Shown here piece by piece: positions 1-64,000 of a stretch of 64,000 nucleotides of DNA. Positions within the stretch are counted from its first letter, which is position 1. Every line of letters starts with the position of its first letter. The notes under the pieces are model-generated. The model was given only the letters and a program-made list of their open reading frames with translations. It did no database searches and was not told where the DNA came from. The stretch lies in assembly GCA_947626165.1 (NCBI GenBank), contig CANQRG010000003.1, positions 8,375 to 72,374 of the forward strand. The letters run 5' to 3'. The position numbers and the translations under genes are program-made. The stretch comes from an uncultured Clostridia bacterium. Lineage in GTDB: Bacteria > Bacillota > Clostridia > Oscillospirales > Ruminococcaceae.

Positions 1-1941
1 GGTTCAATGGCTTTTCAACCAACTATATGTAAATATGTTTCAAAGATTATATTACCTCCTAGTTTGACACGGTTAAATGGTTGTATAAGTCGGGATGCAG
101 GTCAATATCTCAATTTAAAAGATATTTATATTTATTCAAAAAATATATCCGATGCTTCAACAATTAACAATACTTCTTATAATTACTGGTCTAAGGTAGA
201 TACTGTTTGGCATGTGTATAGGGGTAGTACAACTGAAGCTTCTTTAAGAGAAAATTTATTACTTAACGATAATCAAATTGAATATATTCCAGATAATGAA
301 CAAATGCCAACTGTAAATAATAAAACTGCGGCTGAGCTTGAACCAGTAACAGAAACATCAGGACCTAGCGGATTAACTTCAAAATATGAGTGGGATGAAA
401 CAAGCAAAACTCTTACATTCAACGGAAAAGGTACTATATCAATAGCTGACTATTTTGTAAAATATAGGAACACTGCAGAGCATATAGTTATAAATTCTGG
501 GATTACAAGCATATTTGCATCCACTGGTGTGCTAATTAAAGAATCTATAAGCGGTGCATTCTACAATTTTACAGCACTTGAAGATGTAAATTTACCTACA
601 ACCTTAACAGAAATAGGAGAACTTTCATTTTATGGATCTTCATTGACTAATATTAATTTTCCTGAGAGCCTTGAAAAAATAGGAACATTAGCTTTTGGTG
701 ATACAAATCTTAAAGAAGATATATCATTTCCAGATGATATAAATACAATAGGTGAAAACGCTTTTTCAGGTACAAAAATTAATTCAATAACATTGCACGA
801 AGGAATGACAATTGGCGGAGCTGCATTTTCTAGATGTGAATCACTTAAAGAATTAAACATTCCTAAAAACACTCTTTTTGAAAGGAAAAAAATTGGCGTA
901 CAAGGGATGTCGCGAGCGCCTGAAACTTTTGCAAATTGTACAGGGCTTGAAAAAATTATCATAGAAGATGGATGCTGGTTAGGTGATTCATGGGACAATG
1001 AATTTACTAAGAATGGAATTGCTGATCATTTTTGTCTTGAATGCGACTCGTTAAAGACGGTGGTCATTAAAGGTGATGTTGATTATATAGGAGAATCAGC
1101 ATTCGGATCATGCACTTCACTTACTGATATTTATTTATATAATACAGGTTTGACTACAATTACAGCTAAAGGCACAAGTCCTTATTTAGATAATGCAAGT
1201 ATAAATAGACCTGGTGATTGGAGAGACTCATTTTGGACCGGCAACAACCCAACCTTCCATGTAGTAAAAGGCAGCCAAACTGAAGAAACGCTGAGAAATG
1301 CAGGCTATCTGAATGATGAAAATACAGAATATTTAACTAATTTTACTGCACTGGATGCAAAAATTAAAGAGGCTGATAATTTAGATACAAGCAAGTATAC
1401 AGATGCTTCTGTAACTGCTTTGAAATCAGCAATAGAGAGTGGTAAAACTGTTTTAAATAATGAAAATGCTACACAGGAGCAAGTTGACAGTGCTTTGACT
1501 GCTATTGAAAACGCAATTAAAAATCTTAAGTCAAAAGTTTCTCCAACAATTCCAACTGGTAATGCTCCAATCGTTACAACAACCAGAAGCGCTGAAGTAG
1601 TTAAGAAGGATAAAACTACTGCCGAAAATCTTATGAAACAGGCTAAAATAACTAAACTTACGGTCAAGAGCAAAACAAAGAAAAAGATAAATGTAACTTG
1701 GAAAAAGGTTAAAACGGCAGTTGGTTATCAAGTTCAGGTTTCTAAGAAAAGTAACTTTAAAAAGAGAATACTCAATAAATTTACTACAAAGAAAAAATTG
1801 ACCATAAACAAAAAGATAAAAAGCGGAAAGACCTATTTTGTAAGAGTTCGTGCTTATGCAACCTATAAGGATGCCTTCGGAAAGCCACAAAAGGTTTACA
1901 GCAAGTGGAATAAAAAGCTCAGAAAGGTCAAGGTTAAATAG
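1..1941 (+). CDS. Leucine-rich-repeat (BspA-type) surface protein, 5' end cut by the window edge, with a C-terminal Lys-rich Fn3-like module
   Basis: The frame is open from base 1. LRR units are visible, e.g. LTEIGELSFYGSSLTNINFPESLEKIGTLAFGDTNL and INTIGENAFSGTKINSITL. The last ~95 aa (VTWKKVKTAVGYQVQVS...YFVRVRAYA) match the C-termini of four other ORFs in the window. Confidence 0.8.
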   Translation, partial: GSMAFQPTICKYVSKIILPPSLTRLNGCISRDAGQYLNLKDIYIYSKNISDASTINNTSYNYWSKVDTVWHVYRGSTTEASLRENLLLNDNQIEYIPDNEQMPTVNNKTAAELEPVTETSGPSGLTSKYEWDETSKTLTFNGKGTISIADYFVKYRNTAEHIVINSGITSIFASTGVLIKESISGAFYNFTALEDVNLPTTLTEIGELSFYGSSLTNINFPESLEKIGTLAFGDTNLKEDISFPDDINTIGENAFSGTKINSITLHEGMTIGGAAFSRCESLKELNIPKNTLFERKKIGVQGMSRAPETFANCTGLEKIIIEDGCWLGDSWDNEFTKNGIADHFCLECDSLKTVVIKGDVDYIGESAFGSCTSLTDIYLYNTGLTTITAKGTSPYLDNASINRPGDWRDSFWTGNNPTFHVVKGSQTEETLRNAGYLNDENTEYLTNFTALDAKIKEADNLDTSKYTDASVTALKSAIESGKTVLNNENATQEQVDSALTAIENAIKNLKSKVSPTIPTGNAPIVTTTRSAEVVKKDKTTAENLMKQAKITKLTVKSKTKKKINVTWKKVKTAVGYQVQVSKKSNFKKRILNKFTTKKKLTINKKIKSGKTYFVRVRAYATYKDAFGKPQKVYSKWNKKLRKVKVK

Positions 1942-1980
1942 CTGACATCATCCTTCTAAATTTATATATATCCCAAAACG

Positions 1981-2016
1981 GCAAACCGCCTGAACATTTT
2001 GTTCAGGCGGTTTTGC
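1981..2016. terminator. Bidirectional rho-independent terminator between convergent genes
   Basis: Hairpin gcaaaccgcctgaac-atttt-gttcaggcggttttgc, flanked by A/T runs on both sides. Confidence 0.75.
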
Positions 2017-2781
2017 TTATATTACCATTCCCCCGTTTATGCCTATTACCTGACCTGTTATATATTTCGCATTGTCAGATATTAAAAATTTAACCGCTTT
2101 TGCAATGTCGTCAGGCGTACCGATTCTGTTTAGAGGTATTTCATCTATAAGTTCCTTAATATCAGTGCTTGAAAGCTCAGAGTTCATATCAGTCTCAATA
2201 ACGCCGGGAGAGATGCAGTTTACTCTTATTCCGCTTGGTGCGAGCTCTTTTGCTAACGCTTTTGTAAAGCCAATAAGCCCTGCTTTGGAAGCTGAATATA
2301 CAACCTCGCAGGAAGCACCAACCTCTCCCCACATTGAAGATATATTAATGATACTTCCTCTTTTATAATGAATCATACTAGGCAATATCGCCTTAGTAAC
2401 CTTCATTGCGCCAATTAAGTTTACACCAATCATTCTGTCACGCTCAAGTGATGTCATATCTGTAAAAAGTCCGATTTGGGAGATTCCCGCATTGTTGACT
2501 AGTATGTCTATTTCCCCTAAATCCAAATTTATTTTATGTACCATTTCTGATACTTCGCGCTCGTTTGAAACATCTGCCTTGTATATATTTACATTTTCAT
2601 TGAACTTCTTTATCTCACAAAGTAATTCTTTTGCCATTTCCTCAGATGAATTATAGTTTATAGCAACGCTTATCCTCGAACGTGCAAGCTCTAAGGCTAT
2701 ACTTCGTCCAATTCCCCTTGAAGCACCGGTAACAAGTGCAACCTTACTCACAGACTTCACTTCCCTATAATAATTTGTCAA
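2017..2781 (-). CDS. Short-chain dehydrogenase/reductase, 3-oxoacyl-ACP reductase (FabG)-like
   Basis: Has VALVTGASRGIGRSIA (TGxxxGIG NAD(P) motif), NNAG, and the YSASKAG catalytic Y-x3-K. The start is uncertain: TTG at 2781, or a GTG about 10 codons downstream. Confidence 0.85.
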   Translation of the reverse strand: MTNYYREVKSVSKVALVTGASRGIGRSIALELARSRISVAINYNSSEEMAKELLCEIKKFNENVNIYKADVSNEREVSEMVHKINLDLGEIDILVNNAGISQIGLFTDMTSLERDRMIGVNLIGAMKVTKAILPSMIHYKRGSIINISSMWGEVGASCEVVYSASKAGLIGFTKALAKELAPSGIRVNCISPGVIETDMNSELSSTDIKELIDEIPLNRIGTPDDIAKAVKFLISDNAKYITGQVIGINGGMVI

Positions 2782-2849
2782 TAAAATTATATCATAAATT
2801 CAAGCCGATGTGAAGCCTGCAAGCGGCTGCAAATACTTTAACTTAAAAG

Positions 2850-3050
2850 CTATTTGTGATTTTGGTCGACAAAGTTTTTTGAAAGAATAACGTTATCCTC
2901 GCTTTTATTATAAACATTTCCCTGTTCATCAGTGTAATTATCAGTAACAACATAAGTTTCAAACATTGGGTTTAAAACCTTCGGGCGATATATTTTTGTT
3001 CCGTCAACTGAATTTATCAACATAGTGTCTTTTTTTAATTTTTCAAACAT
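2850..3050 (-). CDS. Small hypothetical protein (66 aa)
   Basis: ATG preceded by an AAAGGA Shine-Dalgarno sequence. I recognise no family. Confidence 0.45.
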   Translation of the reverse strand: MFEKLKKDTMLINSVDGTKIYRPKVLNPMFETYVVTDNYTDEQGNVYNKSEDNVILSKNFVDQNHK

Positions 3051-3231
3051 ATTATCAAATCCTTTCTTAATAATATTATCTGTATTTGAGTTATAGATAT
3101 GTTATAAATATTTTTGAAATATTATTGTTTTTAACTTCAAAAGCGTGTATAATATTCTTATGCTTATAAATTTTTGAAATATAAAAAGCAATTTTTATTA
3201 AAATAATATTTACATAAAGGACTGAGAGCAT

Positions 3232-3819
3232 ATGAAAAATCTTCAAAACAAAATGGTTCTAAAAGGTCTTCTGAGGTTTTTGCTGGCAACATTTTTCTGT
3301 CTTGTTTTAATGATATTCTGGGTCGTGTTTCACGATAAGGCGAGAATTTTAAACGACCTTGTTTTTGGTCTTTGTTTTTTACTGATACTTGGTCTGGTTT
3401 TTGGTGATTATGGTCTGAAGGTAAGCGAAACTATGAAAAATCAGGTTAAGTTTCACGGCGAAAACGACTGCAAAAATCTCGGAATAAAAATTGGATTTAC
3501 CGGCGCAATTCCAAGCTACATAGGCGTTATTGCTTTATTTTTGGCAAAGCTTCAGCTTGTAAAAGCACCGCTCTGGCTGTATGCAGTTTTCAATGTATAC
3601 TTTTATCCCGTATTTGATCTATTTTTAACAAACGCTGAATACCAAACTATTAATGAACATAATGTATTGATTTTATCATCTATACCCTTGTACTCATTTA
3701 TTGTTCTTGTTATTTTACCGCTTGTTATGCCTCTTGGCTGTCAAATCGGATACAGTATTGGCTACAATAATATTGACGTAAAGGCAAAGCTGTTTTATAA
3801 AAATAAAAAGAATATTTAA
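3232..3819 (+). CDS. Polytopic membrane protein, unknown function
   Basis: AAGGA RBS. About five hydrophobic segments (e.g. LLRFLLATFFCLVLMIFWVVF, IPLYSFIVLVILPLVMPLG). Confidence 0.65.
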   Translation: MKNLQNKMVLKGLLRFLLATFFCLVLMIFWVVFHDKARILNDLVFGLCFLLILGLVFGDYGLKVSETMKNQVKFHGENDCKNLGIKIGFTGAIPSYIGVIALFLAKLQLVKAPLWLYAVFNVYFYPVFDLFLTNAEYQTINEHNVLILSSIPLYSFIVLVILPLVMPLGCQIGYSIGYNNIDVKAKLFYKNKKNI

Positions 3820-3898
3820 CTTTACCTTATCATTCATAAAGCAACGCTCTTTTTCATAAAATGTATTAATTTCATTTTACGAAAAGGAGCGATTTATT

Positions 3899-4663
3899 TT
3901 GGTTAAAAGCTCAAAAAAAATTTATGCCGCTTTAGGCATTATTTTTTCCTACATAGTAATTTACACCTTCTTGCACGGTATAAACACCGACGTTCCAAAC
4001 AGCTATAATACGCACGAAGACGAAATTGTAACTGTTTCATCACAAACTGACGATTCAAAACCTATTATAATTTTAGACGCTGGTCACGGCGGCGTTGACG
4101 GCGGCTGCTCAGCTTATAACGGCGCTTTGGAAAAGGATATCAACCTCAGTATAGAGCTTTCTCTCAAAGCTATACTTGAAACCTTCGGCTACACTGTAGA
4201 GGTTACACGCTCAACTGATACTTCAATTTTCGATCCGGGAATAGTTGGCATTGGAAAACAGAAAAAATCTGATATGAACAATCGACTTAACCTCTTTAAT
4301 AAATACGAAAACGCAGTTGCTGTCTCTATTCACCAAAATCAGTTCACAGACCCTCAGTTCAATGGTGCGCAAATGTTCTATACCGAGACAAATCCTTTAA
4401 GCCAAACGCTTGCTCAAACGCTTCAAAACACCTTTAAAAGCAAACTGCAAAATAACAACGACAGAGAAATTAAAAATGCCGGTAAGGATCTGTTCCTGCT
4501 CTATTACTCCAAATGCCCGTCTGTTATGGTTGAATGCGGATTTCTGTCAAACAAGCAAGAAGCTGACTTGCTTCTTTCAAAGGGTTATCAAAAACAGGTT
4601 GCACTGACAATCTTCAGCGGCTTAAATGAATTTATACAAGCTAATTATAATCAACCGGCGTGA
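3899..4663 (+). CDS. cwlD: N-acetylmuramoyl-L-alanine amidase (Amidase_3), CwlD-like
   Basis: TTG start after AAAGGAG. N-terminal membrane anchor, then ILDAGHGGVDGG...EKDINL...VSIHQNQF...GAQMFY...ECGFLSN, typical of Amidase_3. Size and architecture fit CwlD. Confidence 0.8.
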   Translation: MVKSSKKIYAALGIIFSYIVIYTFLHGINTDVPNSYNTHEDEIVTVSSQTDDSKPIIILDAGHGGVDGGCSAYNGALEKDINLSIELSLKAILETFGYTVEVTRSTDTSIFDPGIVGIGKQKKSDMNNRLNLFNKYENAVAVSIHQNQFTDPQFNGAQMFYTETNPLSQTLAQTLQNTFKSKLQNNNDREIKNAGKDLFLLYYSKCPSVMVECGFLSNKQEADLLLSKGYQKQVALTIFSGLNEFIQANYNQPA

Positions 4664-4910
4664 CGGCAACGGTGACGTTGCATCCAGTGCTGCCTATTAT
4701 ATATTTGAAAAATGTTCAAGTTAGTTCAACGGTAGGCTTATCAATTGATAATGGATAATGAACAATTGACAGAAGCAAGACCAGCGAGCCGGCGGTGGCT
4801 CTGCTGCCTATTATAAATTTGAAAAATGTTAAAGTTAGTGCAACGGCAGGCTTATTAATTGATAATTGACAATGGACAATGGACAATGGATAATGAACAG
4901 AAGCAAGACA
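4661..4910 (+). repeat. Two tandem units (~114 nt period) of a dispersed intergenic repeat family, followed by GACAATG/GATAATG heptamer runs
   Basis: The core ctgcctattata(t/a)atttgaaaaatgtt(c/a)aagttagt(t/g)caacgg(t/c)aggcttat occurs at 4690 and 4804. The unit is prefixed by agaagcaagacc plus a GC stem-loop. Related copies lie at 9453-9577 (inverted), 26166-26447, 8166-8206 and 34048-34094. Confidence 0.8.
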
Positions 4911-4939
4911 AAAGCGTCCGGAATTTTTCCGAACGCTTT
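4911..4939. terminator. Rho-independent terminator (best fit for rpsR on the minus strand)
   Basis: Hairpin aaagcgtccgg-aattttt-ccgaacgcttt, with a T-run when read on the minus strand. The stem is nearly identical to the terminator at 9423-9452. Confidence 0.7.
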
Positions 4940-4969
4940 GTGTTTAAGTTTAGTTCTTATTATTCAGCC

Positions 4970-5206
4970 TTATTCAGCCGTATAAGGAAGCAATGCAACG
5001 TGGCGTGCCCTCTTGATAGCTGAAGTGAGTTCTCTTTGATGGTATGCACAAGTTCCTGTAACACGTCGTGGGAGAATCTTAGCTCTATCTGTCGTAAACT
5101 TTTTTAACTTGGCTACATCTTTATAATCAATCTTTTCTGATCTTTCAACACAGAACATACAAACCTTTTTACGACCTCTCTTAATAGGTCTGCTGACTTT
5201 CTCCAT
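4970..5206 (-). CDS. rpsR: 30S ribosomal protein S18
   Basis: KVCMFC...IDYKD...LKKF.T.R.KILPRR.TG.CA..QR.L..AIKRAR..ALLPY is the conserved S18 sequence. It sits in the canonical rpsF-ssb-rpsR context. Confidence 0.95.
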
Positions 5207-5253
5207 GGTATTTTCCTCCTTTACCTGATATTAAATACAATCTGATTTTCTGA

Positions 5254-5718
5254 TTAGAACGGTACTCCGTCGTCTGAAATAACGACCTCAAAATCATCTA
5301 TATCGCCAATAGCAATAGACTCATTCGCAGAATCATTATTAACAGGCGTATTCTGAGCCGGTGTGCTGAACGTAGCGTTAGTTGTTCCGCCCTGCTGTTT
5401 AGGCTCGCCTGTGAATGATACGTTATCTACAACAACCTCAGTAACATAATGCTTAACGCCGTTTTTGTCATCATAGGTTCTTGTTTGAAGAGTTCCCTCT
5501 ATAGCAATCATTCTGCCTTTTGCAAAATAATTGTTGATAAACTCAGCCCTCTGACGCCATGCCACACAATTTATAAAATCTGTCTGTCTTTCTTCGCCCT
5601 GCCTTGCATAGCCTCTGTCAACAGCTATACTGAATGACAAAACGCTTACTCCGCTTGGGGTCTGTTTGAGCTCTAAATCATGGGTTATTCTTCCCATCAA
5701 AATGACTCTGTTTAACAT
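5254..5718 (-). CDS. ssb: Single-stranded DNA-binding protein
   Basis: MLNRVILMGRITHDLELKQTPSGVSV..F..AV.R OB-fold N-terminus, plus the acidic C-terminal tail DDGVPF. Confidence 0.95.
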   Translation of the reverse strand: MLNRVILMGRITHDLELKQTPSGVSVLSFSIAVDRGYARQGEERQTDFINCVAWRQRAEFINNYFAKGRMIAIEGTLQTRTYDDKNGVKHYVTEVVVDNVSFTGEPKQQGGTTNATFSTPAQNTPVNNDSANESIAIGDIDDFEVVISDDGVPF

Positions 5719-5742
5719 AACGTATCTTCCTTTCTGCTAACA

Positions 5743-6033
5743 TTAGCAAACTGTAATTAAAAATCTCAGAACGCCGTCAGTAATCTTGAGTACACGTTCC
5801 AGCTCTGCCGGAAAGCTTGGCTTAGAAACAAAGTTCCAAAGAATGTAGTAGCCTTCATTTTCGAAATTGATAGGATAAGCAAGTCTTCTCTTGCCCCACT
5901 CATCAATAGAAACCTCCTCGGCATTAGCTGAAATCAGGTCACCGAACTTTTGCGTAAGAGCCTGAGTTTCTTCTTCGCTTAGCTTAGTGCTGAGTACAAC
6001 CATAGCTTCGTATTTTTCTGTAACCTTAGCCAT
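5743..6033 (-). CDS. rpsF: 30S ribosomal protein S6
   Basis: Start moved to the ATG at 6033, which has an AAGGAGGTG RBS. MAKVTEKYEAMVVL...WGKRRLAYPI is the S6 signature. Confidence 0.93.
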   Translation of the reverse strand: MAKVTEKYEAMVVLSTKLSEEETQALTQKFGDLISANAEEVSIDEWGKRRLAYPINFENEGYYILWNFVSKPSFPAELERVLKITDGVLRFLITVC

Positions 6034-6119
6034 AATAAATGCACCTCCTTTTAGATTTCGCCTGCGTTTTGACACAAGCAAGGATAACTAATGAATTATA
6101 ACATAAAATATTATATTTG

Positions 6120-7001
6120 TCAACATTTAATTTTCTGCGCTAATTTTGCTATTAATTTTTCCAAATCTTTCTTTACTTCGGGGTGTTTAAGACCTACTTT
6201 TATTGAAGCCTCTAACATTCCGTATTTGCTTCCGACATCAAATCTGTCTCCGATAAAATCTATGCCTATCATTCCCTTTTCACGGGCAAGAACAGCCATA
6301 GCGTCGGTGAGCTGATACTCTCCTCCCCTGCCTTTTGGAGTAGTCTCCAGTATATCAAAAATCTCAAACGGCAAAACACATCTGCCTAAAATAGAGAAGT
6401 TTGAGAACTTGTCCGCAATGGCAGGTTTTTCTATCATATCAGATATCGAGTAGACATTGTCCTTAATATTTTTACACTTCATAGAAGAATACTTTACTAT
6501 ATCTTCATCTGAAACTTCTTTTATTGCGACAGCGCCTAAGCCGTATTTTTCATATGCGTCGCATACCTGCCTACAGCACGGGATATCACCAATTATTACG
6601 TCATCGCCATACAAAACGGCAAACGATTCACCGTTTACAAAATCCTTTGCTAAAGAAACAGCATGACCAAGTCCCAAAGCAGCGTCCTGAACAACATAAG
6701 TGATATCAGCCATACGAGAAATTTTCTGAACTTCCTTTAATTTTTGCTCATACCTTTTTCCGCCGTTTTCTAAATGCTTTTCAAGTCTCTCGTTAGTGTC
6801 AAAATGTTTTTTAACAATATCCTTATCAGGGCTTAAAATAATACATATATCCGTTATGCCGCTTTTTACAGCCTCCTCAACATTGTACTGAATCGCAGGC
6901 TTGTCAACAATAGGCAAAAGCTCCTTGGGCATAGCCTTTGTCGCTGGCAAATCACGAGTTCCCCACCCTCCGGCAGGGATTATAGCCTTTTTTACCTTCA
7001 T
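6120..7001 (-). CDS. galU: UTP--glucose-1-phosphate uridylyltransferase
   Basis: Start moved to the ATG at 7001. MKVKKAIIPAGGWGTRDLPATKAMPKELLPIVDKP is the GalU N-terminal signature, and VLYGDD follows. Confidence 0.9.
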   Translation of the reverse strand: MKVKKAIIPAGGWGTRDLPATKAMPKELLPIVDKPAIQYNVEEAVKSGITDICIILSPDKDIVKKHFDTNERLEKHLENGGKRYEQKLKEVQKISRMADITYVVQDAALGLGHAVSLAKDFVNGESFAVLYGDDVIIGDIPCCRQVCDAYEKYGLGAVAIKEVSDEDIVKYSSMKCKNIKDNVYSISDMIEKPAIADKFSNFSILGRCVLPFEIFDILETTPKGRGGEYQLTDAMAVLAREKGMIGIDFIGDRFDVGSKYGMLEASIKVGLKHPEVKKDLEKLIAKLAQKIKC

Positions 7002-7102
7002 ATTTATGGTTATGCTCCGCAGGGAGCGTCCTCCTATTAGAATATTTAAAATGAACAATTAAAATCGAAAGTTTCTTGCTTCATTCTTCTATTCTATTGA
7101 CT

Positions 7103-8104
7103 CTAAAGAATGAGCATAGCTATAATTCTTATTATTAAATAGTAAGCCGCAATAGCTGCAATCGCAATTCCAAAAGACGTTCCGCCCCTTTTAGCTATAG
7201 TATCACGTCTTTGGATCTGTGACTGTGCAACCTGATCTATTTCGTCTATATCGTGCTTAGCCTTTTTAAAATACCAAAAATTTGAAAACATTCCGCTGAC
7301 AATATAAATAATTAATGACAGCAGCGAAAGTCCCAAAAACATTCCCGACCATAACGGAGACGAAGAAAGCTTATCCATAATCTCAGTTGTTGTAGTCTCT
7401 GATGACACATTGAAATTCAAAAGCATACTTTGCATAAAAACTGACATAACTATTTTAAATGTCATAAAGAAAAATCCATGTCCTATCATTTTTCTGTAGA
7501 AATAATAATACTCTGGAAAAAGAAAAGCACAGAAGTTAAAAGACCTTTTCATTTTCAGTTTGGCAAATCTCATAAAATGTGCCAAAAAATAAAACTTATT
7601 GCTTCCTACATAATCAGCAATATCCCCTGCTCTAACACCGTCAATATCGGTATCGTCTTCAATTTCAACAAAGCCTCCAAAAAACGGATTAAAAGGCTGT
7701 CCGCCCTGAAACTGACCTGTCTGTCCGCCAAAGCCTTGACCCATAGAACCTACGTTGGAATACGGATTTTTATTTTCCTCGTTAAAATGCTGATTTTCAT
7801 TATCACTGTTTAGCGGCAGACCACACTGTGAGCAGAAATTCTGCTCTTGAGTATTGTAAAATCCGCATCTTGGACATACTTTATTTTCAGTCTGTTCAGC
7901 TTTCTCAGATGTCTTTCCATCAGCATTGTTTTTCTGGCTCCACGACATTCCCTTATCGTGAAGTTCTTTATTTATACACTCTCCTGCCTGCTTATAGCAA
8001 TCCCTATGGTAGGGAGTTCCGCATTCAGGACATACAACTATATCATCTTTTTCTTCAAAATTTGTGCCACATACAATACATTTTGAGCCAATGTAATTTG
8101 CCAT
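7103..8104 (-). CDS. Membrane protein with two N-terminal zinc ribbons (DUF2628-like C-terminal membrane region)
   Basis: CIVCG-x14-CPECG and CPRCG-x10-CSQCG motifs, a G/Q/F-rich linker, and three or more hydrophobic helices at the C-terminus. Confidence 0.7.
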   Translation of the reverse strand: MANYIGSKCIVCGTNFEEKDDIVVCPECGTPYHRDCYKQAGECINKELHDKGMSWSQKNNADGKTSEKAEQTENKVCPRCGFYNTQEQNFCSQCGLPLNSDNENQHFNEENKNPYSNVGSMGQGFGGQTGQFQGGQPFNPFFGGFVEIEDDTDIDGVRAGDIADYVGSNKFYFLAHFMRFAKLKMKRSFNFCAFLFPEYYYFYRKMIGHGFFFMTFKIVMSVFMQSMLLNFNVSSETTTTEIMDKLSSSPLWSGMFLGLSLLSLIIYIVSGMFSNFWYFKKAKHDIDEIDQVAQSQIQRRDTIAKRGGTSFGIAIAAIAAYYLIIRIIAMLIL

Positions 8105-8165
8105 ATCTTTAACTTGCTCAAAAGAGCAATCCTCCTGTTAAATATTCTTTATGAAACAAAAATAT

Positions 8166-8206
8166 TTCTTGCTTCTTGTTTCTTGCCTCTTGCCTCTAGT
8201 ATAGCA
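8166..8206 (-). repeat. Partial copy of the intergenic repeat family (GCAAGA-word module)
   Basis: The reverse complement reads ctagaggcaagaggcaagaaacaagaagcaagaaa, the same word set as 26240-26280. Confidence 0.5.
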
Positions 8207-8242
8207 CAAAAATTTTTAAAAATAAAGTATTTCTTAAAATTC

Positions 8243-8271
8243 TTTACTTTTTGACCAAAATTAAGTATAAT
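8243..8271 (+). promoter_or_regulatory. Putative sigma-A promoter of prfB
   Basis: TTTACT, 17 bp spacer, TATAAT, located 34 nt upstream of the start codon. Confidence 0.45.
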
Positions 8272-8304
8272 AAATATTATTAATTTTATTGTTCGGAGAA
8301 AAAT

Positions 8305-9405
8305 ATGATTATTTTAGATGAAATAAAACAAGAGCTTGAAAGCTATAAGCCTAAACTGTCAGAGCTTTATGATGTCTTGCAAATAGACGACAACAAAATC
8401 AAACTGAAAAAGCTTCAAGAAAAAACACTTGAAAGCAATTTCTGGAACGATGCTGACAACTCACAAAATGTATTAAAAAAAATCAAATCACTTGATGAAA
8501 TTATAAAGTCATACACAAATTCTAAGGAAAAGTATGATGAAATTTCTCTTATGCTTGAGCTTGCTGAAGAGGACGAAGATGAAAGTCTTGCCCTTGAAGC
8601 CAAAACAGAGCTTAAAAAGTTTGCAAAAAAACTAGACGAATTAACAATTACCACCCTGCTTACTGGCGAATATGACCAAAACAATGCGATTGTCTCCTTT
8701 CACCCAGGAGCAGGCGGAACAGAGGCTCAGGACTGGGCAGAGATGCTCCTTAGAATGTACACAAGATACGCTGAAAAGCACGCTTTTAAAGTTACAATGC
8801 TTGACTATCTTGAAGGCGGAGAAGCAGGAATAAAAAGCGCAACTATTCTGATCGAGGGCAGAAACGCCTACGGTTTTTTAAAAAGCGAAGCTGGCATTCA
8901 TCGTCTTGTAAGGATTTCACCTTTTGACAGCTCAGGAAGCCGGCATACCTCCTTTGCGGCAGTTGACATAATGCCGGAAATTGACGACAGCACTTCTGTT
9001 GAAATAAGACCTGAGGATATAAAAATGGACACATACCGTGCAAGCGGAGCAGGAGGTCAGCACATAAACAAAACCGATTCAGCCGTCAGGATAACCCATA
9101 TACCTACAGGCATTGTATGCTCGTGTCAAACACAGAGATCACAGCACCAGAACAGAGATTACGCTATGAAAATGTTGAAAGCTAAACTTATTGAAATCAA
9201 AGAGCGCGAGCATTTAGAAAAGATAGAGGACATAAAGGGCGAGCATAAGGAAATCGCCTGGGGAGCGCAGATACGCTCTTATGTGTTTATGCCGTATACT
9301 CTTGTTAAGGATCACAGAACAAACTGCGAGGTCAAGAACGTAGAATCTGTAATGAATGGAAATATAGAACCGTTTATAGACGCATATTTGAAAAAAAATC
9401 AGTAG
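8305..9405 (+). CDS. prfB: Peptide chain release factor 2, uninterrupted (no programmed +1 frameshift)
   Basis: Has the SPF tripeptide (RISPFDS) and the GGQ motif (SGAGGQHINK). 366 aa in a single frame from the ATG with a GGAG RBS. Confidence 0.95.
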   Translation: MIILDEIKQELESYKPKLSELYDVLQIDDNKIKLKKLQEKTLESNFWNDADNSQNVLKKIKSLDEIIKSYTNSKEKYDEISLMLELAEEDEDESLALEAKTELKKFAKKLDELTITTLLTGEYDQNNAIVSFHPGAGGTEAQDWAEMLLRMYTRYAEKHAFKVTMLDYLEGGEAGIKSATILIEGRNAYGFLKSEAGIHRLVRISPFDSSGSRHTSFAAVDIMPEIDDSTSVEIRPEDIKMDTYRASGAGGQHINKTDSAVRITHIPTGIVCSCQTQRSQHQNRDYAMKMLKAKLIEIKEREHLEKIEDIKGEHKEIAWGAQIRSYVFMPYTLVKDHRTNCEVKNVESVMNGNIEPFIDAYLKKNQ

Positions 9406-9422
9406 ATTAATTTTTATATTAT

Positions 9423-9452
9423 ACAAGCGTTCGGAAAAATTCCGAACGCTTG
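9423..9452 (+). terminator. prfB terminator
   Basis: Hairpin acaagcgttcgg-aaaaatt-ccgaacgcttgt. Confidence 0.7.
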
Positions 9453-9577
9453 TATTACTTCTTGCAATTATCCATTATCAATTGTTTAGCCCGCCGTTTA
9501 TCAAGTTATAACATTTATCAAACTACCCAAAGGCGGCACTGGATGCAACGTCACCGTTGCCTTCGCTGGTCTTACCT
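9453..9577 (-). repeat. Inverted single unit of the intergenic repeat family
   Basis: The reverse complement contains gtaagacc...ggcaacggtgacgttgcatccagtgc (identical to 4666-4690), then a core variant, then caattgataatggataat. Confidence 0.75.
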
Positions 9578-10027
9578 CTATTCTCTAAAATACTTTTCAT
9601 CTAAATTCCTTGCGGCGAGCTCTACTAGCTCAACACAAGGTCTTTTTTTATAATAACTATCTGTTCTCAGCTCAGGAACAGGATTATCTACTCCCTTTTT
9701 AGACAGCCCCAAAAGCTCCCTGCATATTATTGAACCGTTCTGCTGTCTGAACTTCTCAGCAATTTCCTGAATATTTTTATAGTGCTCTGCTTTAGCTTTG
9801 TTATCCTTTGCATCATAACCGCCCTCTAACATTCCAAGCACCATAAATGAACCTGTCAATGCACCACAAACCTCTCTCATTCTACCCATTCCTCCGCCAA
9901 ATGACGAAGAAATTTTAAGTGCTGTATCTAAATTGAGTCCAAGCTCCTCGGCATAAGCGCCAAAAACCGCCTGAGAACAATTATATCCCCTTTTAAAAAG
10001 CTCTACAGCTTTTTTCGAGTGATCCAT
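9578..10027 (-). CDS. C_GCAxxG_C_C family redox-type protein
   Basis: YNCSQAVF...EVCGALTGSFMVLG...ICRELL...PCVELV matches the C-GCAxxG-C-C pattern. Confidence 0.8.
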   Translation of the reverse strand: MDHSKKAVELFKRGYNCSQAVFGAYAEELGLNLDTALKISSSFGGGMGRMREVCGALTGSFMVLGMLEGGYDAKDNKAKAEHYKNIQEIAEKFRQQNGSIICRELLGLSKKGVDNPVPELRTDSYYKKRPCVELVELAARNLDEKYFRE

Positions 10028-10171
10028 AAGTTATCCCCTTTCAAAAAATTTTGATATTATGTATTACAATATATTATATACTTTGAAAGCGGAAAAGTAA
10101 ACTTTGTTTTTTGCTAACAATTATAACTGTAACCAATACGCTTATTTAAGAGATTAATATAATTAGAAAAT

Positions 10172-10867
10172 CTACTTAGTTTTTTTCGATACATATTTTG
10201 AATAATCGCCTTCGACCTTTACTCCGTAATTGATTGTAATAGCTTTTACTCTCACATAATAATTAGATTTCTTTTTCAAGCCCTTTACTGTAACTGAATT
10301 TTTATCACTCGAAACAGTTTCGTAACTTACATTATTATTACCCTTTTTATTAGCAGAAACCTTTACCCTGTATTTAGTTGCACCGGGAATCTTCTTCCAA
10401 GTAATTTTAAAGCCTTTTTTCAGAGCATTTACCTTTGTAATTTTTACCCTTGATGGCTTAGTCATAGAAACTACCACTGGTTTTGCCGAGGTTGTTGAGG
10501 GCGGTGCAGCTGAAACCTGTGTAGTGGTTGTCTGACTTGTCATAACAGCATTTTTTGCCTCAAAGTTTTTTGTTTTATTTATATTACTGCTCGTTATAAC
10601 AAAGCATACTATAAGTACAACTGCTATAACTCCCCCACAAATACCGCAAATCATTCCCACCTTTTTTCCCTTTGGGTTTGGTTCACCGCTTTCGCCGAAT
10701 ACGAATTCATCATCATCCATATGAGAATCTTCATAGCTATCATTAAACTGATTTTCAACAGAGGATTTTAGTTCGCCGCCGCAATACGGACATACATCAT
10801 AGTCTTTATCCAACGGTCTTCTGCAATATTGACAAGACTTAACTGTTTTTTGATCTACATATCTCAT
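10172..10867 (-). CDS. Zinc-ribbon / single-TM protein with an extracellular Lys-rich Fn3-like module
   Basis: CQYCRRPL-x9-CPYCGG, TM segment VGMICGICGGVIAVVLIVCFVI, T/S-rich linker, then KITWKKIPGATKYRVKVS...YYVRVKAI. Confidence 0.8.
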   Translation of the reverse strand: MRYVDQKTVKSCQYCRRPLDKDYDVCPYCGGELKSSVENQFNDSYEDSHMDDDEFVFGESGEPNPKGKKVGMICGICGGVIAVVLIVCFVITSSNINKTKNFEAKNAVMTSQTTTTQVSAAPPSTTSAKPVVVSMTKPSRVKITKVNALKKGFKITWKKIPGATKYRVKVSANKKGNNNVSYETVSSDKNSVTVKGLKKKSNYYVRVKAITINYGVKVEGDYSKYVSKKTK

Positions 10868-10885
10868 TTTGTTTTTTCTCCTATC

Positions 10886-13309
10886 CTATTTTATAGTTTT
10901 GTAATTCAAATAAATACATTTTACATCCTTAAAGTTCTTTTCTTTCATACCTTTAAGTTCATATATTTCAATACGATAATCACCCTTTTTCTTTATTTGA
11001 TAAAACTTTTTAAATTTCTTTTTTCCATTACCCTTCATATAATCTTGCTTTACTTTTAGACTTATTTCTTTATTCTTTTTGTTGTATATTTTAATTCTAT
11101 ACTTACATCCGCCTCTTCTGGAAAATTTAATAATAATTTTTTTCTTTTTAATTTTAACTTTAGTTTTATTGCGAGAATTTATAATTTTTACTATCTTTTC
11201 ATTTTTTTTATTATTTTTACTAGTGTCTTTTGATGTTGTAACATTTGAACCGCTTTGTGTTAATACTTTTTGACCGCATAATTGGCAGATGCCATCATTT
11301 TTATATTTGTGTGCAGAAGGATTCTTATCAATTTCTTTAGTTTCTTCTTTATGACATAACTCACAAGTTCTTTTTTCTTCTCCTTTTTCATTGCATGTTG
11401 GTTCTTTTATTACCTCCCAATCGTCCCACTGGTGTGCAATAAAATTGTTATCAATTTCTTTAGTTTCTTCTTTATGACATAACTCACAAGTTCTTTTTTC
11501 TTCTCCTTTTTCATTGCATGTTGGTTTTTTTGTTACCTCCCAATCGTCCCACTGGTGTGCAATAGAATTGTTATCAATTTCTTTAGTTTCTTCTTTATGA
11601 CATAACTCACAAATTCTTTTTTCTTCTCCTTTTTCATTGCATGTTGGTTTTTTTGTTACTTCCCAATCGCCCCATCGGTGTGCATTCTCATCTAATGCAA
11701 CGATAATCTGATCCTTAACCTCTTCATATGTAGCAGGAGTTTCAAGTTCTACGCCGTTAATTGAAATTACTTTGTCGCAAACCTTACAATATACATATGC
11801 ATTTCTACCTGTTGCCTTACATGTAGGTGCAATTGCCTCATATGAAGTAGTTTCTTTATGACCTTCATGCTTTTCAGTAATTGGTTTTGAAAGTTCGTGA
11901 CAAACAGTACACTCAAGCTGATAGGTTCCGTCAGTTGTACAAGTTTTCTTTGTCCAGTTCTTTCTGTTAGCTTCTATATCATCAGCCCAATTATGTCCTA
12001 GAGCTTCTACTTCTCTGTACTCCTCTGCACCGCACTGAGAACACTCTATATATTGCCATCCATCTTTGGTACATGTTACAGGAGTATATTCTCCGCTCTT
12101 GTTAGAGTTTTTGTCAATTGCTTTCCAATCACTCCACTTATGACCTAATGCCTTAATAACGTCAGCCTTATCGATTTCATCTTGTCCCTCTGCATCACGG
12201 AAAAGTTTTTTGCAGTTTTTGCACTTCCATGAAACTGCTGTTCCTGTTTTTTCACATTCTGCAGGTGTACCTTCAACACGTTCAAGATTATGCTTGCATG
12301 TGAGTATATCACTCTTCTGAAGTGTTTCATCTAAACCAACTTCAGCTTCGCTTGATACTTCTACTGAGAAATTTTGAGTATTATTTGTATCAACTGGACT
12401 ACTTGAACCGCCGCTTGTACCTGGGTACATATTATTGACTTTACCACCTTTTATATTTACAGTTGCTTTGGTAATTGTTCCAGTAACAGTACTATCTTCT
12501 TTTTCTCCGCCTATGTAGAATTTTTCAATTGTACCGCCGCTTACATCAAATGCAGCAGAATCCATTGTACCTCTGTTAACAGACTGAACTTTTCCAATTG
12601 TTCCGCCGTTGATTTCTACAGTAGCTGCACCCGTATAACCGTTAGAGCCGCCTGCTCCTACAAATGTAATATTTCCGCCTTCAACGGTTACATTTGTTGT
12701 TCCGGTATAGCTAATACCCTCACCGCCGCCGAAAACAGTGTCAATGTTACATTCATTACCTTCAATTTTTACAGTTGCATTATCAACTTTGGTTGTAGCA
12801 TTAGCCGTATCACCTGAATACCATTGGCATTGATCTACAAGTCCTTTATAAGAAGATGCACCGCCTCCTTGTACAAAGTCGAGATCTGCATTGCCTTTAA
12901 CTGTTACTGTTGCAGTTTCAACATGTGACTTATGAAGTCCTCCGCCAAAGACACCATGTACTTTAACTCCATCAATTATAACTTCACTTGATTGTAAAGT
13001 TCCTTCCGTCTTATGACTTCCTCCGAATATAGTTACATTCTCAGGAATGTCGTTTCCGTCTTCACCAAGCTTTTTAGTTTGTCCCCCGAAGCTGTATTCT
13101 ACAACAACCTTGCCATCTTCGGTTTTAACCGTAATAGGCGTACCATTTGCGAATACACATGGTGATTTAGAAGAGCCAACTTCCTCAAATACTGGCTCTG
13201 TTGCCGAAGTATAATCTTCTGCAGAAACAAAGACCGTTGTCGATGGTATTGAACTTACCAACAGCGCAAAACAGCTTAAAATGCTTAAAGCCTTTCTTTT
13301 AATCTTCAA
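10886..13309 (-). CDS. Large secreted protein: Gly-rich beta-helix-like repeats, Cys-rich (CxxC) repeat array, C-terminal Lys-rich Fn3-like module
   Basis: Signal peptide MKIKRKALSILSCFALLVSS. Recurrent GG..(V/I).V.G units. Six or more modules of type H.W.DW...K.PTC...G...R.C..C. The C-terminus is strongly basic. Confidence 0.8.
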   Translation of the reverse strand: MKIKRKALSILSCFALLVSSIPSTTVFVSAEDYTSATEPVFEEVGSSKSPCVFANGTPITVKTEDGKVVVEYSFGGQTKKLGEDGNDIPENVTIFGGSHKTEGTLQSSEVIIDGVKVHGVFGGGLHKSHVETATVTVKGNADLDFVQGGGASSYKGLVDQCQWYSGDTANATTKVDNATVKIEGNECNIDTVFGGGEGISYTGTTNVTVEGGNITFVGAGGSNGYTGAATVEINGGTIGKVQSVNRGTMDSAAFDVSGGTIEKFYIGGEKEDSTVTGTITKATVNIKGGKVNNMYPGTSGGSSSPVDTNNTQNFSVEVSSEAEVGLDETLQKSDILTCKHNLERVEGTPAECEKTGTAVSWKCKNCKKLFRDAEGQDEIDKADVIKALGHKWSDWKAIDKNSNKSGEYTPVTCTKDGWQYIECSQCGAEEYREVEALGHNWADDIEANRKNWTKKTCTTDGTYQLECTVCHELSKPITEKHEGHKETTSYEAIAPTCKATGRNAYVYCKVCDKVISINGVELETPATYEEVKDQIIVALDENAHRWGDWEVTKKPTCNEKGEEKRICELCHKEETKEIDNNSIAHQWDDWEVTKKPTCNEKGEEKRTCELCHKEETKEIDNNFIAHQWDDWEVIKEPTCNEKGEEKRTCELCHKEETKEIDKNPSAHKYKNDGICQLCGQKVLTQSGSNVTTSKDTSKNNKKNEKIVKIINSRNKTKVKIKKKKIIIKFSRRGGCKYRIKIYNKKNKEISLKVKQDYMKGNGKKKFKKFYQIKKKGDYRIEIYELKGMKEKNFKDVKCIYLNYKTIK
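11326..11694 (-). repeat. Three near-identical in-frame 123-bp tandem repeats inside the 807-aa gene
   Basis: Unit starts at 11326, 11449 and 11572. Each encodes AHQWDDWEVTKKPTCNEKGEEKRTCELCHKEETKEIDNN.I (41 aa). Confidence 0.9.
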
Positions 13310-13427
13310 TGTTGTTTACCTCTTTTCAATTTTTATTAAATATTAAGCTTACGGCTTCACAAGTAACAATATTCTGTCCGCTTGCTTTATTAAGTAACAG
13401 TAAAATGAACACCACCTTTTACCATTC

Positions 13428-14648
13428 TTAATACCTCTCTAATTCAATAAATTTTTTTGATATCCATCCGTATTGACCATTGTAGTATGTTAAATAAAAT
13501 TGTCCGCTTGTGTTATATATCGGAAGTCCATACTCGTCATATGGAATCTGATCAAGTTCTTTTGAAGAATATGACGGAGAATCCCTAAGTATCAAATATG
13601 AATCGCTGTCTACATCAACCACATATCCCGAATATGAACTGTACTTCAATTTAATTAGACATCTAGATGATATCCATCCGTTAAGAGTCGGAAAATACAT
13701 CCATTTAGTACCTTTAACACTTTTATAAGCCGACGCTGTATAGCTGTCGCCCACAGATACAGCGGTTTCGGCATAATAGCTTGTACCCGGTCCCCGCCTT
13801 ACGTTAATTTCTGTTTCTCCCGTCATATATACCAAATAGTCGCTGGAATCGTTAGAATAGCTCGGTGTTATGTACTCCATATTATATTTCTCAAGCGTGC
13901 TTATGGAAGCTGATGACGGACTGCTCGCTAAAGTCGTATCTGTTGCTTTAACTCGTTGATAGAAGGTATATTCTCTTCCGGGCTTTAGATTAGTAAAGTT
14001 TGTGCTTGCCTGCCAGCTATTCCCGTTGATCGAATACTCACACCCATCTACATTCTGAAGGGTTATCGAAGTTTTTGTTCTGCTAACGTCAACAGGCTCT
14101 GCCGGAGGATTTGCAGGCTGCATTATTATAACTTTGGTTGCCTGAGACTGAGGGGATTTGTACCGTACAAAATATGTATTCGGAGACAGTCCCGTTATCT
14201 CATTTGAAGTAATCTGCAAATATGAATTTCCTCCGTCAGCGCTGTACTCCATTGTGTTATCCACGTTTTGAATTTTCCCGTCGTCAGCGCCGTTATAAGT
14301 ACAGTTTACACCTTTAACTACAGGACCGCTGTTTTGAACTGCAGGTTCGGAAATCAATATTTCCGTATCTTCGCTCATGAAATTGCTATCGGTCTTTTTG
14401 TATCTGACATAATACTTTCCTGCTTTAAGTCCTGTTATTATGTCGGTTGTTATTTCAATATACGATTCAGAGCCTTCTGGCTTGTACTCCATTGAACTGT
14501 TTACTCCCGTTATCTGACCGTCAGCAGCTCCCTGTTTTGAGCAGTCAATACCTGCCACTCCCTCAGGGGCATCGGGTAATACACTGTAATCACACCCCGA
14601 AAATAATGAAATGCATAATATTATTAATAAACTTACGACCTTTTTCAT
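13428..14648 (-). CDS. Lipoprotein with Ig/Fn3-like repeats and two C-terminal SH3b domains
   Basis: Start moved to the ATG at 14648 (AGGAG RBS). Lipobox LFSGC. Duplicated module DG.I.GV...MEY...G.SY..IT...ITGL..G.Y.VRYK. SH3b-like INVRRGPGTSY...GWISSRCL and YLILRDSPS...YGWISKKFI. Confidence 0.8.
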   Translation of the reverse strand: MKKVVSLLIILCISLFSGCDYSVLPDAPEGVAGIDCSKQGAADGQITGVNSSMEYKPEGSESYIEITTDIITGLKAGKYYVRYKKTDSNFMSEDTEILISEPAVQNSGPVVKGVNCTYNGADDGKIQNVDNTMEYSADGGNSYLQITSNEITGLSPNTYFVRYKSPQSQATKVIIMQPANPPAEPVDVSRTKTSITLQNVDGCEYSINGNSWQASTNFTNLKPGREYTFYQRVKATDTTLASSPSSASISTLEKYNMEYITPSYSNDSSDYLVYMTGETEINVRRGPGTSYYAETAVSVGDSYTASAYKSVKGTKWMYFPTLNGWISSRCLIKLKYSSYSGYVVDVDSDSYLILRDSPSYSSKELDQIPYDEYGLPIYNTSGQFYLTYYNGQYGWISKKFIELERY

Positions 14649-14661
14649 AATGTCCACTCCT

Positions 14662-15267
14662 TTACTCCCAACCATTATCTTTCGATTTGTCATCGCTTGA
14701 TTTACGAGAAGTATTTTTTCTGCTATAATTCGCAGTTGGTGCTTGTGTAAATTGACTTCTAGTTTGTGTTGTTATGGGTATTTCAGTTACTGCTTTTGGC
14801 TCAGTTGCAATAGGCTTTGTTGTAGATTTTGCAGTTGTTGCTCTCTGCTTTTTCTCATTCAAATTGCTTTTATGAATATATCCTATTTTACCCTTGTATT
14901 TTACTTTCCAAATTTTTTTGTTATTTTTGTTAAGCACGATTACCTTTATAGGTTTTTTGCCATTTGGAGTAAACTCTTCTAAAACCCTACTGTTAGTATC
15001 TGCCTTTTCATACATTGCGACATACTCTTTTTCCGGATTATATTTTATGTAATAAGGTTCATTTAAAGTTATCTCCACTGTCGTTTGACGAGTCGTAGTA
15101 ACATTATTAACAATAGTAGTTGTGATCGTAGATGACTCACTTTCTACATAACTGTTATATTTTTCATCAATTTTATCAGCTATGCTTAAAGTTGTTTCTA
15201 ATCCGCTTTTACATCCTGTAAGTATTGCAATACAAACTATCATTGTTACACTTGCTAATCTTTTCAT
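14662..15267 (-). CDS. Lipoprotein with one SH3b-like domain
   Basis: Lipobox ILTGC. LNEPYYIKYNPEKEYVAMYEKAD...WKVKYKGKIGYIHKSNL. Paralogous to modules in 15281-16267 and 22322-23005. Confidence 0.8.
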   Translation of the reverse strand: MKRLASVTMIVCIAILTGCKSGLETTLSIADKIDEKYNSYVESESSTITTTIVNNVTTTRQTTVEITLNEPYYIKYNPEKEYVAMYEKADTNSRVLEEFTPNGKKPIKVIVLNKNNKKIWKVKYKGKIGYIHKSNLNEKKQRATTAKSTTKPIATEPKAVTEIPITTQTRSQFTQAPTANYSRKNTSRKSSDDKSKDNGWE

Positions 15268-15280
15268 TTAATTCACTCCT

Positions 15281-16267
15281 TTACTCCAAACCGTAACCAT
15301 TATCTTTTGAATTATCATTATTTGTTTGTTTATCAATATTTTGCCCCGTTTGCGGTTTTACATATGTATTAGTATACGTTTGATAGGCTCTTGTGTTTTG
15401 CACAGTTGTTTCAGTAGTAGTGGTAGTTGTCGTTGTCATTGTAGTTGCCTTTTGCTTATCCCTAACTAAATTGTCTTTGTGAATATAGCCTGTCTTGCCT
15501 TTGTATTTAACCTCCCACAAATTAGCATCATCTTTGTTGAGTACAGTTACCTTTATTGCGGTTTTCCCATTAGGAGTAAGCCGATATTTAACTTTGCTAT
15601 CATTATTGGCTTCTCTATACATTTGAATTGATAGAATATGATTGTTCTCCAAATCATACTTTAACTTTATGTAATACGGTTCGTTTAGAGTAGTTTCTGT
15701 TGTTGTAGTTGTTGTTGAATATGTTGTTTGCATCTTTTTTGTTGTAGTTTCAGAGACTTCTGGCAAATATTTTTTCACATCTCGTTTTCTTACATATTTA
15801 TCTTTGAATTGCCCATCAATTATACGGAAATATTTGTTACCATTACTAAGTTCAGGAGTTTTGCTTATAATTAATTTATCACCGTCTTTCAATTGTTTAA
15901 ACTTTTCGTTTTTCTTAGTATATACCCACAGCTCTTCGCCTTTTGGTAACTTAACGATCATTTCATCTCCTCTTTGAATTGAATCGCTTATATTTTTACC
16001 AGTTGGTAAATTAGTTAAAAGTCTTGGAAAAGCTATTGCTCCGACTACAACCACTACCAAAACGAAACATATAGGCAGTATTACCGCAATTAAAGAACCT
16101 TTCCTCTTCTTTGACAGCGGCGGTATGTTAGGAATTCTGTCTAATTCCGTATAAAGAAGTTTTTCTATAAATTCAAAATCATTTTTATTTTCACCAATCG
16201 GATCTTCTCCGCATTTACAAAACTTTTTATTAAATTCAATACTTCTTCCGCAATTTTTGCAAAGCAT
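15281..16267 (-). CDS. Zinc-ribbon / single-TM protein with two SH3b-like domains
   Basis: MLCKNCGRSIEFNKKFCKCGE, TM segment LIAVILPICFVLVVVVVGAIAF, poly-Thr linkers, WEVKYKGKTGYIHKDNL. Confidence 0.8.
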   Translation of the reverse strand: MLCKNCGRSIEFNKKFCKCGEDPIGENKNDFEFIEKLLYTELDRIPNIPPLSKKRKGSLIAVILPICFVLVVVVVGAIAFPRLLTNLPTGKNISDSIQRGDEMIVKLPKGEELWVYTKKNEKFKQLKDGDKLIISKTPELSNGNKYFRIIDGQFKDKYVRKRDVKKYLPEVSETTTKKMQTTYSTTTTTTETTLNEPYYIKLKYDLENNHILSIQMYREANNDSKVKYRLTPNGKTAIKVTVLNKDDANLWEVKYKGKTGYIHKDNLVRDKQKATTMTTTTTTTTETTVQNTRAYQTYTNTYVKPQTGQNIDKQTNNDNSKDNGYGLE

Positions 16268-16294
16268 ATTTTTACTCCTTTATTTTATGAATTA

Positions 16295-17362
16295 TCACTT
16301 ATGCATTCCCATATTGATTTTTAAACCGCTGCTAACAGGCTTGTCCTTAATTTCTTTTTCAGGCGATTTTTTTATAGGCACAAATCTAGGTGTCGGAGAA
16401 TGAGAATTTATTTTTACTTTGGTCAAATCTTCAAATACTTCTTTAATTGAAATTCTTTGATCAGGATCTTTAACAAGCATTCTTTCTATAATTGATCTTA
16501 TATCATACGGGATACTATTATCTAAAATCGGAGGTTCATCATTCAATACCGATTCATAAACATAATGATAGTCCGATGATATTTCCGGAGTCTTCCCGCA
16601 CATATACTGATGAAAAATTATTCCCAATGCAAACACATCTATTTTTGTTGTAAGCTTTGCGTCTTTACCTATCATTCTCAAAAATGTTTCTGGAGCTAAA
16701 TATACAAAATCGCCTTTTATATCCTCAGAGCTTTTAGGCGGTTCACTTTCAAAATAGCTATCGCTTATATCTATTATCTTAGCTGTATATGTACCGCTAG
16801 CCGTCTTTTTTACTATTATGTTGTTCAATTTTAAATCTGCGTGAACTACTGACACATTGTTTAACCTTATCAAACAATGTGCAAGAACCTTTAATAGTAT
16901 GATTTTATTTTCTATCGGCAAGCCTGAAATTATATCTAAACTTATTCCCTCTTCTATCTTTTCTGTTACTTGGTAAAATTTGTTTCCGAATTTAAAAAAA
17001 TGTTTTACTACAACTATGTTTCCGTTTGATACGCTTGTTATAGCCTTAAATAGTCTTTGTCTATCATCATACCACTGTTTACATATCTCTTTTTGCTTGT
17101 TTTTTATGCTTTCCGATATCTCCGAACTGCTCGGAAATACCGGATATAAAAATTCCTTTATAAAATATTCTTTACCATTTTTATTGGCAAATCCCCATCG
17201 GGAAAAGCCTGAATTCTTTGTAGTAAATCCCTGCTCTACTACATATCCGTTTATTACTTCTCTTTTTCCGCTGAATATGCTGTCGTTTTTCTTTACCTTT
17301 TTGTTTTTAATTTTAGTTTCTGTCACCTTCTTTTCAGAAGTAGACGGTATATATACTGGCAT
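16295..17362 (-). CDS. Ser/Thr protein kinase, divergent (Hanks-type catalytic core)
   Basis: Catalytic loop VVHADLKLNNIIV, IIDISDS in the DFG position, YLAPE, DVFALGIIFHQ, and a putative VAIK-type Lys in EYFIKEF. No clear GxGxxG loop. Confidence 0.8.
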   Translation of the reverse strand: MPVYIPSTSEKKVTETKIKNKKVKKNDSIFSGKREVINGYVVEQGFTTKNSGFSRWGFANKNGKEYFIKEFLYPVFPSSSEISESIKNKQKEICKQWYDDRQRLFKAITSVSNGNIVVVKHFFKFGNKFYQVTEKIEEGISLDIISGLPIENKIILLKVLAHCLIRLNNVSVVHADLKLNNIIVKKTASGTYTAKIIDISDSYFESEPPKSSEDIKGDFVYLAPETFLRMIGKDAKLTTKIDVFALGIIFHQYMCGKTPEISSDYHYVYESVLNDEPPILDNSIPYDIRSIIERMLVKDPDQRISIKEVFEDLTKVKINSHSPTPRFVPIKKSPEKEIKDKPVSSGLKINMGMHK

Positions 17363-17384
17363 TTTTCAATTCACCTGATTTTCA

Positions 17385-18356
17385 TTAGTTACTATAATAA
17401 TTTGTCTTATATTTCTCCCACAGCTCGTATTTAATATCATCTGTGTATGCATCTTCCATAACGCTTATATAATGATCATAAATATACTTTTCTCTATCCA
17501 TAAAATACGATTTCATAGATTTGAACGAACCAAATCCTGTAGCTATAATTCCGAATGTAAAGTCGTCTGCTGTAAATGTATTTATATAATCTCTTATCTT
17601 TTCTTCAAATTCCATTATGTTTTCCGATGAACATATTGAATCCAAAATAACATATTCAAAATGCATAGGTGTAGGAAAATACCCAAAACAACCGTCTGTT
17701 GCAGAAATGAACAACGACGGTTTATTAACTTTTACCAATTTAAAATGAATATCAAAGTCCACACCTAAATTAATTACATTGCTCAGCGAGGCATCGCTTG
17801 AGATGTTACTCATTGCGTCCTGTTCTCCGTTTAAATCATCCTCTGTAACCTGTCTCAACCCGCTTGAATCCAATATGTAGCCTCTTGAATCTCCGACCCA
17901 CAAAAATTCGCTGTTGATATGACCGTTTTGACAACTTACTGATATTATTGAGGCAGTCGTGGGGAAGCTTTTACTTGCCAAGCTTCCCCTGAGCTCTGAA
18001 CCTCTATTAAGACATTTATTGTTTATTTCATCAAGTGCTTTGCAATATTCATATTTTAATTTTTTACAATCGCTTATATCAAAATCAAACGAACCGCTGT
18101 TTTCATAGTATTCCAATGTTTTATAGGCGCAGACCCTTGATGCAAGATAAGCGCCTGTATATGTTTCAGTGGTTTCAGCGTCGATTTTATATCTTTTTGC
18201 ACCAATTCCTCCGCAGCCGTCAAAAACGGCTATAAACGCATTATTGTTTTGACATTCTCTAGGATATGAGTAAGAAAAATAATCTTCTCCCATACCTTCT
18301 TTTTTTTCCTCACTGTAAACATCTACTATGTTAAAATATTCACTTAATTCGTACAC
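17385..18356 (-). CDS. PP2C-family Ser/Thr phosphatase
   Basis: GEDYF, IAVFDGCGGIGA, LWVGDSRGY, ISATDGCFGY and ADDFTF, in the order expected for PP2C metal-binding motifs. Confidence 0.85.
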   Translation of the reverse strand: MYELSEYFNIVDVYSEEKKEGMGEDYFSYSYPRECQNNNAFIAVFDGCGGIGAKRYKIDAETTETYTGAYLASRVCAYKTLEYYENSGSFDFDISDCKKLKYEYCKALDEINNKCLNRGSELRGSLASKSFPTTASIISVSCQNGHINSEFLWVGDSRGYILDSSGLRQVTEDDLNGEQDAMSNISSDASLSNVINLGVDFDIHFKLVKVNKPSLFISATDGCFGYFPTPMHFEYVILDSICSSENIMEFEEKIRDYINTFTADDFTFGIIATGFGSFKSMKSYFMDREKYIYDHYISVMEDAYTDDIKYELWEKYKTNYYSN

Positions 18357-18452
18357 AATAAATACCTCCGAATTTATTTACCGTTATATAACTGTTATTA
18401 AGTATGTTTTGATATAAGTAATTCAACTAATGATAAATAATTCAATTTAAAA

Positions 18453-19139
18453 TTATATGCTGTTTGCTATTGCGTCAATGATTGTAGAATAGTCGTAATC
18501 ATCTAATCCCTCTCCTGCCAGAGATGGAAAATGTATTACATTCTCCCAGTTATCTGATATTGTGTTCCAATAAGGCGCGTCCGGAGCAAAAAGCAGCAAT
18601 CTCTTTTCTGAAAAGCCTACATATCCATTAAGCTGTGCGTTTCCCCACCAGGAGGTAAGCTCATTGAAATCCTTTGCCATATTTTTAGGATAGTTCGGGG
18701 CTTCAGCGCCATAACCAAGATTATGAGTTGACGCATCCGTCCAAACTACAATAACCTGCCTTTTCTTTATTCCCTCAGTATCCCATGGCGAACGGATTGC
18801 ATAGCCGAGCGCTTCAAGACCATCTTCCGGCTCGTCTCCTCCTCCCTCTGGTACTATTGAATTTATGGTATTGCTGAATTCTTCAATTTGGTCAGGCAAT
18901 ACGAAAAAATCTGTTTCCATCATTGCATCATCGCCGTCGGCCAGATAATCTCTGAACGAAACAACTCTCACTCTAAGTTTATTTATTATTTTTGTCTCTG
19001 CTGCCATTGCAGCCATAACATCTTCAAAAAAGTGCAGAGCATTGTCCTTTACCATGTCTATAACAGGTACCATACTTGCCGTTGAATCAATGCACAATAC
19101 TAAATCAATATTATATGTAATTTGATAGTTCTCTGCCAT
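18453..19139 (-). CDS. Cytoplasmic von Willebrand factor A (vWA) domain protein, TerY-like
   Basis: MIDAS DxSxS in LVLCIDSTASM, later VVWTDAS, ~228 aa Rossmann-like alternation, no signal peptide. Confidence 0.8.
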   Translation of the reverse strand: MAENYQITYNIDLVLCIDSTASMVPVIDMVKDNALHFFEDVMAAMAAETKIINKLRVRVVSFRDYLADGDDAMMETDFFVLPDQIEEFSNTINSIVPEGGGDEPEDGLEALGYAIRSPWDTEGIKKRQVIVVWTDASTHNLGYGAEAPNYPKNMAKDFNELTSWWGNAQLNGYVGFSEKRLLLFAPDAPYWNTISDNWENVIHFPSLAGEGLDDYDYSTIIDAIANSI

Positions 19140-19219
19140 AATAATCCTCCTAGATATTTTTAGACTAAGATAAATCTAATAATTCTTTGATAAAAGCTGT
19201 ATAAATCGTAAAGCCTTTA

Positions 19220-20320
19220 TTAATCCAAATCCTTTGCTTTTTTAAAGCTTCCGGTGCTGCGTGAAGTTGTTCCAGCCGGATAACTTCTGTGTGGAGCTGC
19301 CGTAGCTTTTCCAGTTGGAGTATACCTGTGAGATCTGGTAGTATCCTTTATAACTCCGCTTCCCGAAACTGTCGTTGTTGTTCTCGAACTATAACCAACT
19401 TCCACAGGACGTTTCCACTCCCCGGACTTTGAATCTGAAACAGCACCAACAGGTGTTTTCATTGCTTCCTGTCTTAGCTTGAACAAAGAAATTGCAAATA
19501 GAATATACGCTGTGCACTCACAGCCTGCCGCTAATGCCAACGCCGGTGAAGGAACTAACATAAATAAAGCAGACAGTCCGGACAAACAACCGTATATATA
19601 CAGCATAACTCCGACAAAGGTCGGGATTTCTACAAGATTGTTATTATATTTGATGGAGTTTATAAGAGACATCAAAGTATTAATAACAAAGATTCCGAAT
19701 ATTAAATGAAGCACCAGATATCCAAGCACGAATAATGTTAATAATATCGTCGGTCCCTGAAATGCACTCGGGATATTCGGTATAAACATAATAGCGTAAA
19801 TTAATACCACTAAGACTAACAGCCCGTCAAGAACTGTTTTTATTATTTCAACAACTCTTATACCAATTAAAGCATTGATTTTTAATTCCGATTTTGAGAA
19901 CCTTGCATAAAAGCAATATATCATTCCAAATACGCAAATTATAATTGCAGGCAGATTTGAAATAAGAATCGCTGAAATTGAGTAATTTACGATACTTGAT
20001 AAAATTGCTTCTGATAGGTCGGATAAACCAAAAATCTCATTTGCCAATTCATTTTGAAAAATGCTCGTAGCTGAATTAACCATAAACATTACGCCAAGAA
20101 GCTGTAATAAAATATTTGCTGCATAAAATATCACAGCTGCTATTGAAACATTCGATCTTGCACAATTATTTATAGTGTCAATTAAAGGCGAATGTTTAAC
20201 ACTCTTACGAGCACTTCCGTCACCTTCCGATATAAAACTTTTAGGCCTTTCAAAACCGCACACTCTGCATCTCACCTCCTCCTCTCTATTTTTGGTTTCA
20301 CAATGATTGCATTTCCACAT
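19220..20320 (-). CDS. Zinc-ribbon protein with ~6-7 TM helices and a Ser/Thr/Arg-rich C-terminal tail
   Basis: MWKCNHCETKNREEEVRCRVCG, multiple long hydrophobic segments, tail SSRTTTTVSGSG...TTSRSTGS. Confidence 0.75.
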   Translation of the reverse strand: MWKCNHCETKNREEEVRCRVCGFERPKSFISEGDGSARKSVKHSPLIDTINNCARSNVSIAAVIFYAANILLQLLGVMFMVNSATSIFQNELANEIFGLSDLSEAILSSIVNYSISAILISNLPAIIICVFGMIYCFYARFSKSELKINALIGIRVVEIIKTVLDGLLVLVVLIYAIMFIPNIPSAFQGPTILLTLFVLGYLVLHLIFGIFVINTLMSLINSIKYNNNLVEIPTFVGVMLYIYGCLSGLSALFMLVPSPALALAAGCECTAYILFAISLFKLRQEAMKTPVGAVSDSKSGEWKRPVEVGYSSRTTTTVSGSGVIKDTTRSHRYTPTGKATAAPHRSYPAGTTSRSTGSFKKAKDLD

Positions 20321-20368
20321 ATGAATACGCTTCCTTTCTATTTTTAATCATAAATAAATGATTGATTT

Positions 20369-22270
20369 TTAAACTTTTTTTAACCTAATTTTTTTTGTTG
20401 TCCACTTTCCGTAGTACATTATATTGCCAACTATTTTATAAGCCCTTACACCGATGGTATATTTTTGATTAAATTTAAGCTTATAAGTAAAAGACTTTTT
20501 ATTTATTAATTTTTTCTTTGCCTTTTTAAATTTTTTCGTCAGGGCAATTTTATACTGATACCCTGTTGCGCCTTTTACCTTTTTCCATTTAACCTTTATT
20601 TTGTTAGTTTTAGGATTAAATGTATATGTAATTTTGGGCTTTCCCGGCTTTGTAACCTTTTTAGTATTTACTATATTAACAGGTTTTGTTATTGTATTGA
20701 CCTTAATTATGTTTGGTATTGTTATAGGTGTGTTTGTTGGGATTGTAGGATTCTTTGAAACTGTATTAGATGACTTAGTTAACGGAGTTTTTATTGTAAA
20801 CTTAACTTCTATCTTATCTGTAGCACTAAAGTATGGAGATATGCCATCCAGAGCATTAGGACATGGTGGTAATGAGTACAAGTTTATCAAATTTATTCTT
20901 AAGTTTCCATTTGCTTCAAAATCGCCAAAATAAATATCAGAATCTTTATACTTATAAAATTCTTTTCCATCTGTTATAATTGAAAGATTTGTAACGCTTA
21001 ATCCCTTACTAACTGCTAATGCTCTTGTAGCATCAAAATCTTCTTTTTTGCCTTTCTCTACGCCTACAGTTGTATTAGCACCAAATGCCTTTGCCATTCC
21101 AAGCATATCTATATAAAGACAAGTAATTCCGCTAGGAACTTGATCTACCCAGTTTTTGAAATCACTAACATTAATACCCAATGTATATGTTCCGCCTATC
21201 TCAGCTATAGGACCGCCGTATGTTTTATCGTTACCACGAGCGTCAAATGATATTGCAGAGTCACAATAGCTAAGCTGTGCATTGTATGTTGTTCCGGAAT
21301 AGGTCTTTGAAGATGATTGTGATTGACCTGGCTTACCAGCCTCAGGAGGTGCTCCAAGCATTAACTTGATATTTGAACCACCAGCAATATAAGCATCAGC
21401 ACATTTATAAATTACTGCAGTATTTATTGTAATACCATCATAAATATGAGGAAGTGTGTTTCCATAATCACTGTCTGATGCAATTTCTAAACCAACATCA
21501 AAAGTGTATGTATCATTTACTACGATTGAATTAACTTTAATTGTTATAGGATTTGGAGATGCCTCAATTACTCCAAGACCAGATAGAGAAATTAGAGGAG
21601 TAGAGAATTGTCTTTCAAGCTTAAAATCACCGCTTGTTCCAACTTCTAAACCAATAGACCTATTTGTTCCTTCAGGATCGCCAAAAGTAACTATTGTATC
21701 ACCACCTGATACTATTGTACAGTTATAATCAATAGACTCAAATGCCCCAGGCTGAGCAGGCGGATTTGGATGATCATAAACTGAAATCTTTGTAATAGCG
21801 CCTGAAGCATCAAGAGCAGATAATAAGAATGATGCAGACTCTCCTCTGTAATCCTCAGGAATAAGAACAGGTTCTCCAGACTTACCTATGCCAAAGTTAA
21901 CATCAGGAACAGTTCCACCTTTTCCATCATCTTTCTCTGTGTAAACTTGGAATGTACCGCCGTCACTGATCTCAACTTCAATAGATGGGTTTTTCATACC
22001 GGTCAAATCAATTTCTGAGATTTTAAGTTGCCAACCACTACCCCAATTTTCGACTAGCATACCACCTTTAGATGTTCCCTTATCAATTAGACCAGTCTGG
22101 TCTGAACCGGCTGGATCTTTGCCATCAACTCTTACCCATTTACCAGACCATTGAATAAATGCATTATCCGCCAATTCAGAAGCTGATGCGTATGTAAATG
22201 ATGCAATAGCAACAGATGACAATGCCATAATTGCTGCTGTCACACCTGATAGAAGTCTTTTTAACTTCAT
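20369..22270 (-). CDS. Secreted protein (633 aa) of unknown fold with a C-terminal Lys-rich Fn3-like module
   Basis: Signal peptide MKLKRLLSGVTAAIMALSSVAIA. The internal segment YNAQLSYCDS...GGTYTLGINV resembles the N-terminus of 25272-26105. The C-terminus is VKWKKVKGATGYQYKIA...YTIGVRAYK. Confidence 0.8.
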   Translation of the reverse strand: MKLKRLLSGVTAAIMALSSVAIASFTYASASELADNAFIQWSGKWVRVDGKDPAGSDQTGLIDKGTSKGGMLVENWGSGWQLKISEIDLTGMKNPSIEVEISDGGTFQVYTEKDDGKGGTVPDVNFGIGKSGEPVLIPEDYRGESASFLLSALDASGAITKISVYDHPNPPAQPGAFESIDYNCTIVSGGDTIVTFGDPEGTNRSIGLEVGTSGDFKLERQFSTPLISLSGLGVIEASPNPITIKVNSIVVNDTYTFDVGLEIASDSDYGNTLPHIYDGITINTAVIYKCADAYIAGGSNIKLMLGAPPEAGKPGQSQSSSKTYSGTTYNAQLSYCDSAISFDARGNDKTYGGPIAEIGGTYTLGINVSDFKNWVDQVPSGITCLYIDMLGMAKAFGANTTVGVEKGKKEDFDATRALAVSKGLSVTNLSIITDGKEFYKYKDSDIYFGDFEANGNLRINLINLYSLPPCPNALDGISPYFSATDKIEVKFTIKTPLTKSSNTVSKNPTIPTNTPITIPNIIKVNTITKPVNIVNTKKVTKPGKPKITYTFNPKTNKIKVKWKKVKGATGYQYKIALTKKFKKAKKKLINKKSFTYKLKFNQKYTIGVRAYKIVGNIMYYGKWTTKKIRLKKV

Positions 22271-22321
22271 TTTGAATTCCTCCTAATTCTACTTTTATTA
22301 ACTTTAATTAAACTCTGCTTA

Positions 22322-23005
22322 TTAATATTCCTCAATAATCACCATTTCTGTTTTCTTCTTTGTTTGCGGTTTTACATATGTATTAGTATACGTTTGATAG
22401 GCTCTTGTGTTTTGCACAGTTGTTTCAGGCTGTTTTGTGGTTGTAGTTGTTGCTTTAGTCGCTTTCTGCTTGTCTTTAACCAAATTGTCCTTATGAACAT
22501 AGCCTGTCTTGCCTTTGTATTTAACCTTCCATAAACTATTATCATCTTTGCTTATCAATGTTACTTTTATTGCCTTTTTACCGTTAGGACTAAACCGTGT
22601 TATAACTTCACTGTCTGTATTGGGTTCTCTATACATTGCAACATATTCTTTTTCTGAATTATATTTTATGTAATACGGTTCGTTCAAAATAATTTCAATT
22701 GTTGTATTTTGCGTCGTTGTTGTTGTGTTTGTGCTAACTGCATTACCAGTTGTGCTGTCCGGTTTGGGTGTTTCTGTGTGTCTGTAAGTAAAAACTGTCG
22801 CTAAACAAATAGCTCCGGTAATTAGTGCTGTTACCAAAATAATTATTACGATTATTAAAGGTCTCGTACTTTTTACAGATTCGCTTTTTATATCAGCTGT
22901 ATCGGTTTCAATAATAGCTTCATCTCCATCAAATGCATTATCACATACCGGACAAACACTTACATTATCTTCTACTTCAGTTTCACAAATTTTACATATC
23001 TTCAT
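22322..23005 (-). CDS. Zinc-ribbon / single-TM protein with an SH3b-like domain
   Basis: MKICKICETEVEDNVSVCPVCDN, TM segment LIIVIIILVTALITGAICLATVF, poly-Thr, LNEPYYIKYNSEKEYVAMY...WKVKYKGKTGYVHKDNL. Confidence 0.8.
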   Translation of the reverse strand: MKICKICETEVEDNVSVCPVCDNAFDGDEAIIETDTADIKSESVKSTRPLIIVIIILVTALITGAICLATVFTYRHTETPKPDSTTGNAVSTNTTTTTQNTTIEIILNEPYYIKYNSEKEYVAMYREPNTDSEVITRFSPNGKKAIKVTLISKDDNSLWKVKYKGKTGYVHKDNLVKDKQKATKATTTTTKQPETTVQNTRAYQTYTNTYVKPQTKKKTEMVIIEEY

Positions 23006-23027
23006 ATAAACCTCTAAATTTAATTAA

Positions 23028-24149
23028 TTATATTGAAAGACTCAATATCTTACTGTACTTTCCGAATATCTTTTTACCTTTTTTCTTTTTATAAGCCCTT
23101 ACTTTAATGTAATACTTATTGCTGTAAAGATTTTTTAATGCGACCCGCTTCTTCTTGGTAAATTTTTTGATTGAATAGAAAAAGCTTTTATTTGTAGCTA
23201 CTTTTACTTGATAGCCCTTAGCGCCTTTGACCTTCTTCCACGAAATACGTGCTGTCCTTCTTCCAATTTTTGTTATTTTCAATCCCTTGACTTTTGCAGG
23301 CTTTTTAACGGAAGACTTCTTCTTTGAAGTCGACTTTTTTGATTTGCTTGACGATGACGACTTCTTAGATGTACTCTGCGGATTGAATTTTAGTACGTAT
23401 TTGCAGTCGCTGTAATCCCTGCTTATTCTTACATAATATGTACCCTTATTTAAGACGCTTGTAACTTTTAATGTCTCATTTGAATAGCTTGTATCGTCCC
23501 AGCCAATATCTATTTTATTTAAGTTGTTGTCATACAATGTAAAATCTGTACTGCTATCATAAGACGTTAGGTAGAAACTGTATACAGTCATTTTGCTTAC
23601 ATTAATTTTATAGTAATCATACTCATCATATTTTAGTTTTGTTATCGTACCGGTAATTGTTGAACCGTTGCTTACAGATTGAGCTTGTAAATATGTATCG
23701 TTAGGCTCTATTTCATTTGAACCTGCAGATGCAAAGCTGGCTTTTACTCTGTAGCTTGCTTGCGTGTCCGACCAATAATCTTCTGATACTCTAACATAAT
23801 AAGTACCTTTTTCCAACCAGCTTGTAAACGTACCATTTTTAGGATCGCCGCCGCTGCCATATAAGCCGTAATCATCTATAGTATTGTAATCACTATCTAA
23901 TATTTCAAAATATAAATCCCCGAAAGATTGCATATCAATAGTTAATTTTCCTGTTGCTGTAGTATATATAGGATGATAGTCATATTCATTTATATCTTCA
24001 TAATATCCTACATAGCCATCTCTCCAAACACCATTAGTCGCAAGCGCCGAGTAGTCATTTCTAATATCATCTGCACCTGCCGGCACAACACCAAGCAATC
24101 CCACAAGCATAATCAATGTTAAAATTATACTGAATATTTTTCTCTTCAT
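23028..24149 (-). CDS. Secreted protein with two PPC (pre-peptidase C-terminal)-like domains and a C-terminal Lys-rich Fn3-like module
   Basis: Signal peptide. EIEPNDTYLQAQSV..GSTITGTI...DYYKINV is a PPC-like pattern and GTYYVR occurs twice. S/K linker, then ISWKKVKGAKGYQVKVA...YYIKVRAYK. Confidence 0.75.
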   Translation of the reverse strand: MKRKIFSIILTLIMLVGLLGVVPAGADDIRNDYSALATNGVWRDGYVGYYEDINEYDYHPIYTTATGKLTIDMQSFGDLYFEILDSDYNTIDDYGLYGSGGDPKNGTFTSWLEKGTYYVRVSEDYWSDTQASYRVKASFASAGSNEIEPNDTYLQAQSVSNGSTITGTITKLKYDEYDYYKINVSKMTVYSFYLTSYDSSTDFTLYDNNLNKIDIGWDDTSYSNETLKVTSVLNKGTYYVRISRDYSDCKYVLKFNPQSTSKKSSSSSKSKKSTSKKKSSVKKPAKVKGLKITKIGRRTARISWKKVKGAKGYQVKVATNKSFFYSIKKFTKKKRVALKNLYSNKYYIKVRAYKKKKGKKIFGKYSKILSLSI

Positions 24150-24236
24150 TTGTTTTACCCCCTACAAATTATGATTTTCAAAAAACTACCTTACTTTAAA
24201 TACTAATTTATTAAAAATATTGTAAAACTTAAAATT

Positions 24237-24266
24237 ATTATAATGTAATTTGATATTTATTGTCAA
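24237..24266 (-). promoter_or_regulatory. Near-consensus sigma-A promoter for the 12-gene minus-strand cluster
   Basis: The minus strand reads TTGACA, 18 bp spacer, TATAAT, about 90 nt upstream of the start at 24149. Confidence 0.6.
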
Positions 24267-24324
24267 TACTAAATTTGTTAAATTTCATAATTTTTACTTT
24301 AAATTATAAAAATTTCATTATTAC

Positions 24325-24353
24325 TTGTAAAAAACAACTTTTCTGGTTATAAT
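24325..24353 (+). promoter_or_regulatory. Sigma-A promoter of the SDR gene
   Basis: TTGTAA, 17 bp spacer, TATAAT, 31 nt upstream of the ATG at 24385. Confidence 0.55.
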
Positions 24354-24384
24354 AATTACAAACAATTTGAAAGAAGGACTTTCT

Positions 24385-25143
24385 ATGAAAACCGCACTTG
24401 TAACAGGAGCCAGTTCTGGAATTGGATATGAAATGGCACGAGTTTTAAGCCACTTAGGATACGAGCTTATTCTGGTTGCCCGCCGTGAAAGCAGACTTTT
24501 GAAACTTCAAAAGCTTCTCAAAACACACTCTGAAATCATTACCTGCGACTTATCTAAAGAGGAAGATTGCAAGGAACTATATAAAAAGGTCAAGGAAAAG
24601 GATATCTCTGTACTTATTAATAACGCAGGCTTTGGTCTTTGCGGTAACTTTACAGAAACAGACTTAGATAAAGAGCTTTCAATGATAAACGTAAATATTA
24701 AGGCTGTTCATATTCTTACAAAGCTGTTTCTAAAAGATTTTGTCAAGAAAGACGACGGTTATATTCTTAATGTCGCCTCATCGGCAGGACTGATGGCAGG
24801 CGGTCCTCTTATGGCAACCTACTACGCGACAAAAGGATATGTAGTGGATCTGACGCGTGCAATAAACACAGAGCTTGCCGATATGGGAAGCAACGTATAT
24901 ATAGGCGCATTATGCCCCGGACCTGTCGATACTGAATTCAGCAAGGTTGCCGACGTTAAATTTGAGATGAAAGGAATAGATAAAAAATACTGTGCCAAAT
25001 ATGCTCTTTACAATATGTTTGAAAACCGTAAAATGATAATTGTTCCAACCGCCGGTATTAAACTTTCGGTATGCGCTTCTAAATTTGTGCCAACTCGTCC
25101 GCTTCTTGAAATAACAAAGCGAATTCAAAAAAGAAAGCGATGA
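24385..25143 (+). CDS. Short-chain dehydrogenase/reductase
   Basis: Start moved to the ATG at 24385 (GAAGGA RBS). TALVTGASSGIGYEMA, NNAG, YYATKGY (Y-x3-K). Confidence 0.85.
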   Translation: MKTALVTGASSGIGYEMARVLSHLGYELILVARRESRLLKLQKLLKTHSEIITCDLSKEEDCKELYKKVKEKDISVLINNAGFGLCGNFTETDLDKELSMINVNIKAVHILTKLFLKDFVKKDDGYILNVASSAGLMAGGPLMATYYATKGYVVDLTRAINTELADMGSNVYIGALCPGPVDTEFSKVADVKFEMKGIDKKYCAKYALYNMFENRKMIIVPTAGIKLSVCASKFVPTRPLLEITKRIQKRKR

Positions 25144-25271
25144 AATCAACATTTAATTGTGAAAAATAGATAATATTCTATTACTTTTTTTGGCTATTTA
25201 GTACATTGAATAATAGGTGCGATTGTAGTAAAATGTATAGTGTAAAATAATATGAAAAGGAGTTTTCGAAT

Positions 25272-26105
25272 ATGAAACTTAAAAGAATTTTTGCAGGAGT
25301 AGCTGCTGCTGCATTGGCAGCTTCAACTTGTGCAAGCTTTTCAGCTTCTGCAGCTGAAAGTTACAACGCTTTTTTGATGTTTGGAGATCATAACTGGTTA
25401 TGGAAAAGTATGAATGCTCAAGCAGGTGTTGGAACAGGAGCTTCAGAAGTTGCTGCTTACGGTGTTGACGCACAGGTTACAAAGGATGGTACATATACAG
25501 TTTCCATCACAAGCGATTCTGTTGACAAGAACGCTGAAGGCGACAACCCACAAGGAAAAGGCGGAACTGATGCGGCTACAGGTGCAGTTGTATTCTGTGT
25601 TGATATCACAGGTATTTTAAAATGTAAAGACTTCAATGCTAAAGATGAGTTGAAAAATGGTGTTACAAAACCAGGTCCATACTCAGAAGATGATATCAAG
25701 TGTAAATTAAAGAGCATCAAACAAGACGGTAAAGAGTTAAAATTTGATGCAAGCAAAATTATTTATGGAAACATTGAGGATCAGAACTCCAACTACAGAA
25801 TTGAGATTTATAACACATACGGTAAAACAAAGGATAATCCTCCTATTGACACATCTCAAATCGTTTGGTCAAAGAGCTTAGACGTTACTTTTGAGATTTC
25901 AGGTCTTAAGGGCGACGGCACAGAAAAAGCTGCTAAGACAAATGATTCTGCTGCAACCACACAGGCTGCTGCAGTAGGCGGCGGAGCAGATACTACTGCT
26001 TCTAATACAACATCAAATACAAATACCGGTGCAGAGACAGGTCTTGCTCTTATAGGTCTTGCTCTTGCAGGCGGTGCAATCGTTCTCACAAAGAAGAGAA
26101 AGTAA
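25272..26105 (+). CDS. Secreted or cell-surface protein with a C-terminal TM plus basic tail but no LPXTG
   Basis: Signal peptide MKLKRIFAGVAAAALAAS. The C-terminus is NTGAETGLALIGLALAGGAIVLTKKRK. Confidence 0.8.
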   Translation: MKLKRIFAGVAAAALAASTCASFSASAAESYNAFLMFGDHNWLWKSMNAQAGVGTGASEVAAYGVDAQVTKDGTYTVSITSDSVDKNAEGDNPQGKGGTDAATGAVVFCVDITGILKCKDFNAKDELKNGVTKPGPYSEDDIKCKLKSIKQDGKELKFDASKIIYGNIEDQNSNYRIEIYNTYGKTKDNPPIDTSQIVWSKSLDVTFEISGLKGDGTEKAAKTNDSAATTQAAAVGGGADTTASNTTSNTNTGAETGLALIGLALAGGAIVLTKKRK

Positions 26106-26165
26106 TAAAATTGCATAATACGCATAAGAAATAAAAAGGATCTCGAAAGAGGTCCTTTTACTTTT

Positions 26166-26447
26166 AGAAGCAAGACCAGCGTGACGCTGGTTGCCCTGCT
26201 GCCTTTGGACAGTTTGCAAAATGTGTTCACTTTGTGCAACGGCAGACTAGTACCTAGAAACAAGAAGCAAGAGGCAAGAAGCAAGACCAGCGTGACGCTG
26301 GCTGCCCTGCTGCCTTTGGGCAGTTTGCAGTATGTGTTCACTTTATACAACGGCAGGCTAGTATCAAAAAACAAAAAACAAGAAGCAAGAGGCAAGACCA
26401 CCGAGTCGGTGGTGTCCATTGTCAATTTTCAATTATCAATTTTTATA
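26166..26447 (+). repeat. Two tandem units (~111 nt period) plus a third partial unit of the intergenic repeat family
   Basis: agaagcaagaccagcgtgacgctgg(t/c)tgccctgctgcctttgg.cagtttgca..atgtgttcacttt...caacggcag.ctagta occurs twice (ctgctgcct at 26196 and 26307). It ends with gaccaccgagtcggtggt and ttgtcaattttcaattatcaat. Confidence 0.85.
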
Positions 26448-26460
26448 AAATAAATCTTGT

Positions 26461-26489
26461 TTGACAATGTTAAAAAAGTATGCTATACT
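26461..26489 (+). promoter_or_regulatory. rnpB promoter
   Basis: TTGACA, 17 bp spacer, TATACT, ending 6 nt before the predicted RNA 5' end. Confidence 0.7.
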
Positions 26490-26495
26490 TCCCTT

Positions 26496-26837
26496 GCGAG
26501 TAAGCTATGCGGTAGCTGGACGGCGTTACGTTCAGAGGAAAGTCCGAGCATCACAGAGCAGGATAGCTGCTAACGGCAGCCGAGGGCGACCTTAGGGCTA
26601 GTGCAACAGAAATATACCGCCTTTTATGAGGTAAGGTTGGAATGGTGAGGTAAGAGCTCACCGGAATGCGGGAGACCGCATTGCCATGTAAACCCTATCC
26701 GATGCAACTCCAATGGTAAGTACAAAGTCAATGGCTGCTCGTCAGGCTTTGGCTTATAGGGGGCTTGAGCCTTATGGTGACATAAGGTCTAGATAGATTA
26801 CCGTACACGACAAAACTCGGCTTATCGGCTTAGTCGC
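26496..26837 (+). ncRNA. rnpB: RNase P RNA (bacterial)
   Basis: Universal elements are present: GAGGAAAGTCCG, CAACAGAAA, AGATAGAT and ACAAAACTCGGCTTA. P1 pairs gcgagtaagc with gcttagtcgc. Confidence 0.93.
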
Positions 26838-26850
26838 ATAAATAAAATGT

Positions 26851-26882
26851 AAAGACCTGACAAATTTTTGTCAGGTCTTTTT
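26851..26882 (+). terminator. rnpB terminator
   Basis: aaagacctgaca-aattttt-tgtcaggtcttt followed by a T-run. Confidence 0.85.
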
Positions 26883-27048
26883 CATCTATATAATTTTGCA
26901 GTACATTATATTTATTGTTATAAATGTATAATATGACACATAAAAGTAGTTTCAAAATGTAATATAATGAGAATGCTAAAAAAGTTTATTAAAATTTTAT
27001 ACAAAACACCCTACCGCATCAATACCGCAGAGAAAATTATTGTAAATA

Positions 27049-27861
27049 CTAAAAAATAATGTAATCCTTTACCCGATTATACTCGCTTTTCCCTATTGTA
27101 TACATCAACTCAAGTGAACTGGTGAATTGCCCTCCAATTCTATTTCGCAAATCTATTATCTTTTCAACTTGCTCTTCATCAAGCAGTAAACATTCTCTAA
27201 GTTCTTCTTTACTTGCGGTGTTTATATTAACCACTTTCATCTGCTTTACTTCTGTTGTTGTTTTACCGGAAGCTTTTGATGTTTTGCGCTTTGTGGTTTT
27301 TGTTTTAGATATTTTTAACGTGATTTGATTATTAGCAGTTTTTGAAGTCTCCTCAAAATCTTTAAACTTGTCACCGGATACGTATAAATAATCTCTTAGC
27401 TTCTCATATGTAGCATCGCCTATTCCGTTAATATCCTTTAGCTGAAGTAAGTTTGAATAGTATTTTATCTTCTTTCTGTGAGATAAAATCTTCTTTGCCG
27501 TAACCTCCCCGACTCCATCTATCTGCATCAACTCATCTTTAGTAGCTTTATTAATATCCAGTGGAAATTTTATTGAGGTTGCAGTAGTTGTAGTTTTCTT
27601 CGGCGAAGATGTCGATGTGGATCTTTTTCTAGTGCGATTCTCTGTCTTCTTTTTAGATTCTTTTGTATCTGCTGTATTATTTTTACTTTCCTGTGATGTC
27701 TCTGTACTTTCACCAGTTTCTGAATCCTCCGATACGCTGGTTATTAACTTTATAGAGGAAGATTCATCATTACTATCTATGGTCAAAAGAACAATTGCGC
27801 AAGACGATATAACCAAAATCAAAAAAGCTATTAGTGCATATTTGAAATTAATTTTAATCAC
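27049..27861 (-). CDS. ComEA-like membrane-anchored protein with two helix-hairpin-helix DNA-binding modules
   Basis: N-terminal TM segment. INKATKDELMQIDGVGEVTAKKIL and NINTASKEELREC...VEKII HhH motifs, separated by K/T-rich linkers. Confidence 0.75.
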   Translation of the reverse strand: MIKINFKYALIAFLILVISSCAIVLLTIDSNDESSSIKLITSVSEDSETGESTETSQESKNNTADTKESKKKTENRTRKRSTSTSSPKKTTTTATSIKFPLDINKATKDELMQIDGVGEVTAKKILSHRKKIKYYSNLLQLKDINGIGDATYEKLRDYLYVSGDKFKDFEETSKTANNQITLKISKTKTTKRKTSKASGKTTTEVKQMKVVNINTASKEELRECLLLDEEQVEKIIDLRNRIGGQFTSSLELMYTIGKSEYNRVKDYIIF

Positions 27862-28055
27862 CTTTTTTCAATTTTTCACAGTAATAGTTGTTTACTTATA
27901 CTCTTTATTTTCAAGTATACAAGAATATTTTTATTAAGTCAAATAAATTGTAATATATAGTTGTTTTAAGTATTTTACTGTATTTATAATGAATATTTTG
28001 TTTTTTAGTCATTAAATTATACATTTGTTACCCATAATAACTAGAAGTTTGAGAT

Positions 28056-28089
28056 AAATAAACCGTTCGGATTAACCGAACGATTTATT
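28056..28089 (-). terminator. Terminator downstream of ymdB
   Basis: Hairpin aaataaaccgttcgg-atta-accgaacgatttatt. Confidence 0.6.
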
Positions 28090-28123
28090 GATTCTAACAA
28101 CTTCGTCATCGTTACCAAAGCAT

Positions 28124-28891
28124 CTATCTCTTTATAATCCTTTGTATATCCCTTGCCTTTCCGGTCTGTTCATCAAAATCAACCACTACGCAATTTATAA
28201 AACAAGGTTCTTTGCTCTCTTTGAACATAACAGGATAGTGAAGTCTCATTTTAGAGGTAGCAATATCACTGTCGACACCCAGCACAGACCTTTCAGGACC
28301 TGTCATTCCAACGTCAGTAATATATGCTGTATGACCGCCTAAAATCATTTCATCAGCCGTCTGAACATGAGTGTGCGTTCCTATAACACCTGTTACACGT
28401 CCTGTAAAATAATGCCCTATACATTTCTTCTCTGACGTTGCCTCTGCATGAAAATCAATAAAAATGTTCGGAGTGGAAACTTCTGACAATGCCTTATCAA
28501 TAGCAGTAAAAGGGTTGTCAATAGGTTCAAGATAAATTACACCCATTGCATTTATAAAAGCGATCTGTGTTCTGCCTGTATCAAGAATATACATTCCCTT
28601 TCCTATAACTCCTTCTGGATAGTTGATAGGTCTTAGAAGGTAGTCATACTCATCGTACAAATGAGCAGATTCCCTTCTCTTAAAAGCGTGATTGCCTGTT
28701 GTTATAACGTCTGCGCCGCAGTTTAACAGCATATCCAGCGATGATTGTGTGATACCGTTTCCGGTTGCTGAATTTTCACCGTTTATAGCTAGTATATCTA
28801 TCTGGTATTCCTTTTTTAAATCATAAATGTGTTTTGCTAAAAAATCACACCCCTGCTTTGCCACAACATCACCTATAAACATTAACCTCAT
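28124..28891 (-). CDS. ymdB: YmdB-family metallophosphoesterase (2',3'-cyclic-nucleotide phosphodiesterase)
   Basis: Start moved to the ATG at 28891 (GGAG RBS). MRLMFIGDVV...INGENSA.G.GIT...TTGNH...DFHAEATSEK...GTHTHVQTAD. Confidence 0.88.
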   Translation of the reverse strand: MRLMFIGDVVAKQGCDFLAKHIYDLKKEYQIDILAINGENSATGNGITQSSLDMLLNCGADVITTGNHAFKRRESAHLYDEYDYLLRPINYPEGVIGKGMYILDTGRTQIAFINAMGVIYLEPIDNPFTAIDKALSEVSTPNIFIDFHAEATSEKKCIGHYFTGRVTGVIGTHTHVQTADEMILGGHTAYITDVGMTGPERSVLGVDSDIATSKMRLHYPVMFKESKEPCFINCVVVDFDEQTGKARDIQRIIKR

Positions 28892-28924
28892 AAGCTCCAC
28901 CTATCTGTAAAAAGATTACTCAAA

Positions 28925-30445
28925 TTATTTACTATCCTTATTATTTTCATTGTCGCTATTTTTATCAGATGTGTTACTAAAAACAGACTTTGTATCAGTC
29001 ATTTCAAACCAGAACATTGAGCCTTTGCCTTCTTCGCTTGAAACTCCAAACGGAAACTCGTGCGAGTTAAGAATACCCTTGACAATAGAAAGTCCGATAC
29101 CCGTTCCAACTTTATCACGCGCTACCTTCTTATCGCGGTAATACCTGTCAAAGACAAGCGGCATAAGCTCTTTGGATATTCCCTCACCGTGGTCTATGAC
29201 CTCGATTCTCACACTGTCTTTTTTATTTATCTGACGTATTATAACGGTCTTATCATCTCCGCAGTAGTTGACAGCATTGTTTATCAGGTTATACAAAACC
29301 TGCTCGATTTTAGCTTCATCTGCAAGACAAATTCTGTCCTCGTCTTTATAATACTTAATATTATAATCGTCACGCTCAATTAAAATCTGATACCTAGAAA
29401 GCACATCCTGCATCTTGTCTGAAATTGAAAACTCAGAAAGCGCAAGCTCTGCATTAGAGCTCTCAAGCTTGGAAAGCTCAAGAATGTCGTTTACCAGAAA
29501 AGCCAGCCTGTCAGACTCATCTATTATGACCTGAATATGCTCGGCACGCTTTTCGGGGTTATCTCCCGACAGATCCCTAATCATCTCAGCGTAAGCCTTT
29601 ATCATCGTAAGCGGAGTTCTCAGGTCGTGCGATACATTTGCAATAAGGTCACGCCTTAAATCGGTTACCTTTTTTACCTCGCGTCCTGCGTGGTTAAGAA
29701 CATTTGAAAGCTCCTGAACCTCCTCATAGCCTTTTCCGTCAAACTTAACGTCATAATTACCCTCTGCAAATTCCTCCGCAGATTCGGTTATCTTCACGAT
29801 TGGTCTTGCAATCTTCTTAGATATAAACAAGGCAATAATGAAAGCCAGTTCAAATAAAATGGAAGTAATAAAAATCAACTGCTCTTTAATTATCTTAGTT
29901 GTTGAGTCAACCGGTTCAATGGAGCTTTCTAAAAATAAAAGCTTAGGCGAACCGTTAATTTCAATCTTTGTGGCATAAAAAAGCTCTTTGCTTTCTGTTT
30001 CTTTATTCTCATATATCTCTGAAACGCTTTTCTTACCGCTGTTTAAAAGTTTATTTCTGAATTTATATATATACTGTCCGAACTTTTCAACGTCTGCATT
30101 AAAATATGAAAACCTTCCTAAATAATTTGCATTGTGCTCAACATTTCCCAGTGTGTCAGTAATGAGAATAGTCGCGCTGTTTTGAAAAGCCAGACTGTTG
30201 ATAAGACCGTCCAAATTATATGAGTCAATATTTTCAGAAATCTGCTCAGCACACGATTTTAAATCCCTAACTTTCATTGACTGATAATACATCTCTATGA
30301 AAAAATACTGAAAAAACCAAAGTAAAAACAAAATAATTATAGTAAACAGCATAAAGCATATCCAAATATATGTTACTAGGCTCTTCTGTTTTTTTGCGGG
30401 ATAAGTTTTATTATCAGCGCTTTTTCTGCTAAACAATTTTTTCAA
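28925..30445 (-). CDS. Sensor histidine kinase (two TM segments, HAMP, HisKA, HATPase_c)
   Basis: H-box ANVSHDLRTPLT, N-box YNLINNAVNY, G-boxes DHGEGI and GTGIGLSIV. Confidence 0.9.
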   Translation of the reverse strand: MKKLFSRKSADNKTYPAKKQKSLVTYIWICFMLFTIIILFLLWFFQYFFIEMYYQSMKVRDLKSCAEQISENIDSYNLDGLINSLAFQNSATILITDTLGNVEHNANYLGRFSYFNADVEKFGQYIYKFRNKLLNSGKKSVSEIYENKETESKELFYATKIEINGSPKLLFLESSIEPVDSTTKIIKEQLIFITSILFELAFIIALFISKKIARPIVKITESAEEFAEGNYDVKFDGKGYEEVQELSNVLNHAGREVKKVTDLRRDLIANVSHDLRTPLTMIKAYAEMIRDLSGDNPEKRAEHIQVIIDESDRLAFLVNDILELSKLESSNAELALSEFSISDKMQDVLSRYQILIERDDYNIKYYKDEDRICLADEAKIEQVLYNLINNAVNYCGDDKTVIIRQINKKDSVRIEVIDHGEGISKELMPLVFDRYYRDKKVARDKVGTGIGLSIVKGILNSHEFPFGVSSEEGKGSMFWFEMTDTKSVFSNTSDKNSDNENNKDSK

Positions 30446-31106
30446 ATTTATATCCCATTCCTCTCAAGGTTACAATAAGATTTCTGTATTCGCCAAGACT
30501 GTTTCTCAGCATTTTAATGTGCGTATCGACCGTTCTGTCATCGCCGTAAAAGTCATAACCCCAGACTTCTTCTAAGAGTTTATCTCTGGAAAGAGCTATG
30601 TTCATATTTTTCACAAGATAAAACAAGAGATCGTATTCCTTTGGCGTCATTGAAATTTTTTCGCCGTCTATCATAACCTCACGGGCAGTAAAGTTAATAG
30701 TAAGTCCCTTATACCTCACGATTTCCTCTTTACTGTTCACAGGACTTACTCTGTTGATTACTGCGCGTATTCTTGCCATAAGCTCTTTAGGCGAGAACGG
30801 CTTTACTACATAGTCGTCAATTCCCAACTCAAATCCAAACAGCTTATCATACTCCTCGCCTCGTGCAGAAAGCATAATAACCGGCACACTGCTTGTCTTT
30901 CTTATCTCACGAACAGCCGAATATCCGTCAAGCTTAGGCATCATAATATCCATAACGATTATATCAATGTCCTCATTATCAGACACCTTTTTTACAGCGT
31001 CCATACCGTCCTCTGCCTCAATAATTTCAAAGCCCTCAAATTCGGCATACTCACGCACAACATCTCTTATTTTCTTTTCATCGTCCACTATAAGTATTTT
31101 TGACAT
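30429..31106 (-). CDS. OmpR/PhoB-family response regulator
   Basis: ILIVDDE...DIIVMDIMMPKLDG receiver domain. The C-terminal winged helix ends in LRGMGYKF. It overlaps the kinase gene by 17 nt. Confidence 0.92.
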   Translation of the reverse strand: MSKILIVDDEKKIRDVVREYAEFEGFEIIEAEDGMDAVKKVSDNEDIDIIVMDIMMPKLDGYSAVREIRKTSSVPVIMLSARGEEYDKLFGFELGIDDYVVKPFSPKELMARIRAVINRVSPVNSKEEIVRYKGLTINFTAREVMIDGEKISMTPKEYDLLFYLVKNMNIALSRDKLLEEVWGYDFYGDDRTVDTHIKMLRNSLGEYRNLIVTLRGMGYKFEKIV

Positions 31107-31291
31107 AAAAATCTACTCCTTTACAGGCTTATGTTTTCCATAATAACACTATCATTTGATTGTGTAAATCCAGTGACAAAAAGGAAAAAGATAGTCACGG
31201 ATAAATATTGACAGAATTTATTTTATTTTCTATAATGTAATTATACTATACTCAAAACAATAATACAATACGAAAATCAAAGGAGACTGTT

Positions 31292-31750
31292 ATGGTAAGA
31301 CCCTTTAAAAAATCAGATTTAAAAAACTGTGTTAAGCTTCTTATAGATGTTTACTACAATGACCCGTGGAATAACAAGTGGACTGAAAAGACAGGAACAA
31401 GATATTTAGATGAAATATCCGACCTCAAACGCTTTGTAGGTTATGTTTATGAAGACAATGAATCAGGTGAAATTATCGGCGCTGTATTTGCAAACGAACA
31501 GGTATGGTGGTCAGGAGACGAGCTTTATATTTATGAGCTTTTTGTTTCAAATAAGCGTCATAAAGAAGGTATCGGAAAGAGTCTTATCTCGGCTCTGGAA
31601 AAGCATATTGAGGAAAATGACATTGAGTGTATTACCCTGCTAACTAGCAATAAAACACCTGCTCCTGGTTTTTATAAGCATCTCGGCTTTGAAAAACTGG
31701 AATATGTGGAGTATTATTGCAGAGAAGCGCCAAATAAAAAAGAACAATAA
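31292..31750 (+). CDS. GNAT-family N-acetyltransferase
   Basis: ELFVSNKRHKEGIGKSLISALE is the (Q/R)xxGxG/A acetyl-CoA motif. Confidence 0.8.
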   Translation: MVRPFKKSDLKNCVKLLIDVYYNDPWNNKWTEKTGTRYLDEISDLKRFVGYVYEDNESGEIIGAVFANEQVWWSGDELYIYELFVSNKRHKEGIGKSLISALEKHIEENDIECITLLTSNKTPAPGFYKHLGFEKLEYVEYYCREAPNKKEQ

Positions 31751-31807
31751 AAATAAAAATTAAAACCGGAAGGCATTGACCCTCCGGCTTATTTATTATA
31801 ATAACTT

Positions 31808-32248
31808 TTACTTATTATTACCTGATAACACCGCCATAGATTCAACCTTATTCTTTATCATGCAAAATGCAGTCTCAGGATCATCAATGTCCATCACCGT
31901 TTTCTCCATTGGACAAAGACCTGTGTTTGAACGGTTTCTTATAGCCTCAACTGATAAATCACATAACGGCTCAATGCCATTCTTGGATAAAGTTTTATAT
32001 GCTGATTTACTCATAACTGGCGCATAAACTGCATTTACACCTAGTAGCACATAAAGAAATGCTGCGGCTTTTCCTACCACCTTATCAGCGGCGCAGAAGC
32101 CTCTAAAATCCGTCTTGGAATTTAACCATTCAACCAGTGGCTTTACGCCGCATTCCATACTAGTAAAAACTGTACTCTCCCTGCAAAGAACGCAGGTATA
32201 TTCGCTCTTTGACAGCAAATCTACAGCCTTTTTTAAATCAGCCTTCAT
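31808..32248 (-). CDS. DUF1893-family protein
   Basis: Start moved to the ATG at 32248 (GGAGAA RBS). GVKPLVEWL...ADKVVGKAAAFL...NRSNTGLCPME matches my memory of the DUF1893 pattern. Confidence 0.65.
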   Translation of the reverse strand: MKADLKKAVDLLSKSEYTCVLCRESTVFTSMECGVKPLVEWLNSKTDFRGFCAADKVVGKAAAFLYVLLGVNAVYAPVMSKSAYKTLSKNGIEPLCDLSVEAIRNRSNTGLCPMEKTVMDIDDPETAFCMIKNKVESMAVLSGNNK

Positions 32249-32807
32249 TCTTTGAGTTCTCCACACGGTAAACGATAAGTGGAATCAATGCCCACTGTAA
32301 AACAATACCGAAAATTCCGACACCTATGCTCATCCAAATTACTGAAACATTTATGCTCTCATTTCCAAATGCAAATACTGAAATCAAAATAGCTCCGGCA
32401 CGAACCGCACGTCCTGCAACTTGAGCAATAACAACTTTTGCTATAGTAGGTATTCTTACATTTCTGAGTAATCCTGCAAAAAGACCGTATGCACAAAGCT
32501 CGATCATCATAAACGGAAGCATAACAGCTGTGGGCATTCCCGAAAGTGCAAAACTTACAAGAGGTCCCAGCAGACCTGAAATTGCTCCTGCGTAAGGTCC
32601 TGCTAAAAGGCCGACCAAAATAATCGGCAAATGCATAGGCAGAAATGTTTCGCCGAGTGCCGTTCCAAGTCCTGAAACAGCGCCTAAAAGGTGGAACACC
32701 TGCGGAACAGCTACTGCCGCTACAATAGCTGTAATAGTTGCCAGAACCTGAACCTTTACAGATAAACGAGGTTTACCTAAAGTTTTTAGTGCTTTTGTGT
32801 TTGTCAT
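32238..32807 (-). CDS. ECF-transporter S-component-like membrane protein
   Basis: Start moved to the ATG at 32807 (AAGGAG RBS). About six TM helices in ~189 aa. The substrate cannot be inferred. Confidence 0.6.
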   Translation of the reverse strand: MTNTKALKTLGKPRLSVKVQVLATITAIVAAVAVPQVFHLLGAVSGLGTALGETFLPMHLPIILVGLLAGPYAGAISGLLGPLVSFALSGMPTAVMLPFMMIELCAYGLFAGLLRNVRIPTIAKVVIAQVAGRAVRAGAILISVFAFGNESINVSVIWMSIGVGIFGIVLQWALIPLIVYRVENSKNEG

Positions 32808-32841
32808 AATAAAATCTCCTTTGTTAAAAATATATAAAAAA

Positions 32842-33963
32842 TCAATTCTGCTCAAATTCTAAGGCTACCTGTTCAAGCAGATCACGGATTTTTAATTGCT
32901 GAGGACATATCTTTTCGCACCTTCCGCATTTTATACAAGCAGACGCTTTACCGTTATTTACGGTATGCACCTCATTGTAGTAAAAAGAACTGTTCCAATC
33001 CTTATACTGCTTTTTAGCGTTCAGACATGCGAACAAATCAGGTATCAATATTTTAGCCGGACAGCCCTCTATGCAATAACGGCAGGCGGTACACGGAATA
33101 ATATCCTGCTCTTTTAAAATACCGCTTACCTTTATAATTGCTGACATTTCTTCATCATTTATTGGCTTAAAGTCTGTCATAAAGCTGAGATTATCCTCCA
33201 TCTGAGCCATATTGCTCATACCAGACAGCACAAGTACCACATTTTCAAAGCTTGCCGCAAAACGTATAGCATAACTCGCATAGCTTCCGCCGTTTAAATC
33301 ATCAAACACCTTTTTTGCCTCATCGGGAAGATTTACAAGACTTCCGCCCTTAACAGGCTCCATTACAATAACCGGCTTATTGAACTTACAGCATACCTCA
33401 TAACATTCACGAGCTTGAACTGCAGCGTCGTCATAATCTATATAATTAAACTGTATCTGCACTATCTCTATCTGAGGATATTCGGTCAAAATCTGCTCTA
33501 AAACCGAAGCCTTGTCGTGGAACGATATACCGAAGTGCTTTATCTTACCTTCACGTAGAAATTCCAGACTTGTTTCATAGGCTTTGCACCTCTTGTATTT
33601 TTCAAAATTATCCGCATTCTGAGAATGCATAAGGTAAAAGTCGAAATAATCAACACCGCATATCTTTAACTGGTTTTCAAAAAAGGGTCTTACTTCTTCC
33701 TGCTTTTCAAAATAACTGGAAGATAGCTTATTTGTCAGCACATAGCTTTCTCGCGGGTAACGGCTCACAAGACAGTCTCTTAATGCAGTCTCGCTCTTAC
33801 CGTCTACATACATATGCGCTGTGTCGAAATAGTTAAAGCCAGCGTCCATATATGCGTCGATCATCTTATTAAATTCATCATAATCAACCTCACTGCCCTT
33901 CATAGGCAGACGCATACAGCCAAAACCGAAGTTTTTATCAATACCTTCAATGTAAGGTTTCAT
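32842..33963 (-). CDS. Aldo/keto reductase fused to a C-terminal 4Fe-4S ferredoxin-type domain
   Basis: FGCMRLP...FDTAHMY.DG.SE AKR N-terminus. CTACRYCIEGCP and CIKCGRCEKICP are two CxxCxxCxxxCP clusters. Confidence 0.85.
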   Translation of the reverse strand: MKPYIEGIDKNFGFGCMRLPMKGSEVDYDEFNKMIDAYMDAGFNYFDTAHMYVDGKSETALRDCLVSRYPRESYVLTNKLSSSYFEKQEEVRPFFENQLKICGVDYFDFYLMHSQNADNFEKYKRCKAYETSLEFLREGKIKHFGISFHDKASVLEQILTEYPQIEIVQIQFNYIDYDDAAVQARECYEVCCKFNKPVIVMEPVKGGSLVNLPDEAKKVFDDLNGGSYASYAIRFAASFENVVLVLSGMSNMAQMEDNLSFMTDFKPINDEEMSAIIKVSGILKEQDIIPCTACRYCIEGCPAKILIPDLFACLNAKKQYKDWNSSFYYNEVHTVNNGKASACIKCGRCEKICPQQLKIRDLLEQVALEFEQN

Positions 33964-34047
33964 AGCCTGCTCTCCTTAGTAGATTTAATTTTTGAATAGG
34001 ATAAATATATTATATTATTATTAGATAATTCTGTCAAGTAATTTATA

Positions 34048-34094
34048 GGCAAGATGCAAGACCGCCGAGCCGGCAGAGTAGGTTTACAATCGAT
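34048..34094 (+). repeat. Partial unit of the intergenic repeat family
   Basis: ggcaagatgcaagaccgccgagccggcag, compared with agaagcaagaccagcgagccggcgg at 4771-4795. Confidence 0.55.
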
Positions 34095-34183
34095 ATTTTT
34101 AATGGAGTGACGAAAGGAAAACTCTGTGTTACAGTGAAGTTAAGAAAAGACATATCAGAATGAAACATTTCGTCTTAAAATAT

Positions 34184-34221
34184 GCAAAGCACGATAAATA
34201 TGCATATTTATCGTGCTTTGC
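34184..34221 (-). terminator. Terminator of the MMPL/YhgE operon
   Basis: Perfect 17-bp stem gcaaagcacgataaata-tgca-tatttatcgtgctttgc. Confidence 0.7.
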
Positions 34222-34375
34222 AATCTGTAAGTTAAATAAAGTTTTGAATACTAGACATATAGTTTTGGAGTGATTATTAAATTTGTAACTAATTTTGTAA
34301 ATTGCATATATTGCGAAGTTTTTAGATATTTCATCCCTAATTCCTACCTATTTATCTATTACAGGATTTACACAA

Positions 34376-36343
34376 TTAATAAATCCCAAATAATCTAAGA
34401 AGCTTTTGCCAGAAATTAAGTTTTTCTTCAGTATTAGCTATTTCTGTTTTCTTTTCTTTAACTTCAATTTTATCTGTCTTAATTACAAACTGCACAGATG
34501 TTACATCTGTGTTTTTCTTTGATATAAACGAACTGGTTTCACTGTCAGAACCGCTGATCGATGAGATTATACCGTCTATTTTATCATTGATTTTTTCGTC
34601 CATTCCTGAAGTTTCGCTTTTTATTTTATCTGTACCTTCATAAAGATCTCCTGCTCCGTCTGATAACTTCGTTATACCGCTGTATAGGCTTGCAATCCCT
34701 CCGTCAAAAGCCTGCGTTCCCTCAACTAATGAATCGCTTCCGTCTGCAAGTTCGGACGCTCCGCCTTTGATTTTGGAATATCCCTTTACAATTTTTTTAA
34801 CGCCTCCGGTGTATGATTTGATTCCATCGTCCAGCGTTATGTATTGGTTCACCAGAGTATCAATTCCATCTGACAACTTTGAAATGTTAACAATCATTTC
34901 GCTTAGATTGTTTGCCAGTGTGCTTATAGATTTATCAAATTCAGCATAGTTCGTTTCAAGCTGTTCTAATCCTGAATAAAGCTCAGAAGCGCCGCCGGAT
35001 AAACCGTTAAAATATTGTTCAGTACCCGAAATCATACCGTTGCTTCCTGTGAGCAAGGTTACAATATCGGTAAGCTGTGATATCTGCGCTTGTAATTCTT
35101 CTGCCTGTTCCTTATACTTTTCATTTCCCTGAATTTTTTTAAGCGTTTCTTTTAACTGAGAAATTTGTTCTGTAAGGCTTTTAATTGCCTCTGAGTTTCC
35201 TAAAGAGAGTTTGTCGATATCAAGTCCGTTTGCCGACATTGCAGCTTTAAATTGTGCATATTCAAGATTATCTTTCAGCTTTGACGCACCGTTTTTCAAA
35301 TTAGTAATAGCTGTTTTAATTTGTCCAGAAGCAGAAGTCAGTTCCTTTAGCATTTCAGCGTCAGCGGAAACAGAGTCAAGAGAAGTTTGGATTTTCTCTA
35401 ATGCGTTTTTCACCTGAGTAGAACCGCTCGTGAGGTTTTCCGACTGAGAATCAAGCTCGTCAAGACCTCTTTGAAGCGTATCTATACCCGATGATAGTTC
35501 ATCAACTCCACTGTCAAGACTTTTAGCTCCGCTGCTTAGATTTGATGAATTGCCTTTTAAGGTATTTCCGCCGTCCTTCAACTCATTTGAACCATTGTAA
35601 ACCTGCTTTGCACCATCGTCAAGCTTATCAATTCCGTTGCTTAGGTCGCCTACCTTGTCTGTAATTTCACTGCTGTCGACATCTAAGTCAAGATTCATTT
35701 TTATACCGTTGATTGAAACCGCAGACATTTCAAAATTTTTGACCTTTGCAGTTATCTTCGTGTCAATGCCCTTGTTTGGAAGAATTGTGTATGTAAGCTG
35801 TTTGTTGCTCCCCACATTTGCAATCGTTGCTTCATCAGCGGTTATTTTTGAACATAGTTTGGTATCAAGTGTAAATGTCGCCTGCAAAGCATAGCTTTCA
35901 AAAAAATCTGTTTTGCAGTTTTTATTTTTCTCAATTGTAAATTTAATTTCCAGATCTCCGCTTTTCCCTGCGATTTCATTAGCAGTCATCTCCACTCCAT
36001 TGAGAAAATACTTAATTGATATTATCCAAGGAATCTCAGCATTTGTCAAAGTACCCTGCATATATGCCTTTTCGGAATCTGTCGAGAATGTTATTTTATC
36101 GCCGTCTACGGTTATTTCATCACTTGTGTTAAGCATTTTTACATTGTCATAATCTCCGTAGTCGGTGATATCTCCCCTATTAAAAATGTTAACTGCGTAA
36201 ACCCCGTCGACCGAACCGTTAGCGTTTGTCATAATATAAATTACTTCTTCTTTTTTAGAAGACTCCGCCGACACTGGCAGTGCAGCAGACATCACAATCA
36301 ATGCTGACAGCGTTAAAGAAATTATTTTATTAAAAAGCCTCAT
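34376..36343 (-). CDS. YhgE/Pip-like secreted protein with x-x-x-L-x-x-G heptad repeats
   Basis: Start moved to the ATG at 36343 (GAGGTG RBS), which gives the signal peptide MRLFNKIISLTLSALIVMSAALPVSA. Long array of repeats such as LSNGIDKLDDGAKQVYNGSNELKDGGNTLKGNSSNLSSGAKSLDSGVDELSSG. Confidence 0.8.
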   Translation of the reverse strand: MRLFNKIISLTLSALIVMSAALPVSAESSKKEEVIYIMTNANGSVDGVYAVNIFNRGDITDYGDYDNVKMLNTSDEITVDGDKITFSTDSEKAYMQGTLTNAEIPWIISIKYFLNGVEMTANEIAGKSGDLEIKFTIEKNKNCKTDFFESYALQATFTLDTKLCSKITADEATIANVGSNKQLTYTILPNKGIDTKITAKVKNFEMSAVSINGIKMNLDLDVDSSEITDKVGDLSNGIDKLDDGAKQVYNGSNELKDGGNTLKGNSSNLSSGAKSLDSGVDELSSGIDTLQRGLDELDSQSENLTSGSTQVKNALEKIQTSLDSVSADAEMLKELTSASGQIKTAITNLKNGASKLKDNLEYAQFKAAMSANGLDIDKLSLGNSEAIKSLTEQISQLKETLKKIQGNEKYKEQAEELQAQISQLTDIVTLLTGSNGMISGTEQYFNGLSGGASELYSGLEQLETNYAEFDKSISTLANNLSEMIVNISKLSDGIDTLVNQYITLDDGIKSYTGGVKKIVKGYSKIKGGASELADGSDSLVEGTQAFDGGIASLYSGITKLSDGAGDLYEGTDKIKSETSGMDEKINDKIDGIISSISGSDSETSSFISKKNTDVTSVQFVIKTDKIEVKEKKTEIANTEEKLNFWQKLLRLFGIY

Positions 36344-36356
36344 CACGATCACCTCA

Positions 36357-38414
36357 TCAATTAGTATAAAATTCAATATTTTTAGTTGTTCTTTTAATGA
36401 CTCCGTCCAACAGGAAAAGCAGTCCGGGCAGTACAAACATTACTATTGCCAATGAGAACAGCGTTCCTCTGCCGATAAAAAATCCAAGCTGAGCGAGCAG
36501 TCCGTGAGTTGAAAAATGCCCCAGAAGAAATCCTACGACTGTAAGTGCGCTTCCCGATGTGAGAACTGAAACAGTGCACGAAGAAATAACACTGACAATG
36601 GCTTGCTTTTTCGGCATCTGTTGACGAAACTCCATATACCTGTCTGTAAAAAGAATTGCATAGTCTACCGTTGCGCCCAACTGAATAGAACTGATTATCA
36701 GGTAGGCAATATAGAAAATTGTATTTCCGTTAAAATAAGGAATTGATAGATTAAGCCATATAGCTGTTTCAATAGCAGTTACAAGAATTACCGGCAGAGT
36801 AATTGATTTTAAAGTAAACACAAGAACTATGAAAACCGCCGCTATTGCAATCAAATTGACCTTCATCATATCACTTGTAACTGTATTCATCAAATCAAAC
36901 GTGCTCACACCGTTTCCAGCCAGATAATATTTTTCTTTGTAAAAGCTCTCAGCAGTGTTTCTAATTTTCTCAACTAGTTTAAATGTATCTTCGCCTTCAT
37001 AATCGGTATCAAGATTTATGACCATACGGCTGTAATTATCTGAAACAAGCTTTGACAGCGTATCATCATCTATATATTCTTCAGGGATTTCCTCGCCTAC
37101 CGTATCTACATATGAAAGAATATCAGTCACCTGCGGCAGCTTTTTAAGTTCATCTGAAAGCTCTTTTATCTTTGAATTATCACCGTTTGGAACCATAAGT
37201 ACATATGTATCGCTTTTACCGAAAACCTGCTCGATCAATGCGGTATCTGAACCCAGCTTAGTTTTCTCATTAAAAATATGTGCTGAGCCGTAGTAGTAAT
37301 CATTTGAGTTAGAAGCAAGAAAAGAAGGAACAATTACAACAACAAATACGCAAACAAAAGGTATCATAACCTTACTTACAAATCTGCCGAACCTTTCAAA
37401 CTTTGGTACAAAAGGTCTATGACGTGTTTTGTCGATAACTCTGTATATCAACAGAATAAAATTTGGCATAAATACAAACACGCTTATAAGACTTATTGCC
37501 ACGCCTTTTGCGAGAACCATTCCCAAATCAGGACCGATTCTGAACCTCATCAGACAAAGAGCGGCAAAACCTATAACAGTAGTAAGACCGCTGGAAAGTA
37601 TTGAGCTTGTGGATTTGCAAAGAGCGTCGATCATAGCGTCTCTTGAGTTTGAAAAATCCTTTCTGCTTTCTTCAAAGCGGTGCAGTAAAAAGACGTAGTA
37701 ATCGAGCGATACAGCAAGCTGTAAAATCGCTCCCGCCGCATTTGAAACAAATGAAATTTCACCGAAAATAACATTGCTTCCCATATTTATAAGAATGGCA
37801 ATTCCCAAACCGATAAGAATAATAATCGGCTCAGCCCACGATAGAGTGTTGAGAATCAAAACTGCAAGCACAAAAATAACCGCAATTATTGCAATCTTGT
37901 ATATTTCGCTGACTGTGCTTTCTGTAGCTACCGCAGTAGATACCGCCGAACCCTCCATAGCGTTATCATTGCCGATTATCTCTCGGATATTTGAAACTGC
38001 GTCAAGGATATGCGCTTCCTCTATCGTAACAGAAAATAAAGCGGTATTGTCCTTATAATAGGTTTCAACTACATCGGATTCCATAACTTCAAGCGGCTGA
38101 GTAATATCAACGCTGTCATCAAGCCAAGTCACGCCGGAAACGCCATTTATATCTGCAATCTTATCCTTATATTCCAACGCTTCAGCAACAGTTACATCTT
38201 TGATCATTACCCTTGCATTAGGGATTCCGCCGTCAAATTCCTTGTTCATTACATCTATTGAAACTGTCGATTTGCTGTCACTTGGAAGGTAGTCGTTTAT
38301 ATCATAATTGACCTCAACAAAACCTCTTATCAAAGCACAAAAAACCGCAAGAATTATAAATACAATCATTACTAACTTAGGCTTTGCGGTTATTCCCTTA
38401 TATAACTTTCTCAA
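36357..38414 (-). CDS. MMPL/RND-superfamily transporter
   Basis: 685 aa with two blocks of ~6 TM helices, each preceded by a soluble loop. This is the typical MMPL topology. Confidence 0.8.
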   Translation of the reverse strand: MRKLYKGITAKPKLVMIVFIILAVFCALIRGFVEVNYDINDYLPSDSKSTVSIDVMNKEFDGGIPNARVMIKDVTVAEALEYKDKIADINGVSGVTWLDDSVDITQPLEVMESDVVETYYKDNTALFSVTIEEAHILDAVSNIREIIGNDNAMEGSAVSTAVATESTVSEIYKIAIIAVIFVLAVLILNTLSWAEPIIILIGLGIAILINMGSNVIFGEISFVSNAAGAILQLAVSLDYYVFLLHRFEESRKDFSNSRDAMIDALCKSTSSILSSGLTTVIGFAALCLMRFRIGPDLGMVLAKGVAISLISVFVFMPNFILLIYRVIDKTRHRPFVPKFERFGRFVSKVMIPFVCVFVVVIVPSFLASNSNDYYYGSAHIFNEKTKLGSDTALIEQVFGKSDTYVLMVPNGDNSKIKELSDELKKLPQVTDILSYVDTVGEEIPEEYIDDDTLSKLVSDNYSRMVINLDTDYEGEDTFKLVEKIRNTAESFYKEKYYLAGNGVSTFDLMNTVTSDMMKVNLIAIAAVFIVLVFTLKSITLPVILVTAIETAIWLNLSIPYFNGNTIFYIAYLIISSIQLGATVDYAILFTDRYMEFRQQMPKKQAIVSVISSCTVSVLTSGSALTVVGFLLGHFSTHGLLAQLGFFIGRGTLFSLAIVMFVLPGLLFLLDGVIKRTTKNIEFYTN

Positions 38415-38734
38415 ATATTATCGCCTACTTTCACAACAGATGTTCCTGTGACAATAAGATTTCGCCCTTCGGCATTTAGCTTAAAGGTAATTGAACTGTC
38501 GTCCAGATACCCCTCACCGTTACAGTCTATATTATTCGTAAGAGTTTTCAAGTGTCCGTGAATTTTAAATTTACCATCGAAATCAATAGTTCCGCTGAAG
38601 TAATTTTCACTTTTCATAACTGTTATAACGCACTCTAAAGTATCGTCTACGATTTTTGCAGACATCGTTCCTATTTTATTTCCAATGGTAGTATTAAGGA
38701 CTATATTGTATTTCAAATGCTTTTGTTCATTCAT
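38411..38734 (-). CDS. Small hypothetical protein (107 aa), translationally coupled to the MMPL gene
   Basis: 4-nt overlap with the MMPL start. I recognise no family. Confidence 0.6.
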   Translation of the reverse strand: MNEQKHLKYNIVLNTTIGNKIGTMSAKIVDDTLECVITVMKSENYFSGTIDFDGKFKIHGHLKTLTNNIDCNGEGYLDDSSITFKLNAEGRNLIVTGTSVVKVGDNI

Positions 38735-38861
38735 TTAACACACCTGCCTTTGGTGTATAATTATAAACATTAAACCTATAACTTCAATGGTTAAATTGGT
38801 TCAAATGTTGAAAATTCGGACAAATGAACACATTTGATGGTCAAAATGAACAAATCGTCTA

Positions 38862-38890
38862 TTGAAAAATTTATAGGACAAGTGTATAAT
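38862..38890 (+). promoter_or_regulatory. Promoter of the TetR gene, in the divergent control region
   Basis: TTGAAA, 17 bp spacer, TATAAT. The direct repeats caaatgaaca and aaaatgaaca at 38821-38853 are candidate operator half-sites. Confidence 0.55.
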
Positions 38891-38909
38891 AAATATGGAG
38901 GGACAGAAA

Positions 38910-39491
38910 ATGAAGCATGAAATTACAACTTTTAATACAAAGAAAACAATAGCGGCTTCTCTCAAAAAATTTATGGAGAAAAAGCCGCTTTCAAAAATAA
39001 CTGTAAGTGAAATTGTTGCCGACTGCAAAATTAACCGCAAGACGTTTTACTATCACTTTGAGAATATTCAGGATTTACTCAAATGGATGCTGGAGCAGGA
39101 GGCAATAGAGGTAGTAAAGAACTTCGACCTGCTTTTAGACTACGAGGACGCCATTAATTTTGTTCTTGATTATGTAGAGGAAAACAAGCATATACTTAAT
39201 TGCGCTTATGACTCTATAGGTTCAAACGAACTAAATAGGTTTTTCCACAATGATTTCAACAGCATTGTAATGACTATAATTAATCGCTATGAAGAAATTA
39301 TGGGTATTAAAGTCGATAATAACTTCAGAATATTCATATGTGATTTCTATACTGAAGCTATTGTCGGAATGATTGTAAGGCTGTTAAAAAACAAGCATCC
39401 TTACGACAGAAAAAAATTAATCGAGTATCTGTCCTTAACGATAAAATCATCATTACCGGCTGTGCTAAAAGAGGCAGAGAATAGTATTTAA
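38910..39491 (+). CDS. TetR/AcrR-family transcriptional regulator
   Basis: Start moved to the ATG at 38910 (GGAGGG RBS). KPLSKITVSEIVADCKINRKTFYYHF is the TetR HTH. Confidence 0.85.
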   Translation: MKHEITTFNTKKTIAASLKKFMEKKPLSKITVSEIVADCKINRKTFYYHFENIQDLLKWMLEQEAIEVVKNFDLLLDYEDAINFVLDYVEENKHILNCAYDSIGSNELNRFFHNDFNSIVMTIINRYEEIMGIKVDNNFRIFICDFYTEAIVGMIVRLLKNKHPYDRKKLIEYLSLTIKSSLPAVLKEAENSI

Positions 39492-39601
39492 TAATTTTCT
39501 GTGTATGGAAACGGGATTGCTTATTATAATGCAGATAAAATAACAACTGACAGTACACTTGTGAGTAATTCTTTTGTTGTCATACATATCATTACATTTC
39601 T

Positions 39602-40285
39602 TTAACATATAACAAAAATTTTCTTCAGCAACGAAACAAACTGACTTTCAGTTTTGGCAATTTTATCGTCTCCTTCAATAGTATAGACAGCATTATCACC
39701 ATAAACTATGGCACAAAAATTGCCGTTATTTATTTTACATATAGCAACCTCGCTGTTACCTATTAAAGATTTTTTTAATTCATTGTATGAACTGTCTAAC
39801 ATTTCTCCGTTAGAAGTCATAATTTCTACAACTTGATTATTTGGCAATTCAAGTTCCACAACTCCATATAAAATTTTTTGAGCATCTGAAAAACTAAATT
39901 TATACTTTTTCTTGTGTGCCTTTAAAAAGTCCTCTGTGCCATATTGTTTTTGCCATTGTCTTTCTGACACTTCTTTCAGTTTCCCACCAAACTTCGCATT
40001 TGAATACAATGAATCAATCTTGTTTATTACAACATTATCAACAGCTTCTTTTTCTCTTTTGTTTGTAGTTTCTGTAGGTGTTTGATATACTATTTCATGC
40101 ACTTGGTTATTACTCTGATGTATTTTCTCATAATTTGCAAAGACACAGATAGCTAATACCGTACATACAGCTACCACTGATATAGTATAAAATTTTTTTG
40201 TTTTCTTATACGATGAATTACTTACTTCTGCAATAAGAGCATCATCAATATTTCCTATAGCCTCAAACAATTGAAAACTTGTCAT
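39602..40285 (-). CDS. Putative anti-sigma factor (single TM segment)
   Basis: 4-nt overlap with the ECF sigma gene. TM segment FYTISVVAVCTVLAICVFA follows a short cytoplasmic N-terminus. Confidence 0.6.
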   Translation of the reverse strand: MTSFQLFEAIGNIDDALIAEVSNSSYKKTKKFYTISVVAVCTVLAICVFANYEKIHQSNNQVHEIVYQTPTETTNKREKEAVDNVVINKIDSLYSNAKFGGKLKEVSERQWQKQYGTEDFLKAHKKKYKFSFSDAQKILYGVVELELPNNQVVEIMTSNGEMLDSSYNELKKSLIGNSEVAICKINNGNFCAIVYGDNAVYTIEGDDKIAKTESQFVSLLKKIFVIC

Positions 40286-40845
40286 AAAGAATATCCCCTT
40301 TCTACTAAAAACAATCTCAATTTTTTTCTGCAGCGATACAATACGGATTCAACTCTTTTTTCTGTTGCATGATATTTTTCAGCTATCTCTTTTATGGATT
40401 TAGCATACCAATATCGCTCGATAAAATAATATCTATATTCTCTATTTTGTTCTTTAAGAAACACAGATATTGCATGAGACAGTTCTTTATACTCTACTTC
40501 TGTTTCTACGTTATTATCTGAAATAATACAGTCTTCAAGTTCTGACAAAAGTAACGAAAAATTATCGCATTCTCTTTTTTTACTCAATTTCTTCTTCAAA
40601 TAATCAATGGATAAATTTCGTATGATTTTTCCAGTATACGCAAGTAACGAATTAGGCCGTGCTGGGGGAATTGAATTCCATGTACGTAAATATGTTTCAT
40701 TAACACATTCCTCTGCATCTGAAATATTGTTTAAAATACGATATGATATATGAGTTAAATTCTGACCGTATTTTTTATGCAATAAATCTATGCCATCCTC
40801 ATTTCTCTCCCAAAACAACGCTACAATTGCATTGTCCGTATACAT
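40282..40845 (-). CDS. ECF-type RNA polymerase sigma-70 factor
   Basis: Start moved to the ATG at 40845. Region 2 is DAEECVNETYLRTWN. Region 4 is KSIKEIAEKYHATEKRVESVLYRCRKKL. Confidence 0.85.
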   Translation of the reverse strand: MYTDNAIVALFWERNEDGIDLLHKKYGQNLTHISYRILNNISDAEECVNETYLRTWNSIPPARPNSLLAYTGKIIRNLSIDYLKKKLSKKRECDNFSLLLSELEDCIISDNNVETEVEYKELSHAISVFLKEQNREYRYYFIERYWYAKSIKEIAEKYHATEKRVESVLYRCRKKLRLFLVERGYSL

Positions 40846-41148
40846 AAAGATTCCCTTCTTTCTCAAGCATTAGAAGATATCCCATTACTAATTAAGACGA
40901 AAAAAATACCTATGTCCCTCATCTATTTGCAGAAATCTGAAATATGCGCTTACTTATTTGTGAAATCTCTCGTTTATATTAATTATTTAATTATGCTATA
41001 AATAATTAATTAATAGAATATAAAATTTATCAAAATCTTCTTGCTTTTTAATAATTGCAATACGGTTACGCTCATAAATAATTTACTTTACAAATCAGTA
41101 TAATAAAAAAGCACCCGTAGAGGTGCTTAAATAAAAAATTAACATAAA

Positions 41149-41195
41149 AACAGAGGTCGTGTTTGAACACTTATGGTTCAGATGACGACCTCTGT
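41149..41195 (-). terminator. Hairpin that was probably the original tRNA-fMet terminator (chromosomal flank of the integration site)
   Basis: 12-bp stem aacagaggtcgt / acgacctctgtt, with a T-run on the minus strand. It sits immediately next to the outermost att repeat. Confidence 0.55.
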
Positions 41196-41200
41196 TCATT

Positions 41201-41245
41201 TGGTTGCGGAGGCTGGATTTGAACCAACGACCTTCGGGTTATGAG
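41201..41245 (-). repeat. att direct repeat 1 (45 nt copy of the tRNA-fMet 3' half)
   Basis: tggttgcggaggctggatttgaaccaacgaccttcgggttatgag, identical to 48924-48968 and 60096-60140. Confidence 0.95.
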
Positions 41246-41344
41246 TTGTGATTTTCTCATTTTATAACTTTTCATAATGTTTAATAAAAGCCAATTTTAC
41301 GCTGTTTAACAAGCATTTTAATTTTGTATCGTTTAATAGTTTTT

Positions 41345-41398
41345 AGTTGAATTTTATTGAATTATTGAATTATAGTTGAATTATTATTGAACTATAAT
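41345..41398 (+). repeat. Arm-type repeats (GTTGAATT/ATTGAA words) inside the left end of element A
   Basis: agttgaattttattgaattattgaattatagttgaattattattgaactataatt. The 19-mer at 41373-41391 recurs at 48842-48860. Confidence 0.7.
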
Positions 41399-41617
41399 TA
41401 AAGGGTTACAGATTGATTTCAATCTAGCTAATTAAATCAAAGCAAAAGTATCATTTTGCATATAAACGCACAAAAACGCTTTCTAATTGATATTTATTTT
41501 AATAGTGAAAGTTTACTATAAAATCAATAAAACGTCATACAGCGCATTTTCGTGCAAAATAGAGATGCATTATATAAGAATTAAAGCAGGACTGCACAAA
41601 GGCAATCCTGCTATTTT

Positions 41618-42010
41618 TTATTCGCCTAACATATCAAAGTGCCTTCGGTATCTTCTAGGAATGTTTATGCCTACCATAAATCCAAGCTCTTGGAGAACAT
41701 CAGATATTATTGAAAAACCGTCTTTATAAAATGCTTTTATTCTTCTGCTCTTATCTGATATATTTTTATAATCAGGAGGACATACAAATGTCCAGTCCGC
41801 TCCTTCATCATCAAGTATTATACGAAAATACTTGTCTATATCCTTATCCGAAAAGCCTGCTTTTAAAAGTAAAATATGATGTTCCATAGCTTCGTCAATA
41901 TGGCTTGCAATTACCGTTTTACCGTCAAAGGATATAAGTACTAGTAATGGCTCTTTGTTGCTTATAGCGTTGTTTACGTCCGCTTCTGACGGGTATTTAA
42001 TTATCTCCAT
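41618..42010 (-). CDS. Hypothetical protein (130 aa), overlapping the upstream RHH gene
   Basis: Start taken at the ATG at 42010, giving a 14-nt overlap with the RHH ORF. I recognise no motif. Confidence 0.55.
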   Translation of the reverse strand: MEIIKYPSEADVNNAISNKEPLLVLISFDGKTVIASHIDEAMEHHILLLKAGFSDKDIDKYFRIILDDEGADWTFVCPPDYKNISDKSRRIKAFYKDGFSIISDVLQELGFMVGINIPRRYRRHFDMLGE

Positions 42011-42212
42011 TATCGTTATCCCTTTCCATTGTTTCGTCAATAGCTCGATTAATAAATCCGTTCAAGGTTTCGCCCCTGATTGAAGCGTGAACCTTAATTT
42101 TTTCTTTTTTGCCTTTTGGCTTTACCGTCAATTCTATTCTGTCATAATTATTCTTAATATATTTATGCACCGCTTTTTGTTGAGCCTTACTTATCTTCCT
42201 GTTTTCAGCCAT
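41997..42212 (-). CDS. Ribbon-helix-helix (CopG/Arc-like) DNA-binding protein
   Basis: 71 aa with a basic N-terminal strand region, and GETLNGFINRAIDETM resembling RHH helix 2. Confidence 0.55.
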   Translation of the reverse strand: MAENRKISKAQQKAVHKYIKNNYDRIELTVKPKGKKEKIKVHASIRGETLNGFINRAIDETMERDNDNGDN

Positions 42213-42300
42213 ATTTATACTGCCTTTCTATTTTTATTGAAGGGGGAGCGACATTTATATGGTTGCTCCTATTCTTCCATTATAAGCATATCATATTTAT

Positions 42301-42391
42301 CTATTTACGTCAATAGACGATATGCACAAATCTATTCACGTAAATTTGTTGAATATTACATATTGACTATTCACGTGAATAGTGATACAAT
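42301..42391 (+). promoter_or_regulatory. Three operator-like sites plus a promoter in the divergent control region of element A
   Basis: CTATTTACGTCAATAG (42301-42316), CTATTCACGTAAAT (42332-), and the perfect palindrome CTATTCACGTGAATAG (42367-42382), which overlaps TTGACT, 17 bp spacer, TACAAT (42363-42391). Confidence 0.65.
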
Positions 42392-42581
42392 ATAATTACA
42401 GTAAAGGAGCGAACAGTTCCGATACTTAACGGATTGCTACACGAAACGAGCAGGATAGCGACCAGACCGCTAGCGTTTGCAGACGTGAACAACTGCACCG
42501 TCCGCAGGGAACAATCGAAAAGCCCTGCAGGTGTCAAGCCTACCTATCAAGGTTAAAATAAAAAGTAAAGGAAGAAAAACA

Positions 42582-42857
42582 ATGAGTACTATCGAATTAA
42601 CACACAAGGTTAGGGAACTTAAAGAGCTAAAAGCTCAAGCTGAAATGCTTCAAGATGAGATAACCTCTATTGAGGACATTATCAAAGCAGAAATGCTTAC
42701 AAGGGGCGTAGACGAAATGCAGATTGATATATACAAAGTCAGATATAAGACTATTATATCAAATCGTTTTGATAGTAAAGCATTTAAGTCCACCCACGAG
42801 GAACTTTATAAACAGTACACAACGCAAACGGAAGCAAAACGATTTACCGTTGCATAA
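42582..42857 (+). CDS. Hypothetical coiled-coil protein (91 aa)
   Basis: Start moved to the ATG at 42582 (AAAGGAAG RBS). The N-terminal heptad-like segment is KVRELKELKAQAEMLQDEITSIEDIIK. Confidence 0.6.
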   Translation: MSTIELTHKVRELKELKAQAEMLQDEITSIEDIIKAEMLTRGVDEMQIDIYKVRYKTIISNRFDSKAFKSTHEELYKQYTTQTEAKRFTVA

Positions 42858-42990
42858 AGAAAACGCCTTACATAACAACTAAACCACAAGCGTTACGTAA
42901 GGCACACCCTAAGGACAAATAGCCCTTGAATATAATATATCACATACAGGGCTATTTGTCAAGACTTTATTTGAAAGGATTTACATATTT

Positions 42991-43236
42991 ATGAAAAAAG
43001 ACATAAGTGAAAAGACAACAGGGAAAAATTCAGAAATTAATATCCCCGAGCTTGTACGTATATTGGGTTATCAAACTGCATATCCTACGCAGTTTAAAGT
43101 ATTTGAAAAACTTATAAATGAAATTAGGTCAATAGATCAATCAAGAGTATTTGTCTTAATAAATTTTTTTAACTATGGATTTATTGAGGGTAAAAGAGCA
43201 GAAAGAGCTAGAAGAAAACATAAATCAATAAATTAA
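42991..43236 (+). CDS. Hypothetical protein (81 aa)
   Basis: ATG after GAAAGGA, followed by a terminator. I recognise no family. Confidence 0.5.
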   Translation: MKKDISEKTTGKNSEINIPELVRILGYQTAYPTQFKVFEKLINEIRSIDQSRVFVLINFFNYGFIEGKRAERARRKHKSIN

Positions 43237-43249
43237 TTGACTAAGGGTA

Positions 43250-43284
43250 AGGAACAAGTTAGCAGGCTTGTTCCTATTTTGTTT
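43250..43284 (+). terminator. Rho-independent terminator
   Basis: aggaacaag-ttagcagg-cttgttcct followed by attttgtttt. Confidence 0.7.
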
Positions 43285-43507
43285 TCACGCACGTATATCA
43301 ACATTTCTCCACATTTTTATTGATTATTTATTGCTCTAACATTTTCTCACATATTTATGCAATCCTACTTAAATGTTTCCCATTAACTTAACACTTAATT
43401 AGTTGTTTGTTGATTATCTTGTTGATTGAATTAATATGTATCGTAATTTACTACGGTAAATACGGTAAATTTGCCTTGTTGCTCGCTTGTTATATTCTTT
43501 GTTGATT

Positions 43508-44338
43508 TTAGATGATCCTATACTTGCTTGAATGTTCTAAATCATAGTTAATATGATGTTGATATATTAAAGCCTGCTTTTTTCCATAAGTTAAAAACTC
43601 TCCTCTTTGCTCAGCTCTTGCAATATAATTAATTATATCGTAATACTCAGGAGAAGCCCAATAGCTTGCGGATAATTGCTTTATGTGCGTATTCTCCTTG
43701 CTTTCTCTATATATAAGAAGCAACTTGTCATTTTTTCTTAGCTTTCTTATAGCTTTAGCTTCTATCTGTTTTACACGATCACGGCTAACATTCATTTGCT
43801 TGCCAATTTGCTCTAAGGTCATATTTTCAAAGAAATACCGTATTATAACGCTCCTATATGGTTCATCAAGCCCTGCTACTGCTTCACGGACTATACGCCT
43901 ATCATAATCAAGCTCTATGTCATCAAAGGCTATTTCTGCATATTCATCTGCAAGAGTATCTCCTAAAGTTATGTTATCATCAGACAAATCAACAGGTTTA
44001 TCAAGACTGGAACAATTATCAAGAGGTTTATTATTCTCTTTTCCGTTCCTTACACCCAACATATCATTAATTGCATTTAAAAGCGGATATGATAGATAAG
44101 TGTTAAACAAAGCAGGTTTGTCAGGTTTATATCCCTCTATTGCTTTTATGTAAACCTCATAGCAGGCTTGCTTAATATCCCAAAGCTCCACACCGCATTT
44201 ATCACAATACTGTTTACGGCGGTTATATTCCTGAGTTGCTTTTTTATATAGCAGTTTTTTCACACGCTCCCAAAGTACGGGTTTTAAATCGTCACTGTCT
44301 CCCTCTTTAATGAATTTAGCAAGCTGTTCGTTTGTCAA
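43508..44338 (-). CDS. Sigma-70-family sigma factor with a C-terminal extension (element-encoded)
   Basis: Region-4 HTH: MTLEQIGKQMNVSRDRVKQIEAKAIRKLRK. Region-2-like segment: CYEVYIKAIEGYKP...FNTYLSYPL. Confidence 0.75.
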   Translation of the reverse strand: MTNEQLAKFIKEGDSDDLKPVLWERVKKLLYKKATQEYNRRKQYCDKCGVELWDIKQACYEVYIKAIEGYKPDKPALFNTYLSYPLLNAINDMLGVRNGKENNKPLDNCSSLDKPVDLSDDNITLGDTLADEYAEIAFDDIELDYDRRIVREAVAGLDEPYRSVIIRYFFENMTLEQIGKQMNVSRDRVKQIEAKAIRKLRKNDKLLLIYRESKENTHIKQLSASYWASPEYYDIINYIARAEQRGEFLTYGKKQALIYQHHINYDLEHSSKYRII

Positions 44339-44638
44339 TTTATTTTACCCTCGCTTTTATGATGTTTGAAACATTATTGTTATCAAATCATATATTTAGC
44401 AGGCTTTGTCCTTTTAGGGTTAAAAAAATGGCTAGTTTTTTAGGGCGTCCGATTTGTCCGAATACTTCTTTTTTAGGGAGTCGGGAATGTCGGGATTTTT
44501 CAAATTCTCGAGGTTTGCTCGGGTTTCGTTCGTTATCATCTAGTTGTTTGCTCGTTTTTGTTTCTCTCTGTTCGCTCTCTGTTCGTTGTTTTCTCTCGCT
44601 TCGTTCTCGCTTCAAGTGTTATTGAAATGTCGTGAAAC

Positions 44639-44675
44639 TATTTTCACTAGGTAGTGAATTTATTTTCACTAGGTA
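44639..44675 (+). repeat. Direct repeat tattttcactaggta x2 (22-bp spacing)
   Basis: Copies at 44639-44653 and 44661-44675. Confidence 0.8.
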
Positions 44676-44765
44676 CAGTACATTGAATTTCTTTTAATAT
44701 CTTAGTCATTTTTTGCTTTTATTTGTCCTTTGTTTGCCATTTTTCTTTGATTAACTAGAGTTTTT

Positions 44766-44891
44766 CTGAGAAAAATCATAGTTATTCCGAGAATAACCAT
44801 AGTTAATCTGAGAAAAATGTATACAATTCTTTGAAAAATGTGTACATTTATCAATAAAATGTATACATTTCTTAAAATTATGTATACAATC
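44766..44891 (+). repeat. Six phased 21-bp iterons (putative replication origin of element A)
   Basis: Unit starts at 44766, 44787, 44808, 44829, 44850 and 44871. Consensus (c)tgagaaaaATGTATACAat. The last four contain the TGTATACA/TGTGTACA palindrome. Confidence 0.8.
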
Positions 44892-44941
44892 AAATTGTTT
44901 CATATATGTTATAAGTATCATATAGACTTTATTTATTTGGC

Positions 44942-45068
44942 TGTCTAAAAAATAGACAAGTCTAGTCTAAAAATTAGACAAGATTTCTATTTTTGAGCTT
45001 TTCACTTGTCTAAAAATTAGACAACCGTCACCGATTTTTTTAATTTTGGCTTGTCTAAAAATTAGACA
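44942..45068 (+). repeat. Four copies of the 17-bp palindrome TGTCTAAAAATTAGACA, immediately 3' of the rep-like gene
   Basis: Copies start at 44942, 44964, 45007 and 45052 (spacings 22, 43 and 45 bp). Confidence 0.85.
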
Positions 45069-45100
45069 CCTTTCTATATATACCATATACTTTTTTATTT

Positions 45101-45547
45101 TTATCTGTCTTTATTTTTTATTAAAGGGGTTGGAACGACATTTTGATTATAACTACGCTTTCGAATATCATAATTATAACCCTGTTCCTGTAATATAAAA
45201 CGCCATTTCATACTGAGTTTATAAAGATTAGACTTTCTTAGGTTACGATTAAACTCAATAACTTCTATAAATCCGTTTTCTACAAGCAAATCTCTTGAAT
45301 TTAAAAAGGTTTGCCTTGACATATCTAAACGATTTCTAGCTTGTGTTTCAGGATATGTAAAGGGCTCATCAAAATCCGCACCTACATAAAGATACATATC
45401 AATAAATAAACATCTTGCACTATATGTTATTTTTTTAAAAAGAGGGCTCAAATATAGGCTCGATGTAATTCTTATATATGGCTCGTGTCCGTCTTTAGTA
45501 TTTGTAAAGTAAGGCGGTATAGGTGTAATTCCATTTTTGCGTGACAA
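45101..45547 (-). CDS. Putative replication initiator / winged-helix DNA-binding protein
   Basis: The segment ETQARNRLDMSRQTFLNSRDLLVENGFIEV resembles a wHTH. It is located directly next to the iteron field. The functional call is by context. Confidence 0.5.
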   Translation of the reverse strand: MSRKNGITPIPPYFTNTKDGHEPYIRITSSLYLSPLFKKITYSARCLFIDMYLYVGADFDEPFTYPETQARNRLDMSRQTFLNSRDLLVENGFIEVIEFNRNLRKSNLYKLSMKWRFILQEQGYNYDIRKRSYNQNVVPTPLIKNKDR

Positions 45548-45560
45548 AAAGTATTACCCC

Positions 45561-45890
45561 CTAACTGTCATTGCTTATATTGCCCTCAAACTCACTTGCA
45601 AGCTCCCATTCTTCTAAACGCTTCTTAGCAGGCATTAGGGTACGCAATATTGATAAAGCTCTTGATTTTTCTTGCTTTACAAAGCTTCTCAGCTCTGCTT
45701 GAGTTTCGGGGTAGAAATAGCCATTTGAATTTGATAAAATAACGACCTTAGACCGTCTAAGCTGTTCTATAGCCTTTCTTAAATCTCGTTCACATAGTCC
45801 TGAGATCTTTTGCAGATATTTAGAGCTTGTTGCATTTTCACGCCCAGTTGCTATATTGTCGCATATTAATTGTAATATCTTATCCGTCAT
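45561..45890 (-). CDS. Hypothetical protein (109 aa)
   Basis: Tightly packed in the xis-rep operon (1-nt overlap with the upstream gene). Confidence 0.55.
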   Translation of the reverse strand: MTDKILQLICDNIATGRENATSSKYLQKISGLCERDLRKAIEQLRRSKVVILSNSNGYFYPETQAELRSFVKQEKSRALSILRTLMPAKKRLEEWELASEFEGNISNDS

Positions 45891-46093
45891 TATATTGCCC
45901 CCTGTTCGCCCTTATAGAGAAAATCTATAAGGCTATCAAGATTGACAAGGCTTTTATTGCCTGCTTTAACGTATACGACTTTATTTTGCTTTACAAGTTG
46001 TCTAAGAAAGTGCTCTGGTATTCCTGCTTCTATAGCTCCCTGTTTTATTGTCCTCATTCTCGGGAGCGGTCTGCTAATATTAATGTTTGCCAA
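45890..46093 (-). CDS. Excisionase-type (MerR/HTH_17-like) DNA-binding protein
   Basis: 67 aa. RTIKQGAIEAGIPEHFLRQLVKQNKVVYVKAGNKSLVNLDSL is typical of small Xis/AlpA-type proteins. Confidence 0.6.
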   Translation of the reverse strand: MANINISRPLPRMRTIKQGAIEAGIPEHFLRQLVKQNKVVYVKAGNKSLVNLDSLIDFLYKGEQGAI

Positions 46094-46224
46094 TTTAAAC
46101 TCCTTTACTATTGCGTTTCCGTCTAAATCGTGCTACAATAAAGGCGGAAACTCGGTTGATGTCCGTATGTTTCTGTTAGCAGGATTGAACAATCCTGCTT
46201 TAACCGTCTGAGTATTCGCAGTAC

Positions 46225-46410
46225 TCAGGCGGTTTTTTCTTGCTCTGATAGTTTTTTAATAATGCTCATTATGTTTTCCTGTTCTTGCTCCGAAAGCTCA
46301 GAACGCATTCGGCGTGTCATAGTAGGTTCTGAAATTCCCATTTCTTTTGCTATCTGCCAAAGATATACCCCTTTCTTTTTTGCATACTCTCTAATACTTT
46401 TGTTAGTCAT
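46225..46410 (-). CDS. Cro-like HTH regulator (61 aa)
   Basis: Start moved to the ATG at 46410 (AAGGAG RBS). LWQIAKEMGISEPTMTRRM is the HTH. Divergent from the XRE repressor gene. Confidence 0.65.
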   Translation of the reverse strand: MTNKSIREYAKKKGVYLWQIAKEMGISEPTMTRRMRSELSEQEQENIMSIIKKLSEQEKTA

Positions 46411-46585
46411 AACAACACTCCTTAAAAAATACTTGACAATCATCATCTAATCAGTTATAATGAATTTATGATGATGATTTTCATAATCGCATTATAACAT
46501 AAAAGTGACAAACAATCCGTATATTCATTATAATTTTATAATAATGAAATATAATATTTTAAATTCATTATTACAGGAGGACTTT

Positions 46586-47254
46586 ATGATAAAGCTGACA
46601 ATAGGAGAGCGTTTAAAAGATGAGCGTGTAAATAATAACCTAACTATTCAACAAGTATGTGACAAATTAAAAGAAAAGTATAACTTTAAGCTTTCAGTAG
46701 GTAAACTCAATGAAATGGAAAGCGATGAAGATAAAGATTTTGGTTATCGTGCTTTTGTATATTTATCAAAGCTTTATAAAGTTTCAACTGATTATTTACT
46801 AGGTCGAACTGAAGCAAAAACAACAGATGTTTTTGAACGAGAAATGTGCGATTATACGGGATTAAGTGAAAAGTCATTAAGAAAAATATTTAGTATGAAT
46901 ATGGCTTCAAAAACTCTTTTTAAATCTGGCGGTCCTATAGATGTATTAAATTATTTATTAGAGGGGAATTATTTTCATAATATAATTATTGCTTTATCTT
47001 CACTGGCTGAAGCGAGCGATGATGCCGTAGCTCGTGAAATACATTATGAAGACGATGAAGAAAATTATGAAGACTGGAAAATAAGAACGGCTGATGATGA
47101 ATCTAATTTAATAAGATACCGCATTTCAGAATTAACAACAAGAATGCTTGATGAATTTGATAGACGCAGTGAAAATAATACAGAGTTCAGAAAAAACAAG
47201 TATGGTTCCTCGTCAGTCATTACTGACGAATATGAAAAAGACGAGAATGTATAA
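46586..47254 (+). CDS. XRE-family repressor-like protein (CI/Stl position)
   Basis: Start moved to the ATG at 46586 (AGGAGG RBS). IGERLKDERVNNNLTIQQVCDKL is the HTH_3 motif, followed by a long C-terminal domain. Confidence 0.7.
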   Translation: MIKLTIGERLKDERVNNNLTIQQVCDKLKEKYNFKLSVGKLNEMESDEDKDFGYRAFVYLSKLYKVSTDYLLGRTEAKTTDVFEREMCDYTGLSEKSLRKIFSMNMASKTLFKSGGPIDVLNYLLEGNYFHNIIIALSSLAEASDDAVAREIHYEDDEENYEDWKIRTADDESNLIRYRISELTTRMLDEFDRRSENNTEFRKNKYGSSSVITDEYEKDENV

Positions 47255-47345
47255 TATTTTAAAATAAAAAGTTCTACTCCGACTGGTGAATCGTCTCAAA
47301 TTGTGCAGACAGAACAAAAAGACCCCTTAGAAAGGAGCTACTTTA

Positions 47346-48779
47346 ATGGCTTATATTCAAGAGCGTAAAGATAAGAACGGTAATGTTATTTCGTATTCAA
47401 TTAGAGTATTTAAAGGCTATGCTCCTGACGGCGAACAGCTTAAACCATATACCGCAACATTTAAGCCGGATAAGAATAAAACCGCTAGACAGAATGAAAA
47501 AGCGTTAAATAAATTCGTTGTAGAATTTGAAACAAAATGCAAAAGCGGACTTGCTTGTGATAATCGACAGACGTTTGCTGAGTATGCCGAGTATGTTTTG
47601 TCTCTTAAAGAAAGAAGCGGAGCAAAGCACACAACGCTTGTTAGATATAGAGATTTGCTGAAAGTAATTAACAAAAATATTGGTTTTATGAAGTTAGCAG
47701 ATATAAGACCGCAGCATTTAAATGATCTGTATGAATTACTTTCAAAGAGTGGTACACGCAGAACTAAAGACAAAGCCTGCTGTAAAATTGATTTTAAATC
47801 ATATTTGAAAGAACAAAGGCTAACACAAAAAGAACTTTCAGAGCAATCAGGCGTACCTTGTAACACAATGCGAGCTGTTATAAATGGAAAAAGCGTTTAC
47901 CTTTCAACTGCTGAAAAGCTATGCAAGGCTCTTGATGTACCTGTCAAACAGCTATTTAATGTAGTAACTGATAACAGACCTCTTGCAAATAAGACTATAA
48001 CGGAATATCACCGTTTAATATCAACTATAATGGCTCAAGCTGATAAAGAGCTATTAATACCATTCAATCCTGCTCGTAAGGCAACACCACCTAAAATAAA
48101 GCGTGAAAGTGTTAATTATTTTCAAATAGAGGACGTTGAACGCATAAGAAACAGTTTAGAGGACGAACCTATAAAATTTAAAACAATGGTACATTTATTA
48201 TTAATTACAGGTGCAAGAAGGGGAGAAATTTTAGGTTTAAAATGGAATTGTGTAGACTGGAACGCAAATCGTATCCATATTTGCAGGAGTATTCTTTATT
48301 CTTCAGATATTGGCATTTATGAAGATACTACAAAGACGGAACAATCTGATAGATTTATCACATTGCCATTAGAAACGATGGAGTTGTTGCGAGAATATAG
48401 AAGGTGGTATTTGCTTCAAGCTCGTATGTATGGAGATCAATGGCACAATACAGGATATTTATTCTTTCAGGAGAAGGCAAGTAATGCAGGAAAACCAATG
48501 CACCCAGATACTTTAAATGATTGGCTTTCTGAATTTTCAAAGCGTTATAATCTACCGCATATCAATCCACACGCTTTCAGACATACAATGGCAAGTATAC
48601 TTTACTTCAATAATATTGACAGCGTAAGTATAAGCCATAGACTTGGACATAGCAAAATAAGCACTACAACAGATATATATAGTCATATAATGAAAGAAGC
48701 TGACAAGCAATCAGCCGAATGTATAGCAAATGTTATCCTCAGACCGAAGGATAAATACAAACAGAGAAAAGCAGAATAA
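47346..48779 (+). CDS. Tyrosine recombinase/integrase with an inserted XRE-type HTH
   Basis: Catalytic residues in TGARRGEILGLKW, HAFRHTMAS and LGHSKISTTTDIYSH. Residues ~148-206 (LTQKELSEQSGVPCNTMRAVINGKS...AEKLCKAL) form an extra HTH. Confidence 0.9.
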   Translation: MAYIQERKDKNGNVISYSIRVFKGYAPDGEQLKPYTATFKPDKNKTARQNEKALNKFVVEFETKCKSGLACDNRQTFAEYAEYVLSLKERSGAKHTTLVRYRDLLKVINKNIGFMKLADIRPQHLNDLYELLSKSGTRRTKDKACCKIDFKSYLKEQRLTQKELSEQSGVPCNTMRAVINGKSVYLSTAEKLCKALDVPVKQLFNVVTDNRPLANKTITEYHRLISTIMAQADKELLIPFNPARKATPPKIKRESVNYFQIEDVERIRNSLEDEPIKFKTMVHLLLITGARRGEILGLKWNCVDWNANRIHICRSILYSSDIGIYEDTTKTEQSDRFITLPLETMELLREYRRWYLLQARMYGDQWHNTGYLFFQEKASNAGKPMHPDTLNDWLSEFSKRYNLPHINPHAFRHTMASILYFNNIDSVSISHRLGHSKISTTTDIYSHIMKEADKQSAECIANVILRPKDKYKQRKAE

Positions 48780-48782
48780 ATA

Positions 48783-48825
48783 AAAAAGCAGGCTTCACTG
48801 TAGGAAGTGAAAAAGCCTGCTTTTT
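48783..48825 (+). terminator. Integrase terminator
   Basis: aaaaagcaggcttcact-gtagga-agtgaaaaagcctgcttttt. Confidence 0.8.
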
Positions 48826-48840
48826 ATTGAATTTTTCAAA

Positions 48841-48865
48841 ATAGTTGAATTATTATTGAATTATT
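48841..48865 (+). repeat. Arm-type repeat at the right end of element A
   Basis: atagttgaattattattgaattatt. It shares a 19-mer with 41373-41391. Confidence 0.7.
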
Positions 48866-48923
48866 AGCCTGTTTTAACAAAACAAAAAGACGTCTGCAAA
48901 GCCTGCAAACGCCTATTTTACGT

Positions 48924-48968
48924 TGGTTGCGGAGGCTGGATTTGAACCAACGACCTTCGGGTTATGAG
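48924..48968 (-). repeat. att direct repeat 2 (junction between elements A and B)
   Basis: Identical 45-mer. Confidence 0.95.
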
Positions 48969-49087
48969 AAATTTCAGTCCTTGTTTTTGATGTTTTATGT
49001 TTATTTATGGAGAACACATAATATCAAAATATTAATGTATTTACGCAGTTTTCAACATTTCATAAGACGTTAACAAATTTAATGTTG

Positions 49088-49106
49088 TTTAGAACTTTTT
49101 TAGAAC
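49088..49106 (+). repeat. Arm-type repeats TTTAGAAC x2 (11-bp spacing), distal end of element B
   Basis: Copies at 49088-49095 and 49099-49106. A matching pair lies at 60009-60027. Confidence 0.6.
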
Positions 49107-49316
49107 AGTGGCTACACTTTTATAACTTCTGCTATAACATAACTTAAAGATAAAAACTTTAAAAGAAATTAAAGTATTTAATAAAAAAATAAATACTTTA
49201 ATTTCTTTTTTCTATAACTATTTAATTATTTAGTAATGTTTATCTTATTATTAAACTGAAACTATAAAACATGGTTATAATATTGGTATTACATTTCCAA
49301 TATAAAATTCAGTTGT

Positions 49317-50507
49317 TCAATCATTTTGTTGTTCGGGAAAATCAACAAAGCCCAGAAAGAGATGTCTTAAATTAAACAATGCACTGATTAAATTTTCACA
49401 ATTATATTCTATATCATAATTATCGAAACAACATCTATCAATTACTTCTAATCCACTACTAGGAATTCTATTCCCGGTTATAATTAGATTATTACCATAT
49501 TTTTCTCTATGATAATTTAGAGTATCGCATAATACAGGTATATCATCATTATAACAAGGGGTAAACTGTTTTAATACTGTAAGCTTTTCATATTTAGAAG
49601 CACTTATAAAATAATCAGATAACACATCACCCAAAAGGATTTGATATATATTTTTAAAATATATTATATTAGAAGTAAGAAATGATATATCCACTTTATG
49701 ATTATTATCCACTGAATTAAATATTATTCTTAATTTAACACTACCATCAGCCTTTATTTCCATAAAGTTGTGCAAATTTGATGGAAGAGCAGATATTCCG
49801 TCCGATATTTCTGCTTTTCCAATACTTATTAAAATAGAATTTGCCAATTTTGATATGCTAAATTGATTACTAATACCTTTAATATAATCTGCAATCCTTT
49901 GAAAATCTGTATTAAATAAATAATGATTGATTTTTGATAAATTCGAGGTGTTCAAAGAAAATCCCATATCCAAATATCCGTATATGTTTCGTGGAATTAA
50001 TGAATCGTTAATGTCTTCAATTGTTATTTTTTGAAGAATTCGTTTATCGTTTTCTTGCTTTTTATAGAAAAGCTGTGTTAATTTTGAAGAATCATTAATT
50101 ACATAGGATCCAGAAGAAACCCTTTCAAATATTTTTCCCCTATTTGTTATATATGGTGGGTCAATTCCTTCTTCGATTTTTATTACTAAAACTATCTTAT
50201 TCTGTGGTGATTCAAATTTTCTAATGTCAAATACAGGAATAGGTGTAATAGAATCATGAATAACACTATTTATTCTTTCTTCATTCCAATCCTGACATCC
50301 GATAATTTTTTTGTCATCGCTAACTCCTAAGAAAATATATCCACCATATGTATTAGCAAAAGCTGATATTTCTTTCATCAATTTTTCTGAGCTTACTCTA
50401 TCATCCTTATATTCAAAGAAAAAATTTTCTTCGTCACCCAATGATATTTGTCTTTCAATATCCTCGAAAGTTAGTTCATTCCATAGGTGTTTATTTATAT
50501 TTACCAT
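49317..50507 (-). CDS. AlbA_2 (Schlafen-type) domain protein with an uncharacterised C-terminal half
   Basis: Start moved to the ATG at 50507 (GGAGGG RBS). EENFFFEYKD...LMKEISAFANTYGGYIFLGVSDDKKIIG...VLVIKIEEG.DPPY matches my memory of the AlbA_2 pattern. Confidence 0.7.
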   Translation of the reverse strand: MVNINKHLWNELTFEDIERQISLGDEENFFFEYKDDRVSSEKLMKEISAFANTYGGYIFLGVSDDKKIIGCQDWNEERINSVIHDSITPIPVFDIRKFESPQNKIVLVIKIEEGIDPPYITNRGKIFERVSSGSYVINDSSKLTQLFYKKQENDKRILQKITIEDINDSLIPRNIYGYLDMGFSLNTSNLSKINHYLFNTDFQRIADYIKGISNQFSISKLANSILISIGKAEISDGISALPSNLHNFMEIKADGSVKLRIIFNSVDNNHKVDISFLTSNIIYFKNIYQILLGDVLSDYFISASKYEKLTVLKQFTPCYNDDIPVLCDTLNYHREKYGNNLIITGNRIPSSGLEVIDRCCFDNYDIEYNCENLISALFNLRHLFLGFVDFPEQQND

Positions 50508-51024
50508 TTTTCCCTCCATGGACTTATAATTAATAATAATTAATTACACTAATAAATTGCACAGTGGTTATATTTCTAATTTAAATATATCATAAATATA
50601 AAATTTGTCAACTTGTTTAATAATGCAACAAAGGTGCCTTATTTAAATTGACGTTGATGAATAAAATCAAGGGGAACTATTTCCATAAGCTAAGCCTGAT
50701 ATCTCGATATTGCAATTTACTTAGATTACTTTTACAAAAAAATAATTCCTGTTATGATTATAAGGCAATATATTTTACTTATTTATTTTTAAAACTAGAT
50801 ATAATTGATAACTTCTTTATCGTCTAGCTAGTTATATCTTTTATAATAGATTTCAATGATAAAAGTGTTATATTGATGTTGAATATATTAAAACAATTAA
50901 TATTTTATAATAAAGTATCAAAGTGTTAAACGTATTTAGATGTCTTAATAAGCAAATTAAAAGAAAATCTCCCCTATGGTAAATTAATAATAGTACCATA
51001 AGGGAGACATTTTTATATAAATTT

Positions 51025-52923
51025 TTAATTAAATTCTCTCCATGGGATTTGACTTGCAGTAACTTTTCTGTTAGTTCTTTTATCATAAATATGGTAATTA
51101 CCATTTTCTAAATCACTTAGAGAACAAATTTCAGCCGTAGTAATACCATTATCTCTTTCAATATAATCATGAGTTAAACCGTGAACTTTAAATACTTTTA
51201 TGCCAAGTAGACCGGAATCAATGTATTCATAATTTTTCTTCTCACTAAATTTTGAGCCATTTTTTCCTGAATTATATTCATTATCATTTGCAGAGCCACC
51301 ACCTAACGCACTTAGTAATATAACAGATAATATAACTCCTACTATTAGAAGAAAAATAAAAATTAGAAAAAGAGGTACTGCATTTTGAATAATTAGTAGA
51401 AGTAAAGGAAGTGCACCTAAAGCTAATATAACTGTTACCAAGAAAAAGAAGAATTCATCCCAATAACTCGAACTATGGGATAATATAAAAAACATAATTA
51501 CACCTATAATAAAAGTAATAAAAGTTACAATTACGATAGATTGCATTATTTTTTCATTTGATAGAAAAGAATATGAATCATTAGGTAACACAAATCCATT
51601 CTCGTCTCTTACAATTCTTAGATTACATAAAATTTCAATGATTATGCATGTTAAACATGAAATCCCTATTAGAGTTAAAGAAATAATCATTAAAACTTTC
51701 TTATATTTTTTTGATTGTTTAAAATAGATTATTAGCCAGTAAATAAAGAAAATTCCTATTAAAATCCCAAGAATAATTAAAACTGGAACACTGTAAAAAA
51801 TATGTACATTACCTGTAGTTAATTGACTTTCTAAATTATTTAAGCTCATTCCATTCTTTTTTAAATAATGAACCTGACTTGTAAAACCTCCTGACACTAT
51901 AAATATAATTAATGCTACAGCAAAAGTAATTACTGAAGTCGCAATAATTAATTTAGGTGTTATGTTTAAAATTTTGTTCGTAAAATCTTCTGTAAATAGT
52001 TTTTCTTTTAGTGGAATTCCTTTTTTGTTTCTATCTTTTTTAAGTATTTTAGTTTTATTTTTTATTGTAGTAGAAGTATGTTTAATATTATTGCTATTAC
52101 TGTTATCATTATAATTACCAACCAATTTTGAATAAAGAAGTTTACCTCTTTTGACAATTCTATAATTTATATTATCTAATAGTTGAGAAAGTTCTTCAAT
52201 AGTTTTAGGTCGGCTTTCTAAAGTTTCATTTCCTTGTATAATGGGTATATGAGAGCTAACTAAAGGATTTATTTGCAAATCACTTGTAAGATAATCTTCA
52301 AGTTCAAATTTTTCAGTATATAATTTCAAAGTGTTTTGATCCCAGTCTGTGCTTTTACGAAGCCATATCATTGATAAGTCAAAATAATCATTCCATGCAG
52401 AGGCTCTAGCCTGATTAAAACTTTGTCTTTCTTTAGTAAAAGGATTTACCTTTTTAGGTACAAGCGTAAGATTGCCTATAGTATGTGTTAATCCTGCAAA
52501 GGTATTAAATTTATTAAATATATCTTCCGACAAATTTTTTATTATTATTTTCTTTAACTGTTTGTAGTTTGAAAGTAAAATTGATGCAGAACTTGTTACT
52601 ACATACGAAATTCCTAAAACTTTCTTTATATCGTTAAGACACCAATTATTTAGTGCCCAAGCAAATGTTATCCAAAAGGAATTCATAGTATCCATTCCCA
52701 TTAATATATTCTGATTTCCTACATTTATGTATTGGAAGCTATCTCTAATTTTATTATCAAATCCCCAAAGCTTATTATAAACTAATTTTGCATAATCACA
52801 TCTATCGCAATCAAAAGGAGATGTATCAGATTTATATAGTAAGAACTTATATAAATTATCTACTTTGCTTTTTTTACATTGCTTTAATTCATTTTTTAAA
52901 TCATAATCATAATTCTTAAACAT
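51025..52923 (-). CDS. Large polytopic membrane protein (632 aa) with an N-terminal ~300-aa soluble domain and a C-terminal ~90-aa soluble domain; unknown function
   Basis: Long ORF in a very AT-rich region. Six or more TM segments between residues ~325 and 545. I recognise no catalytic motif with confidence. Confidence 0.75.
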   Translation of the reverse strand: MFKNYDYDLKNELKQCKKSKVDNLYKFLLYKSDTSPFDCDRCDYAKLVYNKLWGFDNKIRDSFQYINVGNQNILMGMDTMNSFWITFAWALNNWCLNDIKKVLGISYVVTSSASILLSNYKQLKKIIIKNLSEDIFNKFNTFAGLTHTIGNLTLVPKKVNPFTKERQSFNQARASAWNDYFDLSMIWLRKSTDWDQNTLKLYTEKFELEDYLTSDLQINPLVSSHIPIIQGNETLESRPKTIEELSQLLDNINYRIVKRGKLLYSKLVGNYNDNSNSNNIKHTSTTIKNKTKILKKDRNKKGIPLKEKLFTEDFTNKILNITPKLIIATSVITFAVALIIFIVSGGFTSQVHYLKKNGMSLNNLESQLTTGNVHIFYSVPVLIILGILIGIFFIYWLIIYFKQSKKYKKVLMIISLTLIGISCLTCIIIEILCNLRIVRDENGFVLPNDSYSFLSNEKIMQSIVIVTFITFIIGVIMFFILSHSSSYWDEFFFFLVTVILALGALPLLLLIIQNAVPLFLIFIFLLIVGVILSVILLSALGGGSANDNEYNSGKNGSKFSEKKNYEYIDSGLLGIKVFKVHGLTHDYIERDNGITTAEICSLSDLENGNYHIYDKRTNRKVTASQIPWREFN

Positions 52924-52987
52924 TATTTTTTCTCCCCATTTATTTTATACAAGCAGTATATCCTCAAACTTTACTTTTAGAATTCAC

Positions 52988-54592
52988 CTAATTTGCATTT
53001 TCATTTTTAAAACTTGATAATATTAAAATTACTTCTTTTTCTTCTTGCTTAGTGAATTTCCCATCTGGTGCATCTGCAATTAAAGAAATATAACCACTAT
53101 ACCAAAAAGCAAATTCCCCTTCATATGCAGTAGTTACACTGTCATCAATGCCTAATCTTGATTTAGGCAGTACAGCAAACGATACAGAACCGTCAATATC
53201 AGTAAAATCGGTATCATTTAGCATGTCTAAAGTACCTGTCAGTTTTAATTTAGCAACGGCAAATTCGCCCAAATCTCTGTAGTCGGCAGCTTGTACATAA
53301 CCGGGAATAAAACTTGATTCAGCTACTTGTGAAACTTCAACACGTTTCATTAAGACGTGCGAACCACCACCTAAATTTCCTTCTTCAACATCACAAATAT
53401 GTGAGTATTTAATTTTAACTCCACGTTCATTTGTAAGAATTATTGTTTCTCCTGCTGATGTTACGCTATTTTGTGAAATCATCCAATTACTTGGATATGA
53501 AATAGTAAAGTTTGGGTATGTGACAGCGTTCTTTTCGCTAAATTTTGTTGTATATGAATGCTTTAATACAATATCTTTTGCATAAGTTGTATTATTGTTG
53601 GTATTAGAGACTTGATTCTCTATTACTTTTTCTCCTAATTGAGCAAATATATGATTTTCTGTTCCATCTGTTTTAATTCTATACAATTTGTCACCTAAAT
53701 TGTAGTAGAGCCAATCTCCATGTAGTTGTAACTCTGGCAAACCATCTATATTTGATAAAAGTCGTTTTTCTGTACCATCAGTCTTTATTTTATATATTCC
53801 CCCATCAGATACATAATAAATCCAACCATTATTTTCAAGTATACACATAACATGCGCTTCGGCAACAAGTTGTTTTTCTGTGCCATCTGTCTTCATTTTA
53901 TACAGATCTTTATTGTCATAATCGGCAAAATAAATCCAACCGTTATCTACAATCATATAGTCTGTCCTTCCATCATAAATAGCTTGGGGGTCAGATCCGT
54001 CTAGTTTCATTTTGTAAATTTTTTCGTTTTCTGTATAAGACTCTGTATCAAAAAAATAAATATAGCCGTCCACAATATTTAATGTATAGCCACTTGCTAC
54101 ATTGTTATTATATATCCGTTCTTTACCTGAACCATCAAAATTCATTCTGTATTCACTGCCATTATAAATTTTCCCATCAACTAAATGCACACCGCCCCTT
54201 ATGTCCTCAGCGGCTATCTGTTCATAATATGTGCCATCTGTTTTTATTCTATATATACCTAGGTCTCTGAAATAAACCCATTCGTCTATTACATTGATAT
54301 CATATACCCCATATTCGGAATTAAAAATTTTTGTTTTTTCTGTTCCGTCTTCTTTACATTTATACAATCCGTCATCCAAACTATAAAATAACCATCCATT
54401 TTCTTCGTCAACTTGACCATCGTTTGCAATATTATAGTTTGTATTACCAACTCTTCCTTTTTGCATTTCCTTAGTTGATAAAATATCATTTTTTGCATTA
54501 TTATCTTTTCCTGTATTTGCTTTACAAGCAGTACATCCTATTGATAATAGAATAAAAAGTGAAATTAATAAAATTCTTTGAAAATGTTTCAT
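52988..54592 (-). CDS. Lipoprotein with a seven-repeat beta-propeller (DUF5050-like) and an unknown C-terminal domain
   Basis: Lipobox LLSIGC. Seven Y(K/R).K.DG(T/S) repeats (YKCKEDGTEK, YRIKTDGTYY, YRMNFDGSGK, YKMKLDGSDP, YKMKTDGTEK, YKIKTDGTEK, YRIKTDGTEN). Confidence 0.8.
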   Translation of the reverse strand: MKHFQRILLISLFILLSIGCTACKANTGKDNNAKNDILSTKEMQKGRVGNTNYNIANDGQVDEENGWLFYSLDDGLYKCKEDGTEKTKIFNSEYGVYDINVIDEWVYFRDLGIYRIKTDGTYYEQIAAEDIRGGVHLVDGKIYNGSEYRMNFDGSGKERIYNNNVASGYTLNIVDGYIYFFDTESYTENEKIYKMKLDGSDPQAIYDGRTDYMIVDNGWIYFADYDNKDLYKMKTDGTEKQLVAEAHVMCILENNGWIYYVSDGGIYKIKTDGTEKRLLSNIDGLPELQLHGDWLYYNLGDKLYRIKTDGTENHIFAQLGEKVIENQVSNTNNNTTYAKDIVLKHSYTTKFSEKNAVTYPNFTISYPSNWMISQNSVTSAGETIILTNERGVKIKYSHICDVEEGNLGGGSHVLMKRVEVSQVAESSFIPGYVQAADYRDLGEFAVAKLKLTGTLDMLNDTDFTDIDGSVSFAVLPKSRLGIDDSVTTAYEGEFAFWYSGYISLIADAPDGKFTKQEEKEVILILSSFKNENAN

Positions 54593-54715
54593 ATTTAAAT
54601 TTTCCTCCTTATTTGTTTTTTATTATAATAAATAACAAATAAAATGTCAACTTAAAATATATTTATCAATTTAAAGTGGATAATATGAGGCTATACTACT
54701 TTTAGGAGGGATATT

Positions 54716-55018
54716 ATGATATATTTTGGAGTTCGACTAAAAGAATTAAGAAAAGGCAAAAATTTAACTCAACAACAACTAGCTGATAGAATGTCGTTAG
54801 TTAAAAGCTCTATTTCAGCATATGAGAAAAGTGCAAAATATCCCTCTATTGAAGTTCTTGTAAAGCTATGCCATTATTTCAATGTATCAGCTGATTATTT
54901 ATTAGGTCTTTCAGACAATAAAACTATAAAGGATTATAATTTGACGGAAGAACAGATAGAAATAGTTATGAAAATTATTGTTCAATTTCATCAACTTAAT
55001 AATCAAAAGTATAAATGA
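54716..55018 (+). CDS. XRE-family HTH transcriptional regulator
   Basis: LKELRKGKNLTQQQLADRMSLVKSSISAYEKSAKYPSIEVLVKLCHYFNVSADYLLG. Confidence 0.85.
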   Translation: MIYFGVRLKELRKGKNLTQQQLADRMSLVKSSISAYEKSAKYPSIEVLVKLCHYFNVSADYLLGLSDNKTIKDYNLTEEQIEIVMKIIVQFHQLNNQKYK

Positions 55019-55175
55019 AAGTGAATTAATTTTATCACGGCAAAACATTAGAAAATATTAAAAAATAAAGGCTTTTTTCGCTCAACTGATTGGGTTGGTT
55101 GACCTTATTATCAGTATGTATAAACTTATATAAAAAGGGATACTGTTAAAAATTTTTAAAACGAGGTGAATAATT

Positions 55176-55646
55176 ATGAGTGATTTTCCTTTTTGTTATA
55201 CAGAAGAAGAATGGCAAAAAATAAAGCTTCAATATAATACGGACTTTAAAAGATATAATAAACACATTAAATCATTTCGAGAATTAATAAACGAGATTCT
55301 TCAAGGTGAGACAGAGGGAAGCTTTGTAAGAAAAACAGGTCTAAGTCCGAATATGTTTTCGAGAATAAGAACACAAATTGATAAGACGAATCCCCCGCAA
55401 AGAAACACACTTATGTCTGTTGCAGTTGGGTATAATCTTGACTATCAGCTTACGGCTGCATTGCTTGATAGCATAGGACTTAAATTTATCCTTAGTAACA
55501 AACGTGATTATGCATATCAATTTTTATTAACAAATTGCAGAGGTAAAACTGTTGATGAATGTAATGACATACTCAAATGTTTAGGAGTTGAAGAAAAATA
55601 TTGGTTAGGAGTGCATGCAAGAAAGAAATATACTAAGTGCAATTAA
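55176..55646 (+). CDS. Hypothetical protein (156 aa), possible HTH
   Basis: GAGGTG RBS. SFVRKTGLSPNMFSRIR is HTH-like. Position is in the element backbone. Confidence 0.6.
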   Translation: MSDFPFCYTEEEWQKIKLQYNTDFKRYNKHIKSFRELINEILQGETEGSFVRKTGLSPNMFSRIRTQIDKTNPPQRNTLMSVAVGYNLDYQLTAALLDSIGLKFILSNKRDYAYQFLLTNCRGKTVDECNDILKCLGVEEKYWLGVHARKKYTKCN

Positions 55647-55901
55647 AATACACATTATTACAATTATGAGCAGGGTAAATAACTCTGCTCTTTTTATATT
55701 TTCTCGTACTTGTCATGTACGATGAAAAACTTTGGAACATACGCTATTTTGAAAGAACATGTCATAGAACAGGGCTTTTATTTACCGTTATTTCGTACTT
55801 ACCATGTATGGCACAATTTCTCCAGTTATGTTATTCTAATTTCAGACATGAGATGCATCACATTGTCGAATAATAAATTACAAACTAGGAGGAAAGTTAT
55901 T

Positions 55902-56252
55902 ATGTCATTAAAAAAACTATCACGCTTTCTATACTTTGATATAGAAGGATTTCTTGAAAAAAAGAAGCTTATGATAATTGGGATTCAGGAGTGGAAGGAC
56001 TTTGACACACAGAAGTTTCTTGGCACAAAAGTTGAGGTGGTTATTACATCTGACAAGACTGATTATGGTACGACTGGAGGGGAAGTGGTAACCAACCTCT
56101 ATGAAAAACTAACGATTAAGATACCTGCGAAGCTGACTAACATTCCAATGAATGTTGAAGTTCGGCTTGTGAATCCAGAGGCTGTTGTATATGGAGAATA
56201 TCGCAATGCTCTGAGCATTACCGCAGAAAATATTGAAATTGTCGGAAAGTAG
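55902..56252 (+). CDS. Hypothetical small protein (116 aa) of the element backbone
   Basis: Start moved to the ATG at 55902 (AGGAGG RBS). Confidence 0.6.
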   Translation: MSLKKLSRFLYFDIEGFLEKKKLMIIGIQEWKDFDTQKFLGTKVEVVITSDKTDYGTTGGEVVTNLYEKLTIKIPAKLTNIPMNVEVRLVNPEAVVYGEYRNALSITAENIEIVGK

Positions 56253-56270
56253 TCAGGCGTAAGGCGAGGC

Positions 56271-56290
56271 GTGCCCCTTTCAAGGGGCAC
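56271..56290 (+). promoter_or_regulatory. GC-rich stem-loop, candidate nick site (oriT/dso)
   Basis: gtgcccc-tttcaa-ggggcac lies in an AT-rich context, 43 nt upstream of the Rep gene. Confidence 0.35.
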
Positions 56291-56332
56291 AGCCGATGCC
56301 CTATTAACTTGATTATCAGGTGATATTATTCC

Positions 56333-57286
56333 ATGAGTACTATTAAACGAAAAATTAAAGTACCTAAATATATTGATTTACAAAAAGTTGTATTGTTAAA
56401 ATCTATGGGCAATATCAAAGAAATAGCAATTTCTGATAAACATAATTCAGGGGCTACAGTTAAACCAATTTCCAAAGATGAATATTTGCTTTATTCTACT
56501 GGCGAGGTTAAAAAGTTTGAAAATCATGCTTTAGACAGAACAGAAAACTTACGAAATTTACAAAAGACAATGCATTGTCTTTCCGATTTAATAAATGCAA
56601 ATATTTATTCTGAAAATGCTGATTTCTGTAAATTTATTACTTTTACATATCGAGAAAATATGCAAGATTCAGACAAACTTTATATTGACTTTAGAAATTT
56701 TAATAAAAGGTTTAAACGATATATGGAGAAGTTAGGATATCATTATGAATATATTATAACCGTTGAAGCACAAGAAAGAGGTGCATTTCATCTGCATGGT
56801 ATATTTATATTTTCAAAGAAAGCTCCGTTTATTGAAAATACTGTGCTTTCTGACATGTGGGGATTAGGCTTTGTATCTATTAAAGCACTTGATAAAAATA
56901 TTGATAATATAGGAAAATATCTTACTTCATATCTTACTGATTTACCTATTGATAATTCTTCAAATATCGTTCAAGAATTCATGGGTGGTGACATAAAAGA
57001 AATTTCTGTAGACGATAACAGAAAACGAATAATTAAAGGTGCAAGATTAAAACTTTTACCTGTTGGAATGCGAATATATAGGTACTCAAGAGGTATTAGA
57101 AAGCCAAAAGTTAAATCTATTTCTTATGGTGAAGCATTGAAAGAATTATCAGATAGTGGTTTTTCAAAAGTGAATGAATATGCAATAGAGATAAAGGATA
57201 TTGAACGTGATTTTACAAGTCAATATATAAAACAAACATTTAAGAAGAATATTAATACAAATAAAAAGGTCGGTGATAAACATTGA
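56333..57286 (+). CDS. HUH-type rolling-circle replication initiator / relaxase-like protein
   Basis: FITFTYREN (motif I-like), GAFHLHGIF (HUH motif), IGKYLTSYLT (catalytic Tyr motif). Confidence 0.7.
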   Translation: MSTIKRKIKVPKYIDLQKVVLLKSMGNIKEIAISDKHNSGATVKPISKDEYLLYSTGEVKKFENHALDRTENLRNLQKTMHCLSDLINANIYSENADFCKFITFTYRENMQDSDKLYIDFRNFNKRFKRYMEKLGYHYEYIITVEAQERGAFHLHGIFIFSKKAPFIENTVLSDMWGLGFVSIKALDKNIDNIGKYLTSYLTDLPIDNSSNIVQEFMGGDIKEISVDDNRKRIIKGARLKLLPVGMRIYRYSRGIRKPKVKSISYGEALKELSDSGFSKVNEYAIEIKDIERDFTSQYIKQTFKKNINTNKKVGDKH

Positions 57287-58518
57287 AAACAAAAGAACGA
57301 GTAAAAGCAGGAATAAAGCGTATTTATGAAAAACCAATTTTTCTTTTAATTCCATTACTATACGTTATAGTTTTAGGGTTTATTACACATAGAGAATTAG
57401 GAATTTTAAAAATACTATTTTTAAAGTATACTTTCATATTTATGATTATTGTCTTAGCTTTAGTGGGTATATGTTTTATAGTAAAAATAATAGGTACTCC
57501 AATAAAATCTAAAAAAATAGAAAAGGCTCTTTTAAATATTGGATTTATAGATAATTCAGGTGACAGCCCTATGTTATTATCACAAAAGAAAAGCAAAAAC
57601 GGAACTATACTTGAATTCTACTCTAAAATGATTCCACTTTCTGAATATGAAAAACATAAAGAAAAAATTGAAACAGCACTTAATTTAAAAATCATATCAA
57701 TTAGTCGGGGAAAAGATGTGAGGCATGTAATAATAAAGGCTATAAATTCTTTGACGGGAAACGAAGATATTATTTATTGGAACGACAAATATTTAAGTGA
57801 AAAAGATTTTGAGCTTGTTTTGGGCGAAAGCTATTTTGAAATTGAAAGCATTGATATTACAGTAACACCACATATTTTAATTGGCGGTGGTACAGGCTCT
57901 GGTAAGAGTAAGTTATTAAAACTTATTCTTATTGAAAGTATAAAAAAGGGAGCAAAGATTTTTCTTGCTGACTTTAAAGGTGGTATTGATTATCCAAGTG
58001 TATGGCATAAGCAGTGTAAAATTATAACTGAGCAGAAGGAACTAGATAGTCAATTATCAATAATACTTGAAACAATGGAAGAACGAAGACACATGCTTGT
58101 AGAATCTGAAACACCTAATATCAAGGAATACAACGAAAAAACAGATTCAAATCTCCCAAGAATTATCATAGCTTGTGATGAAATTGCTGAAGTACTTGAT
58201 AAAACTGGACTTAATAAAAATGAAAAAGAATTAGTTAATAAAATTGAAAGTAAAATGTCAACCATTGCAAGACAAGGTAGAGCTTTTGGTATTCATCTAA
58301 TTTTTGCAACACAAAGACCAGATTCAGAGATTTTAAAAGGGCAAATAAAGAACAATATAAGTTATCGTGTATGTGGTCGTGCTGATAAAATATTATCACA
58401 AATTATTTTAGATACACCAGAGTGTGCCAATATTATTTCTCCAAATGACCAAGGAATGTTCCTCACTAATACAGGTGTTCTGTTTAAATCGTATTATATC
58501 GAGGATAATTGTTTGTAG
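57283..58518 (+). CDS. FtsK/SpoIIIE-family DNA translocase (coupling-protein type)
   Basis: Two N-terminal TM segments, Walker A GGGTGSGKSK, Walker B IIIACDEIAE, FATQRPD. TTG start overlapping the rep stop. Confidence 0.85.
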   Translation: MKTKERVKAGIKRIYEKPIFLLIPLLYVIVLGFITHRELGILKILFLKYTFIFMIIVLALVGICFIVKIIGTPIKSKKIEKALLNIGFIDNSGDSPMLLSQKKSKNGTILEFYSKMIPLSEYEKHKEKIETALNLKIISISRGKDVRHVIIKAINSLTGNEDIIYWNDKYLSEKDFELVLGESYFEIESIDITVTPHILIGGGTGSGKSKLLKLILIESIKKGAKIFLADFKGGIDYPSVWHKQCKIITEQKELDSQLSIILETMEERRHMLVESETPNIKEYNEKTDSNLPRIIIACDEIAEVLDKTGLNKNEKELVNKIESKMSTIARQGRAFGIHLIFATQRPDSEILKGQIKNNISYRVCGRADKILSQIILDTPECANIISPNDQGMFLTNTGVLFKSYYIEDNCL

Positions 58519-58571
58519 AAAACTAATTGACTGTTTTAGAGTATTATGAAGAAAGGGAGTAGGTGTACAAA

Positions 58572-58751
58572 ATGTTGGAGAATTATCCAGATATTTTAAC
58601 TATTAAACAACTTAAAGAAATTTTAAATATAGGGCAAAACAAAGCATTGGCAATTTTACATAATGGAAAAATTCAATATTTTAGAATTGGTAGATCTGTA
58701 AAGATACCTAAGAAAGCTGTTGTAGATTATATAGAAAAATCTATAATGTAA
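58572..58751 (+). CDS. Excisionase (HTH_17)
   Basis: ILTIKQLKEILNIGQNKALAILHNGKIQYFRIGRSVKIPKKAVVDYI. Confidence 0.8.
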   Translation: MLENYPDILTIKQLKEILNIGQNKALAILHNGKIQYFRIGRSVKIPKKAVVDYIEKSIM

Positions 58752-58850
58752 CTTGACAAAACAGCCACACCAATGTTAAACTTGGGATATTATAAAGGTG
58801 TGGCTGTTGTCTTTGTTCTAACATGAAAATGTGAACGGAGGTTAAAGCCT

Positions 58851-60005
58851 ATGATTAATGGAAGTATACAACAAAAGAAAGGTAACTTATACGCAGTTTT
58901 GAGTGTACCCAAAGCAGGAGGTGGATATAAAACAAAATGGGTTAGCATGAAAATGAAGCCCACTGAAAGTAAGCGAAAGCAGAAAGCTAAACTTGATGAA
59001 ATAAGAATTGAATATAGCAATATTTTAAGTATAGAATCATTTGAAATTAAGTTTTGTGACTATATAAAGAAATGGAATGAAGAAACCAAATCTGAAAAAT
59101 CAATAACTACTTATGACGGTTACTGCCATATGATAAATAAATACTTGTACAACTATTTCGATGAAAGGGGATTGACTTTGGCAGAACTTAGAACAGCTGA
59201 TATTGAATCTTATTATCGATATCTACAGCATGATTGTAATTTATCAGGAAATACAGCTTTAAAACATCATCAAATTATATACACAAGTCTAAAATATGCC
59301 GTATATAATAGAGTTCTAAAAGAAAATCCTGCAGAATATGTCAAAAGACCAAAGAAAAGTAAAGCTAATCATGATTTTTATAATGCTAATGAGCTAAAAG
59401 AATTAATGAGTGTTGCAAAAGGCGATGTACTTGAAACAGCTATTTACTTGACAATTTGGTTAGGTTTAAGGCGTGAAGAAGTGCTTGGACTTAAGTGGTG
59501 CAACATAGATTTTGAAAAACATATTATTAAGATTTGTGAAACTGTTGTAAGAGCAAAACAAGACGGTAAAATAGTTAGCATGTCAAGAAAACGGACTAAA
59601 ACAGAAACAAGTAATCGAGTTCTTTATATGACAGATGTTATAGAGGACTATTTATTACATATAAAATATCAACAAAATAAATATCAGCTTATATGTGGTA
59701 ATAGTTATGATATCAATGATTATGTTTGTAAAAACAAATTAGGAGAACCTGTAAAGCCAGATTATATAACACATCATTTTAATGCATTACTAAAGAAGAA
59801 CGGTTTAAGACATATTAAATTTCATGATTTAAGACATTCTTGTGCAAGTTATATGCTCGACAATGGTTATAATCTAAAACAGATACAAGAACTATTAGGA
59901 CATAGCAACTATAATTTCACTGCTGATGTTTATACTCATGTGGACATAAAATCTAAACAAGATATGGCTAATAAAATATCTAACGATTTGAAAGCGGTTT
60001 ACTAG
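58851..60005 (+). CDS. Tyrosine integrase (Tn916-Int-like, with an N-terminal arm-binding domain)
   Basis: GSIQQKKGNLYAVLSV...YKTKWVS N-terminal domain. Catalytic residues in GLRREEVLGLKW, HDLRHSCASYM and LGHSNYNFTADVYTH. Confidence 0.92.
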   Translation: MINGSIQQKKGNLYAVLSVPKAGGGYKTKWVSMKMKPTESKRKQKAKLDEIRIEYSNILSIESFEIKFCDYIKKWNEETKSEKSITTYDGYCHMINKYLYNYFDERGLTLAELRTADIESYYRYLQHDCNLSGNTALKHHQIIYTSLKYAVYNRVLKENPAEYVKRPKKSKANHDFYNANELKELMSVAKGDVLETAIYLTIWLGLRREEVLGLKWCNIDFEKHIIKICETVVRAKQDGKIVSMSRKRTKTETSNRVLYMTDVIEDYLLHIKYQQNKYQLICGNSYDINDYVCKNKLGEPVKPDYITHHFNALLKKNGLRHIKFHDLRHSCASYMLDNGYNLKQIQELLGHSNYNFTADVYTHVDIKSKQDMANKISNDLKAVY

Positions 60006-60008
60006 CTT

Positions 60009-60027
60009 TTTAGAACTGTTTTAGAAT
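60009..60027 (+). repeat. Arm-type repeats TTTAGAAC / TTTAGAAT (11-bp spacing), int-proximal end of element B
   Basis: Copies at 60009-60016 and 60020-60027. Confidence 0.6.
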
Positions 60028-60095
60028 TCTCAATTTTGTTAAGTATAAAAACAAAAGCTTGACTTTACAAAACAATGCAAAATCAAGCTCACATT

Positions 60096-60172
<77 letters not shown>

Positions 60173-60427
60173 ATAATTTTATTAACACTTTTTTAGTGCA
60201 TAATTATTATATCATTTAGTTGACCCTTTGTCAAGACTTTTTATCAAAAATAATTTTAACTCCTATTTGCCTTTAAATTTCAATATCAAATATAACGATT
60301 TATAAATTTCAGCAATGGTTTTTGTTTATTTTAACCTAAGCTGTTAGTTGTAATTTGTGTAAAATTACAAAAATGCAATTTAATAGGTAATGCAAAACTT
60401 TATTTGTTAATTTTGAGCAAAAATTCA

Positions 60428-60456
60428 TTGACAGAAAGAGCTTTTTATGATATATT
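60428..60456 (+). promoter_or_regulatory. Sigma-A promoter with extended -10
   Basis: TTGACA, 17 bp spacer (ending TGA), TATATT. Confidence 0.6.
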
Positions 60457-60513
60457 TAACATATGGTGTGAGTATTCACAGCAAATAAATATTTTATATA
60501 AGGAGGTTAATTT

Positions 60514-61956
60514 ATGAAGTTGACAAAAAGACTTCTCGCTGCATTACTGGCTCTAGCAGCTGCTGTTTCAGTTACAGGATGCTCAAATTCTAAAAAAGAT
60601 GACTCTTATCAAGATAAGGTCAAGGTTCCTTCAACCGATGCAATTGCTGAAATTCCAGAAGGTGCAGAAAACACACTTCAATATCTCGGTATTAGTGATT
60701 TGAATCCTACATCTGATGCACAAGAAAAAAGTGTTGAAATGACATTATTCAACGACAAAGGAGGTAAGGTCGAATACATAAAAACCGACCAACGTGGTCT
60801 AAGCAGCAAGCTATCATCACTTATTTTGGCAGATACACCGCCAGATATGGTTTCATATGGTATTGGTATAATGGTTTATCCTTGCAACATTGTAAAGGGT
60901 CTTTTCCAGCCAGTTGATGAGATTGTTGATTTCAATTCAGACATATGGTCAGATATGAAGCCAATCGCTGACCAGTTCACAATAGCTGGCAAGCATTATG
61001 TTGCACCTACATCATTCGGTGATACAGTTCCACTTATGTTCTATGATAAAAAGGTTATTGCAAATGAAGGACTTGCAGATCCTTATGAATTATATCTAGA
61101 CGGCGAATGGGACTGGAACGCATGCACAGATATCATGACTGAGTATGTTTCAAATGCAACCGGCGATGAGGAAAGATACGGTGTATGGGGCTGGTTCCCT
61201 GAGCCAATTTTCACAACAACAGGTACAACTATCATCAAGTATGATGAGAAAAAGGATGAGTATGTAAATAACTCAAATGACCCTAACCTTGAAAGAGCTG
61301 CTAACTACCTTTACAACATAGAAAAAGACGGTCTGATCAACCCGGAGGGTTGGCTTGGCAATCCTAAATCAACATTTGAACATAATACTCTTTTCTGTTC
61401 ACTGGGAAGATGGGCTGCTGTAACAAACAATGCTCCTCAAGCAGGTGATGACTGGATGTGCGTTCCTATTCCAAAGGATCCTAACAGTGACAAATACTAC
61501 AGAGCACTTGACATCACTGTTCCAACTAACACAATGTGGATCGCAGGCTCAACAAAGAAAGAAGCTATGAAATGCTGGCTTGAGTGCTGTAAGGTCGCTA
61601 ACACAAATGAGGAATATAAAAAAGCTAATAAAGAAAAGTTCTTCGAGAATGCACCAAACTGGTCAGAAGAAATGTATAATATGGCATTTGAAGAGGTATT
61701 CTCAGATAAATTTACTCTGATTTTTGACCCAGGTACAGGTATCTCAAGCGAACTTTCAGATGATTCTGCTGCTCAGAATGCTGAAGGAAAAGCTATAAAT
61801 CAGTATATGTATTTGGCAACAACTAAATATGACTATGCGTCAGGCGGCGCACAATTTACTTGGTCACAGATTCGTCAAAAATACAGCGCTACTATTGACA
61901 GCGAGCTTAAAAAGTTCAATAAAAGCTACAAAGAGTTTTTAAAGAAAAATAAGTAA
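60514..61956 (+). CDS. ABC-transporter extracellular solute-binding lipoprotein (family 1, sugar-type)
   Basis: Lipobox VTGCSN, AGGAGG RBS, ~480 aa. Paralogous to 62116-63534 along its whole length. Confidence 0.75.
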   Translation: MKLTKRLLAALLALAAAVSVTGCSNSKKDDSYQDKVKVPSTDAIAEIPEGAENTLQYLGISDLNPTSDAQEKSVEMTLFNDKGGKVEYIKTDQRGLSSKLSSLILADTPPDMVSYGIGIMVYPCNIVKGLFQPVDEIVDFNSDIWSDMKPIADQFTIAGKHYVAPTSFGDTVPLMFYDKKVIANEGLADPYELYLDGEWDWNACTDIMTEYVSNATGDEERYGVWGWFPEPIFTTTGTTIIKYDEKKDEYVNNSNDPNLERAANYLYNIEKDGLINPEGWLGNPKSTFEHNTLFCSLGRWAAVTNNAPQAGDDWMCVPIPKDPNSDKYYRALDITVPTNTMWIAGSTKKEAMKCWLECCKVANTNEEYKKANKEKFFENAPNWSEEMYNMAFEEVFSDKFTLIFDPGTGISSELSDDSAAQNAEGKAINQYMYLATTKYDYASGGAQFTWSQIRQKYSATIDSELKKFNKSYKEFLKKNK

Positions 61957-61976
61957 TTACACATAGTTAAACTTTT

Positions 61977-62006
61977 GCCGGAGGGATTTTCCTTCCGGCA
62001 TTTTTT
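61977..62006 (+). terminator. Rho-independent terminator
   Basis: gccggaggg-atttt-ccttccggc followed by a T-run. Confidence 0.8.
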
Positions 62007-62026
62007 ATTTAAGTTATATAAAAAAA

Positions 62027-62055
62027 TTGACAAGATGTTAAAAATATAGTATAAT
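62027..62055 (+). promoter_or_regulatory. Consensus sigma-A promoter
   Basis: TTGACA, 17 bp spacer, TATAAT. Confidence 0.7.
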
Positions 62056-62115
62056 ATATAAAATATTTAGCAAGACGTAAAACCTTAACCAAATAAATTT
62101 AAAAGGAGAACGATT

Positions 62116-63534
62116 ATGAAAAATTTTAAACGCTTCTTAGCCGCATTACTTGCTATCGGAATGTCTGTGTCATTAATCGGCTGTCAAAAAAACTCAGACT
62201 CATCTTATGATGAAGCTGTTGCCGTACCAACAGCAGATGAAATTGAGGCCATTCCCGACAGTGCCGAAAAAACCCTTGACTGGTGTTCGTATTACGACTT
62301 AAACCCATCGGCAAACAGTGAAGAAAAGTACACTAATGTTTCTCTGTTTGAGGACAAGGGAGGAAAAATAAACTACATAAGCTGCGGAGGCTCAGCCAAT
62401 AAATACAATAAGCTGTCAGAGCTTATATTGGCAAATACCCCGCCTGATATTTTCCCATACGAGCAAAAAATGACCTTCCCTATCGGAGTTATCAAAGATA
62501 GATATCAGCCTGTTGACAGCGTTGTCGACTTTGATTCACCTCTGTGGGCAGATGTTAAAGATACCGCTGAGCAATTTGCTTTAAACGGAAAGCACTATGT
62601 TGCTCCAATATCCTTCGGTACGCTTTCAACACTTACATATGACCTTGACGTTATTGCTGAAGAAGGTTTAGATGATCCTTATGAATTGTATCAAGAAGGA
62701 AAATGGGACTGGAATTCATTTTACGATATTATGAAGCAATACAAAGAAAATGCAAAGGGCAACGAAGAAAGATACGGTATAAACGGCTGGTATCACCCGT
62801 TTATATTCCAGTCAACAGGTCAAACTATCATTTCAAAAGACCCTAAAACAGGAAAGTATATAAACAACATTAAAAATCCTGATCTCGAACGTGCCGCAGA
62901 TTTCTTATACAAGCTTACAAAAGAAGGTCTGGACAACGCGGCATGGATAGGCAGTGCTGCATCTACTTTTGAAAATAACACACTGTTTTTTGCAATGGGA
63001 CCGTGGGCGTCAACAGGATCTCATACGCCTAAAGAGGGCGATAGATGGGGAGTTGTTCCTATGCCGAGAGATCCTAATTCCGACGTGCAATATACAACTT
63101 TGGATATAGGAGCTTATATGTGGATTAAAGGCTCGACAAAAAAGGATGCTGTAAGATGCTGGTATGAATGTTCAAAGCTGGCAGCAACCGCTGACGAGTA
63201 TAAAGAGATTTCCAAGAAGAAATTCTACGTTGACAATCCAAACTGGTCAGAGGAAGCATATCAGGTAACATACGAAGATGTTATATCCGATAAGTTTACC
63301 AAGGTAATAGACCCGGGTTACGGAATTTCAACACTTCTTTCAGACGACGACGCGGCTACAAACATTACAAAAGAAGCGGTAATTGCATATCTCTACACTT
63401 CTATAAGAAAATTCGATGATTCTAAAACGCAGATAACTTGGACACAAGTTCGTGAACAATACAAACCGATTATAGACAGCGAACTAAAGAAATTCAATGA
63501 CAGTCTTCAAGAATTTTTGAAAAATGATAAATAA
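62116..63534 (+). CDS. ABC-transporter extracellular solute-binding lipoprotein (paralogue)
   Basis: Lipobox LIGCQK. Blocks shared with the upstream paralogue include LILA(D/N)TPPD, GKHYVAP.SFG, DPYELY..G.WDWN and EERYG..GW. Confidence 0.75.
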   Translation: MKNFKRFLAALLAIGMSVSLIGCQKNSDSSYDEAVAVPTADEIEAIPDSAEKTLDWCSYYDLNPSANSEEKYTNVSLFEDKGGKINYISCGGSANKYNKLSELILANTPPDIFPYEQKMTFPIGVIKDRYQPVDSVVDFDSPLWADVKDTAEQFALNGKHYVAPISFGTLSTLTYDLDVIAEEGLDDPYELYQEGKWDWNSFYDIMKQYKENAKGNEERYGINGWYHPFIFQSTGQTIISKDPKTGKYINNIKNPDLERAADFLYKLTKEGLDNAAWIGSAASTFENNTLFFAMGPWASTGSHTPKEGDRWGVVPMPRDPNSDVQYTTLDIGAYMWIKGSTKKDAVRCWYECSKLAATADEYKEISKKKFYVDNPNWSEEAYQVTYEDVISDKFTKVIDPGYGISTLLSDDDAATNITKEAVIAYLYTSIRKFDDSKTQITWTQVREQYKPIIDSELKKFNDSLQEFLKNDK

Positions 63535-63544
63535 AGATAAAATT

Positions 63545-63573
63545 AAAGCCCTGAGGAATTTCCTCAGGGCTTT
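63545..63573. terminator. Bidirectional terminator between the SBP gene and secA
   Basis: aaagccctgagga-att-tcctcagggcttt. Confidence 0.85.
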
Positions 63574-63594
63574 AGTATTTATCGTTTTTATTAA

Positions 63595-64000
63595 TTATTC
63601 ATTTCTGCCGCAGCACTTCTTATACTTCTTGCCGCTTCCGCATGGACACGGATCGTTTCTTCCCGGTTTTTTCTTAACGGTTCTTGCGCCCGAAAGAGAG
63701 TTATCCGCCTTGACCGGATTAGCCTTTAAAACCTGTTCTCTCTTAGGCTCGTCATTGGTCTTGACCTTAACCGTATACATCATACGAACAGTCTCTTCAC
63801 AAATAGAAGCTATCATTTCATCGAACATATCAAAGCCTTCGATACGATACTCAACAACAGGGTTCTTGTTTCCGTAAGCCCGCAAACCGATACCTCGTTT
63901 CAACTCTTCCATATCGTCAATATGATTCATCCACTTTGTGTCTACAACCTTTAACAGAACGACCCTTTCAACCTCACGCAAAATCTCAGGAGTAAGCTCC
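63595..64000 (-). CDS. secA: Preprotein translocase SecA, C-terminal end (gene continues beyond the window)
   Basis: The C-terminal zinc-binding tail is [21 protein letters not shown]. The preceding [19 protein letters not shown] is conserved in SecA. The frame is open to base 64000. Confidence 0.9.

Follow-up and report, generated by a model that had tools for sequence, protein, structure and literature searches.

A vWA–PP2C–kinase gene set with zinc-ribbon membrane partners points to an undescribed phosphorylation-controlled signalling device in Clostridia

Genes for a stand-alone vWA protein, a PP2C phosphatase and a Hanks-type Ser/Thr kinase (here called the triad), flanked by zinc-finger and zinc-ribbon membrane proteins, were found in the DNA of an uncultured Clostridia bacterium, and the set points to an undescribed phosphorylation-controlled membrane signalling device. 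The adjacency of the triad and the zinc-ribbon genes is not fortuitous: the two recur together across dozens of distantly related genomes, which is more than chance. The window, meaning the whole stretch of 64,000 nucleotides that was analysed (contig CANQRG010000003.1), contains the set as five consecutive ORFs, all on the minus strand. The features discussed below are as follows:

19220..20320, minus strand: RanBP2-type zinc finger (aa 1–26), six TM helices (aa ~57–288) and a tail (aa 292–366)
19223..19246, minus strand: motif FKKAKDLD at the C-terminal end of the zinc-finger/6TM protein (PSSM, homologue comparison)
18453..19139, minus strand: stand-alone cytoplasmic vWA protein, 228 aa, predicted integrin βI-like, with intact MIDAS (VWA_4, AF2, fold matches)
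19074..19088, minus strand: MIDAS motif D18-S-T20-A-S22 of the vWA (alignments)
17385..18356, minus strand: PP2C-family Ser/Thr phosphatase, 323 aa, GTG start, full metal-binding Asp set
16295..17362, minus strand: 355-aa Ser/Thr kinase of the Hanks type, N-lobe divergent (Pkinase, invariant residues)
15281..16267, minus strand: protein with a degenerate zinc ribbon, a single TM segment and one SH3b-like module in its extracellular region
14662..15267, minus strand: lipoprotein-like SH3b protein, 201 aa (ORF, cluster c41)
22322..23005, minus strand: 227-aa SH3b protein with zinc ribbon and TM segment (SH3_3, CxxC..CxxC)

The vWA, PP2C and kinase domains that the original prediction had assigned to the triad are upheld by Pfam profiles, for the PP2C at the level of the family. 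The kinase had been called a divergent Hanks-type enzyme in which DIS replaces DFG, and this is borne out: it matches Pkinase at 76 bits and its catalytic residues are kept, K69, H174-x-D176-x-K178, D198 and E225 being invariant in the family alignment and N181 nearly so. D198 of the DIS sequence occupies the DFG position, where the family consensus is DFD, and judged by these residues the kinase looks active. The window PP2C alone falls below the Pfam threshold (14.9 bits vs 20.3); at family level, PF13672 (PP2C_2) is matched by 16 of 27 homologues (best E 4e-9), a family profile matches the solved bacterial PP2Cs PstP, tPphA, PppA and Stp1 (E ~5e-4), and the motifs E24-D25, D46-G-x-G-G, G-D156-S-R, D221-G and D264-D265 are invariant in the alignment. 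The catalytic set of the phosphatase is thus intact.

The vWA protein (Pfam VWA_4, PF25106, 35.8 bits against a cutoff of 27) has, as originally described, no signal peptide and an intact MIDAS start, but the motif is not literally DxSxS, since CIDSTASM reads DxTxS (D18-x-T20-x-S22). These three residues are invariant in the aligned homologues bar one, a degenerate second copy in locus L086. Homologues number 1190 and, among the 120 listed, identity is 60–99% and nearly all are ~228 aa long. When the AF2 model (pLDDT 90.1) was searched against the PDB with Foldseek, every one of the best 50 matches was an integrin β chain, making the integrin βI domain the closest solved fold. Sequence similarity is marginal (E 0.015); a vWA profile aligns with integrin β8 through GGGD-x-PE-x-G..AL and TD-x-x-TH, and the motifs D-x-[ST]-x-S-M, D-x-P-E-x-G...A-[LIM] and T-D-x-x-[ST]-H are held in common. 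By fold model and motifs the protein is classed as integrin βI-like, a character absent from the original prediction. The analogy is perhaps only partial, because the canonical MIDAS Thr position reads GGGD and the Asp pair that forms the integrin ADMIDAS is not conserved; unlike an integrin, moreover, the protein is cytoplasmic and bacterial, and comes without an α subunit or hybrid domain. Median identity is 61% for the vWA vs 37% for the PP2C and 41% for the kinase. Conservation so far above that of the partners is what one would expect of a hub recognising a short, conserved motif; from its sequence and model the vWA looks like a peptide-binding hub, and the existence of natural kinase–vWA fusions points the same way.

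The gene upstream of the triad (19220–20320) had been described as a zinc ribbon with ~6–7 TM helices and a Ser/Thr/Arg-rich tail; this outline stands, with the model giving six helices and not seven. The N-terminus matches the RanBP2-type zinc finger PF00641 (E 1.3e-5, or 2.5e-7 for the isolated finger), and in the AF2 model six long helices are followed by a disordered Ser/Thr/Arg-rich cytoplasmic tail (pLDDT ~30). No PDB fold match was found for the membrane part, and the homologue alignment keeps MWKC.HCET.N..C..CG, WKRP.DL in the interior and FKKA.DLD at the C-terminus. In the downstream gene (15281–16267) the single TM segment and the zinc ribbon were seen as proposed, the latter in degenerate form (CxxC...CxC); of the two SH3b domains claimed for it only the second has any Pfam match, sub-threshold at E 0.002–0.007, and the first has none. 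This gene is paralogous to 22322–23005 and 14662–15267. The former, a second zinc-ribbon membrane protein of the same gene block, has an N-terminal CxxC..CxxC and matches SH3_3 at 29.1 bits, above the cutoff; the latter is a paralogue of the SH3b module in both zinc-ribbon proteins. Throughout the cassette family there are one or more zinc-finger or zinc-ribbon proteins, mostly membrane-anchored and highly variable in sequence and ectodomain; the neighbours of the triad diverge rapidly and come in several paralogous copies.

A pattern scan of 185,579 GTDB species placed the vWA family in at least 283 of them (a lower bound), mostly gut Clostridia, with 57–73% vWA identity across the 80 loci kept. 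Of 89 sequences (the window and 88 loci read, including these 80), 77 contained the kinase, 73 the PP2C and 72 the vWA, and the cassette is arranged in two fixed gene orders. The proposed linkage of the triad to zinc-ribbon membrane genes extends to related genomes: of the 66 loci that were scored, 55 have a zinc-ribbon protein no more than three genes away, vs 12 of 433 genes (~3%) at least five positions away. RanBP2-type fingers account for 34 of the 66 loci vs one of the 433 distant genes, and plain zinc ribbons for 46 vs 11.

The kinase and many neighbouring cytoplasmic tails have a C-terminal consensus in common, [WF]F-x-x-A-[GD]-D-L-COOH; the tails are taken to be cytoplasmic because the proteins that bear them either have even TM counts or are soluble. 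The strict pattern occurs in 33 of 64 kinases and, among neighbours, in 14 of the 64 genes that occupy position −1 and in 13 of the 18 that interrupt the triad, but in one of 433 distant genes. With a PSSM trained only on kinase tails (threshold 0.45), 44 of 369 near genes scored above threshold vs 4 of 433 far genes. FKKAKDLD, at 10.1, is the only strong scorer in the window, where one other ORF exceeds the threshold (0.9); the window kinase itself ends in GLKINMGMHK, a clade-specific variant without the acidic tail. Of 54 anchored tails, 44 contain Asp. Variants agree within a locus (FFKSVNKL and FFRQVTKL in L042; ADDFD on both proteins in L048 and in L062), and those without an acidic residue (VNKL in L042, AKKL in L015) occur with an unchanged MIDAS. 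By the scoring used, about a quarter of kinases and about half of the loci have no clear tail, and covariation of vWA columns with tail class is confounded by phylogeny. The shared ...AGDL tail did not figure in the original prediction and is rated the most informative mechanistic clue.

The reading that we tentatively favour, at a little less than an even chance, is an assembly module of four parts, controlled by phosphorylation and placed on the cytoplasmic side of the membrane, in which the vWA MIDAS reads acidic tails. The vWA would be the hub, its MIDAS metal binding the Asp of the tails and possibly also the free carboxylate, on the model of the integrin β3 βI domain with fibrinogen γ-chain AGDV-COOH. 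That peptide binds almost wholly to the βI domain, with its Asp at the MIDAS and its carboxylate at the ADMIDAS (PMC4813479), and the candidate ligand here is likewise a chain-terminal A-G-D-hydrophobic-COOH; the acidic tail probably plugs into the vWA domain. Binding would tether the kinase and membrane proteins, or set them competing for the vWA, and assembly would be switched as the kinase writes, and the PP2C erases, phosphates on the Ser/Thr-rich tails or the vWA. The zinc fingers may supply a second, weaker docking contact, like that of the ArnA finger on ArnB, and input would come from the variable membrane-spanning and extracellular portions (in the window, SH3b). If true, such variable input would mark the set as a modular device for signalling across the membrane, and not as a stress system of the Ter type.

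The tail could alternatively dock on the kinase or the PP2C, in the manner of hydrophobic motif and PIF pocket in AGC kinases, and so recruit substrates; the vWA would then be the main phospho-substrate, its phosphorylation controlling zinc-finger binding. We consider this unlikely, even though the tail is carried by the kinase itself and by its partners, as with AGC hydrophobic motifs, and non-acidic tails coexist with an unchanged MIDAS. Its model, and the closest studied analogue of the gene set, is the Arn archaellum-regulatory switch of Sulfolobus acidocaldarius, whose phosphatase is a PP2A where the one here is a PP2C. The Arn switch comprises ArnA (RanBP2 zinc finger and FHA), the cytoplasmic vWA protein ArnB and the kinases ArnC-D (PMC6509490, PMC12852372); the ArnA finger binds ArnB directly, and phosphorylation by the Hanks kinase ArnC rewires the complex (PMC12852372). 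Both systems combine Hanks kinases and a phosphatase with a zinc-finger protein of RanBP2 type and a cytoplasmic vWA whose MIDAS is intact, a profile of the triad-linked fingers matches ArnA (E 6.6e-5), and in the Lachnospiraceae version FHA-domain membrane proteins directly follow the vWA, which implies pThr reading. However, ArnA is soluble and contains the FHA domain, whereas the finger here sits on six TM helices or on single-pass membrane proteins, with FHA proteins confined to the Lachnospiraceae variant; the ArnA finger contacts the β-sandwich and helical-bundle domains of ArnB, which hold the zinc-finger site and phosphosites, whereas the 228-aa vWA of this set has neither, being a bare domain; and an AGDL-type tail is not reported for the Arn system. 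Against docking on the enzymes stand also the invariant tail Asp close to the end of the chain, a classic signature of MIDAS ligands, a kinase N-lobe less conserved than the vWA, and P0173, one of several natural kinase–vWA fusions and one with the same kinase family, in whose linker no recognisable tail motif was found.

The statement that this context had no described precedent was too strong, as Arn is an experimentally studied one (PMC6509490, PMC12852372) and sets of this kind have also been noted in actinobacteria. In these, the GAP1-N2 GTPase-centric systems, a kinase (with zinc ribbon/TM) is found with a PP2C and a stand-alone vWA, and regulated complex assembly via vWA–peptide interactions was proposed (Kaur et al. 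2020, PMC7159879). The set described here differs from them in having no DO-GTPase or GAP1 genes, in belonging to Clostridia and in carrying its zinc ribbons on separate proteins. In the Pseudomonas type VI secretion pathway PpkA/PppA/Fha1, too, assembly of a machine at the membrane is switched by a vWA domain together with a Hanks kinase and a PP2C; there, the vWA forms the periplasmic part of the kinase, FHA serves as reader and the T6SS is the output, and the window contains no secretion genes.

Equally in need of weighing is a doubtful reading as a TerY-P-type anti-phage or conflict system, with the triad as sensor-switch and the variable zinc-ribbon multi-TM proteins as membrane-damaging abortive-infection effectors set free upon infection. 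The TerY-P triad was defined by Anantharaman, Iyer and Aravind 2012, according to PMC11090510 and PMC4978471, and in PMC11090510 Gao 2020 is cited for its working as a stand-alone antiphage system. The resemblance in architecture noted originally stands: in both, genes for a PP2C, a Hanks Ser/Thr kinase and a cytoplasmic vWA that stands alone lie side by side, a zinc ribbon belongs to the system, a metal-/phosphorylation-dependent switch is proposed and some lineages show mobility. A patchy distribution despite high vWA identity, fast-diversifying neighbours with several paralogues and, in some relatives, fusion of the vWA to an aspartyl protease or SMEK_N domain favour this reading; related triads on Herpetosiphon and Calothrix plasmids, beside resolvase and transposases, and in a gut contig, adjoining two integrases and a MazF-like toxin, fit a mobile or defence role. 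The best PADLOC matches of the kinase are the defence kinases mad6 and PD-T4-6, but these are generic Hanks-domain matches, and the vWA and PP2C had no PADLOC match at E <= 0.1. Membership of TerY-P is not demonstrable from the sequences: the vWA has no detectable similarity to TerY of ter plasmids, and the zinc ribbon or OB fold at the C-terminus by which TerY-P kinases are defined (PMC11090510) was found on none of 77 kinases, the ribbon here residing on separate, mostly membrane proteins and the OB fold being absent. Neither the AGDL-type tail nor a βI-like vWA was found described for TerY-P, and vWA conservation is unusually high for a defence gene. The reported absence of Ter genes near the triad was confirmed, McrBC/CoCoNuT and T7SS-like genes are likewise missing nearby, and no nuclease, restriction or mobile-element genes lie within the window. 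The phage-related cue once suggested finds no support there either, the surroundings (RF2, SSB, RNase P RNA, YmdB, a two-component system and surface proteins) being a chromosomal housekeeping and surface-protein context.

That the triad merely lies within a region rich in zinc-ribbon surface-protein genes, of a kind abundant in Clostridia and present in the window away from the triad (zinc-ribbon/TM genes at 7103–8104 and 10172–10867), is highly improbable and effectively refuted by positional enrichment and by the tail motif common to neighbours and kinase, since zinc-ribbon/TM genes occupy 28–42% of positions ±1 to ±2 vs 1.8% of those five or more genes away (66 loci, several families), and in some loci zinc-ribbon genes are inserted between the PP2C and the kinase.

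Five consecutive open reading frames lie on the minus strand between 15281 and 20320, at exactly the coordinates of the original prediction, which had described them as a vWA protein, a PP2C phosphatase and a Ser/Thr kinase (the triad) flanked by two zinc-ribbon membrane proteins:

19220-20320, minus strand: zinc-finger/6TM protein; N-terminal RanBP2-type finger MWKCNHCETKN...CRVCG, PF00641 match
18453-19139, minus strand: vWA protein; 228 aa, Pfam VWA_4 at 35.8 bits against a threshold of 27
17385-18356, minus strand: PP2C phosphatase; Pfam PP2C at 14.9 bits for the window protein alone, under the threshold of 20.3
16295-17362, minus strand: Hanks kinase; Pkinase at 76 bits, Pfam seeing the kinase domain only
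15281-16267, minus strand: downstream flanking protein; degenerate finger CxxC...CxC, one TM segment and an SH3b region

The vWA protein has no signal peptide, and the start of its MIDAS is intact as proposed, reading D18-x-T20-x-S22 and thus DxTxS rather than the literal DxSxS. Despite the sub-threshold score of the single protein, the PP2C call holds and is settled at the family level: 16 of 27 homologues match PF13672 PP2C_2 (best E 4e-9), the family profile matches solved bacterial PP2Cs (E about 5e-4), and the metal-binding motifs ED, DGxGG, GDSR, DG and DD are all invariant in the family alignment. The catalytic residues of the kinase are likewise intact, with K69, H174-x-D176-x-K178, D198 and E225 invariant and N181 nearly so; the DIS that had been remarked upon in place of DFG is present, and it is the family's own version of this motif (consensus DFD), in which D198 does not vary. 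As judged from its sequence, the kinase is probably active. The upstream gene had been read as a zinc ribbon joined to six or seven TM helices and a tail, and the AF2 model (moderate confidence, pLDDT 65) retains this description with a helix count of six, followed by about 75 residues of disordered cytoplasmic tail. Seven relatives of this protein were recovered in the homologue search, and its membrane domain is unclassified since no PDB relative emerged from a fold search with the model (best E 0.4). In the downstream protein the expected zinc ribbon is present in degenerate form, and of the two SH3b domains described, the second has a Pfam match (below threshold) and the first has no Pfam support.

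Open reading frames were called and clustered in 88 related loci together with the window (89 sequences); the vWA gene was missed in 16 of the 88 loci through greedy overlap filtering, and the counts of kinase (77), PP2C (73) and vWA (72) genes are therefore lower bounds. Two gene orders were found, vWA-PP2C-kinase (as in the window) and PP2C-kinase-vWA (in Lachnospiraceae), alongside a small clade with vWA-kinase and no PP2C. Beyond the triad, no gene family was widely common to the 89 clustered sequences, and zinc-ribbon/TM proteins predominate among the neighbour clusters of the 88 related loci. Positions ±1/±2 are taken by a protein with a Cys4 zinc ribbon at its N-terminus and a TM segment in 28-42% of cases, compared with 1.8% at five or more genes away. 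The proposed association of the triad with zinc-ribbon membrane genes is borne out in related genomes, such a gene lying within two genes of the triad in 52 of 66 loci, and this synteny favours genuine linkage. RanBP2-type fingers (W-x-C-x2-C-x3-N-x6-C-x2-C) are present within ±3 genes in 34 of 66 loci vs 1 of 433 distant genes, and plain zinc ribbons are found near the triad in 46 of 66 loci vs 11 of 433 distant genes. The zinc-ribbon proteins are highly diverse, forming dozens of clusters, and their non-finger regions are mostly without a Pfam match. The cassette, comprising the triad and its zinc-finger neighbours, is a real, conserved four-part module, of established composition and with zinc fingers clearly enriched around it.

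The vWA protein is far more conserved than its partners, with a median identity to the window of 61% (kinase 41%, PP2C 37%). In a set of 5.8 billion proteins it has 1190 homologues, the 120 listed being nearly all close to 228 aa in length, with identities of 60-99%; the family forms 564 clusters at 50% identity (E <= 1e-30), and relatives occur in at least 283 species (pattern scan in which each GTDB species was represented by one genome, with 80 loci returned). Carriers belong to Oscillospiraceae/Ruminococcus, Lachnospiraceae (Blautia, Acetatifactor, Marvinbryantia), Christensenellaceae and other gut and rumen Clostridia; they include a rabbit-gut MAG (locus L009) with 96% identity to the window and the cultured Blautia caecimuris DSM 29492 (locus L049). 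The AF2 model of the protein is a single domain (pLDDT 90.1), and integrin β subunits constitute all 50 of its best PDB fold matches (Foldseek, E down to 7e-8). The alignment of the family profile with integrin β8 is weak (E 0.015) and pairs βI-specific loops, namely GGGDxPExG..AL with GNIDxPEGG..AM and VVWTDASTH with LVMTDQTSH. The vWA domain is integrin βI-like: it possesses the fold, the D-x-P-E (SyMBS/MIDAS Glu) loop and T-D-x-x-x-H, with D-x-T-x-S vs D-x-S-x-S at the MIDAS. The MIDAS and βI loops are invariant across the aligned homologues, the exception being a degenerate second copy in locus L086; in the ADMIDAS region, compared by sequence only, the window reads SMVPVID and the Asp at position 28 varies between D, N and E. 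Some of the 564 clusters contain kinase-vWA fusions, protein P0173 using the kinase family of the window and P0170 a PknB-like kinase, and in some members (P0153, P0157) the vWA is fused to a retropepsin-like aspartyl protease or SMEK_N domain. Further fusions of 350-1549 aa have N-terminal regions without a Pfam match.

Most of the kinases end in [WF]-F-[KS]-x-A-[GD]-D-L; 44 of 54 anchored tails contain the Asp, and the Leu is the exact chain end in half. The ending of the kinases recurs on neighbouring proteins, among them the products of the gene directly upstream of vWA and of genes inserted between PP2C and kinase, and small soluble zinc-ribbon proteins. The strict pattern was matched by 33/64 kinases, 14/64 genes at position -1 and 13/18 inserted genes vs 1/433 distant genes, and a PSSM for which only kinase tails served as training detected 44/369 near genes vs 4/433 far genes, such that enrichment of the tail motif around the triad is evident. 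Endings also agree within loci: AGDL occurs on four proteins in L043 and seven in L047, kinase included, mostly as ...FK[PS]AGDL (in L047, six exactly AGDL and one ...AGDLQ), SVNKL accompanies QVTKL in L042, and ADDFD is found on both proteins in L048 and L062. In the window, the zinc-finger/6TM protein ends ...STGSFKKAKDLD and is the sole strong PSSM scorer in 64 kb (10.1; one other ORF exceeds the threshold, at 0.9). Its homologues contain internal WKRP-x-DL and LKG-x-MG motifs, the latter of which is resembled by the C-terminus of the window kinase, GLKINMGMHK. As the tail-bearing membrane proteins have even TM counts, the tails are cytoplasmic, as is the vWA protein. The Ser/Thr fraction before the tail is 0.16 vs 0.10 in the kinase domain. 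No simple covariation was seen between MIDAS and tail type, the MIDAS being invariant whatever the tail, and a mutual-information analysis of vWA columns against tail class was uninformative, its top columns being scattered over the whole protein owing to phylogenetic confounding.

We tentatively favour, with a little less than even confidence, a model in which the vWA protein acts as a MIDAS tail-reading hub at the membrane whose assembly is tuned by the kinase and PP2C. The MIDAS would bind the invariant tail Asp, and perhaps the free carboxylate too. There is a direct precedent for this: the AGDV-COOH terminus of the fibrinogen γ-chain binds almost wholly to the β3 βI domain, with its Asp at the MIDAS and its α-carboxylate bound to the ADMIDAS via a water molecule (PMC4813479). 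The disordered Ser/Thr-rich segment preceding the tail would be a natural substrate of the kinase and PP2C, its phosphorylation tuning binding, and the zinc fingers would probably make an additional contact. In Sulfolobus, the vWA protein ArnB is the partner of ArnA's RanBP2-type finger, in a complex that is switched through phosphorylation by ArnC (PMC6509490, PMC12852372). Inputs would come from the variable membrane and ecto parts, which in the window would be SH3b modules within a 14-kb surface-protein gene block. It is conceivable, though doubtful, that the gut Clostridia and their Chloroflexi/Cyanobacteria relatives possess an undescribed cytoplasmic system in which the MIDAS of a βI vWA reads ...A-G-D-L-COOH, as integrin αIIbβ3 does chemically with fibrinogen ...AGDV-COOH, the kinase and PP2C act as gate, and one conserved hub serves fast-evolving zinc-finger membrane receptors. 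If so, transmembrane signalling in bacteria would gain a novel class, and βI-domain/acidic-tail recognition a case among prokaryotes.

The logic of the cassette is closest to that of ArnA/ArnB, every domain fusion being different. The two share a RanBP2-type finger, a cytoplasmic MIDAS vWA and one or more Hanks kinases; PF00641 is matched by the window zinc-finger/6TM protein and by 20 of 30 triad-linked fingers, and the profile of the latter has ArnA 5a8i (E 6.6e-5) among its best PDB matches. In contrast, the finger-FHA fusion of ArnA is absent, the window finger sitting instead on six TM helices, and FHA proteins were found only in a Lachnospiraceae-type locus (L004/L024). There, at about 8800-12100, two FHA membrane proteins directly follow vWA, one of them with LRR repeats, and an upstream 8-TM protein ends FFYRDDDLA; the gene content suggests phosphothreonine readers as an addition of the Lachnospiraceae version. 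Also absent are the β-sandwich and helical bundle of ArnB, in which its zinc-finger site and phosphosites reside, the vWA here being a 228-aa single-domain model. An alternative wiring, with the kinase or PP2C as docking site of the tail and the vWA as a phospho-substrate like ArnB, appears unlikely. Kinase, PP2C and vWA sets with a zinc ribbon or TM segments have been noted in actinobacterial GTPase systems (PMC7159879). A literature search of incomplete coverage found no description of the Clostridial cassette, the βI-like vWA or the common tail. The vWA/PP2C/kinase theme is a known one, and the Clostridial cassette is a variant for which an unusually concrete, testable mechanism can be proposed. 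Pairs of a Ser/Thr kinase and a PP2C in association with a stand-alone vWA have, to our knowledge, been recognized by comparative genomics for more than a decade with no tested mechanism for the vWA. The hypothesis offered by the Clostridial variant is that the vWA reads a defined C-terminal peptide of eight residues in a MIDAS-dependent manner. The cassette could explain the purpose of many zinc-ribbon membrane proteins of Firmicutes, a large and functionally opaque class, and the βI-like vWA with its AGD-hydrophobic-COOH candidate ligand bears on the origin of integrin-type recognition.

The triad had originally been likened to TerY-P, for which the definition used here is second-hand, with a kinase that carries a C-terminal zinc ribbon, or an OB fold in the antiphage version (PMC11090510, PMC4978471). 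The likeness stands for the architecture, since adjacent stand-alone vWA, PP2C and Ser/Thr kinase genes are present, and in the tests run the three other membership features were not found. For a TerY lineage of the vWA, a tblastn search of 72,556 plasmids, among which ter plasmids should be represented, yielded only two non-Ter matches at E <= 0.01 (a remote kinship is possible). The Clostridial kinases differ from the TerY-P kinase in lacking the zinc ribbon or OB fold, with CxxC...CxxC in 0/77 and C-termini that are short linear tails. A Pfam scan of 30 window proteins detected no Ter (TerD/TerZ/TerB), restriction/McrBC-CoCoNuT or other DNA-processing genes, in agreement with the earlier remark that Ter genes are missing from the window. 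It seems improbable that the cassette is a TerY-P-like defence system with membrane effectors: a patchy distribution, the plasmid and integrase contexts of relatives elsewhere, fast-evolving paralogous neighbours and effector-like vWA fusions speak for it, and are set against the strong conservation of the vWA, the housekeeping context in the window and the lack of PADLOC matches for vWA and PP2C. Scans of the five proteins with NCBIfam and PADLOC yielded generic kinase matches only; in PADLOC-DB v2 the kinase (generic mad6, PD-T4-6 and MkoA) is the sole protein matched, vWA, PP2C and both flanking proteins having none, and there was no system match across all core proteins. The vWA also has no NCBIfam match, its best Pfam model being VWA_4. 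As these matches are generic and confined to the kinase, no defence-system call is possible. Weakest of all is chance adjacency of the triad and zinc-ribbon genes, which is excluded.

Searches of plasmids and phages with the vWA (tblastn) returned two plasmid triads, one unverified 'phage' contig and no TerY matches. The contig (L091; MT836186.1, 'UNVERIFIED Bacteriophage sp.', 12 kb) encodes PP2C-kinase-vWA at 56% identity, with a kinase ending FKQAGSLF, and the triad adjoins two tyrosine integrases, a MazF/PemK-like toxin and XRE regulators; with these neighbours it looks less like a phage than an integrative element or island edge. The plasmid loci, from Herpetosiphon pHAU01 (L089, Haur_5138-5140; Chloroflexi) and a Calothrix plasmid (L090; Cyanobacteria), carry the vWA family at 43-45% identity together with a kinase, accompanied or not by a PP2C-sized gene, and have a resolvase and transposases close by. 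In Herpetosiphon the kinase ends ...SRMDL, and an annotated 'integrin alpha beta-propeller repeat protein' lies 3.5 kb from the triad genes on pHAU01. In the Oscillospiraceae SIG667 locus (L001/L019, about 1-6600), four co-directional genes precede zinc ribbon-vWA-PP2C-kinase and encode a TraG/TrwB-type coupling ATPase of 431 aa, a protein of ~900 aa (902 annotated), a zinc-ribbon/3TM protein of 346 aa and a protein of 811 aa; the ATPase raises a possible secretion or transfer link to the cassette. Genes of 910 aa and 470 aa lie close by in L006 and L030.

The surroundings of the triad in the window include the following features:

7-1941, 10172-10867, 20369-22270 and 23028-24149, with the C-terminus of 10886-13309: Lys-rich fn3-like module proteins
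7103-8104, minus strand: Prok-RING_1 (91.7 bits), zinc ribbon and DUF2628 membrane region
10886-13309, minus strand: secreted protein, 807 aa, with many CxxC-type Cys pairs
26497-26840, plus strand: RNase P RNA, bacterial class A, 259.6 bits
60096-60172, minus strand: tRNA-Met (CAT)

The Lys-rich fn3-like C-terminal module (...KVKGATGYQ.K.A..KKF..) is found on at least four secreted or surface proteins and may be a cell-wall/anchoring domain; the proteins with this module and those with SH3b form the 14-kb surface-protein gene block around the triad. The 807-aa secreted protein has no Pfam match and contains three near-identical tandem repeats, HQWDDWEV.K.PTCNEKGEEKR.CELCHKEETKEIDNN. Paralogous SH3b modules in 22322-23005, 15281-16267 and 14662-15267 share the near-identical stretch LNEPYYIKYN..KEYVAMY...WKVKYKGK.GY.HK.NL, which points to recent duplication around the triad, and the last two proteins have similar extracellular C-terminal endings (...SKDNGYGLE and ...SKDNGWE, respectively). 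A perfect sigma-70 consensus, TTGACA-18-TATAAT (12/12), lies at 24237-24266 on the minus strand, upstream of 23028-24149, the gene that opens the minus-strand block with the triad. Between this consensus and the triad no convincing terminator was found, and as the promoter and terminator counts over 9.5-24.5 kb are not above those of shuffles, the operon limits are undefined. The zinc-binding membrane protein at 7103-8104 lies 7 kb from the triad with no obvious link to it. An Rfam match to the Staphylococcus sRNA S774 (51 bits vs 48) overlaps the tRNA-Met and is probably spurious. The RNase P RNA marks the window as chromosomal housekeeping DNA; just upstream of it, at about 25856-26453, long ORFs on both strands contain duplicated peptide stretches, which imply a direct repeat in the DNA some 100 nt long.

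Follow-up and report, generated by a model that had tools for sequence, protein, structure and literature searches.

In the hotspots of P2 and P4 prophages and satellites, as in hotspot 5 of SXT ICEs, different anti-phage systems occupy the same position from element to element while the flanks stay conserved. Prokaryotic Schlafen (pSlfn) proteins were shown in 2026 to be anti-phage tRNases (PMC13056530), and members of the family, including one with an unannotated C-terminus, act as anti-phage abortive-infection effectors (PMC13056530, PMC13552941). The Ex4(E/D)xK nuclease motif was defined in the former study, in which sensor domains were reported to diverge faster than the nuclease, 558 groups stood unannotated, and about 30% of the surveyed genes lacked defence neighbours, making other roles possible (PMC13056530). 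The Schlafen protein of Enterococcus lactis, whose gene adjoins a small serine recombinase, was reported to provide broad abortive-infection defence (PMC13552941).

Here we analyzed a 64,000-nucleotide stretch of DNA from an uncultured Clostridia bacterium (the window), in which a 46-nt segment from the 3’ part of tRNA-Met is repeated exactly, in direct orientation, at 41200, 48923 and 60095, with none expected by chance. The last two bound element B, an 11.2-kb element carrying int, xis, FtsK and Rep genes (Table 1), while the copy at 41200 bounds a tandem element A. All 11.2 kb recur, 99.9% identical and with both bounding copies, in another assembly (L085), where the left flank differs and the host or locus is hence a different one. 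Element B is an integrative element inserted in tRNA-Met and is probably mobilizable; its backbone (window positions 55900-59657) is 84% identical in nucleotides to that of a sister element, L010. The 49317-54715 interval is its variable cargo arm, with three minus-strand genes whose reading frames we confirmed: a pSlfn gene (gene 1), a 632-aa membrane protein gene (gene 2) and a lipoprotein gene (gene 3). We consider it fairly probable that this arm combines a defence slot occupied by pSlfn with a separate lipoprotein/DUF6994 pair, as opposed to one three-gene system.

Table 1. Features of element B, in window coordinates
Feature	Position	Strand	Details
attL, left boundary of element B	48923..48968	.	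exact 46-nt copy of tRNA-Met 3’ part
Conserved attL-proximal arm, one slot flank	48969..49125	.	contains GTTCTAAA..GTTCTAAA repeat
pSlfn gene, 396 aa	49317..50507	-	Pfam PF04326 (SLFN_AlbA_2) 2.3e-23; N-terminal Slfn/AlbA_2 nuclease domain and unannotated C-terminal domain
pSlfn C-terminal domain, residues 161-396	49320..50027	-	presumed sensor; confident AF2 alpha/beta model
Catalytic motif codons E27-x4-E32-x-K34 (ENFFFEYK)	50406..50429	-	found by regex
Conserved slot promoter segment	50570..50619	-	TTGACA, 16-nt spacer with TG, TATATT, spanning 50611..50584
632-aa membrane protein	51025..52923	-	DUF6994-type head 52108-52923; six TM helices 51286-51963; 86-aa tail 51025-51285
534-aa lipoprotein	52988..54592	-	signal peptide and lipobox 54533-54592; DUF5050 propeller 53699-54445 (Pfam 1.8e-46); C-terminal ‘LipoC’ 52991-53575
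Lipoprotein/632-aa unit promoter	54622..54650	-	TTGACA-17-TATAAT, 12/12 sigma-70 consensus; back to back with XRE gene
XRE-family HTH gene, 100 aa	54716..55018	+	HTH_19 7e-16, HTH_3 (Pfam); divergent from lipoprotein gene, co-directional with backbone
Regulatory and backbone genes	55176..60005	+	Pfam REP_ORF2-G2P, FtsK_SpoIIIE, Phage_integrase
156-aa ORF		+	first of the regulatory/backbone block
116-aa core ORF	55902-56252	+	
Rep	56333-57286	+	
FtsK-like	57283-58518	+	
xis	58563-58751	+	
Integrase	58851-60005	+	
attR inside tRNA-Met	60095..60172	-	ARAGORN tRNA gene 60096-60172; repeat copy 60095-60140

The sequence-only reading had described this cargo as conspicuously more AT-rich than the backbone, which fails gene by gene: the GC content of the pSlfn, 632-aa and lipoprotein genes is 27.1%, 26.0% and 31.8%, against 27.5%, 28.9% and 29.5% in Rep, FtsK and int, such that the lipoprotein gene is in fact less AT-rich than the backbone. 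The values of 24-26% GC in 1-kb windows owe a good deal to intergenic spacers of 20-22% GC, and the excess of the cargo over the backbone is marginal; the chromosome lies at 36-37.5%.

Gene 1 had been read as an AlbA_2/Schlafen-like protein that binds nucleic acids; the assignment is confirmed by Pfam, and the function proved too modest a description, as the nuclease motif is intact. E27, E32 and K34 are invariant in an alignment of 38 family members, and the AF2 model (pLDDT 88) matches SLFN5/11/12/13/14 and the SAMD9 tRNase with a Foldseek probability of 1.0. Showing every sequence and fold hallmark of the family, gene 1 is a predicted pSlfn nuclease; an upstream ATG allows an alternative reading of 400 aa, reaching 50519. 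It has more than 600 full-length relatives, named merely ‘ATP-binding protein’ by NCBI. Mean pairwise identity in the family is 42% in the C-terminal domain versus 62% in the nuclease domain. The C-terminal domain had no Pfam match and none to histidine-kinase, HTH, DUF5929 or DUF262 models, its significant Foldseek matches in the PDB were all Schlafen-domain proteins, and an Ig-like beta-sandwich was rejected by predicted secondary structure. Since the domain thus has no recognizable fold relative, we presume it to be a sensor by analogy with tested pSlfn proteins.

Relatives of gene 1 occur beside AbiEii and Fic, beside serine recombinases accompanied by methylase and ResIII helicase genes (a pair that we read as a putative type III restriction-modification system), and on the same element backbone. 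Among the 145 genes nearest to 38 pSlfn loci, as counted with a crude ORF caller and without a matched control set, we found 6 MmeI-type IIG enzymes (5 of them 10-28 nt upstream), 4 type III REases, 4 SoFic, 5 PDC-S04, 8 Eco57I, 7 ResIII and 2 GmrSD_N; small serine recombinases gave 4 Resolvase matches at 3 of these loci.

The position of the gene within the element points in the same direction. Its promoter segment, which matches the consensus at 11 of 12 positions and has an extended -10, is 93-96% identical to segments lying 5’ of pSlfn in L010 and 5’ of AbiGi/AbiGii in a second sister element, L001, and the attL-proximal arm (48939-49125 by blastn/alignment) is kept whatever the slot holds (84% identity in L010, 72% in L001). 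Between these flanks, L010 carries pSlfn and L001 carries AbiGi (9e-82), AbiGii (4e-45) and a 294-aa membrane protein. Because the flanks are conserved across sister elements while the genes between them are exchanged, the last position before attL appears to be a cassette-swap defence slot, as judged from three element variants (the window/L004/L085 type, L010 and L001); searches of metagenome and viral collections found no additional copies of the promoter segment. The earlier expectation of a defence gene in the cargo arm is thereby borne out, by the pSlfn features, by the alternation with AbiG and by family neighbourhoods rich in restriction-modification and Abi genes. These comparisons, and the analogy with tested proteins, suggest that gene 1 may be a stand-alone, single-gene anti-phage immune module. 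It would be transcribed from its own strong promoter at the last position before attL, and, as proposed from tested pSlfn proteins, its C-terminal domain would silence the Ex4ExK nuclease until a phage component is bound; the activated nuclease would then cut tRNA, halting translation and lowering phage yield, which would protect the host and therefore the element.

Genes 2 and 3 are organized differently. They lie 64 nt apart and diverge from the XRE gene, as first read, with 123 nt between the lipoprotein and XRE genes, and would form a two-gene unit driven by a promoter that fits the consensus perfectly and lies back to back with XRE; an imperfect palindrome with 35-nt arms (54591-54660) encloses this promoter. 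The XRE gene has PADLOC matches of the regulator type (HTH_VI, capH). Given that it points into the backbone operon and is exchanged for other HTH genes in L001 and L010, it is more likely element B's own regulator, and the suggested XRE control of the cargo is plausible for the lipoprotein/632-aa unit but not for gene 1.

The lipoprotein carries the lipobox LLSIGC and, as had been noted, seven Y..K.DG(T/S) propeller repeats, 4 of them matched by script and the others read off the translation. Its DUF5050 family is very large (859 matches), with fusions to cell-wall, Ig-like, SH3 and kinase modules and with housekeeping neighbours. LipoC recurs in other architectures: in L090 it occurs as a lipoprotein of 270 aa whose gene adjoins that of a distantly related DUF6994 membrane protein, and in L092 it ends a 658-aa surface protein beside an 1100-aa one; LipoC/DUF5050 lipoproteins stand mostly alone, beside housekeeping genes. 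Truncated remnants of the lipoprotein gene, of 160 and 132 aa, are all that L001 and L010, respectively, retain.

For the 632-aa protein, the transmembrane scan upheld the proposed layout, with six hydrophobic spans at residues ~321-546 between a soluble head of ~320 aa and a tail of 86 aa. A profile search with the head (pLDDT >90) recovered 492 clusters, and 55 of the 103 scanned were Pfam DUF6994, although the protein itself falls below the Pfam DUF6994 threshold and had no Pfam, PADLOC or PDB match, by sequence or as an HNH-like Foldseek match. About 55 head residues are invariant, rich in Asp, Asn, His and Arg, a conservation that suggests a cytoplasmic enzyme and not a surface adhesin. 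The head contains a block, ...FA.LTHTIGNL.LVP...FN.AR..., that we take to resemble the GNLxLL...N...F..K part of DUF1524, and A143 is nearly invariant. BspA-type LRR surface proteins are encoded in the vicinity of relatives, and in one relative the fusion partner is LRR_5.

The sequence-only reading had joined the three genes into one defence or exclusion machine (Schlafen, membrane protein and lipoprotein under XRE), a proposal that we now regard as very improbable. The genes are adjacent on the same strand of the cargo arm, no terminator-like site was found between pSlfn and the lipoprotein/632-aa unit, so that read-through from the upstream promoter into pSlfn may occur, and the trio is kept in at least 6 element copies; these copies, however, are 98-100% identical and therefore uninformative on co-conservation. 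At greater divergence the trio breaks up: L010 combines pSlfn with a lipoprotein remnant and has no 632-aa homologue, and L001 combines a 632-aa homologue with a lipoprotein remnant and has AbiG in place of pSlfn. Relatives of each gene mostly occur alone, those of genes 2 and 3 in ordinary chromosomal contexts. No relative of genes 2 or 3 was found in neighbour clusters shared by at least 2 of the 38 pSlfn loci, the leading Pfam families of the closest genes there did not include one either, and tblastn across the fetched loci placed such relatives beside pSlfn only within this element family. Together with the conserved promoter and independent travel of gene 1, these observations argue that the arm comprises two putatively unrelated transcription units. 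Gene 1 might also be no immune gene here, acting instead as a nucleic-acid-binding regulator or as a toxin-like addiction module that stabilizes the element. The uninformative naming of its relatives, the surveyed pSlfn genes without defence neighbours, and its terminal position in a mobile element, a place that maintenance genes can also occupy, would fit such a role, but we judge it improbable given the invariant nuclease motif, the lack of a Pfam HTH or kinase module, and surroundings (a non-conserved 517-nt spacer upstream, attL downstream) that hold no conserved antitoxin-sized neighbour. Moreover, in a sister element the slot is filled by AbiG, an established abortive-infection system, and the dense restriction-modification, Abi and Fic neighbourhoods of the family also occur in non-mobile contexts.

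For the two-gene unit, our best guess is an envelope-associated accessory pair whose exported lipoprotein is dispensable. It could be commonplace surface or envelope cargo, such as proteins for ligand binding or niche adaptation in gut Bacillota, partly decaying and with no role in inter-element conflict, an interpretation that has somewhat less than an even chance in our view. The size, surface-module fusions and housekeeping neighbours of the DUF5050 family, the LipoC-ended surface protein of L092, the LRR proteins around 632-aa relatives and the two lipoprotein remnants favour it; the invariant, enzyme-like head, and the repeated occurrence of DUF6994 membrane-protein genes in mobile elements and next to regulators of the WYL or XRE type, speak against it. 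A new envelope-coupled defence or superinfection-exclusion pair is rather unlikely. On this reading, incoming phage or DNA would be sensed or blocked at the envelope by a surface lipoprotein whose ectodomain varies, and the membrane-tethered cytoplasmic DUF6994 domain (HNH-like, His-to-Ala) would act on nucleic acid. DUF6994 membrane proteins do occur in the cargo of three int/xis/Rep/FtsK elements (window, L001, L082) and close to one end of an IMG/VR contig (L090), with an adjacent, co-directional lipoprotein gene in 4 of 7 independent contexts; the window and L090 lipoproteins share LipoC (44% identity, 1e-53) while their DUF6994 heads are just 29% identical. Upstream regulators are XRE genes in the window and L082; in L080 and L090 the gene immediately upstream encodes an HTH-WYL-WCX regulator, a type characteristic of defence islands (PMC9122601). 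These patterns weakly suggest that DUF6994 membrane proteins are recurrently linked to adjacent lipoproteins and WYL or XRE regulators. Against a defence role, 3 of the 7 contexts are plain chromosomal loci without mobile or defence genes, the lipoprotein partners are unrelated except in the window and L090, and L001 retains an intact membrane protein beside its decayed lipoprotein. Furthermore, the pair has no PADLOC, PHROG or Pfam defence match, and our searches found no homology to known exclusion proteins, so that these searches lend no support to the earlier defence or exclusion proposal for genes 2 and 3.

The known systems closest to this pair also differ from it. The 632-aa head belongs to the DUF6994 (PF22507) superfamily by profile search, for which Pfam curators predict a beta-beta-alpha, HNH or type IV restriction-like fold; yet the canonical catalytic His of GmrSD/BrxU-type His-Me (DUF1524/HNH) nucleases is reported to be replaced by Ala in DUF6994, and many relatives are shorter (~260-400 aa), whereas here six TM helices and a tail follow the head in the same polypeptide. 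Temperate Streptococcus phages offer a precedent for exclusion genes in their Ltp-type superinfection-exclusion lipoproteins, which are also encoded beside the repressor-type HTH gene of the integrated element (PMC3952083), but no sequence similarity to these was detected (Pfam, PHROGs) in the lipoprotein here, which is much larger, combines DUF5050 with LipoC, has mostly chromosomal relatives and is decayed in sister elements.

With RorSlfn5 and EcoSlfn7 (Perez Taboada et al., Nat Microbiol 2026, PMC13056530) gene 1 shares the N-terminal PF04326 nuclease with its Ex4(E/D)xK motif, the fusion in a single polypeptide to a second, C-terminal domain that diverges faster, and the location in defence islands and mobile elements, whereas its own C-terminal domain (~235 aa, alpha/beta) lacks a Pfam match and its hosts are gut Bacillota rather than Enterobacterales. 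The Enterococcus lactis Schlafen (PLoS Biol 2026, PMC13552941), compared by description only, is also from Bacillota, has a C-terminus without a known domain and neighbours a small serine recombinase, as do members of the gene 1 family, while the window copy is linked to a tyrosine-integrase element. Finally, as in the defence hotspots of mobile elements, a fixed backbone position is occupied by alternative systems, here pSlfn or AbiGi/AbiGii between a shared promoter and att arm; the carrier, known in three variants only, belongs to a small int/xis/Rep/FtsK type that sits in tRNA-Met in gut Bacillota, and, unlike in the known hotspots, the promoter itself belongs to the conserved flank.

An exact 46-nt repeat of the 3' part of tRNA-Met occurs three times in the window, where none is expected by chance, and therefore delimits two tandem elements in this gene, A and B (see the table). 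Between its tRNA 3'-end repeats, element B carries a tyrosine integrase, an excisionase (xis), a replication/relaxase-type Rep and an FtsK-like translocase, and it is found with different flanks, the combination that characterizes an integrative mobilizable element. The whole 11.2 kb, with both att copies, is present at 99.9% identity in another assembly (L085), where the left flank is unrelated to that of the window, and further near-identical copies occur in at least five other samples. Judged by its sequence and distribution, element B is real and recently mobile.

Three left flanks of element B (98-99.9% identical) were seen: element A in the window, a DUF4760 gene and a 139-aa gene in the near-identical copy of locus L004 (6364-7692), and DUF218, heptaprenyl-diphosphate synthase and NusG_II genes in L085 (11228-13516). 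About 50 nt beyond attL are common to L004 and the window (48872-48922), hence a hint of a tandem-partner remnant in L004. Element A (~7.7 kb, 41200-48968 with its repeats) shares the tRNA-Met site and the 46-nt repeat with element B; its integrase has an HTH_26/HTH_3 insertion at residues 151-209, and it also encodes a sigma-70 region-4-like protein.

Positions in the window of the two tandem elements, the cargo genes of element B and the sites associated with them
Feature	Position	Strand	Description	GC
Copies of 46-nt repeat	41200, 48923, 60095			
tRNA-Met gene	60096-60172			
Element A	41246-48922			
Element A sigma-70 region-4-like gene	43508-44338		276 aa	
Element A integrase gene	47346-48779		477 aa	
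Element B	48969-60094			
Gene 1, predicted prokaryotic Schlafen (pSlfn)	49317-50507	minus	396 aa; 400 aa if upstream ATG used	27.1%
Spacer between genes 2 and 1	50508-51024		517 nt	22%
Segment with slot promoter	50570-50612		43 nt	
Small ORF	50868-51104		78 aa; overlaps end of gene 2	
Gene 2, membrane protein	51025-52923	minus	632 aa	26.0%
Gene 3, lipoprotein	52988-54592	minus	534 aa	31.8%
Imperfect palindrome	54591-54660		35-nt arms, no spacer	
Consensus promoter	54650..54622		TTGACA-17-TATAAT	
XRE gene	54716-55018	divergent from gene 3	HTH_19/HTH_3 (Pfam)	
Backbone Rep gene				27.5%
Backbone FtsK gene				28.9%
Backbone int gene				29.5%

The sequence-only reading had described the cargo arm as three genes, the last two 64 nt apart and diverging from an XRE regulator, and all of this was recovered, with 517 nt between genes 1 and 2 and 123 nt between gene 3 and the XRE gene. 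Its descriptions of the products held as well: gene 1 is AlbA_2/Schlafen-like (SLFN_AlbA_2, 2.3e-23 in Pfam), the gene 2 protein has a soluble head, six hydrophobic spans at residues ~321-546 and a soluble 86-aa tail, and the gene 3 protein has a lipobox (LLSIGC) and seven Y..K.DG(T/S) propeller repeats. That the cargo is conspicuously AT-rich proved true against the chromosome (24-26% GC across 49-53 kb in 1-kb windows, versus ~36%) and overstated against the backbone; the per-gene contrast with the latter is small, and the claim is therefore only partly true. A cargo compositionally foreign to the backbone was rejected, the difference being 1-3 GC points and reversed for the lipoprotein gene, whose AT content lies below that of the backbone. 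An Rfam search of 48800-55300 gave no match. The spacer between genes 2 and 1 holds no convincing ORF, and its conservation in the sister elements is limited to ~50 promoter-proximal nt.

We compared the window with two sister elements, L001 and L010, by blastn and two DNA alignments. L010 matches the window at 84% both in the backbone (55900-59657) and in the pSlfn region (48924-50567), and its pSlfn gene, in the same int/xis/FtsK/Rep backbone, is again the last before att. L001 has in common with the window a 116-aa backbone gene and the 632-aa gene (78%), and also keeps the slot-promoter segment (93% identical; TTGACA-16 (TG)-TATATT, matching the consensus at 11/12 positions) and ~190 nt matching window 48939-49125. 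Downstream of this promoter, L001 encodes AbiGi (PADLOC, 9e-82), AbiGii (4e-45) and a 294-aa membrane protein, and no pSlfn. With a conserved promoter on one side and a conserved att-proximal arm on the other, this is therefore a position where defence cassettes replace each other. No other contextual observation argues as strongly for an immune role of gene 1 as this alternation of pSlfn and AbiG, which also shows gene 1 to be an autonomous unit; the three genes are not one module. Scanning metagenome and viral collections with the slot-promoter pattern returned no loci. In this compact tRNA-Met element family, the last gene position appears as a promoter-equipped slot for exchanged cassettes, offering a discovery handle in organisms whose defence systems are poorly charted, and cautioning that adjacency in a cargo arm need not mean one system.

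Genes 2 and 3 are a unit separate from gene 1, here called unit 2. A perfect consensus promoter lies in the region shared with the XRE gene, and no terminator-like site was found between unit 2 and gene 1, so that read-through is possible. The palindrome, with 77% complementary arms, is centred on the -10 box of the perfect promoter; it may be an operator, and in such AT-rich sequence it may also have arisen by chance. Since the XRE gene is oriented into the backbone operon and is replaced by a 196-aa HTH_19 gene in L001 and a 66-aa HTH_26 gene in L010, we take its product for the regulator of the element itself; it may act on the divergent promoter as well. L001 further carries (1802-3853), 22 nt upstream of its 628-aa DUF6994 membrane-protein gene, a gene for a 683-aa protein with a Zn ribbon, sigma-70 regions 2 and 4, a membrane-spanning region, a Thr-rich linker and a large, presumably extracellular C-terminal domain; tethered to the membrane, this sigma factor seems to take over local regulation from the XRE gene.

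For the 632-aa protein only 24 close relatives were found; their common part is the N-terminal 270 residues, with ~55 invariant positions (rich in D, N, H, R and W), and they vary in their membrane and C-terminal parts, the latter holding Zn-ribbon or LRR_5 modules. Among 1.84 billion representatives, a profile of this head, modelled at pLDDT >90, retrieved 492 clusters; of 103 scanned, 55 belong to Pfam DUF6994. The window protein has no Pfam match at E <= 0.01, to DUF6994 (PF22507) or any other family, and its homologues P0010 and P0013 reach 27.9 and 34.0 bits, the DUF6994 cut-off being 27. DUF6994 is predicted to adopt a beta-beta-alpha fold like that of HNH and type IV restriction enzymes, with Ala in place of the catalytic His and a pair of invariant Asp (PMC11701544, Pfam 2024). 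In our head alignment (103 sequences), D179 never varies, and A143, D8, D40, D78 and D182 each reach at least 90% conservation; some of these may correspond to the Ala and Asp of that prediction. Searching PDB with head profiles returned nothing, and a metagenome scan with the head alignment found no loci. Foldseek with the full-length 632-aa model, which includes the low-confidence TM part, gave only noise, with no match at E < 0.2 in PDB and BFVD and thus none to an HNH/His-Me finger or type IV restriction (GmrSD, BrxU) fold. Against phage and plasmid collections, tblastn found remote DUF6994 fragments only (two Enterococcus phage records, one E. faecium plasmid and one Bacillus record).

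In the gene 3 protein, DUF5050 (PF16472) spans residues 50-298 (1.8e-46). This propeller is fused to many extracellular modules among 859 relatives, and full-length relatives (43-55% identity) stand alone, beside cotJ/Mn-catalase or aconitase genes. A C-terminal domain of ~195 aa, which we call LipoC, is also present in other architectures; it has no Pfam relative and none in a PDB profile search, and tblastn against phage and plasmid collections gave a single LipoC match, in locus L092. No Pfam, PHROG or NCBIfam match pointed to Ltp/Sie-type exclusion proteins. Only remnants of the gene persist in the sister elements (in L001 a 160-aa ORF, 76% identical to residues 48-203; in L010 a 132-aa ORF, nucleotides 6203-6684 corresponding to window 53616-54091), and it is therefore dispensable for both neighbours; for the same reason, the idea of the closely spaced gene 2/3 pair as a conserved operon was rejected. 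Three unrelated loci (L010 5016-6134, L090 8046-9011 and L092 5846-6835; E = 2e-7 and 1e-4) have, next to LipoC or DUF5050 genes, a member of one family of coiled-coil, Ser/Gly-rich proteins of 321-372 aa with an N-terminal anchor; the two members scanned, from L010 and L090, belong to no Pfam or PADLOC family.

Searching PADLOC, NCBIfam and PHROGs with the three cargo proteins returned no named system, and in PADLOC-DB v2 there was no significant system match for genes 2/3 or the trio (best for gene 2, a 2TM effector at E = 0.07; for gene 3, none). Of the seven independent contexts of the 632-aa family, four (4/7) include an adjacent lipoprotein. Besides the window, with its XRE gene and DUF5050-LipoC lipoprotein in the cargo of element B, these four are L001, with the sigma-70-domain protein upstream and a 429-aa lipoprotein downstream; L082, a different int/xis/RepB/FtsK element with a divergent XRE gene and a 458-aa PASTA lipoprotein; and L090, an IMG/VR contig. 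There, a five-gene cluster (4114-9844) encodes an HTH-WYL-WCX regulator, a DUF3232 protein, a 726-aa DUF6994 membrane protein with a C-terminal Zn ribbon, an N-anchored, acidic 321-aa protein and a 270-aa LipoC lipoprotein (44% identity to that of the window, 1e-53); the cluster adjoins an endolysin-like amidase, a Dam methylase and an integrase fragment. L080 has a WYL-WCX regulator directly upstream, and L081 and L003 are plain chromosomal. Relatedness of the 429-aa and 683-aa L001 proteins and the 458-aa L082 protein to the window lipoprotein was rejected, as no similarity was found.

The lipoprotein in 4/7 contexts, the recurrence of LipoC beside DUF6994 heads just 29% identical to each other (window and L090), and the WYL-WCX regulators, a type typically seen in defence islands (PMC9122601), are together a hint that the link is real and functional, possibly to do with conflict. 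Unit 2 could then be a new envelope-coupled defence or exclusion pair; however, apart from the LipoC pair the partner ectodomains are unrelated, three of the seven contexts are uninformative, and unit 2 matches no defence model, and we consider such a pair unlikely. We place above it the reading that unit 2 is ordinary envelope cargo, itself held tentatively and at less than even chances. The most novel idea, to which we give slightly less credence still, is that a DUF6994 polytopic membrane protein and an adjacent surface lipoprotein of variable ectodomain, often under a WYL-WCX or XRE regulator, might together be a hitherto overlooked module for immunity or exclusion, coupled to the envelope and carried by mobile elements of Bacillota; an event sensed outside would control a cytoplasmic, His-less HNH-like enzyme. 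The association of DUF6994 membrane protein and lipoprotein poses a testable question that merits a systematic survey. The initial suggestion of a defence function for the cargo survives for gene 1, which falls in a validated defence class and occupies a defence slot, and does not extend to genes 2 and 3, for which no defence link is demonstrated.

Sequence and predicted structure place gene 1 among the prokaryotic Schlafen nucleases; its product has a C-terminal domain that is unannotated, and the gene is carried on a tRNA-Met mobilizable element. The PF04326 match takes in positions 1-116 of the 118 in the profile (E = 2.3e-23; 83 bits, where the cut-off is 25.3), a full-length Slfn/AlbA_2 domain of more than 100 aa. 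The motif ENFFFEYK (E27-x4-E32-x-K34) fits Ex4(E/D)xK, the catalytic motif by which the Schlafen RNase site of SLFN11 and of prokaryotic Schlafens is defined (PMC13056530), and none of E27, E32 and K34 varies among 38 aligned family members (44-80% identity). Moreover, an AlphaFold2 model from 38 sequences (mean pLDDT 88) matched SLFN13 (5yd0), SLFN14, SLFN5, SLFN11, SLFN12, the SAMD9 tRNase (E = 2e-5 to 2.5e-3 for these six) and DIP2311 in Foldseek, all with probability 1.0 and covering the N-terminal part (~140-250 aligned columns). Residues 161-396 form a second, confidently folded domain that has no Pfam match, the significant PDB fold matches all being Schlafen-domain proteins. This domain evolves faster than the nuclease domain, with a mean pairwise identity in the family of 42% versus 62%. 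The family comprises 624 clusters at E <= 1e-3 (counted at 90% identity), nearly all of 390-410 aa and full length, and is annotated just as 'ATP-binding protein'. PADLOC (2023) holds no model for gene 1, whose sole match was to the Schlafen segment of a pAgo model (3.7e-4), PHROGs assigned a 'DNA helicase' PHROG over the AlbA_2 domain, and tblastn against phage and plasmid collections found no pSlfn.

A genome scan for the family yielded 63 loci, mostly in gut Clostridia, with a Coriobacteriaceae and a Prevotella MAG among them. We called ORFs in the 38 full-length loci and took the two nearest genes on each side (145 proteins). PADLOC matched 6 type IIG REase-MTases, 4 type III REases, 5 PDC-S04 and 4 SoFic, and Pfam matched 8 Eco57I, 7 ResIII, 6 each of five MmeI domain families, 6 Fic, 4 Resolvase, and 2 each of GmrSD_N, HNH, AbiEii-type AAA_21 and EcoRI methylase. 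Association with defence genes was thus found in the 38-locus scan as well as in the slot shared with AbiG, and defence density near the family appears far above that of the housekeeping controls published in PMC13056530. Three relatives were also looked at individually. One is the L010 gene described above; one, in L012, lies between large serine recombinases and a methylase + ResIII helicase pair, which we read as a type III R-M system; and one, in L014-L016, directly follows DUF6088/AbiEii, which would be an AbiEi/AbiEii pair, the island also containing Fic and a Dam-type methylase.

Two further arrangements were observed. In five genomes, including that of L033 (7211-9973), an MmeI-type type IIG R-M gene shares its strand with the pSlfn-family gene and ends 10-28 nt upstream of it, an arrangement that suggests co-transcription; restriction and Schlafen abortive infection are possibly functionally paired there. 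In three loci, including L024 (8176-9983) and L039 (8174-9982), pSlfn is directly preceded, at 18-22 nt, by genes for a small serine recombinase (193 aa) and for a 255-aa protein that is unannotated, an adjacency that fits the published idea of small serine recombinases as markers of defence genes (PMC13552941).

These results place a large gut-Bacillota family (>600 clusters) among the Schlafen immune effectors, a tRNA-cutting class validated only recently, and provide a candidate for the bench. Perez Taboada et al. (Nat Microbiol 2026, PMC13056530) showed that a variety of sensor domains are joined to pSlfn nucleases, in architectures given as 55 + 558 unannotated groups; a known defence gene lies within 10 kb of 69.6% of them, and their sensor domains show the same faster divergence as the C-terminal domain of gene 1, which by analogy we infer to be a sensor. 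Because this domain is unannotated, it may lead to a new phage trigger. By analogy with two published cases, gene 1 would act through trigger-released tRNA cleavage: in RorSlfn5, the C-terminal domain senses the T5 tail assembly chaperone, whereupon tRNA is cleaved (PMC13056530), and an Enterococcus lactis Schlafen protein, whose C-terminus likewise has no known domain, provides broad abortive-infection defence (PLoS Biol 2026, PMC13552941).

Follow-up and report, generated by a model that had tools for sequence, protein, structure and literature searches.

The 632-aa membrane protein encoded at 51025-52923 (minus strand) of the window, the whole stretch of 64,000 nucleotides analysed, has a cytoplasmic N-terminal head that is, as judged by profile comparison, a divergent DUF6994 (PF22507) domain of about 270 residues. 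We tentatively propose that this protein serves in defence or exclusion, as a nuclease-like effector tethered to the membrane; since a cytoplasmic head belongs here to a nuclease-like family, a membrane-anchored guard against incoming DNA is possible. The uncharacterised DUF6994 family has been flagged by Pfam's curators as a possible non-canonical HNH-like enzyme. The locus reveals a strongly constrained branch of the family, kept at the membrane through anchors that can be swapped, which is found in the cargo bays of mobile elements and repeatedly adjoins surface proteins and WYL regulators.

The head and layout of the membrane protein

In the initial annotation, made from the sequence without database searches, the 632-aa protein was assigned to an unknown family. 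However, when alignment A2 was compared by HHalign with alignment A5, representing canonical DUF6994, the two matched with a probability of 99.9% (E 1.2e-34, 232 columns); A5 contains L004_250, which has a Pfam match to DUF6994 at E 1.8e-30. The window protein itself gave no match to PF22507 even at E up to 10 (gathering threshold 27 bits). Four of its relatives (P0010, P0013, P0016 and P0018) pass that threshold with 27.9-34 bits, and PF22507 is matched by 71 of the 111 relatives at E up to 10 and by 60 at E up to 0.001. The head shares with DUF6994 the motifs FDCD, GxDTMNSF, LTHTIGNxxLxP, FNxxR and DxFDLSL and a C-terminal R-G, and the conserved acidic residues and TIGN…P…N..R…D.FDLS motif set of DUF6994 are likewise present. 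It differs from DUF6994 by a helical insertion of ~45 aa at about residues 90-135 (HHalign), and by its fusion to a membrane anchor and tail, whereas the DUF6994-like relatives listed are mostly ~250-340 aa long, consistent with a single domain.

Conservation in the head is dense. D8, K10, D38, D40, R41, T79, N81, S82, A143, H147, G150, N151, P156, N170, R173, D179, R238 and R259 are invariant in the subfamily, with D78 and D182 nearly so (at least 90%). Across the 111 relatives R259 is invariant as well, and at least 90% conservation was found for D8, K10, D40, D78, T79, N81, S82, A143, G150, N151, P156, N170, R173, D179 and D182. The head is strongly constrained: its dN/dS is 0.097, whereas that of the TM block is 0.45.

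It was previously suggested that one segment of the head, FAGLTHTIGNLTLVPKKVNPFTKERQSFNQ (found at residues 142-171), is faintly reminiscent of DUF1524-like nucleases. This likeness is real at the superfamily level, as indicated by the DUF6994 homology and by a recurring sub-threshold match to GmrSD_C (PF07510, formerly DUF1524), the His-Me-finger nuclease domain of the type IV restriction enzymes GmrSD, BrxU and SspE. In the window protein the match covers residues 138-199 (52327-52512, minus strand; FAGLTHTIGNLTLVP…FNQARASAWNDYFDLS) with 14.3 bits and E 0.038, below the cut-off of 23 bits. The segment behind it is THTIGNLTLVP…FNQAR, whose GNLxLxP…N…R aligns to positions 69-128 of the 138 in the HMM. 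GmrSD_C is also the second commonest family among the 111 relatives, with seven matches (the window protein and six others). Unlike the GmrSD-type enzymes, the window protein lacks both the (D/E)H dyad and the DUF262 NTPase domain. The match begins past the DH region, at HMM position 69, and alignments A1 and A3 hold no invariant D/E-H pair 20-40 aa upstream of G150, in agreement with the earlier remark that the upstream (D/E)H..P motif is missing.

According to Pfam's curators, DUF6994 is predicted to have a degenerate core resembling those of HNH and type IV restriction enzymes, with an HNH-like beta-beta-alpha, in which the catalytic His has been lost to Ala and two Asp are invariant (PMC11701544). 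The canonical catalytic His is thus absent from DUF6994, and invariant Asp, Asn and Arg residues are kept. The literature, together with the weak GmrSD_C signal, suggests that the DUF6994 core is a degenerate His-Me finger, to which the nuclease domain at the C-terminus of the type IV restriction enzymes GmrSD and BrxU is related.

Head residues 1-272 (52108-52923, minus strand) were modelled by AlphaFold2 with a pLDDT of 94.9 and a pTM of 0.92. The initial annotation had proposed AlphaFold and Foldseek for this domain; the model was confident, and no known transporter or enzyme family was assigned. Foldseek returned no match at E <0.1, and TM-scores of at most ~0.2, both for the full-length model (no transporter, enzyme or HNH fold) and for the head alone against PDB and BFVD, HNH folds included. 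Profiles A2 and A4 retrieved nothing meaningful from the PDB sequences, and matches of the 632-aa protein in PADLOC 2.0, PHROGs and NCBIfam did not rise above noise. The only PADLOC 2.0 match was a 2TM effector (E 0.072), and the lipoprotein encoded upstream had none. Matches of the 632-aa protein to YidC (17.8 bits, cut-off 282) and MazE (14.6 bits) were discounted.

The remainder of the protein follows exactly the head, hydrophobic helices and tail design first described. The head is joined by a K/R-rich low-complexity linker (residues 273-320, 51964-52107, minus strand), modelled as disordered, with 11 K/R against 4 D/E just ahead of TM1, to a hydrophobic block (residues 321-540, 51304-51963, minus strand). 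The last of the five hydropathy peaks in this block spans 60 aa, so there are probably six TM helices, with the KQSKKYKK loop on the cytoplasmic side. The C-terminal tail domain of ~90 aa (residues 541-632, 51025-51303 with the stop codon, minus strand) has counterparts only in P0001, P0002 and P0013. Six helices would leave this tail inside the cell; that it lies outside is argued by the CW_7 (peptidoglycan-binding) tail found at the same position in the homologue at locus L017.

The lipoprotein and the probable shared transcript

The 534-aa protein encoded at 52988-54592 (minus strand) starts with MKHFQRILLISLFILLSIGC, and by pattern reading has one hydrophobic N-terminal segment (residues 3-26) with the lipobox L-S-I-G-C. 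Its signal peptide and lipobox Cys mark it as a predicted lipoprotein, and the lipobox LLSIGC that had been pointed out is present. The regularly spaced YxxKxDG(T/S)(E/D) repeats, seven by the first count, were recovered as seven sequence repeats of the form Y-x2-[KN]-x-DG[TS], starting at residues 77, 114, 148, 193, 231, 267 and 304, at a spacing of 34-45 aa. They belong to a DUF5050/LRP1-like propeller at about residues 50-315 (53648-54445, minus strand), in which residues 50-298 passed the Pfam threshold for DUF5050 (PF16472; E 1.8e-46, 159.1 bits, threshold 27 bits) and for which the PDB matches were the designed propellers Scone and Cake and the LRP2 propeller. Like the membrane protein, the lipoprotein can therefore be given a family, and it is predicted to be a cell-surface DUF5050 beta-propeller protein.

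Residues 50-298 are alike to propellers such as TsgL of the T7SSg system, and the DUF5050 family is frequent among the extracytoplasmic proteins of Firmicutes. T7SS genes are absent at the window locus, in contrast to the setting of TsgL, and the lipoprotein differs from DUF5050 proteins by an additional C-terminal domain of ~200 aa (residues 331-534, 52991-53602, minus strand). This domain had been called unplaceable, and it indeed had no match in Pfam or PDB. The propeller and the C-terminal domain co-occur in ~25 full-length lipoprotein homologues.

Both ORFs are exactly as first noted, in an operon-like arrangement with the 632-aa gene 3' of the lipoprotein gene. A sigma-70-type promoter (TTGACA-17-TATAAT, 12/12 consensus; 54650-54622, minus strand) lies ~30 nt ahead of the point where the lipoprotein gene starts. 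The intergenic spacer of 64 nt (52924-52987, minus strand) carries the RBS GGGGAGA at 52937-52931, and no terminator was found in it. The perfect promoter, the short gap and the lack of a terminator between the genes support a single transcript, and thus a putative operon. No RNA runs containing the locus were found. On the other strand, facing away from the lipoprotein promoter, the XRE HTH gene starts at 54716.

The mobile element and its relatives

The two genes sit in the cargo bay of an 11.2 kb element integrated in tRNA-Met of a rabbit-gut bacterium, a low-GC Firmicute. Since exact 45-nt repeats flank a set of integrase, Rep and FtsK-like ATPase genes, the element is an integrative mobilizable element at a tRNA gene. 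The left attachment-site repeat (48924-48968, plus strand) reproduces the 3' part of tRNA-Met exactly, the right one is the 3' 45 nt (60096-60140) of the intact tRNA-Met (60096-60172, minus strand), and a third exact copy at 41201 bounds a tandem element. The backbone (54716-60005, plus strand) comprises genes for an XRE HTH protein (54716-55018), a HUH Rep (56333-57286), an FtsK-like ATPase (57283-58518) and a tyrosine integrase (58851-60005), as well as ORFs of 156 aa and 180 aa. A third cargo gene, encoding a 400-aa Schlafen/AlbA_2-domain protein (49317-50519, minus strand), has a promoter-like site of its own (50611-50584) and stands outside the two-gene unit.

Among the relatives of the membrane protein the head is constant, and the membrane and C-terminal parts are exchanged. 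The anchors include four TM segments with a Zn-ribbon, one TM segment with LRR_5, multiple TM segments with CW_7, and a coiled coil. Tethering is not obligatory, since there are head-only relatives of 270-307 aa without TM segments, and many canonical DUF6994 proteins are short (~250-340 aa) and may lack an anchor too. A sister element (L001) has its backbone in common with the window element, with one small ORF 90% identical, and its cargo bay holds a 71%-identical homologue of the 632-aa protein followed by AbiGi/AbiGii. Its gene order is rearranged, the DUF5050 gene being a pseudogene remnant beside the homologue, and the neighbours are a 419-aa lipoprotein and, upstream, a fusion protein in which an ECF-type sigma factor is combined with a TM segment and an external domain. 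At L017/L018 the homologue lies beside a restriction enzyme and a helicase, and beside a WYL-DUF6994-Metallophos-Metallophos run; the DUF6994 and Metallophos neighbours in related loci were unmatched by PADLOC. WYL regulators also adjoin the homologue in L012 and L022.

Besides those of L001, the surface proteins that adjoin homologues are the DUF5050 lipoprotein (window and L010), a PASTA lipoprotein (L013) and a Big_2 protein (L004), and in about half of the independent loci a surface protein is next to, or fused to, the head family. Homologues were found among housekeeping genes in L003, L011, L013, L014 and L023. The family is rare, with 5 loci in 185,579 species genomes. No relatives were found in JGI metagenome contigs or IMG/VR, and the four matches that tblastn produced in phage and plasmid records were all weak and uninformative.

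The specific pairing of lipoprotein and membrane protein, as originally envisaged, did not hold beyond near-identical copies (L010 and rabbit-gut runs): adjacency is kept only in the closest clade, and the 71%-identical relative is already rearranged, with its DUF5050 gene degraded. Other relatives of the 632-aa protein are often alone or have different partners, and the lipoprotein homologues have mostly unrelated neighbours (CotJ/catalase, another lipoprotein, a WYL module). In L009 a 251-aa protein beside a DUF5050 lipoprotein was considered as a second independent pairing and set aside as a weak hint only (BLAST E ~1e-6 in a tiny database); it sits beside a homologous WYL gene and was missed by the A2 and A4 HMMs and by Pfam. 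All of this, from the narrow range of the adjacency and the altered L001 locus to the mixed company of the lipoproteins and the solitary 632-aa homologues, is what would be expected of two unrelated cargo genes that share a promoter, one for an ordinary surface binding or adhesion protein and the other with a function of its own that need not involve either the lipoprotein or defence. We consider such an explanation less likely than the tethered-effector proposal, as it is at odds with the tight spacing behind one strong promoter, with the surface proteins at about half of the independent loci, and with the DUF5050 remnant that still lies beside the L001 homologue.

A possible role at the membrane

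Under the tethered-effector proposal, the head would be an enzyme directed at nucleic acids, and an exchangeable anchor would keep it on the inner side of the membrane. At this site it would act on DNA that enters the cell by phage injection or conjugation, and this action would serve the element as defence or exclusion. Extracytoplasmic modules might position or gate the head, being either fused to it (LRR_5, CW_7) or encoded next door (the DUF5050 lipoprotein at the window; PASTA or other lipoproteins elsewhere). Since these modules vary and may be fused or separate, the lipoprotein would be an exchangeable accessory and not an obligate partner. A role in defence or exclusion fits because of the mobile-element cargo setting and the AbiGi/AbiGii genes in the sister cargo bay. 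To that extent the exclusion part of the design suggested at the outset agrees with the data; abortive infection, its other part, is not supported. Counted against the nuclease-effector proposal were the lack of likeness to HNH or any other solved or viral fold in Foldseek, the empty profile searches of PDB sequences, the sub-threshold GmrSD_C match, the missing (D/E)H dyad, the lack of a PADLOC or PHROG family, the housekeeping neighbours, the head-only relatives, the DUF5050 remnant of L001 and the mostly unrelated neighbours of the lipoprotein homologues.

It was demonstrated that SNIPE, a membrane-tethered nuclease, cuts phage DNA during injection and thereby defends its host (10.1101/2025.11.03.685801). 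The 632-aa protein resembles SNIPE in having a putative nucleic-acid enzyme on the cytoplasmic face of the membrane, diversified other domains and a location in accessory DNA. SNIPE, however, is built of DUF4041 and GIY-YIG domains, neither of which was found by Pfam in the window protein with its DUF6994 head; it has one TM segment against about six, its host is Gram-negative, and its activity is demonstrated, whereas that of the 632-aa protein is one that we infer. A bolder version of the proposal, which we regard as unlikely, is that the subfamily as a whole represents modular Gram-positive transmembrane "receptor-nuclease" immune proteins, in which a non-canonical Asp-based site would cut DNA as it crosses the membrane and the modules would place the degenerate His-Me-finger enzyme at the site of DNA entry, LRR_5, CW_7 or the small tail as fused parts and DUF5050, PASTA or other lipoproteins as partners. 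Such proteins would be functional analogues of SNIPE made of unrelated parts. Should the head prove to be an active nuclease, the cutting of entering DNA by a membrane-tethered enzyme, so far seen with SNIPE in E. coli, would be known from gut Firmicutes too, with a different fold and chemistry, and both DUF6994 and the recurrent WYL-DUF6994-Metallophos module would gain a first functional handle. Otherwise, the gain is an improved annotation of two cargo genes that were called "hypothetical".

The loss of the canonical catalytic His (PMC11701544) and the start of the GmrSD_C match after the DH region might also point to a dead His-Me finger that binds DNA or nucleotides. The protein would then be a transmembrane signalling device, sensing envelope or surface signals through LRR, PASTA, CW_7 or propeller modules and relaying them to gene expression, in keeping with the ECF-type sigma factor fusion upstream in L001, the frequent HTH or WYL neighbours and receptor-like fusions such as head, one TM segment and LRR_5. 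We find this improbable, since the dense invariant set of acidic, Asn and Arg residues, under a dN/dS of 0.10, resembles an active site more than a binding surface, and the 632-aa protein has no recognisable HTH or output domain. Least probable is an abortive-infection effector whose hydrophobic block would kill by forming a pore or depolarising the membrane, with the head or the lipoprotein as the trigger. Abortive infection was proposed in the initial annotation, and the Abi genes of the sister element and the weak match to the PADLOC 2TM effector model are in line with it; that match is not significant, however, and conservation within the protein is lowest in the TM block, in place of which relatives have different anchors or none.

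The gene pair and its mobile element

The two ORFs, lipobox, seven repeats and head/TM/tail layout described in the initial annotation were confirmed by an ORF and sequence check. Both genes lie on the minus strand, the lipoprotein gene (534 aa) at 52988-54592 and the membrane protein gene (632 aa) at 51025-52923. A 12/12 consensus promoter, TTGACA-17-TATAAT (54650-54622, minus strand), is located upstream of the lipoprotein gene, 64 nt separate the two genes, the RBS GGGGAGA preceding the second ATG, and no terminator-like site was found across the pair. The next gene downstream, 505 nt off and coding for a 400-aa Schlafen/AlbA_2 protein (49317-50519, minus strand), has a promoter-like site of its own, TTGACA-16-TATATT with TG (50611-50584, minus strand). 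Thus, a predicted two-gene transcription unit is well supported. The AlbA_2 protein combines an N-terminal Schlafen/AlbA_2 domain (E 2.3e-23) with a C-terminal part of ~250 aa.

The lipoprotein has a signal peptide, the lipobox LSIGC and seven YxxKxDG(T/S) repeats spaced 34-45 aa. Residues 50-298 correspond to Pfam DUF5050, an LRP1-like beta-propeller (E 1.8e-46), and this part also matches designed propellers and LRP2 in the PDB. The C-terminal ~200 aa gave no match in Pfam or PDB; this domain is kept together with the propeller in ~25 full-length homologues, and other proteins, of 298-868 aa, contain it with no DUF5050 domain detected.

The pair is cargo of an integrative element. An intact tRNA-Met gene is found at 60096-60172 (minus strand), and exact 45-nt copies of its 3' end occur also at 48924 and 41201, so that three exact copies (41201-41245, 48924-48968 and 60096-60140) bound two different integrative elements in tandem. 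The 11.2-kb element (48969-60095) has a backbone of an XRE HTH gene, two small ORFs, an HUH Rep, an FtsK-like ATPase and a tyrosine integrase, and three cargo genes, the lipoprotein, the 632-aa protein and the AlbA_2 gene, with a GC content of 26-30% versus 33-40% in the surrounding DNA. The second element lies to its left and encodes a 477-aa integrase (47346-48779). Rabbit-gut metagenomes contain near-identical copies, as does a rabbit 'Bacilli' MAG (L010, 98% nucleotide identity).

The head domain and its anchors

The 632-aa protein consists of a head (residues 1-272), a K/R-rich linker, a hydrophobic block and a ~90-aa tail. The hydrophobic block probably forms six TM helices, with the KQSKKYKK loop cytoplasmic. 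Across 24 homologues the head is the sole common part. The commonest form continues with four TM helices and a CxxC…CxxC zinc ribbon; one homologue (P0014) has one TM helix, a Pro/Thr linker and BspA-type LRR_5 repeats, another (P0016) a coiled coil, and the multi-TM block and tail seen in the window occur in P0001, P0002 and P0013. In three loci (L017, L018 and L019) a stop codon divides the homologue, leaving an 85%-identical head of 307 aa and, behind it, a homologous multi-TM protein of 254 aa that has a CW_7 peptidoglycan-binding motif at its end (L017:8001-9718). As at least five contigs show the same split, the two-gene form may be functional, and the terminal CW_7 suggests that the tail of this subfamily is extracellular. 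A 194-aa head copy ending after the GNMLLVPK motif, amid housekeeping genes of a Lachnospiraceae MAG (L014:9977-10561), is probably decaying.

Constraint is far stronger on the head than on any other part of the protein, and the head is under purifying selection: in comparison with the 71%-identical homologue of locus L001, dN/dS is 0.097 in the head, 0.26 in the tail, 0.45 in the TM block and 0.68 in the linker.

The membrane protein had been regarded as belonging to an unknown family, and it has no match of its own in Pfam at E up to 0.1. Four homologues exceed Pfam's threshold for DUF6994 (PF22507). A search of 1.84 billion proteins with a profile of seven heads retrieved 417 cluster representatives, of which 166 have E up to 1e-10 and 28 have E up to 1e-30, and 60 of 111 representatives match DUF6994 at E up to 0.001. 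HHalign of the head profile against bona fide DUF6994 proteins gave 99.9% probability (E 1.2e-34, 232 columns), with a ~45-aa helical insertion in the head. Together these matches identify the head, at the level of profile comparison, as a divergent DUF6994 domain, and the locus represents a membrane-tethered variant that is new to this catalogued but uncharacterised family.

The DUF6994 literature comprises the 2024 Pfam paper only, in which AlphaFold models were described as having the beta-beta-alpha fold, in its minimal form, that is found in HNH and type IV restriction endonucleases; Ala was reported in place of the catalytic His, with two invariant Asp facing the putative active site (PMC11701544). 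The head model is confident (pLDDT 94.9, pTM 0.92); Foldseek against PDB and BFVD found nothing and profile searches of PDB sequences were empty, so that the beta-beta-alpha claim was not reproduced in these searches. The second most frequent Pfam family in the 111 relatives is GmrSD_C (PF07510, formerly DUF1524), with seven matches at permissive E-values, among them the window protein (residues 138-199 versus HMM positions 69-128, E 0.038). The matching segment, THTIGNLTLVP…FNQAR, is the one in which a nuclease resemblance lacking the upstream (D/E)H motif had first been noticed, and the match indeed begins past the region expected to hold that dyad. The resemblance is therefore real at the superfamily level, and the canonical catalytic motif is absent.

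Lipoprotein pairing and surface modules

In a search with a propeller HMM, the window and L010 were the only loci with a DUF5050 gene adjoining the head family, apart from a remnant in L001/L002. The pairing is not conserved past the closest clade; lipoprotein homologues at 48-59% identity have different neighbours. L001 (L001:1-11605), with a counterpart of the small 180-aa backbone ORF of the window at 90% identity, is a sister element with the same backbone and different cargo. Its genes are, in order, an ECF-type sigma/TM/external-domain fusion, a 628-aa homologue, a 419-aa lipoprotein, a DUF5050 pseudogene with an in-frame stop and cut off after ~residue 203, AbiGi and AbiGii; the cargo also includes a 294-aa ORF, and the AlbA_2 gene is missing. 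The cargo bay of these elements is a swap site.

The 419-aa lipoprotein gene (L001:5776-7035), which comes after the 628-aa homologue, has a homologue of 32% identity at L008:5164-6414, located after a DUF5050 lipoprotein. These ~416-419-aa lipoproteins have no Pfam family and add a third member to the loose neighbourhood of genes.

Surface modules recur with the head family, being fused to the head (LRR_5 in P0014 / L024, CW_7 in L017) or encoded directly beside it (a PASTA lipoprotein in L013, a Big_2 protein in L004, lipoproteins in the window and L001). An LRR_5 protein is also found nearby in L022. The pattern, present in roughly half of ~12 independent loci, is suggestive. The L013 protein (L013:8195-10111, Lachnospiraceae MAG), a lipoprotein of 638 aa, has four PASTA domains and a linker rich in Pro/Thr; its gene lies downstream of that for a zinc-ribbon-type member, at a distance of 38 nt. 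Other homologues of the 632-aa protein are embedded among housekeeping genes.

Possible function and a neighbouring module

We tentatively favor a defence or exclusion function, for the mobile element, of a membrane-held DUF6994 head enzyme. The conserved cytoplasmic head would be a nucleic-acid-directed enzyme of a DUF6994/His-Me-finger-like superfamily, kept at the membrane by exchangeable anchors and serving the element against incoming DNA. Surface modules, whether fused or encoded nearby, might localise or gate it, the DUF5050 lipoprotein being one exchangeable accessory of this kind. A precedent for the design was demonstrated in SNIPE, a membrane-bound GIY-YIG nuclease that cleaves phage DNA as it is injected and is prevented by its tether from causing autoimmunity (10.1101/2025.11.03.685801); in the protein described here the activity is presumed. 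The initial interpretation, an abortive-infection or exclusion design, is supported in part: the nuclease hint and the defence-like setting held, and the sensor-effector pairing with this lipoprotein did not.

It is somewhat unlikely that the two genes are unrelated cargo sharing a transcript, an explanation favoured by the lack of conserved pairing past the closest clade and opposed by the recurrence of surface modules. A signalling role, the head being catalytically dead, appears improbable. A membrane-damaging Abi effector is very improbable, since no part of the protein is less conserved or more replaceable than the TM block. The locus is considered to be of moderate interest.

Several related loci carry a recurrent module in which a DUF6994 protein of ~200-250 aa occurs together with a WYL/WCX regulator and either one or two calcineurin-like phosphoesterases (Metallophos); it is found at L017:4220-7409 (the same in L018), L004:3179-4838, L012:2593-5448 and L009:8666-11431. 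When the proteins of related loci were compared with PADLOC, WYL alone matched, and none of the DUF6994 and Metallophos proteins did; the module is a candidate uncharacterised defence module. In L017/L018 the order WYL-DUF6994-Metallophos-Metallophos adjoins a restriction enzyme and a helicase, in L012 the regulator comes after two DUF6994 paralogues, in L022 a WYL/WCX regulator is directly upstream of the head-family gene, and in L009 a DUF5050 lipoprotein is followed by a 251-aa protein, WYL and Metallophos.
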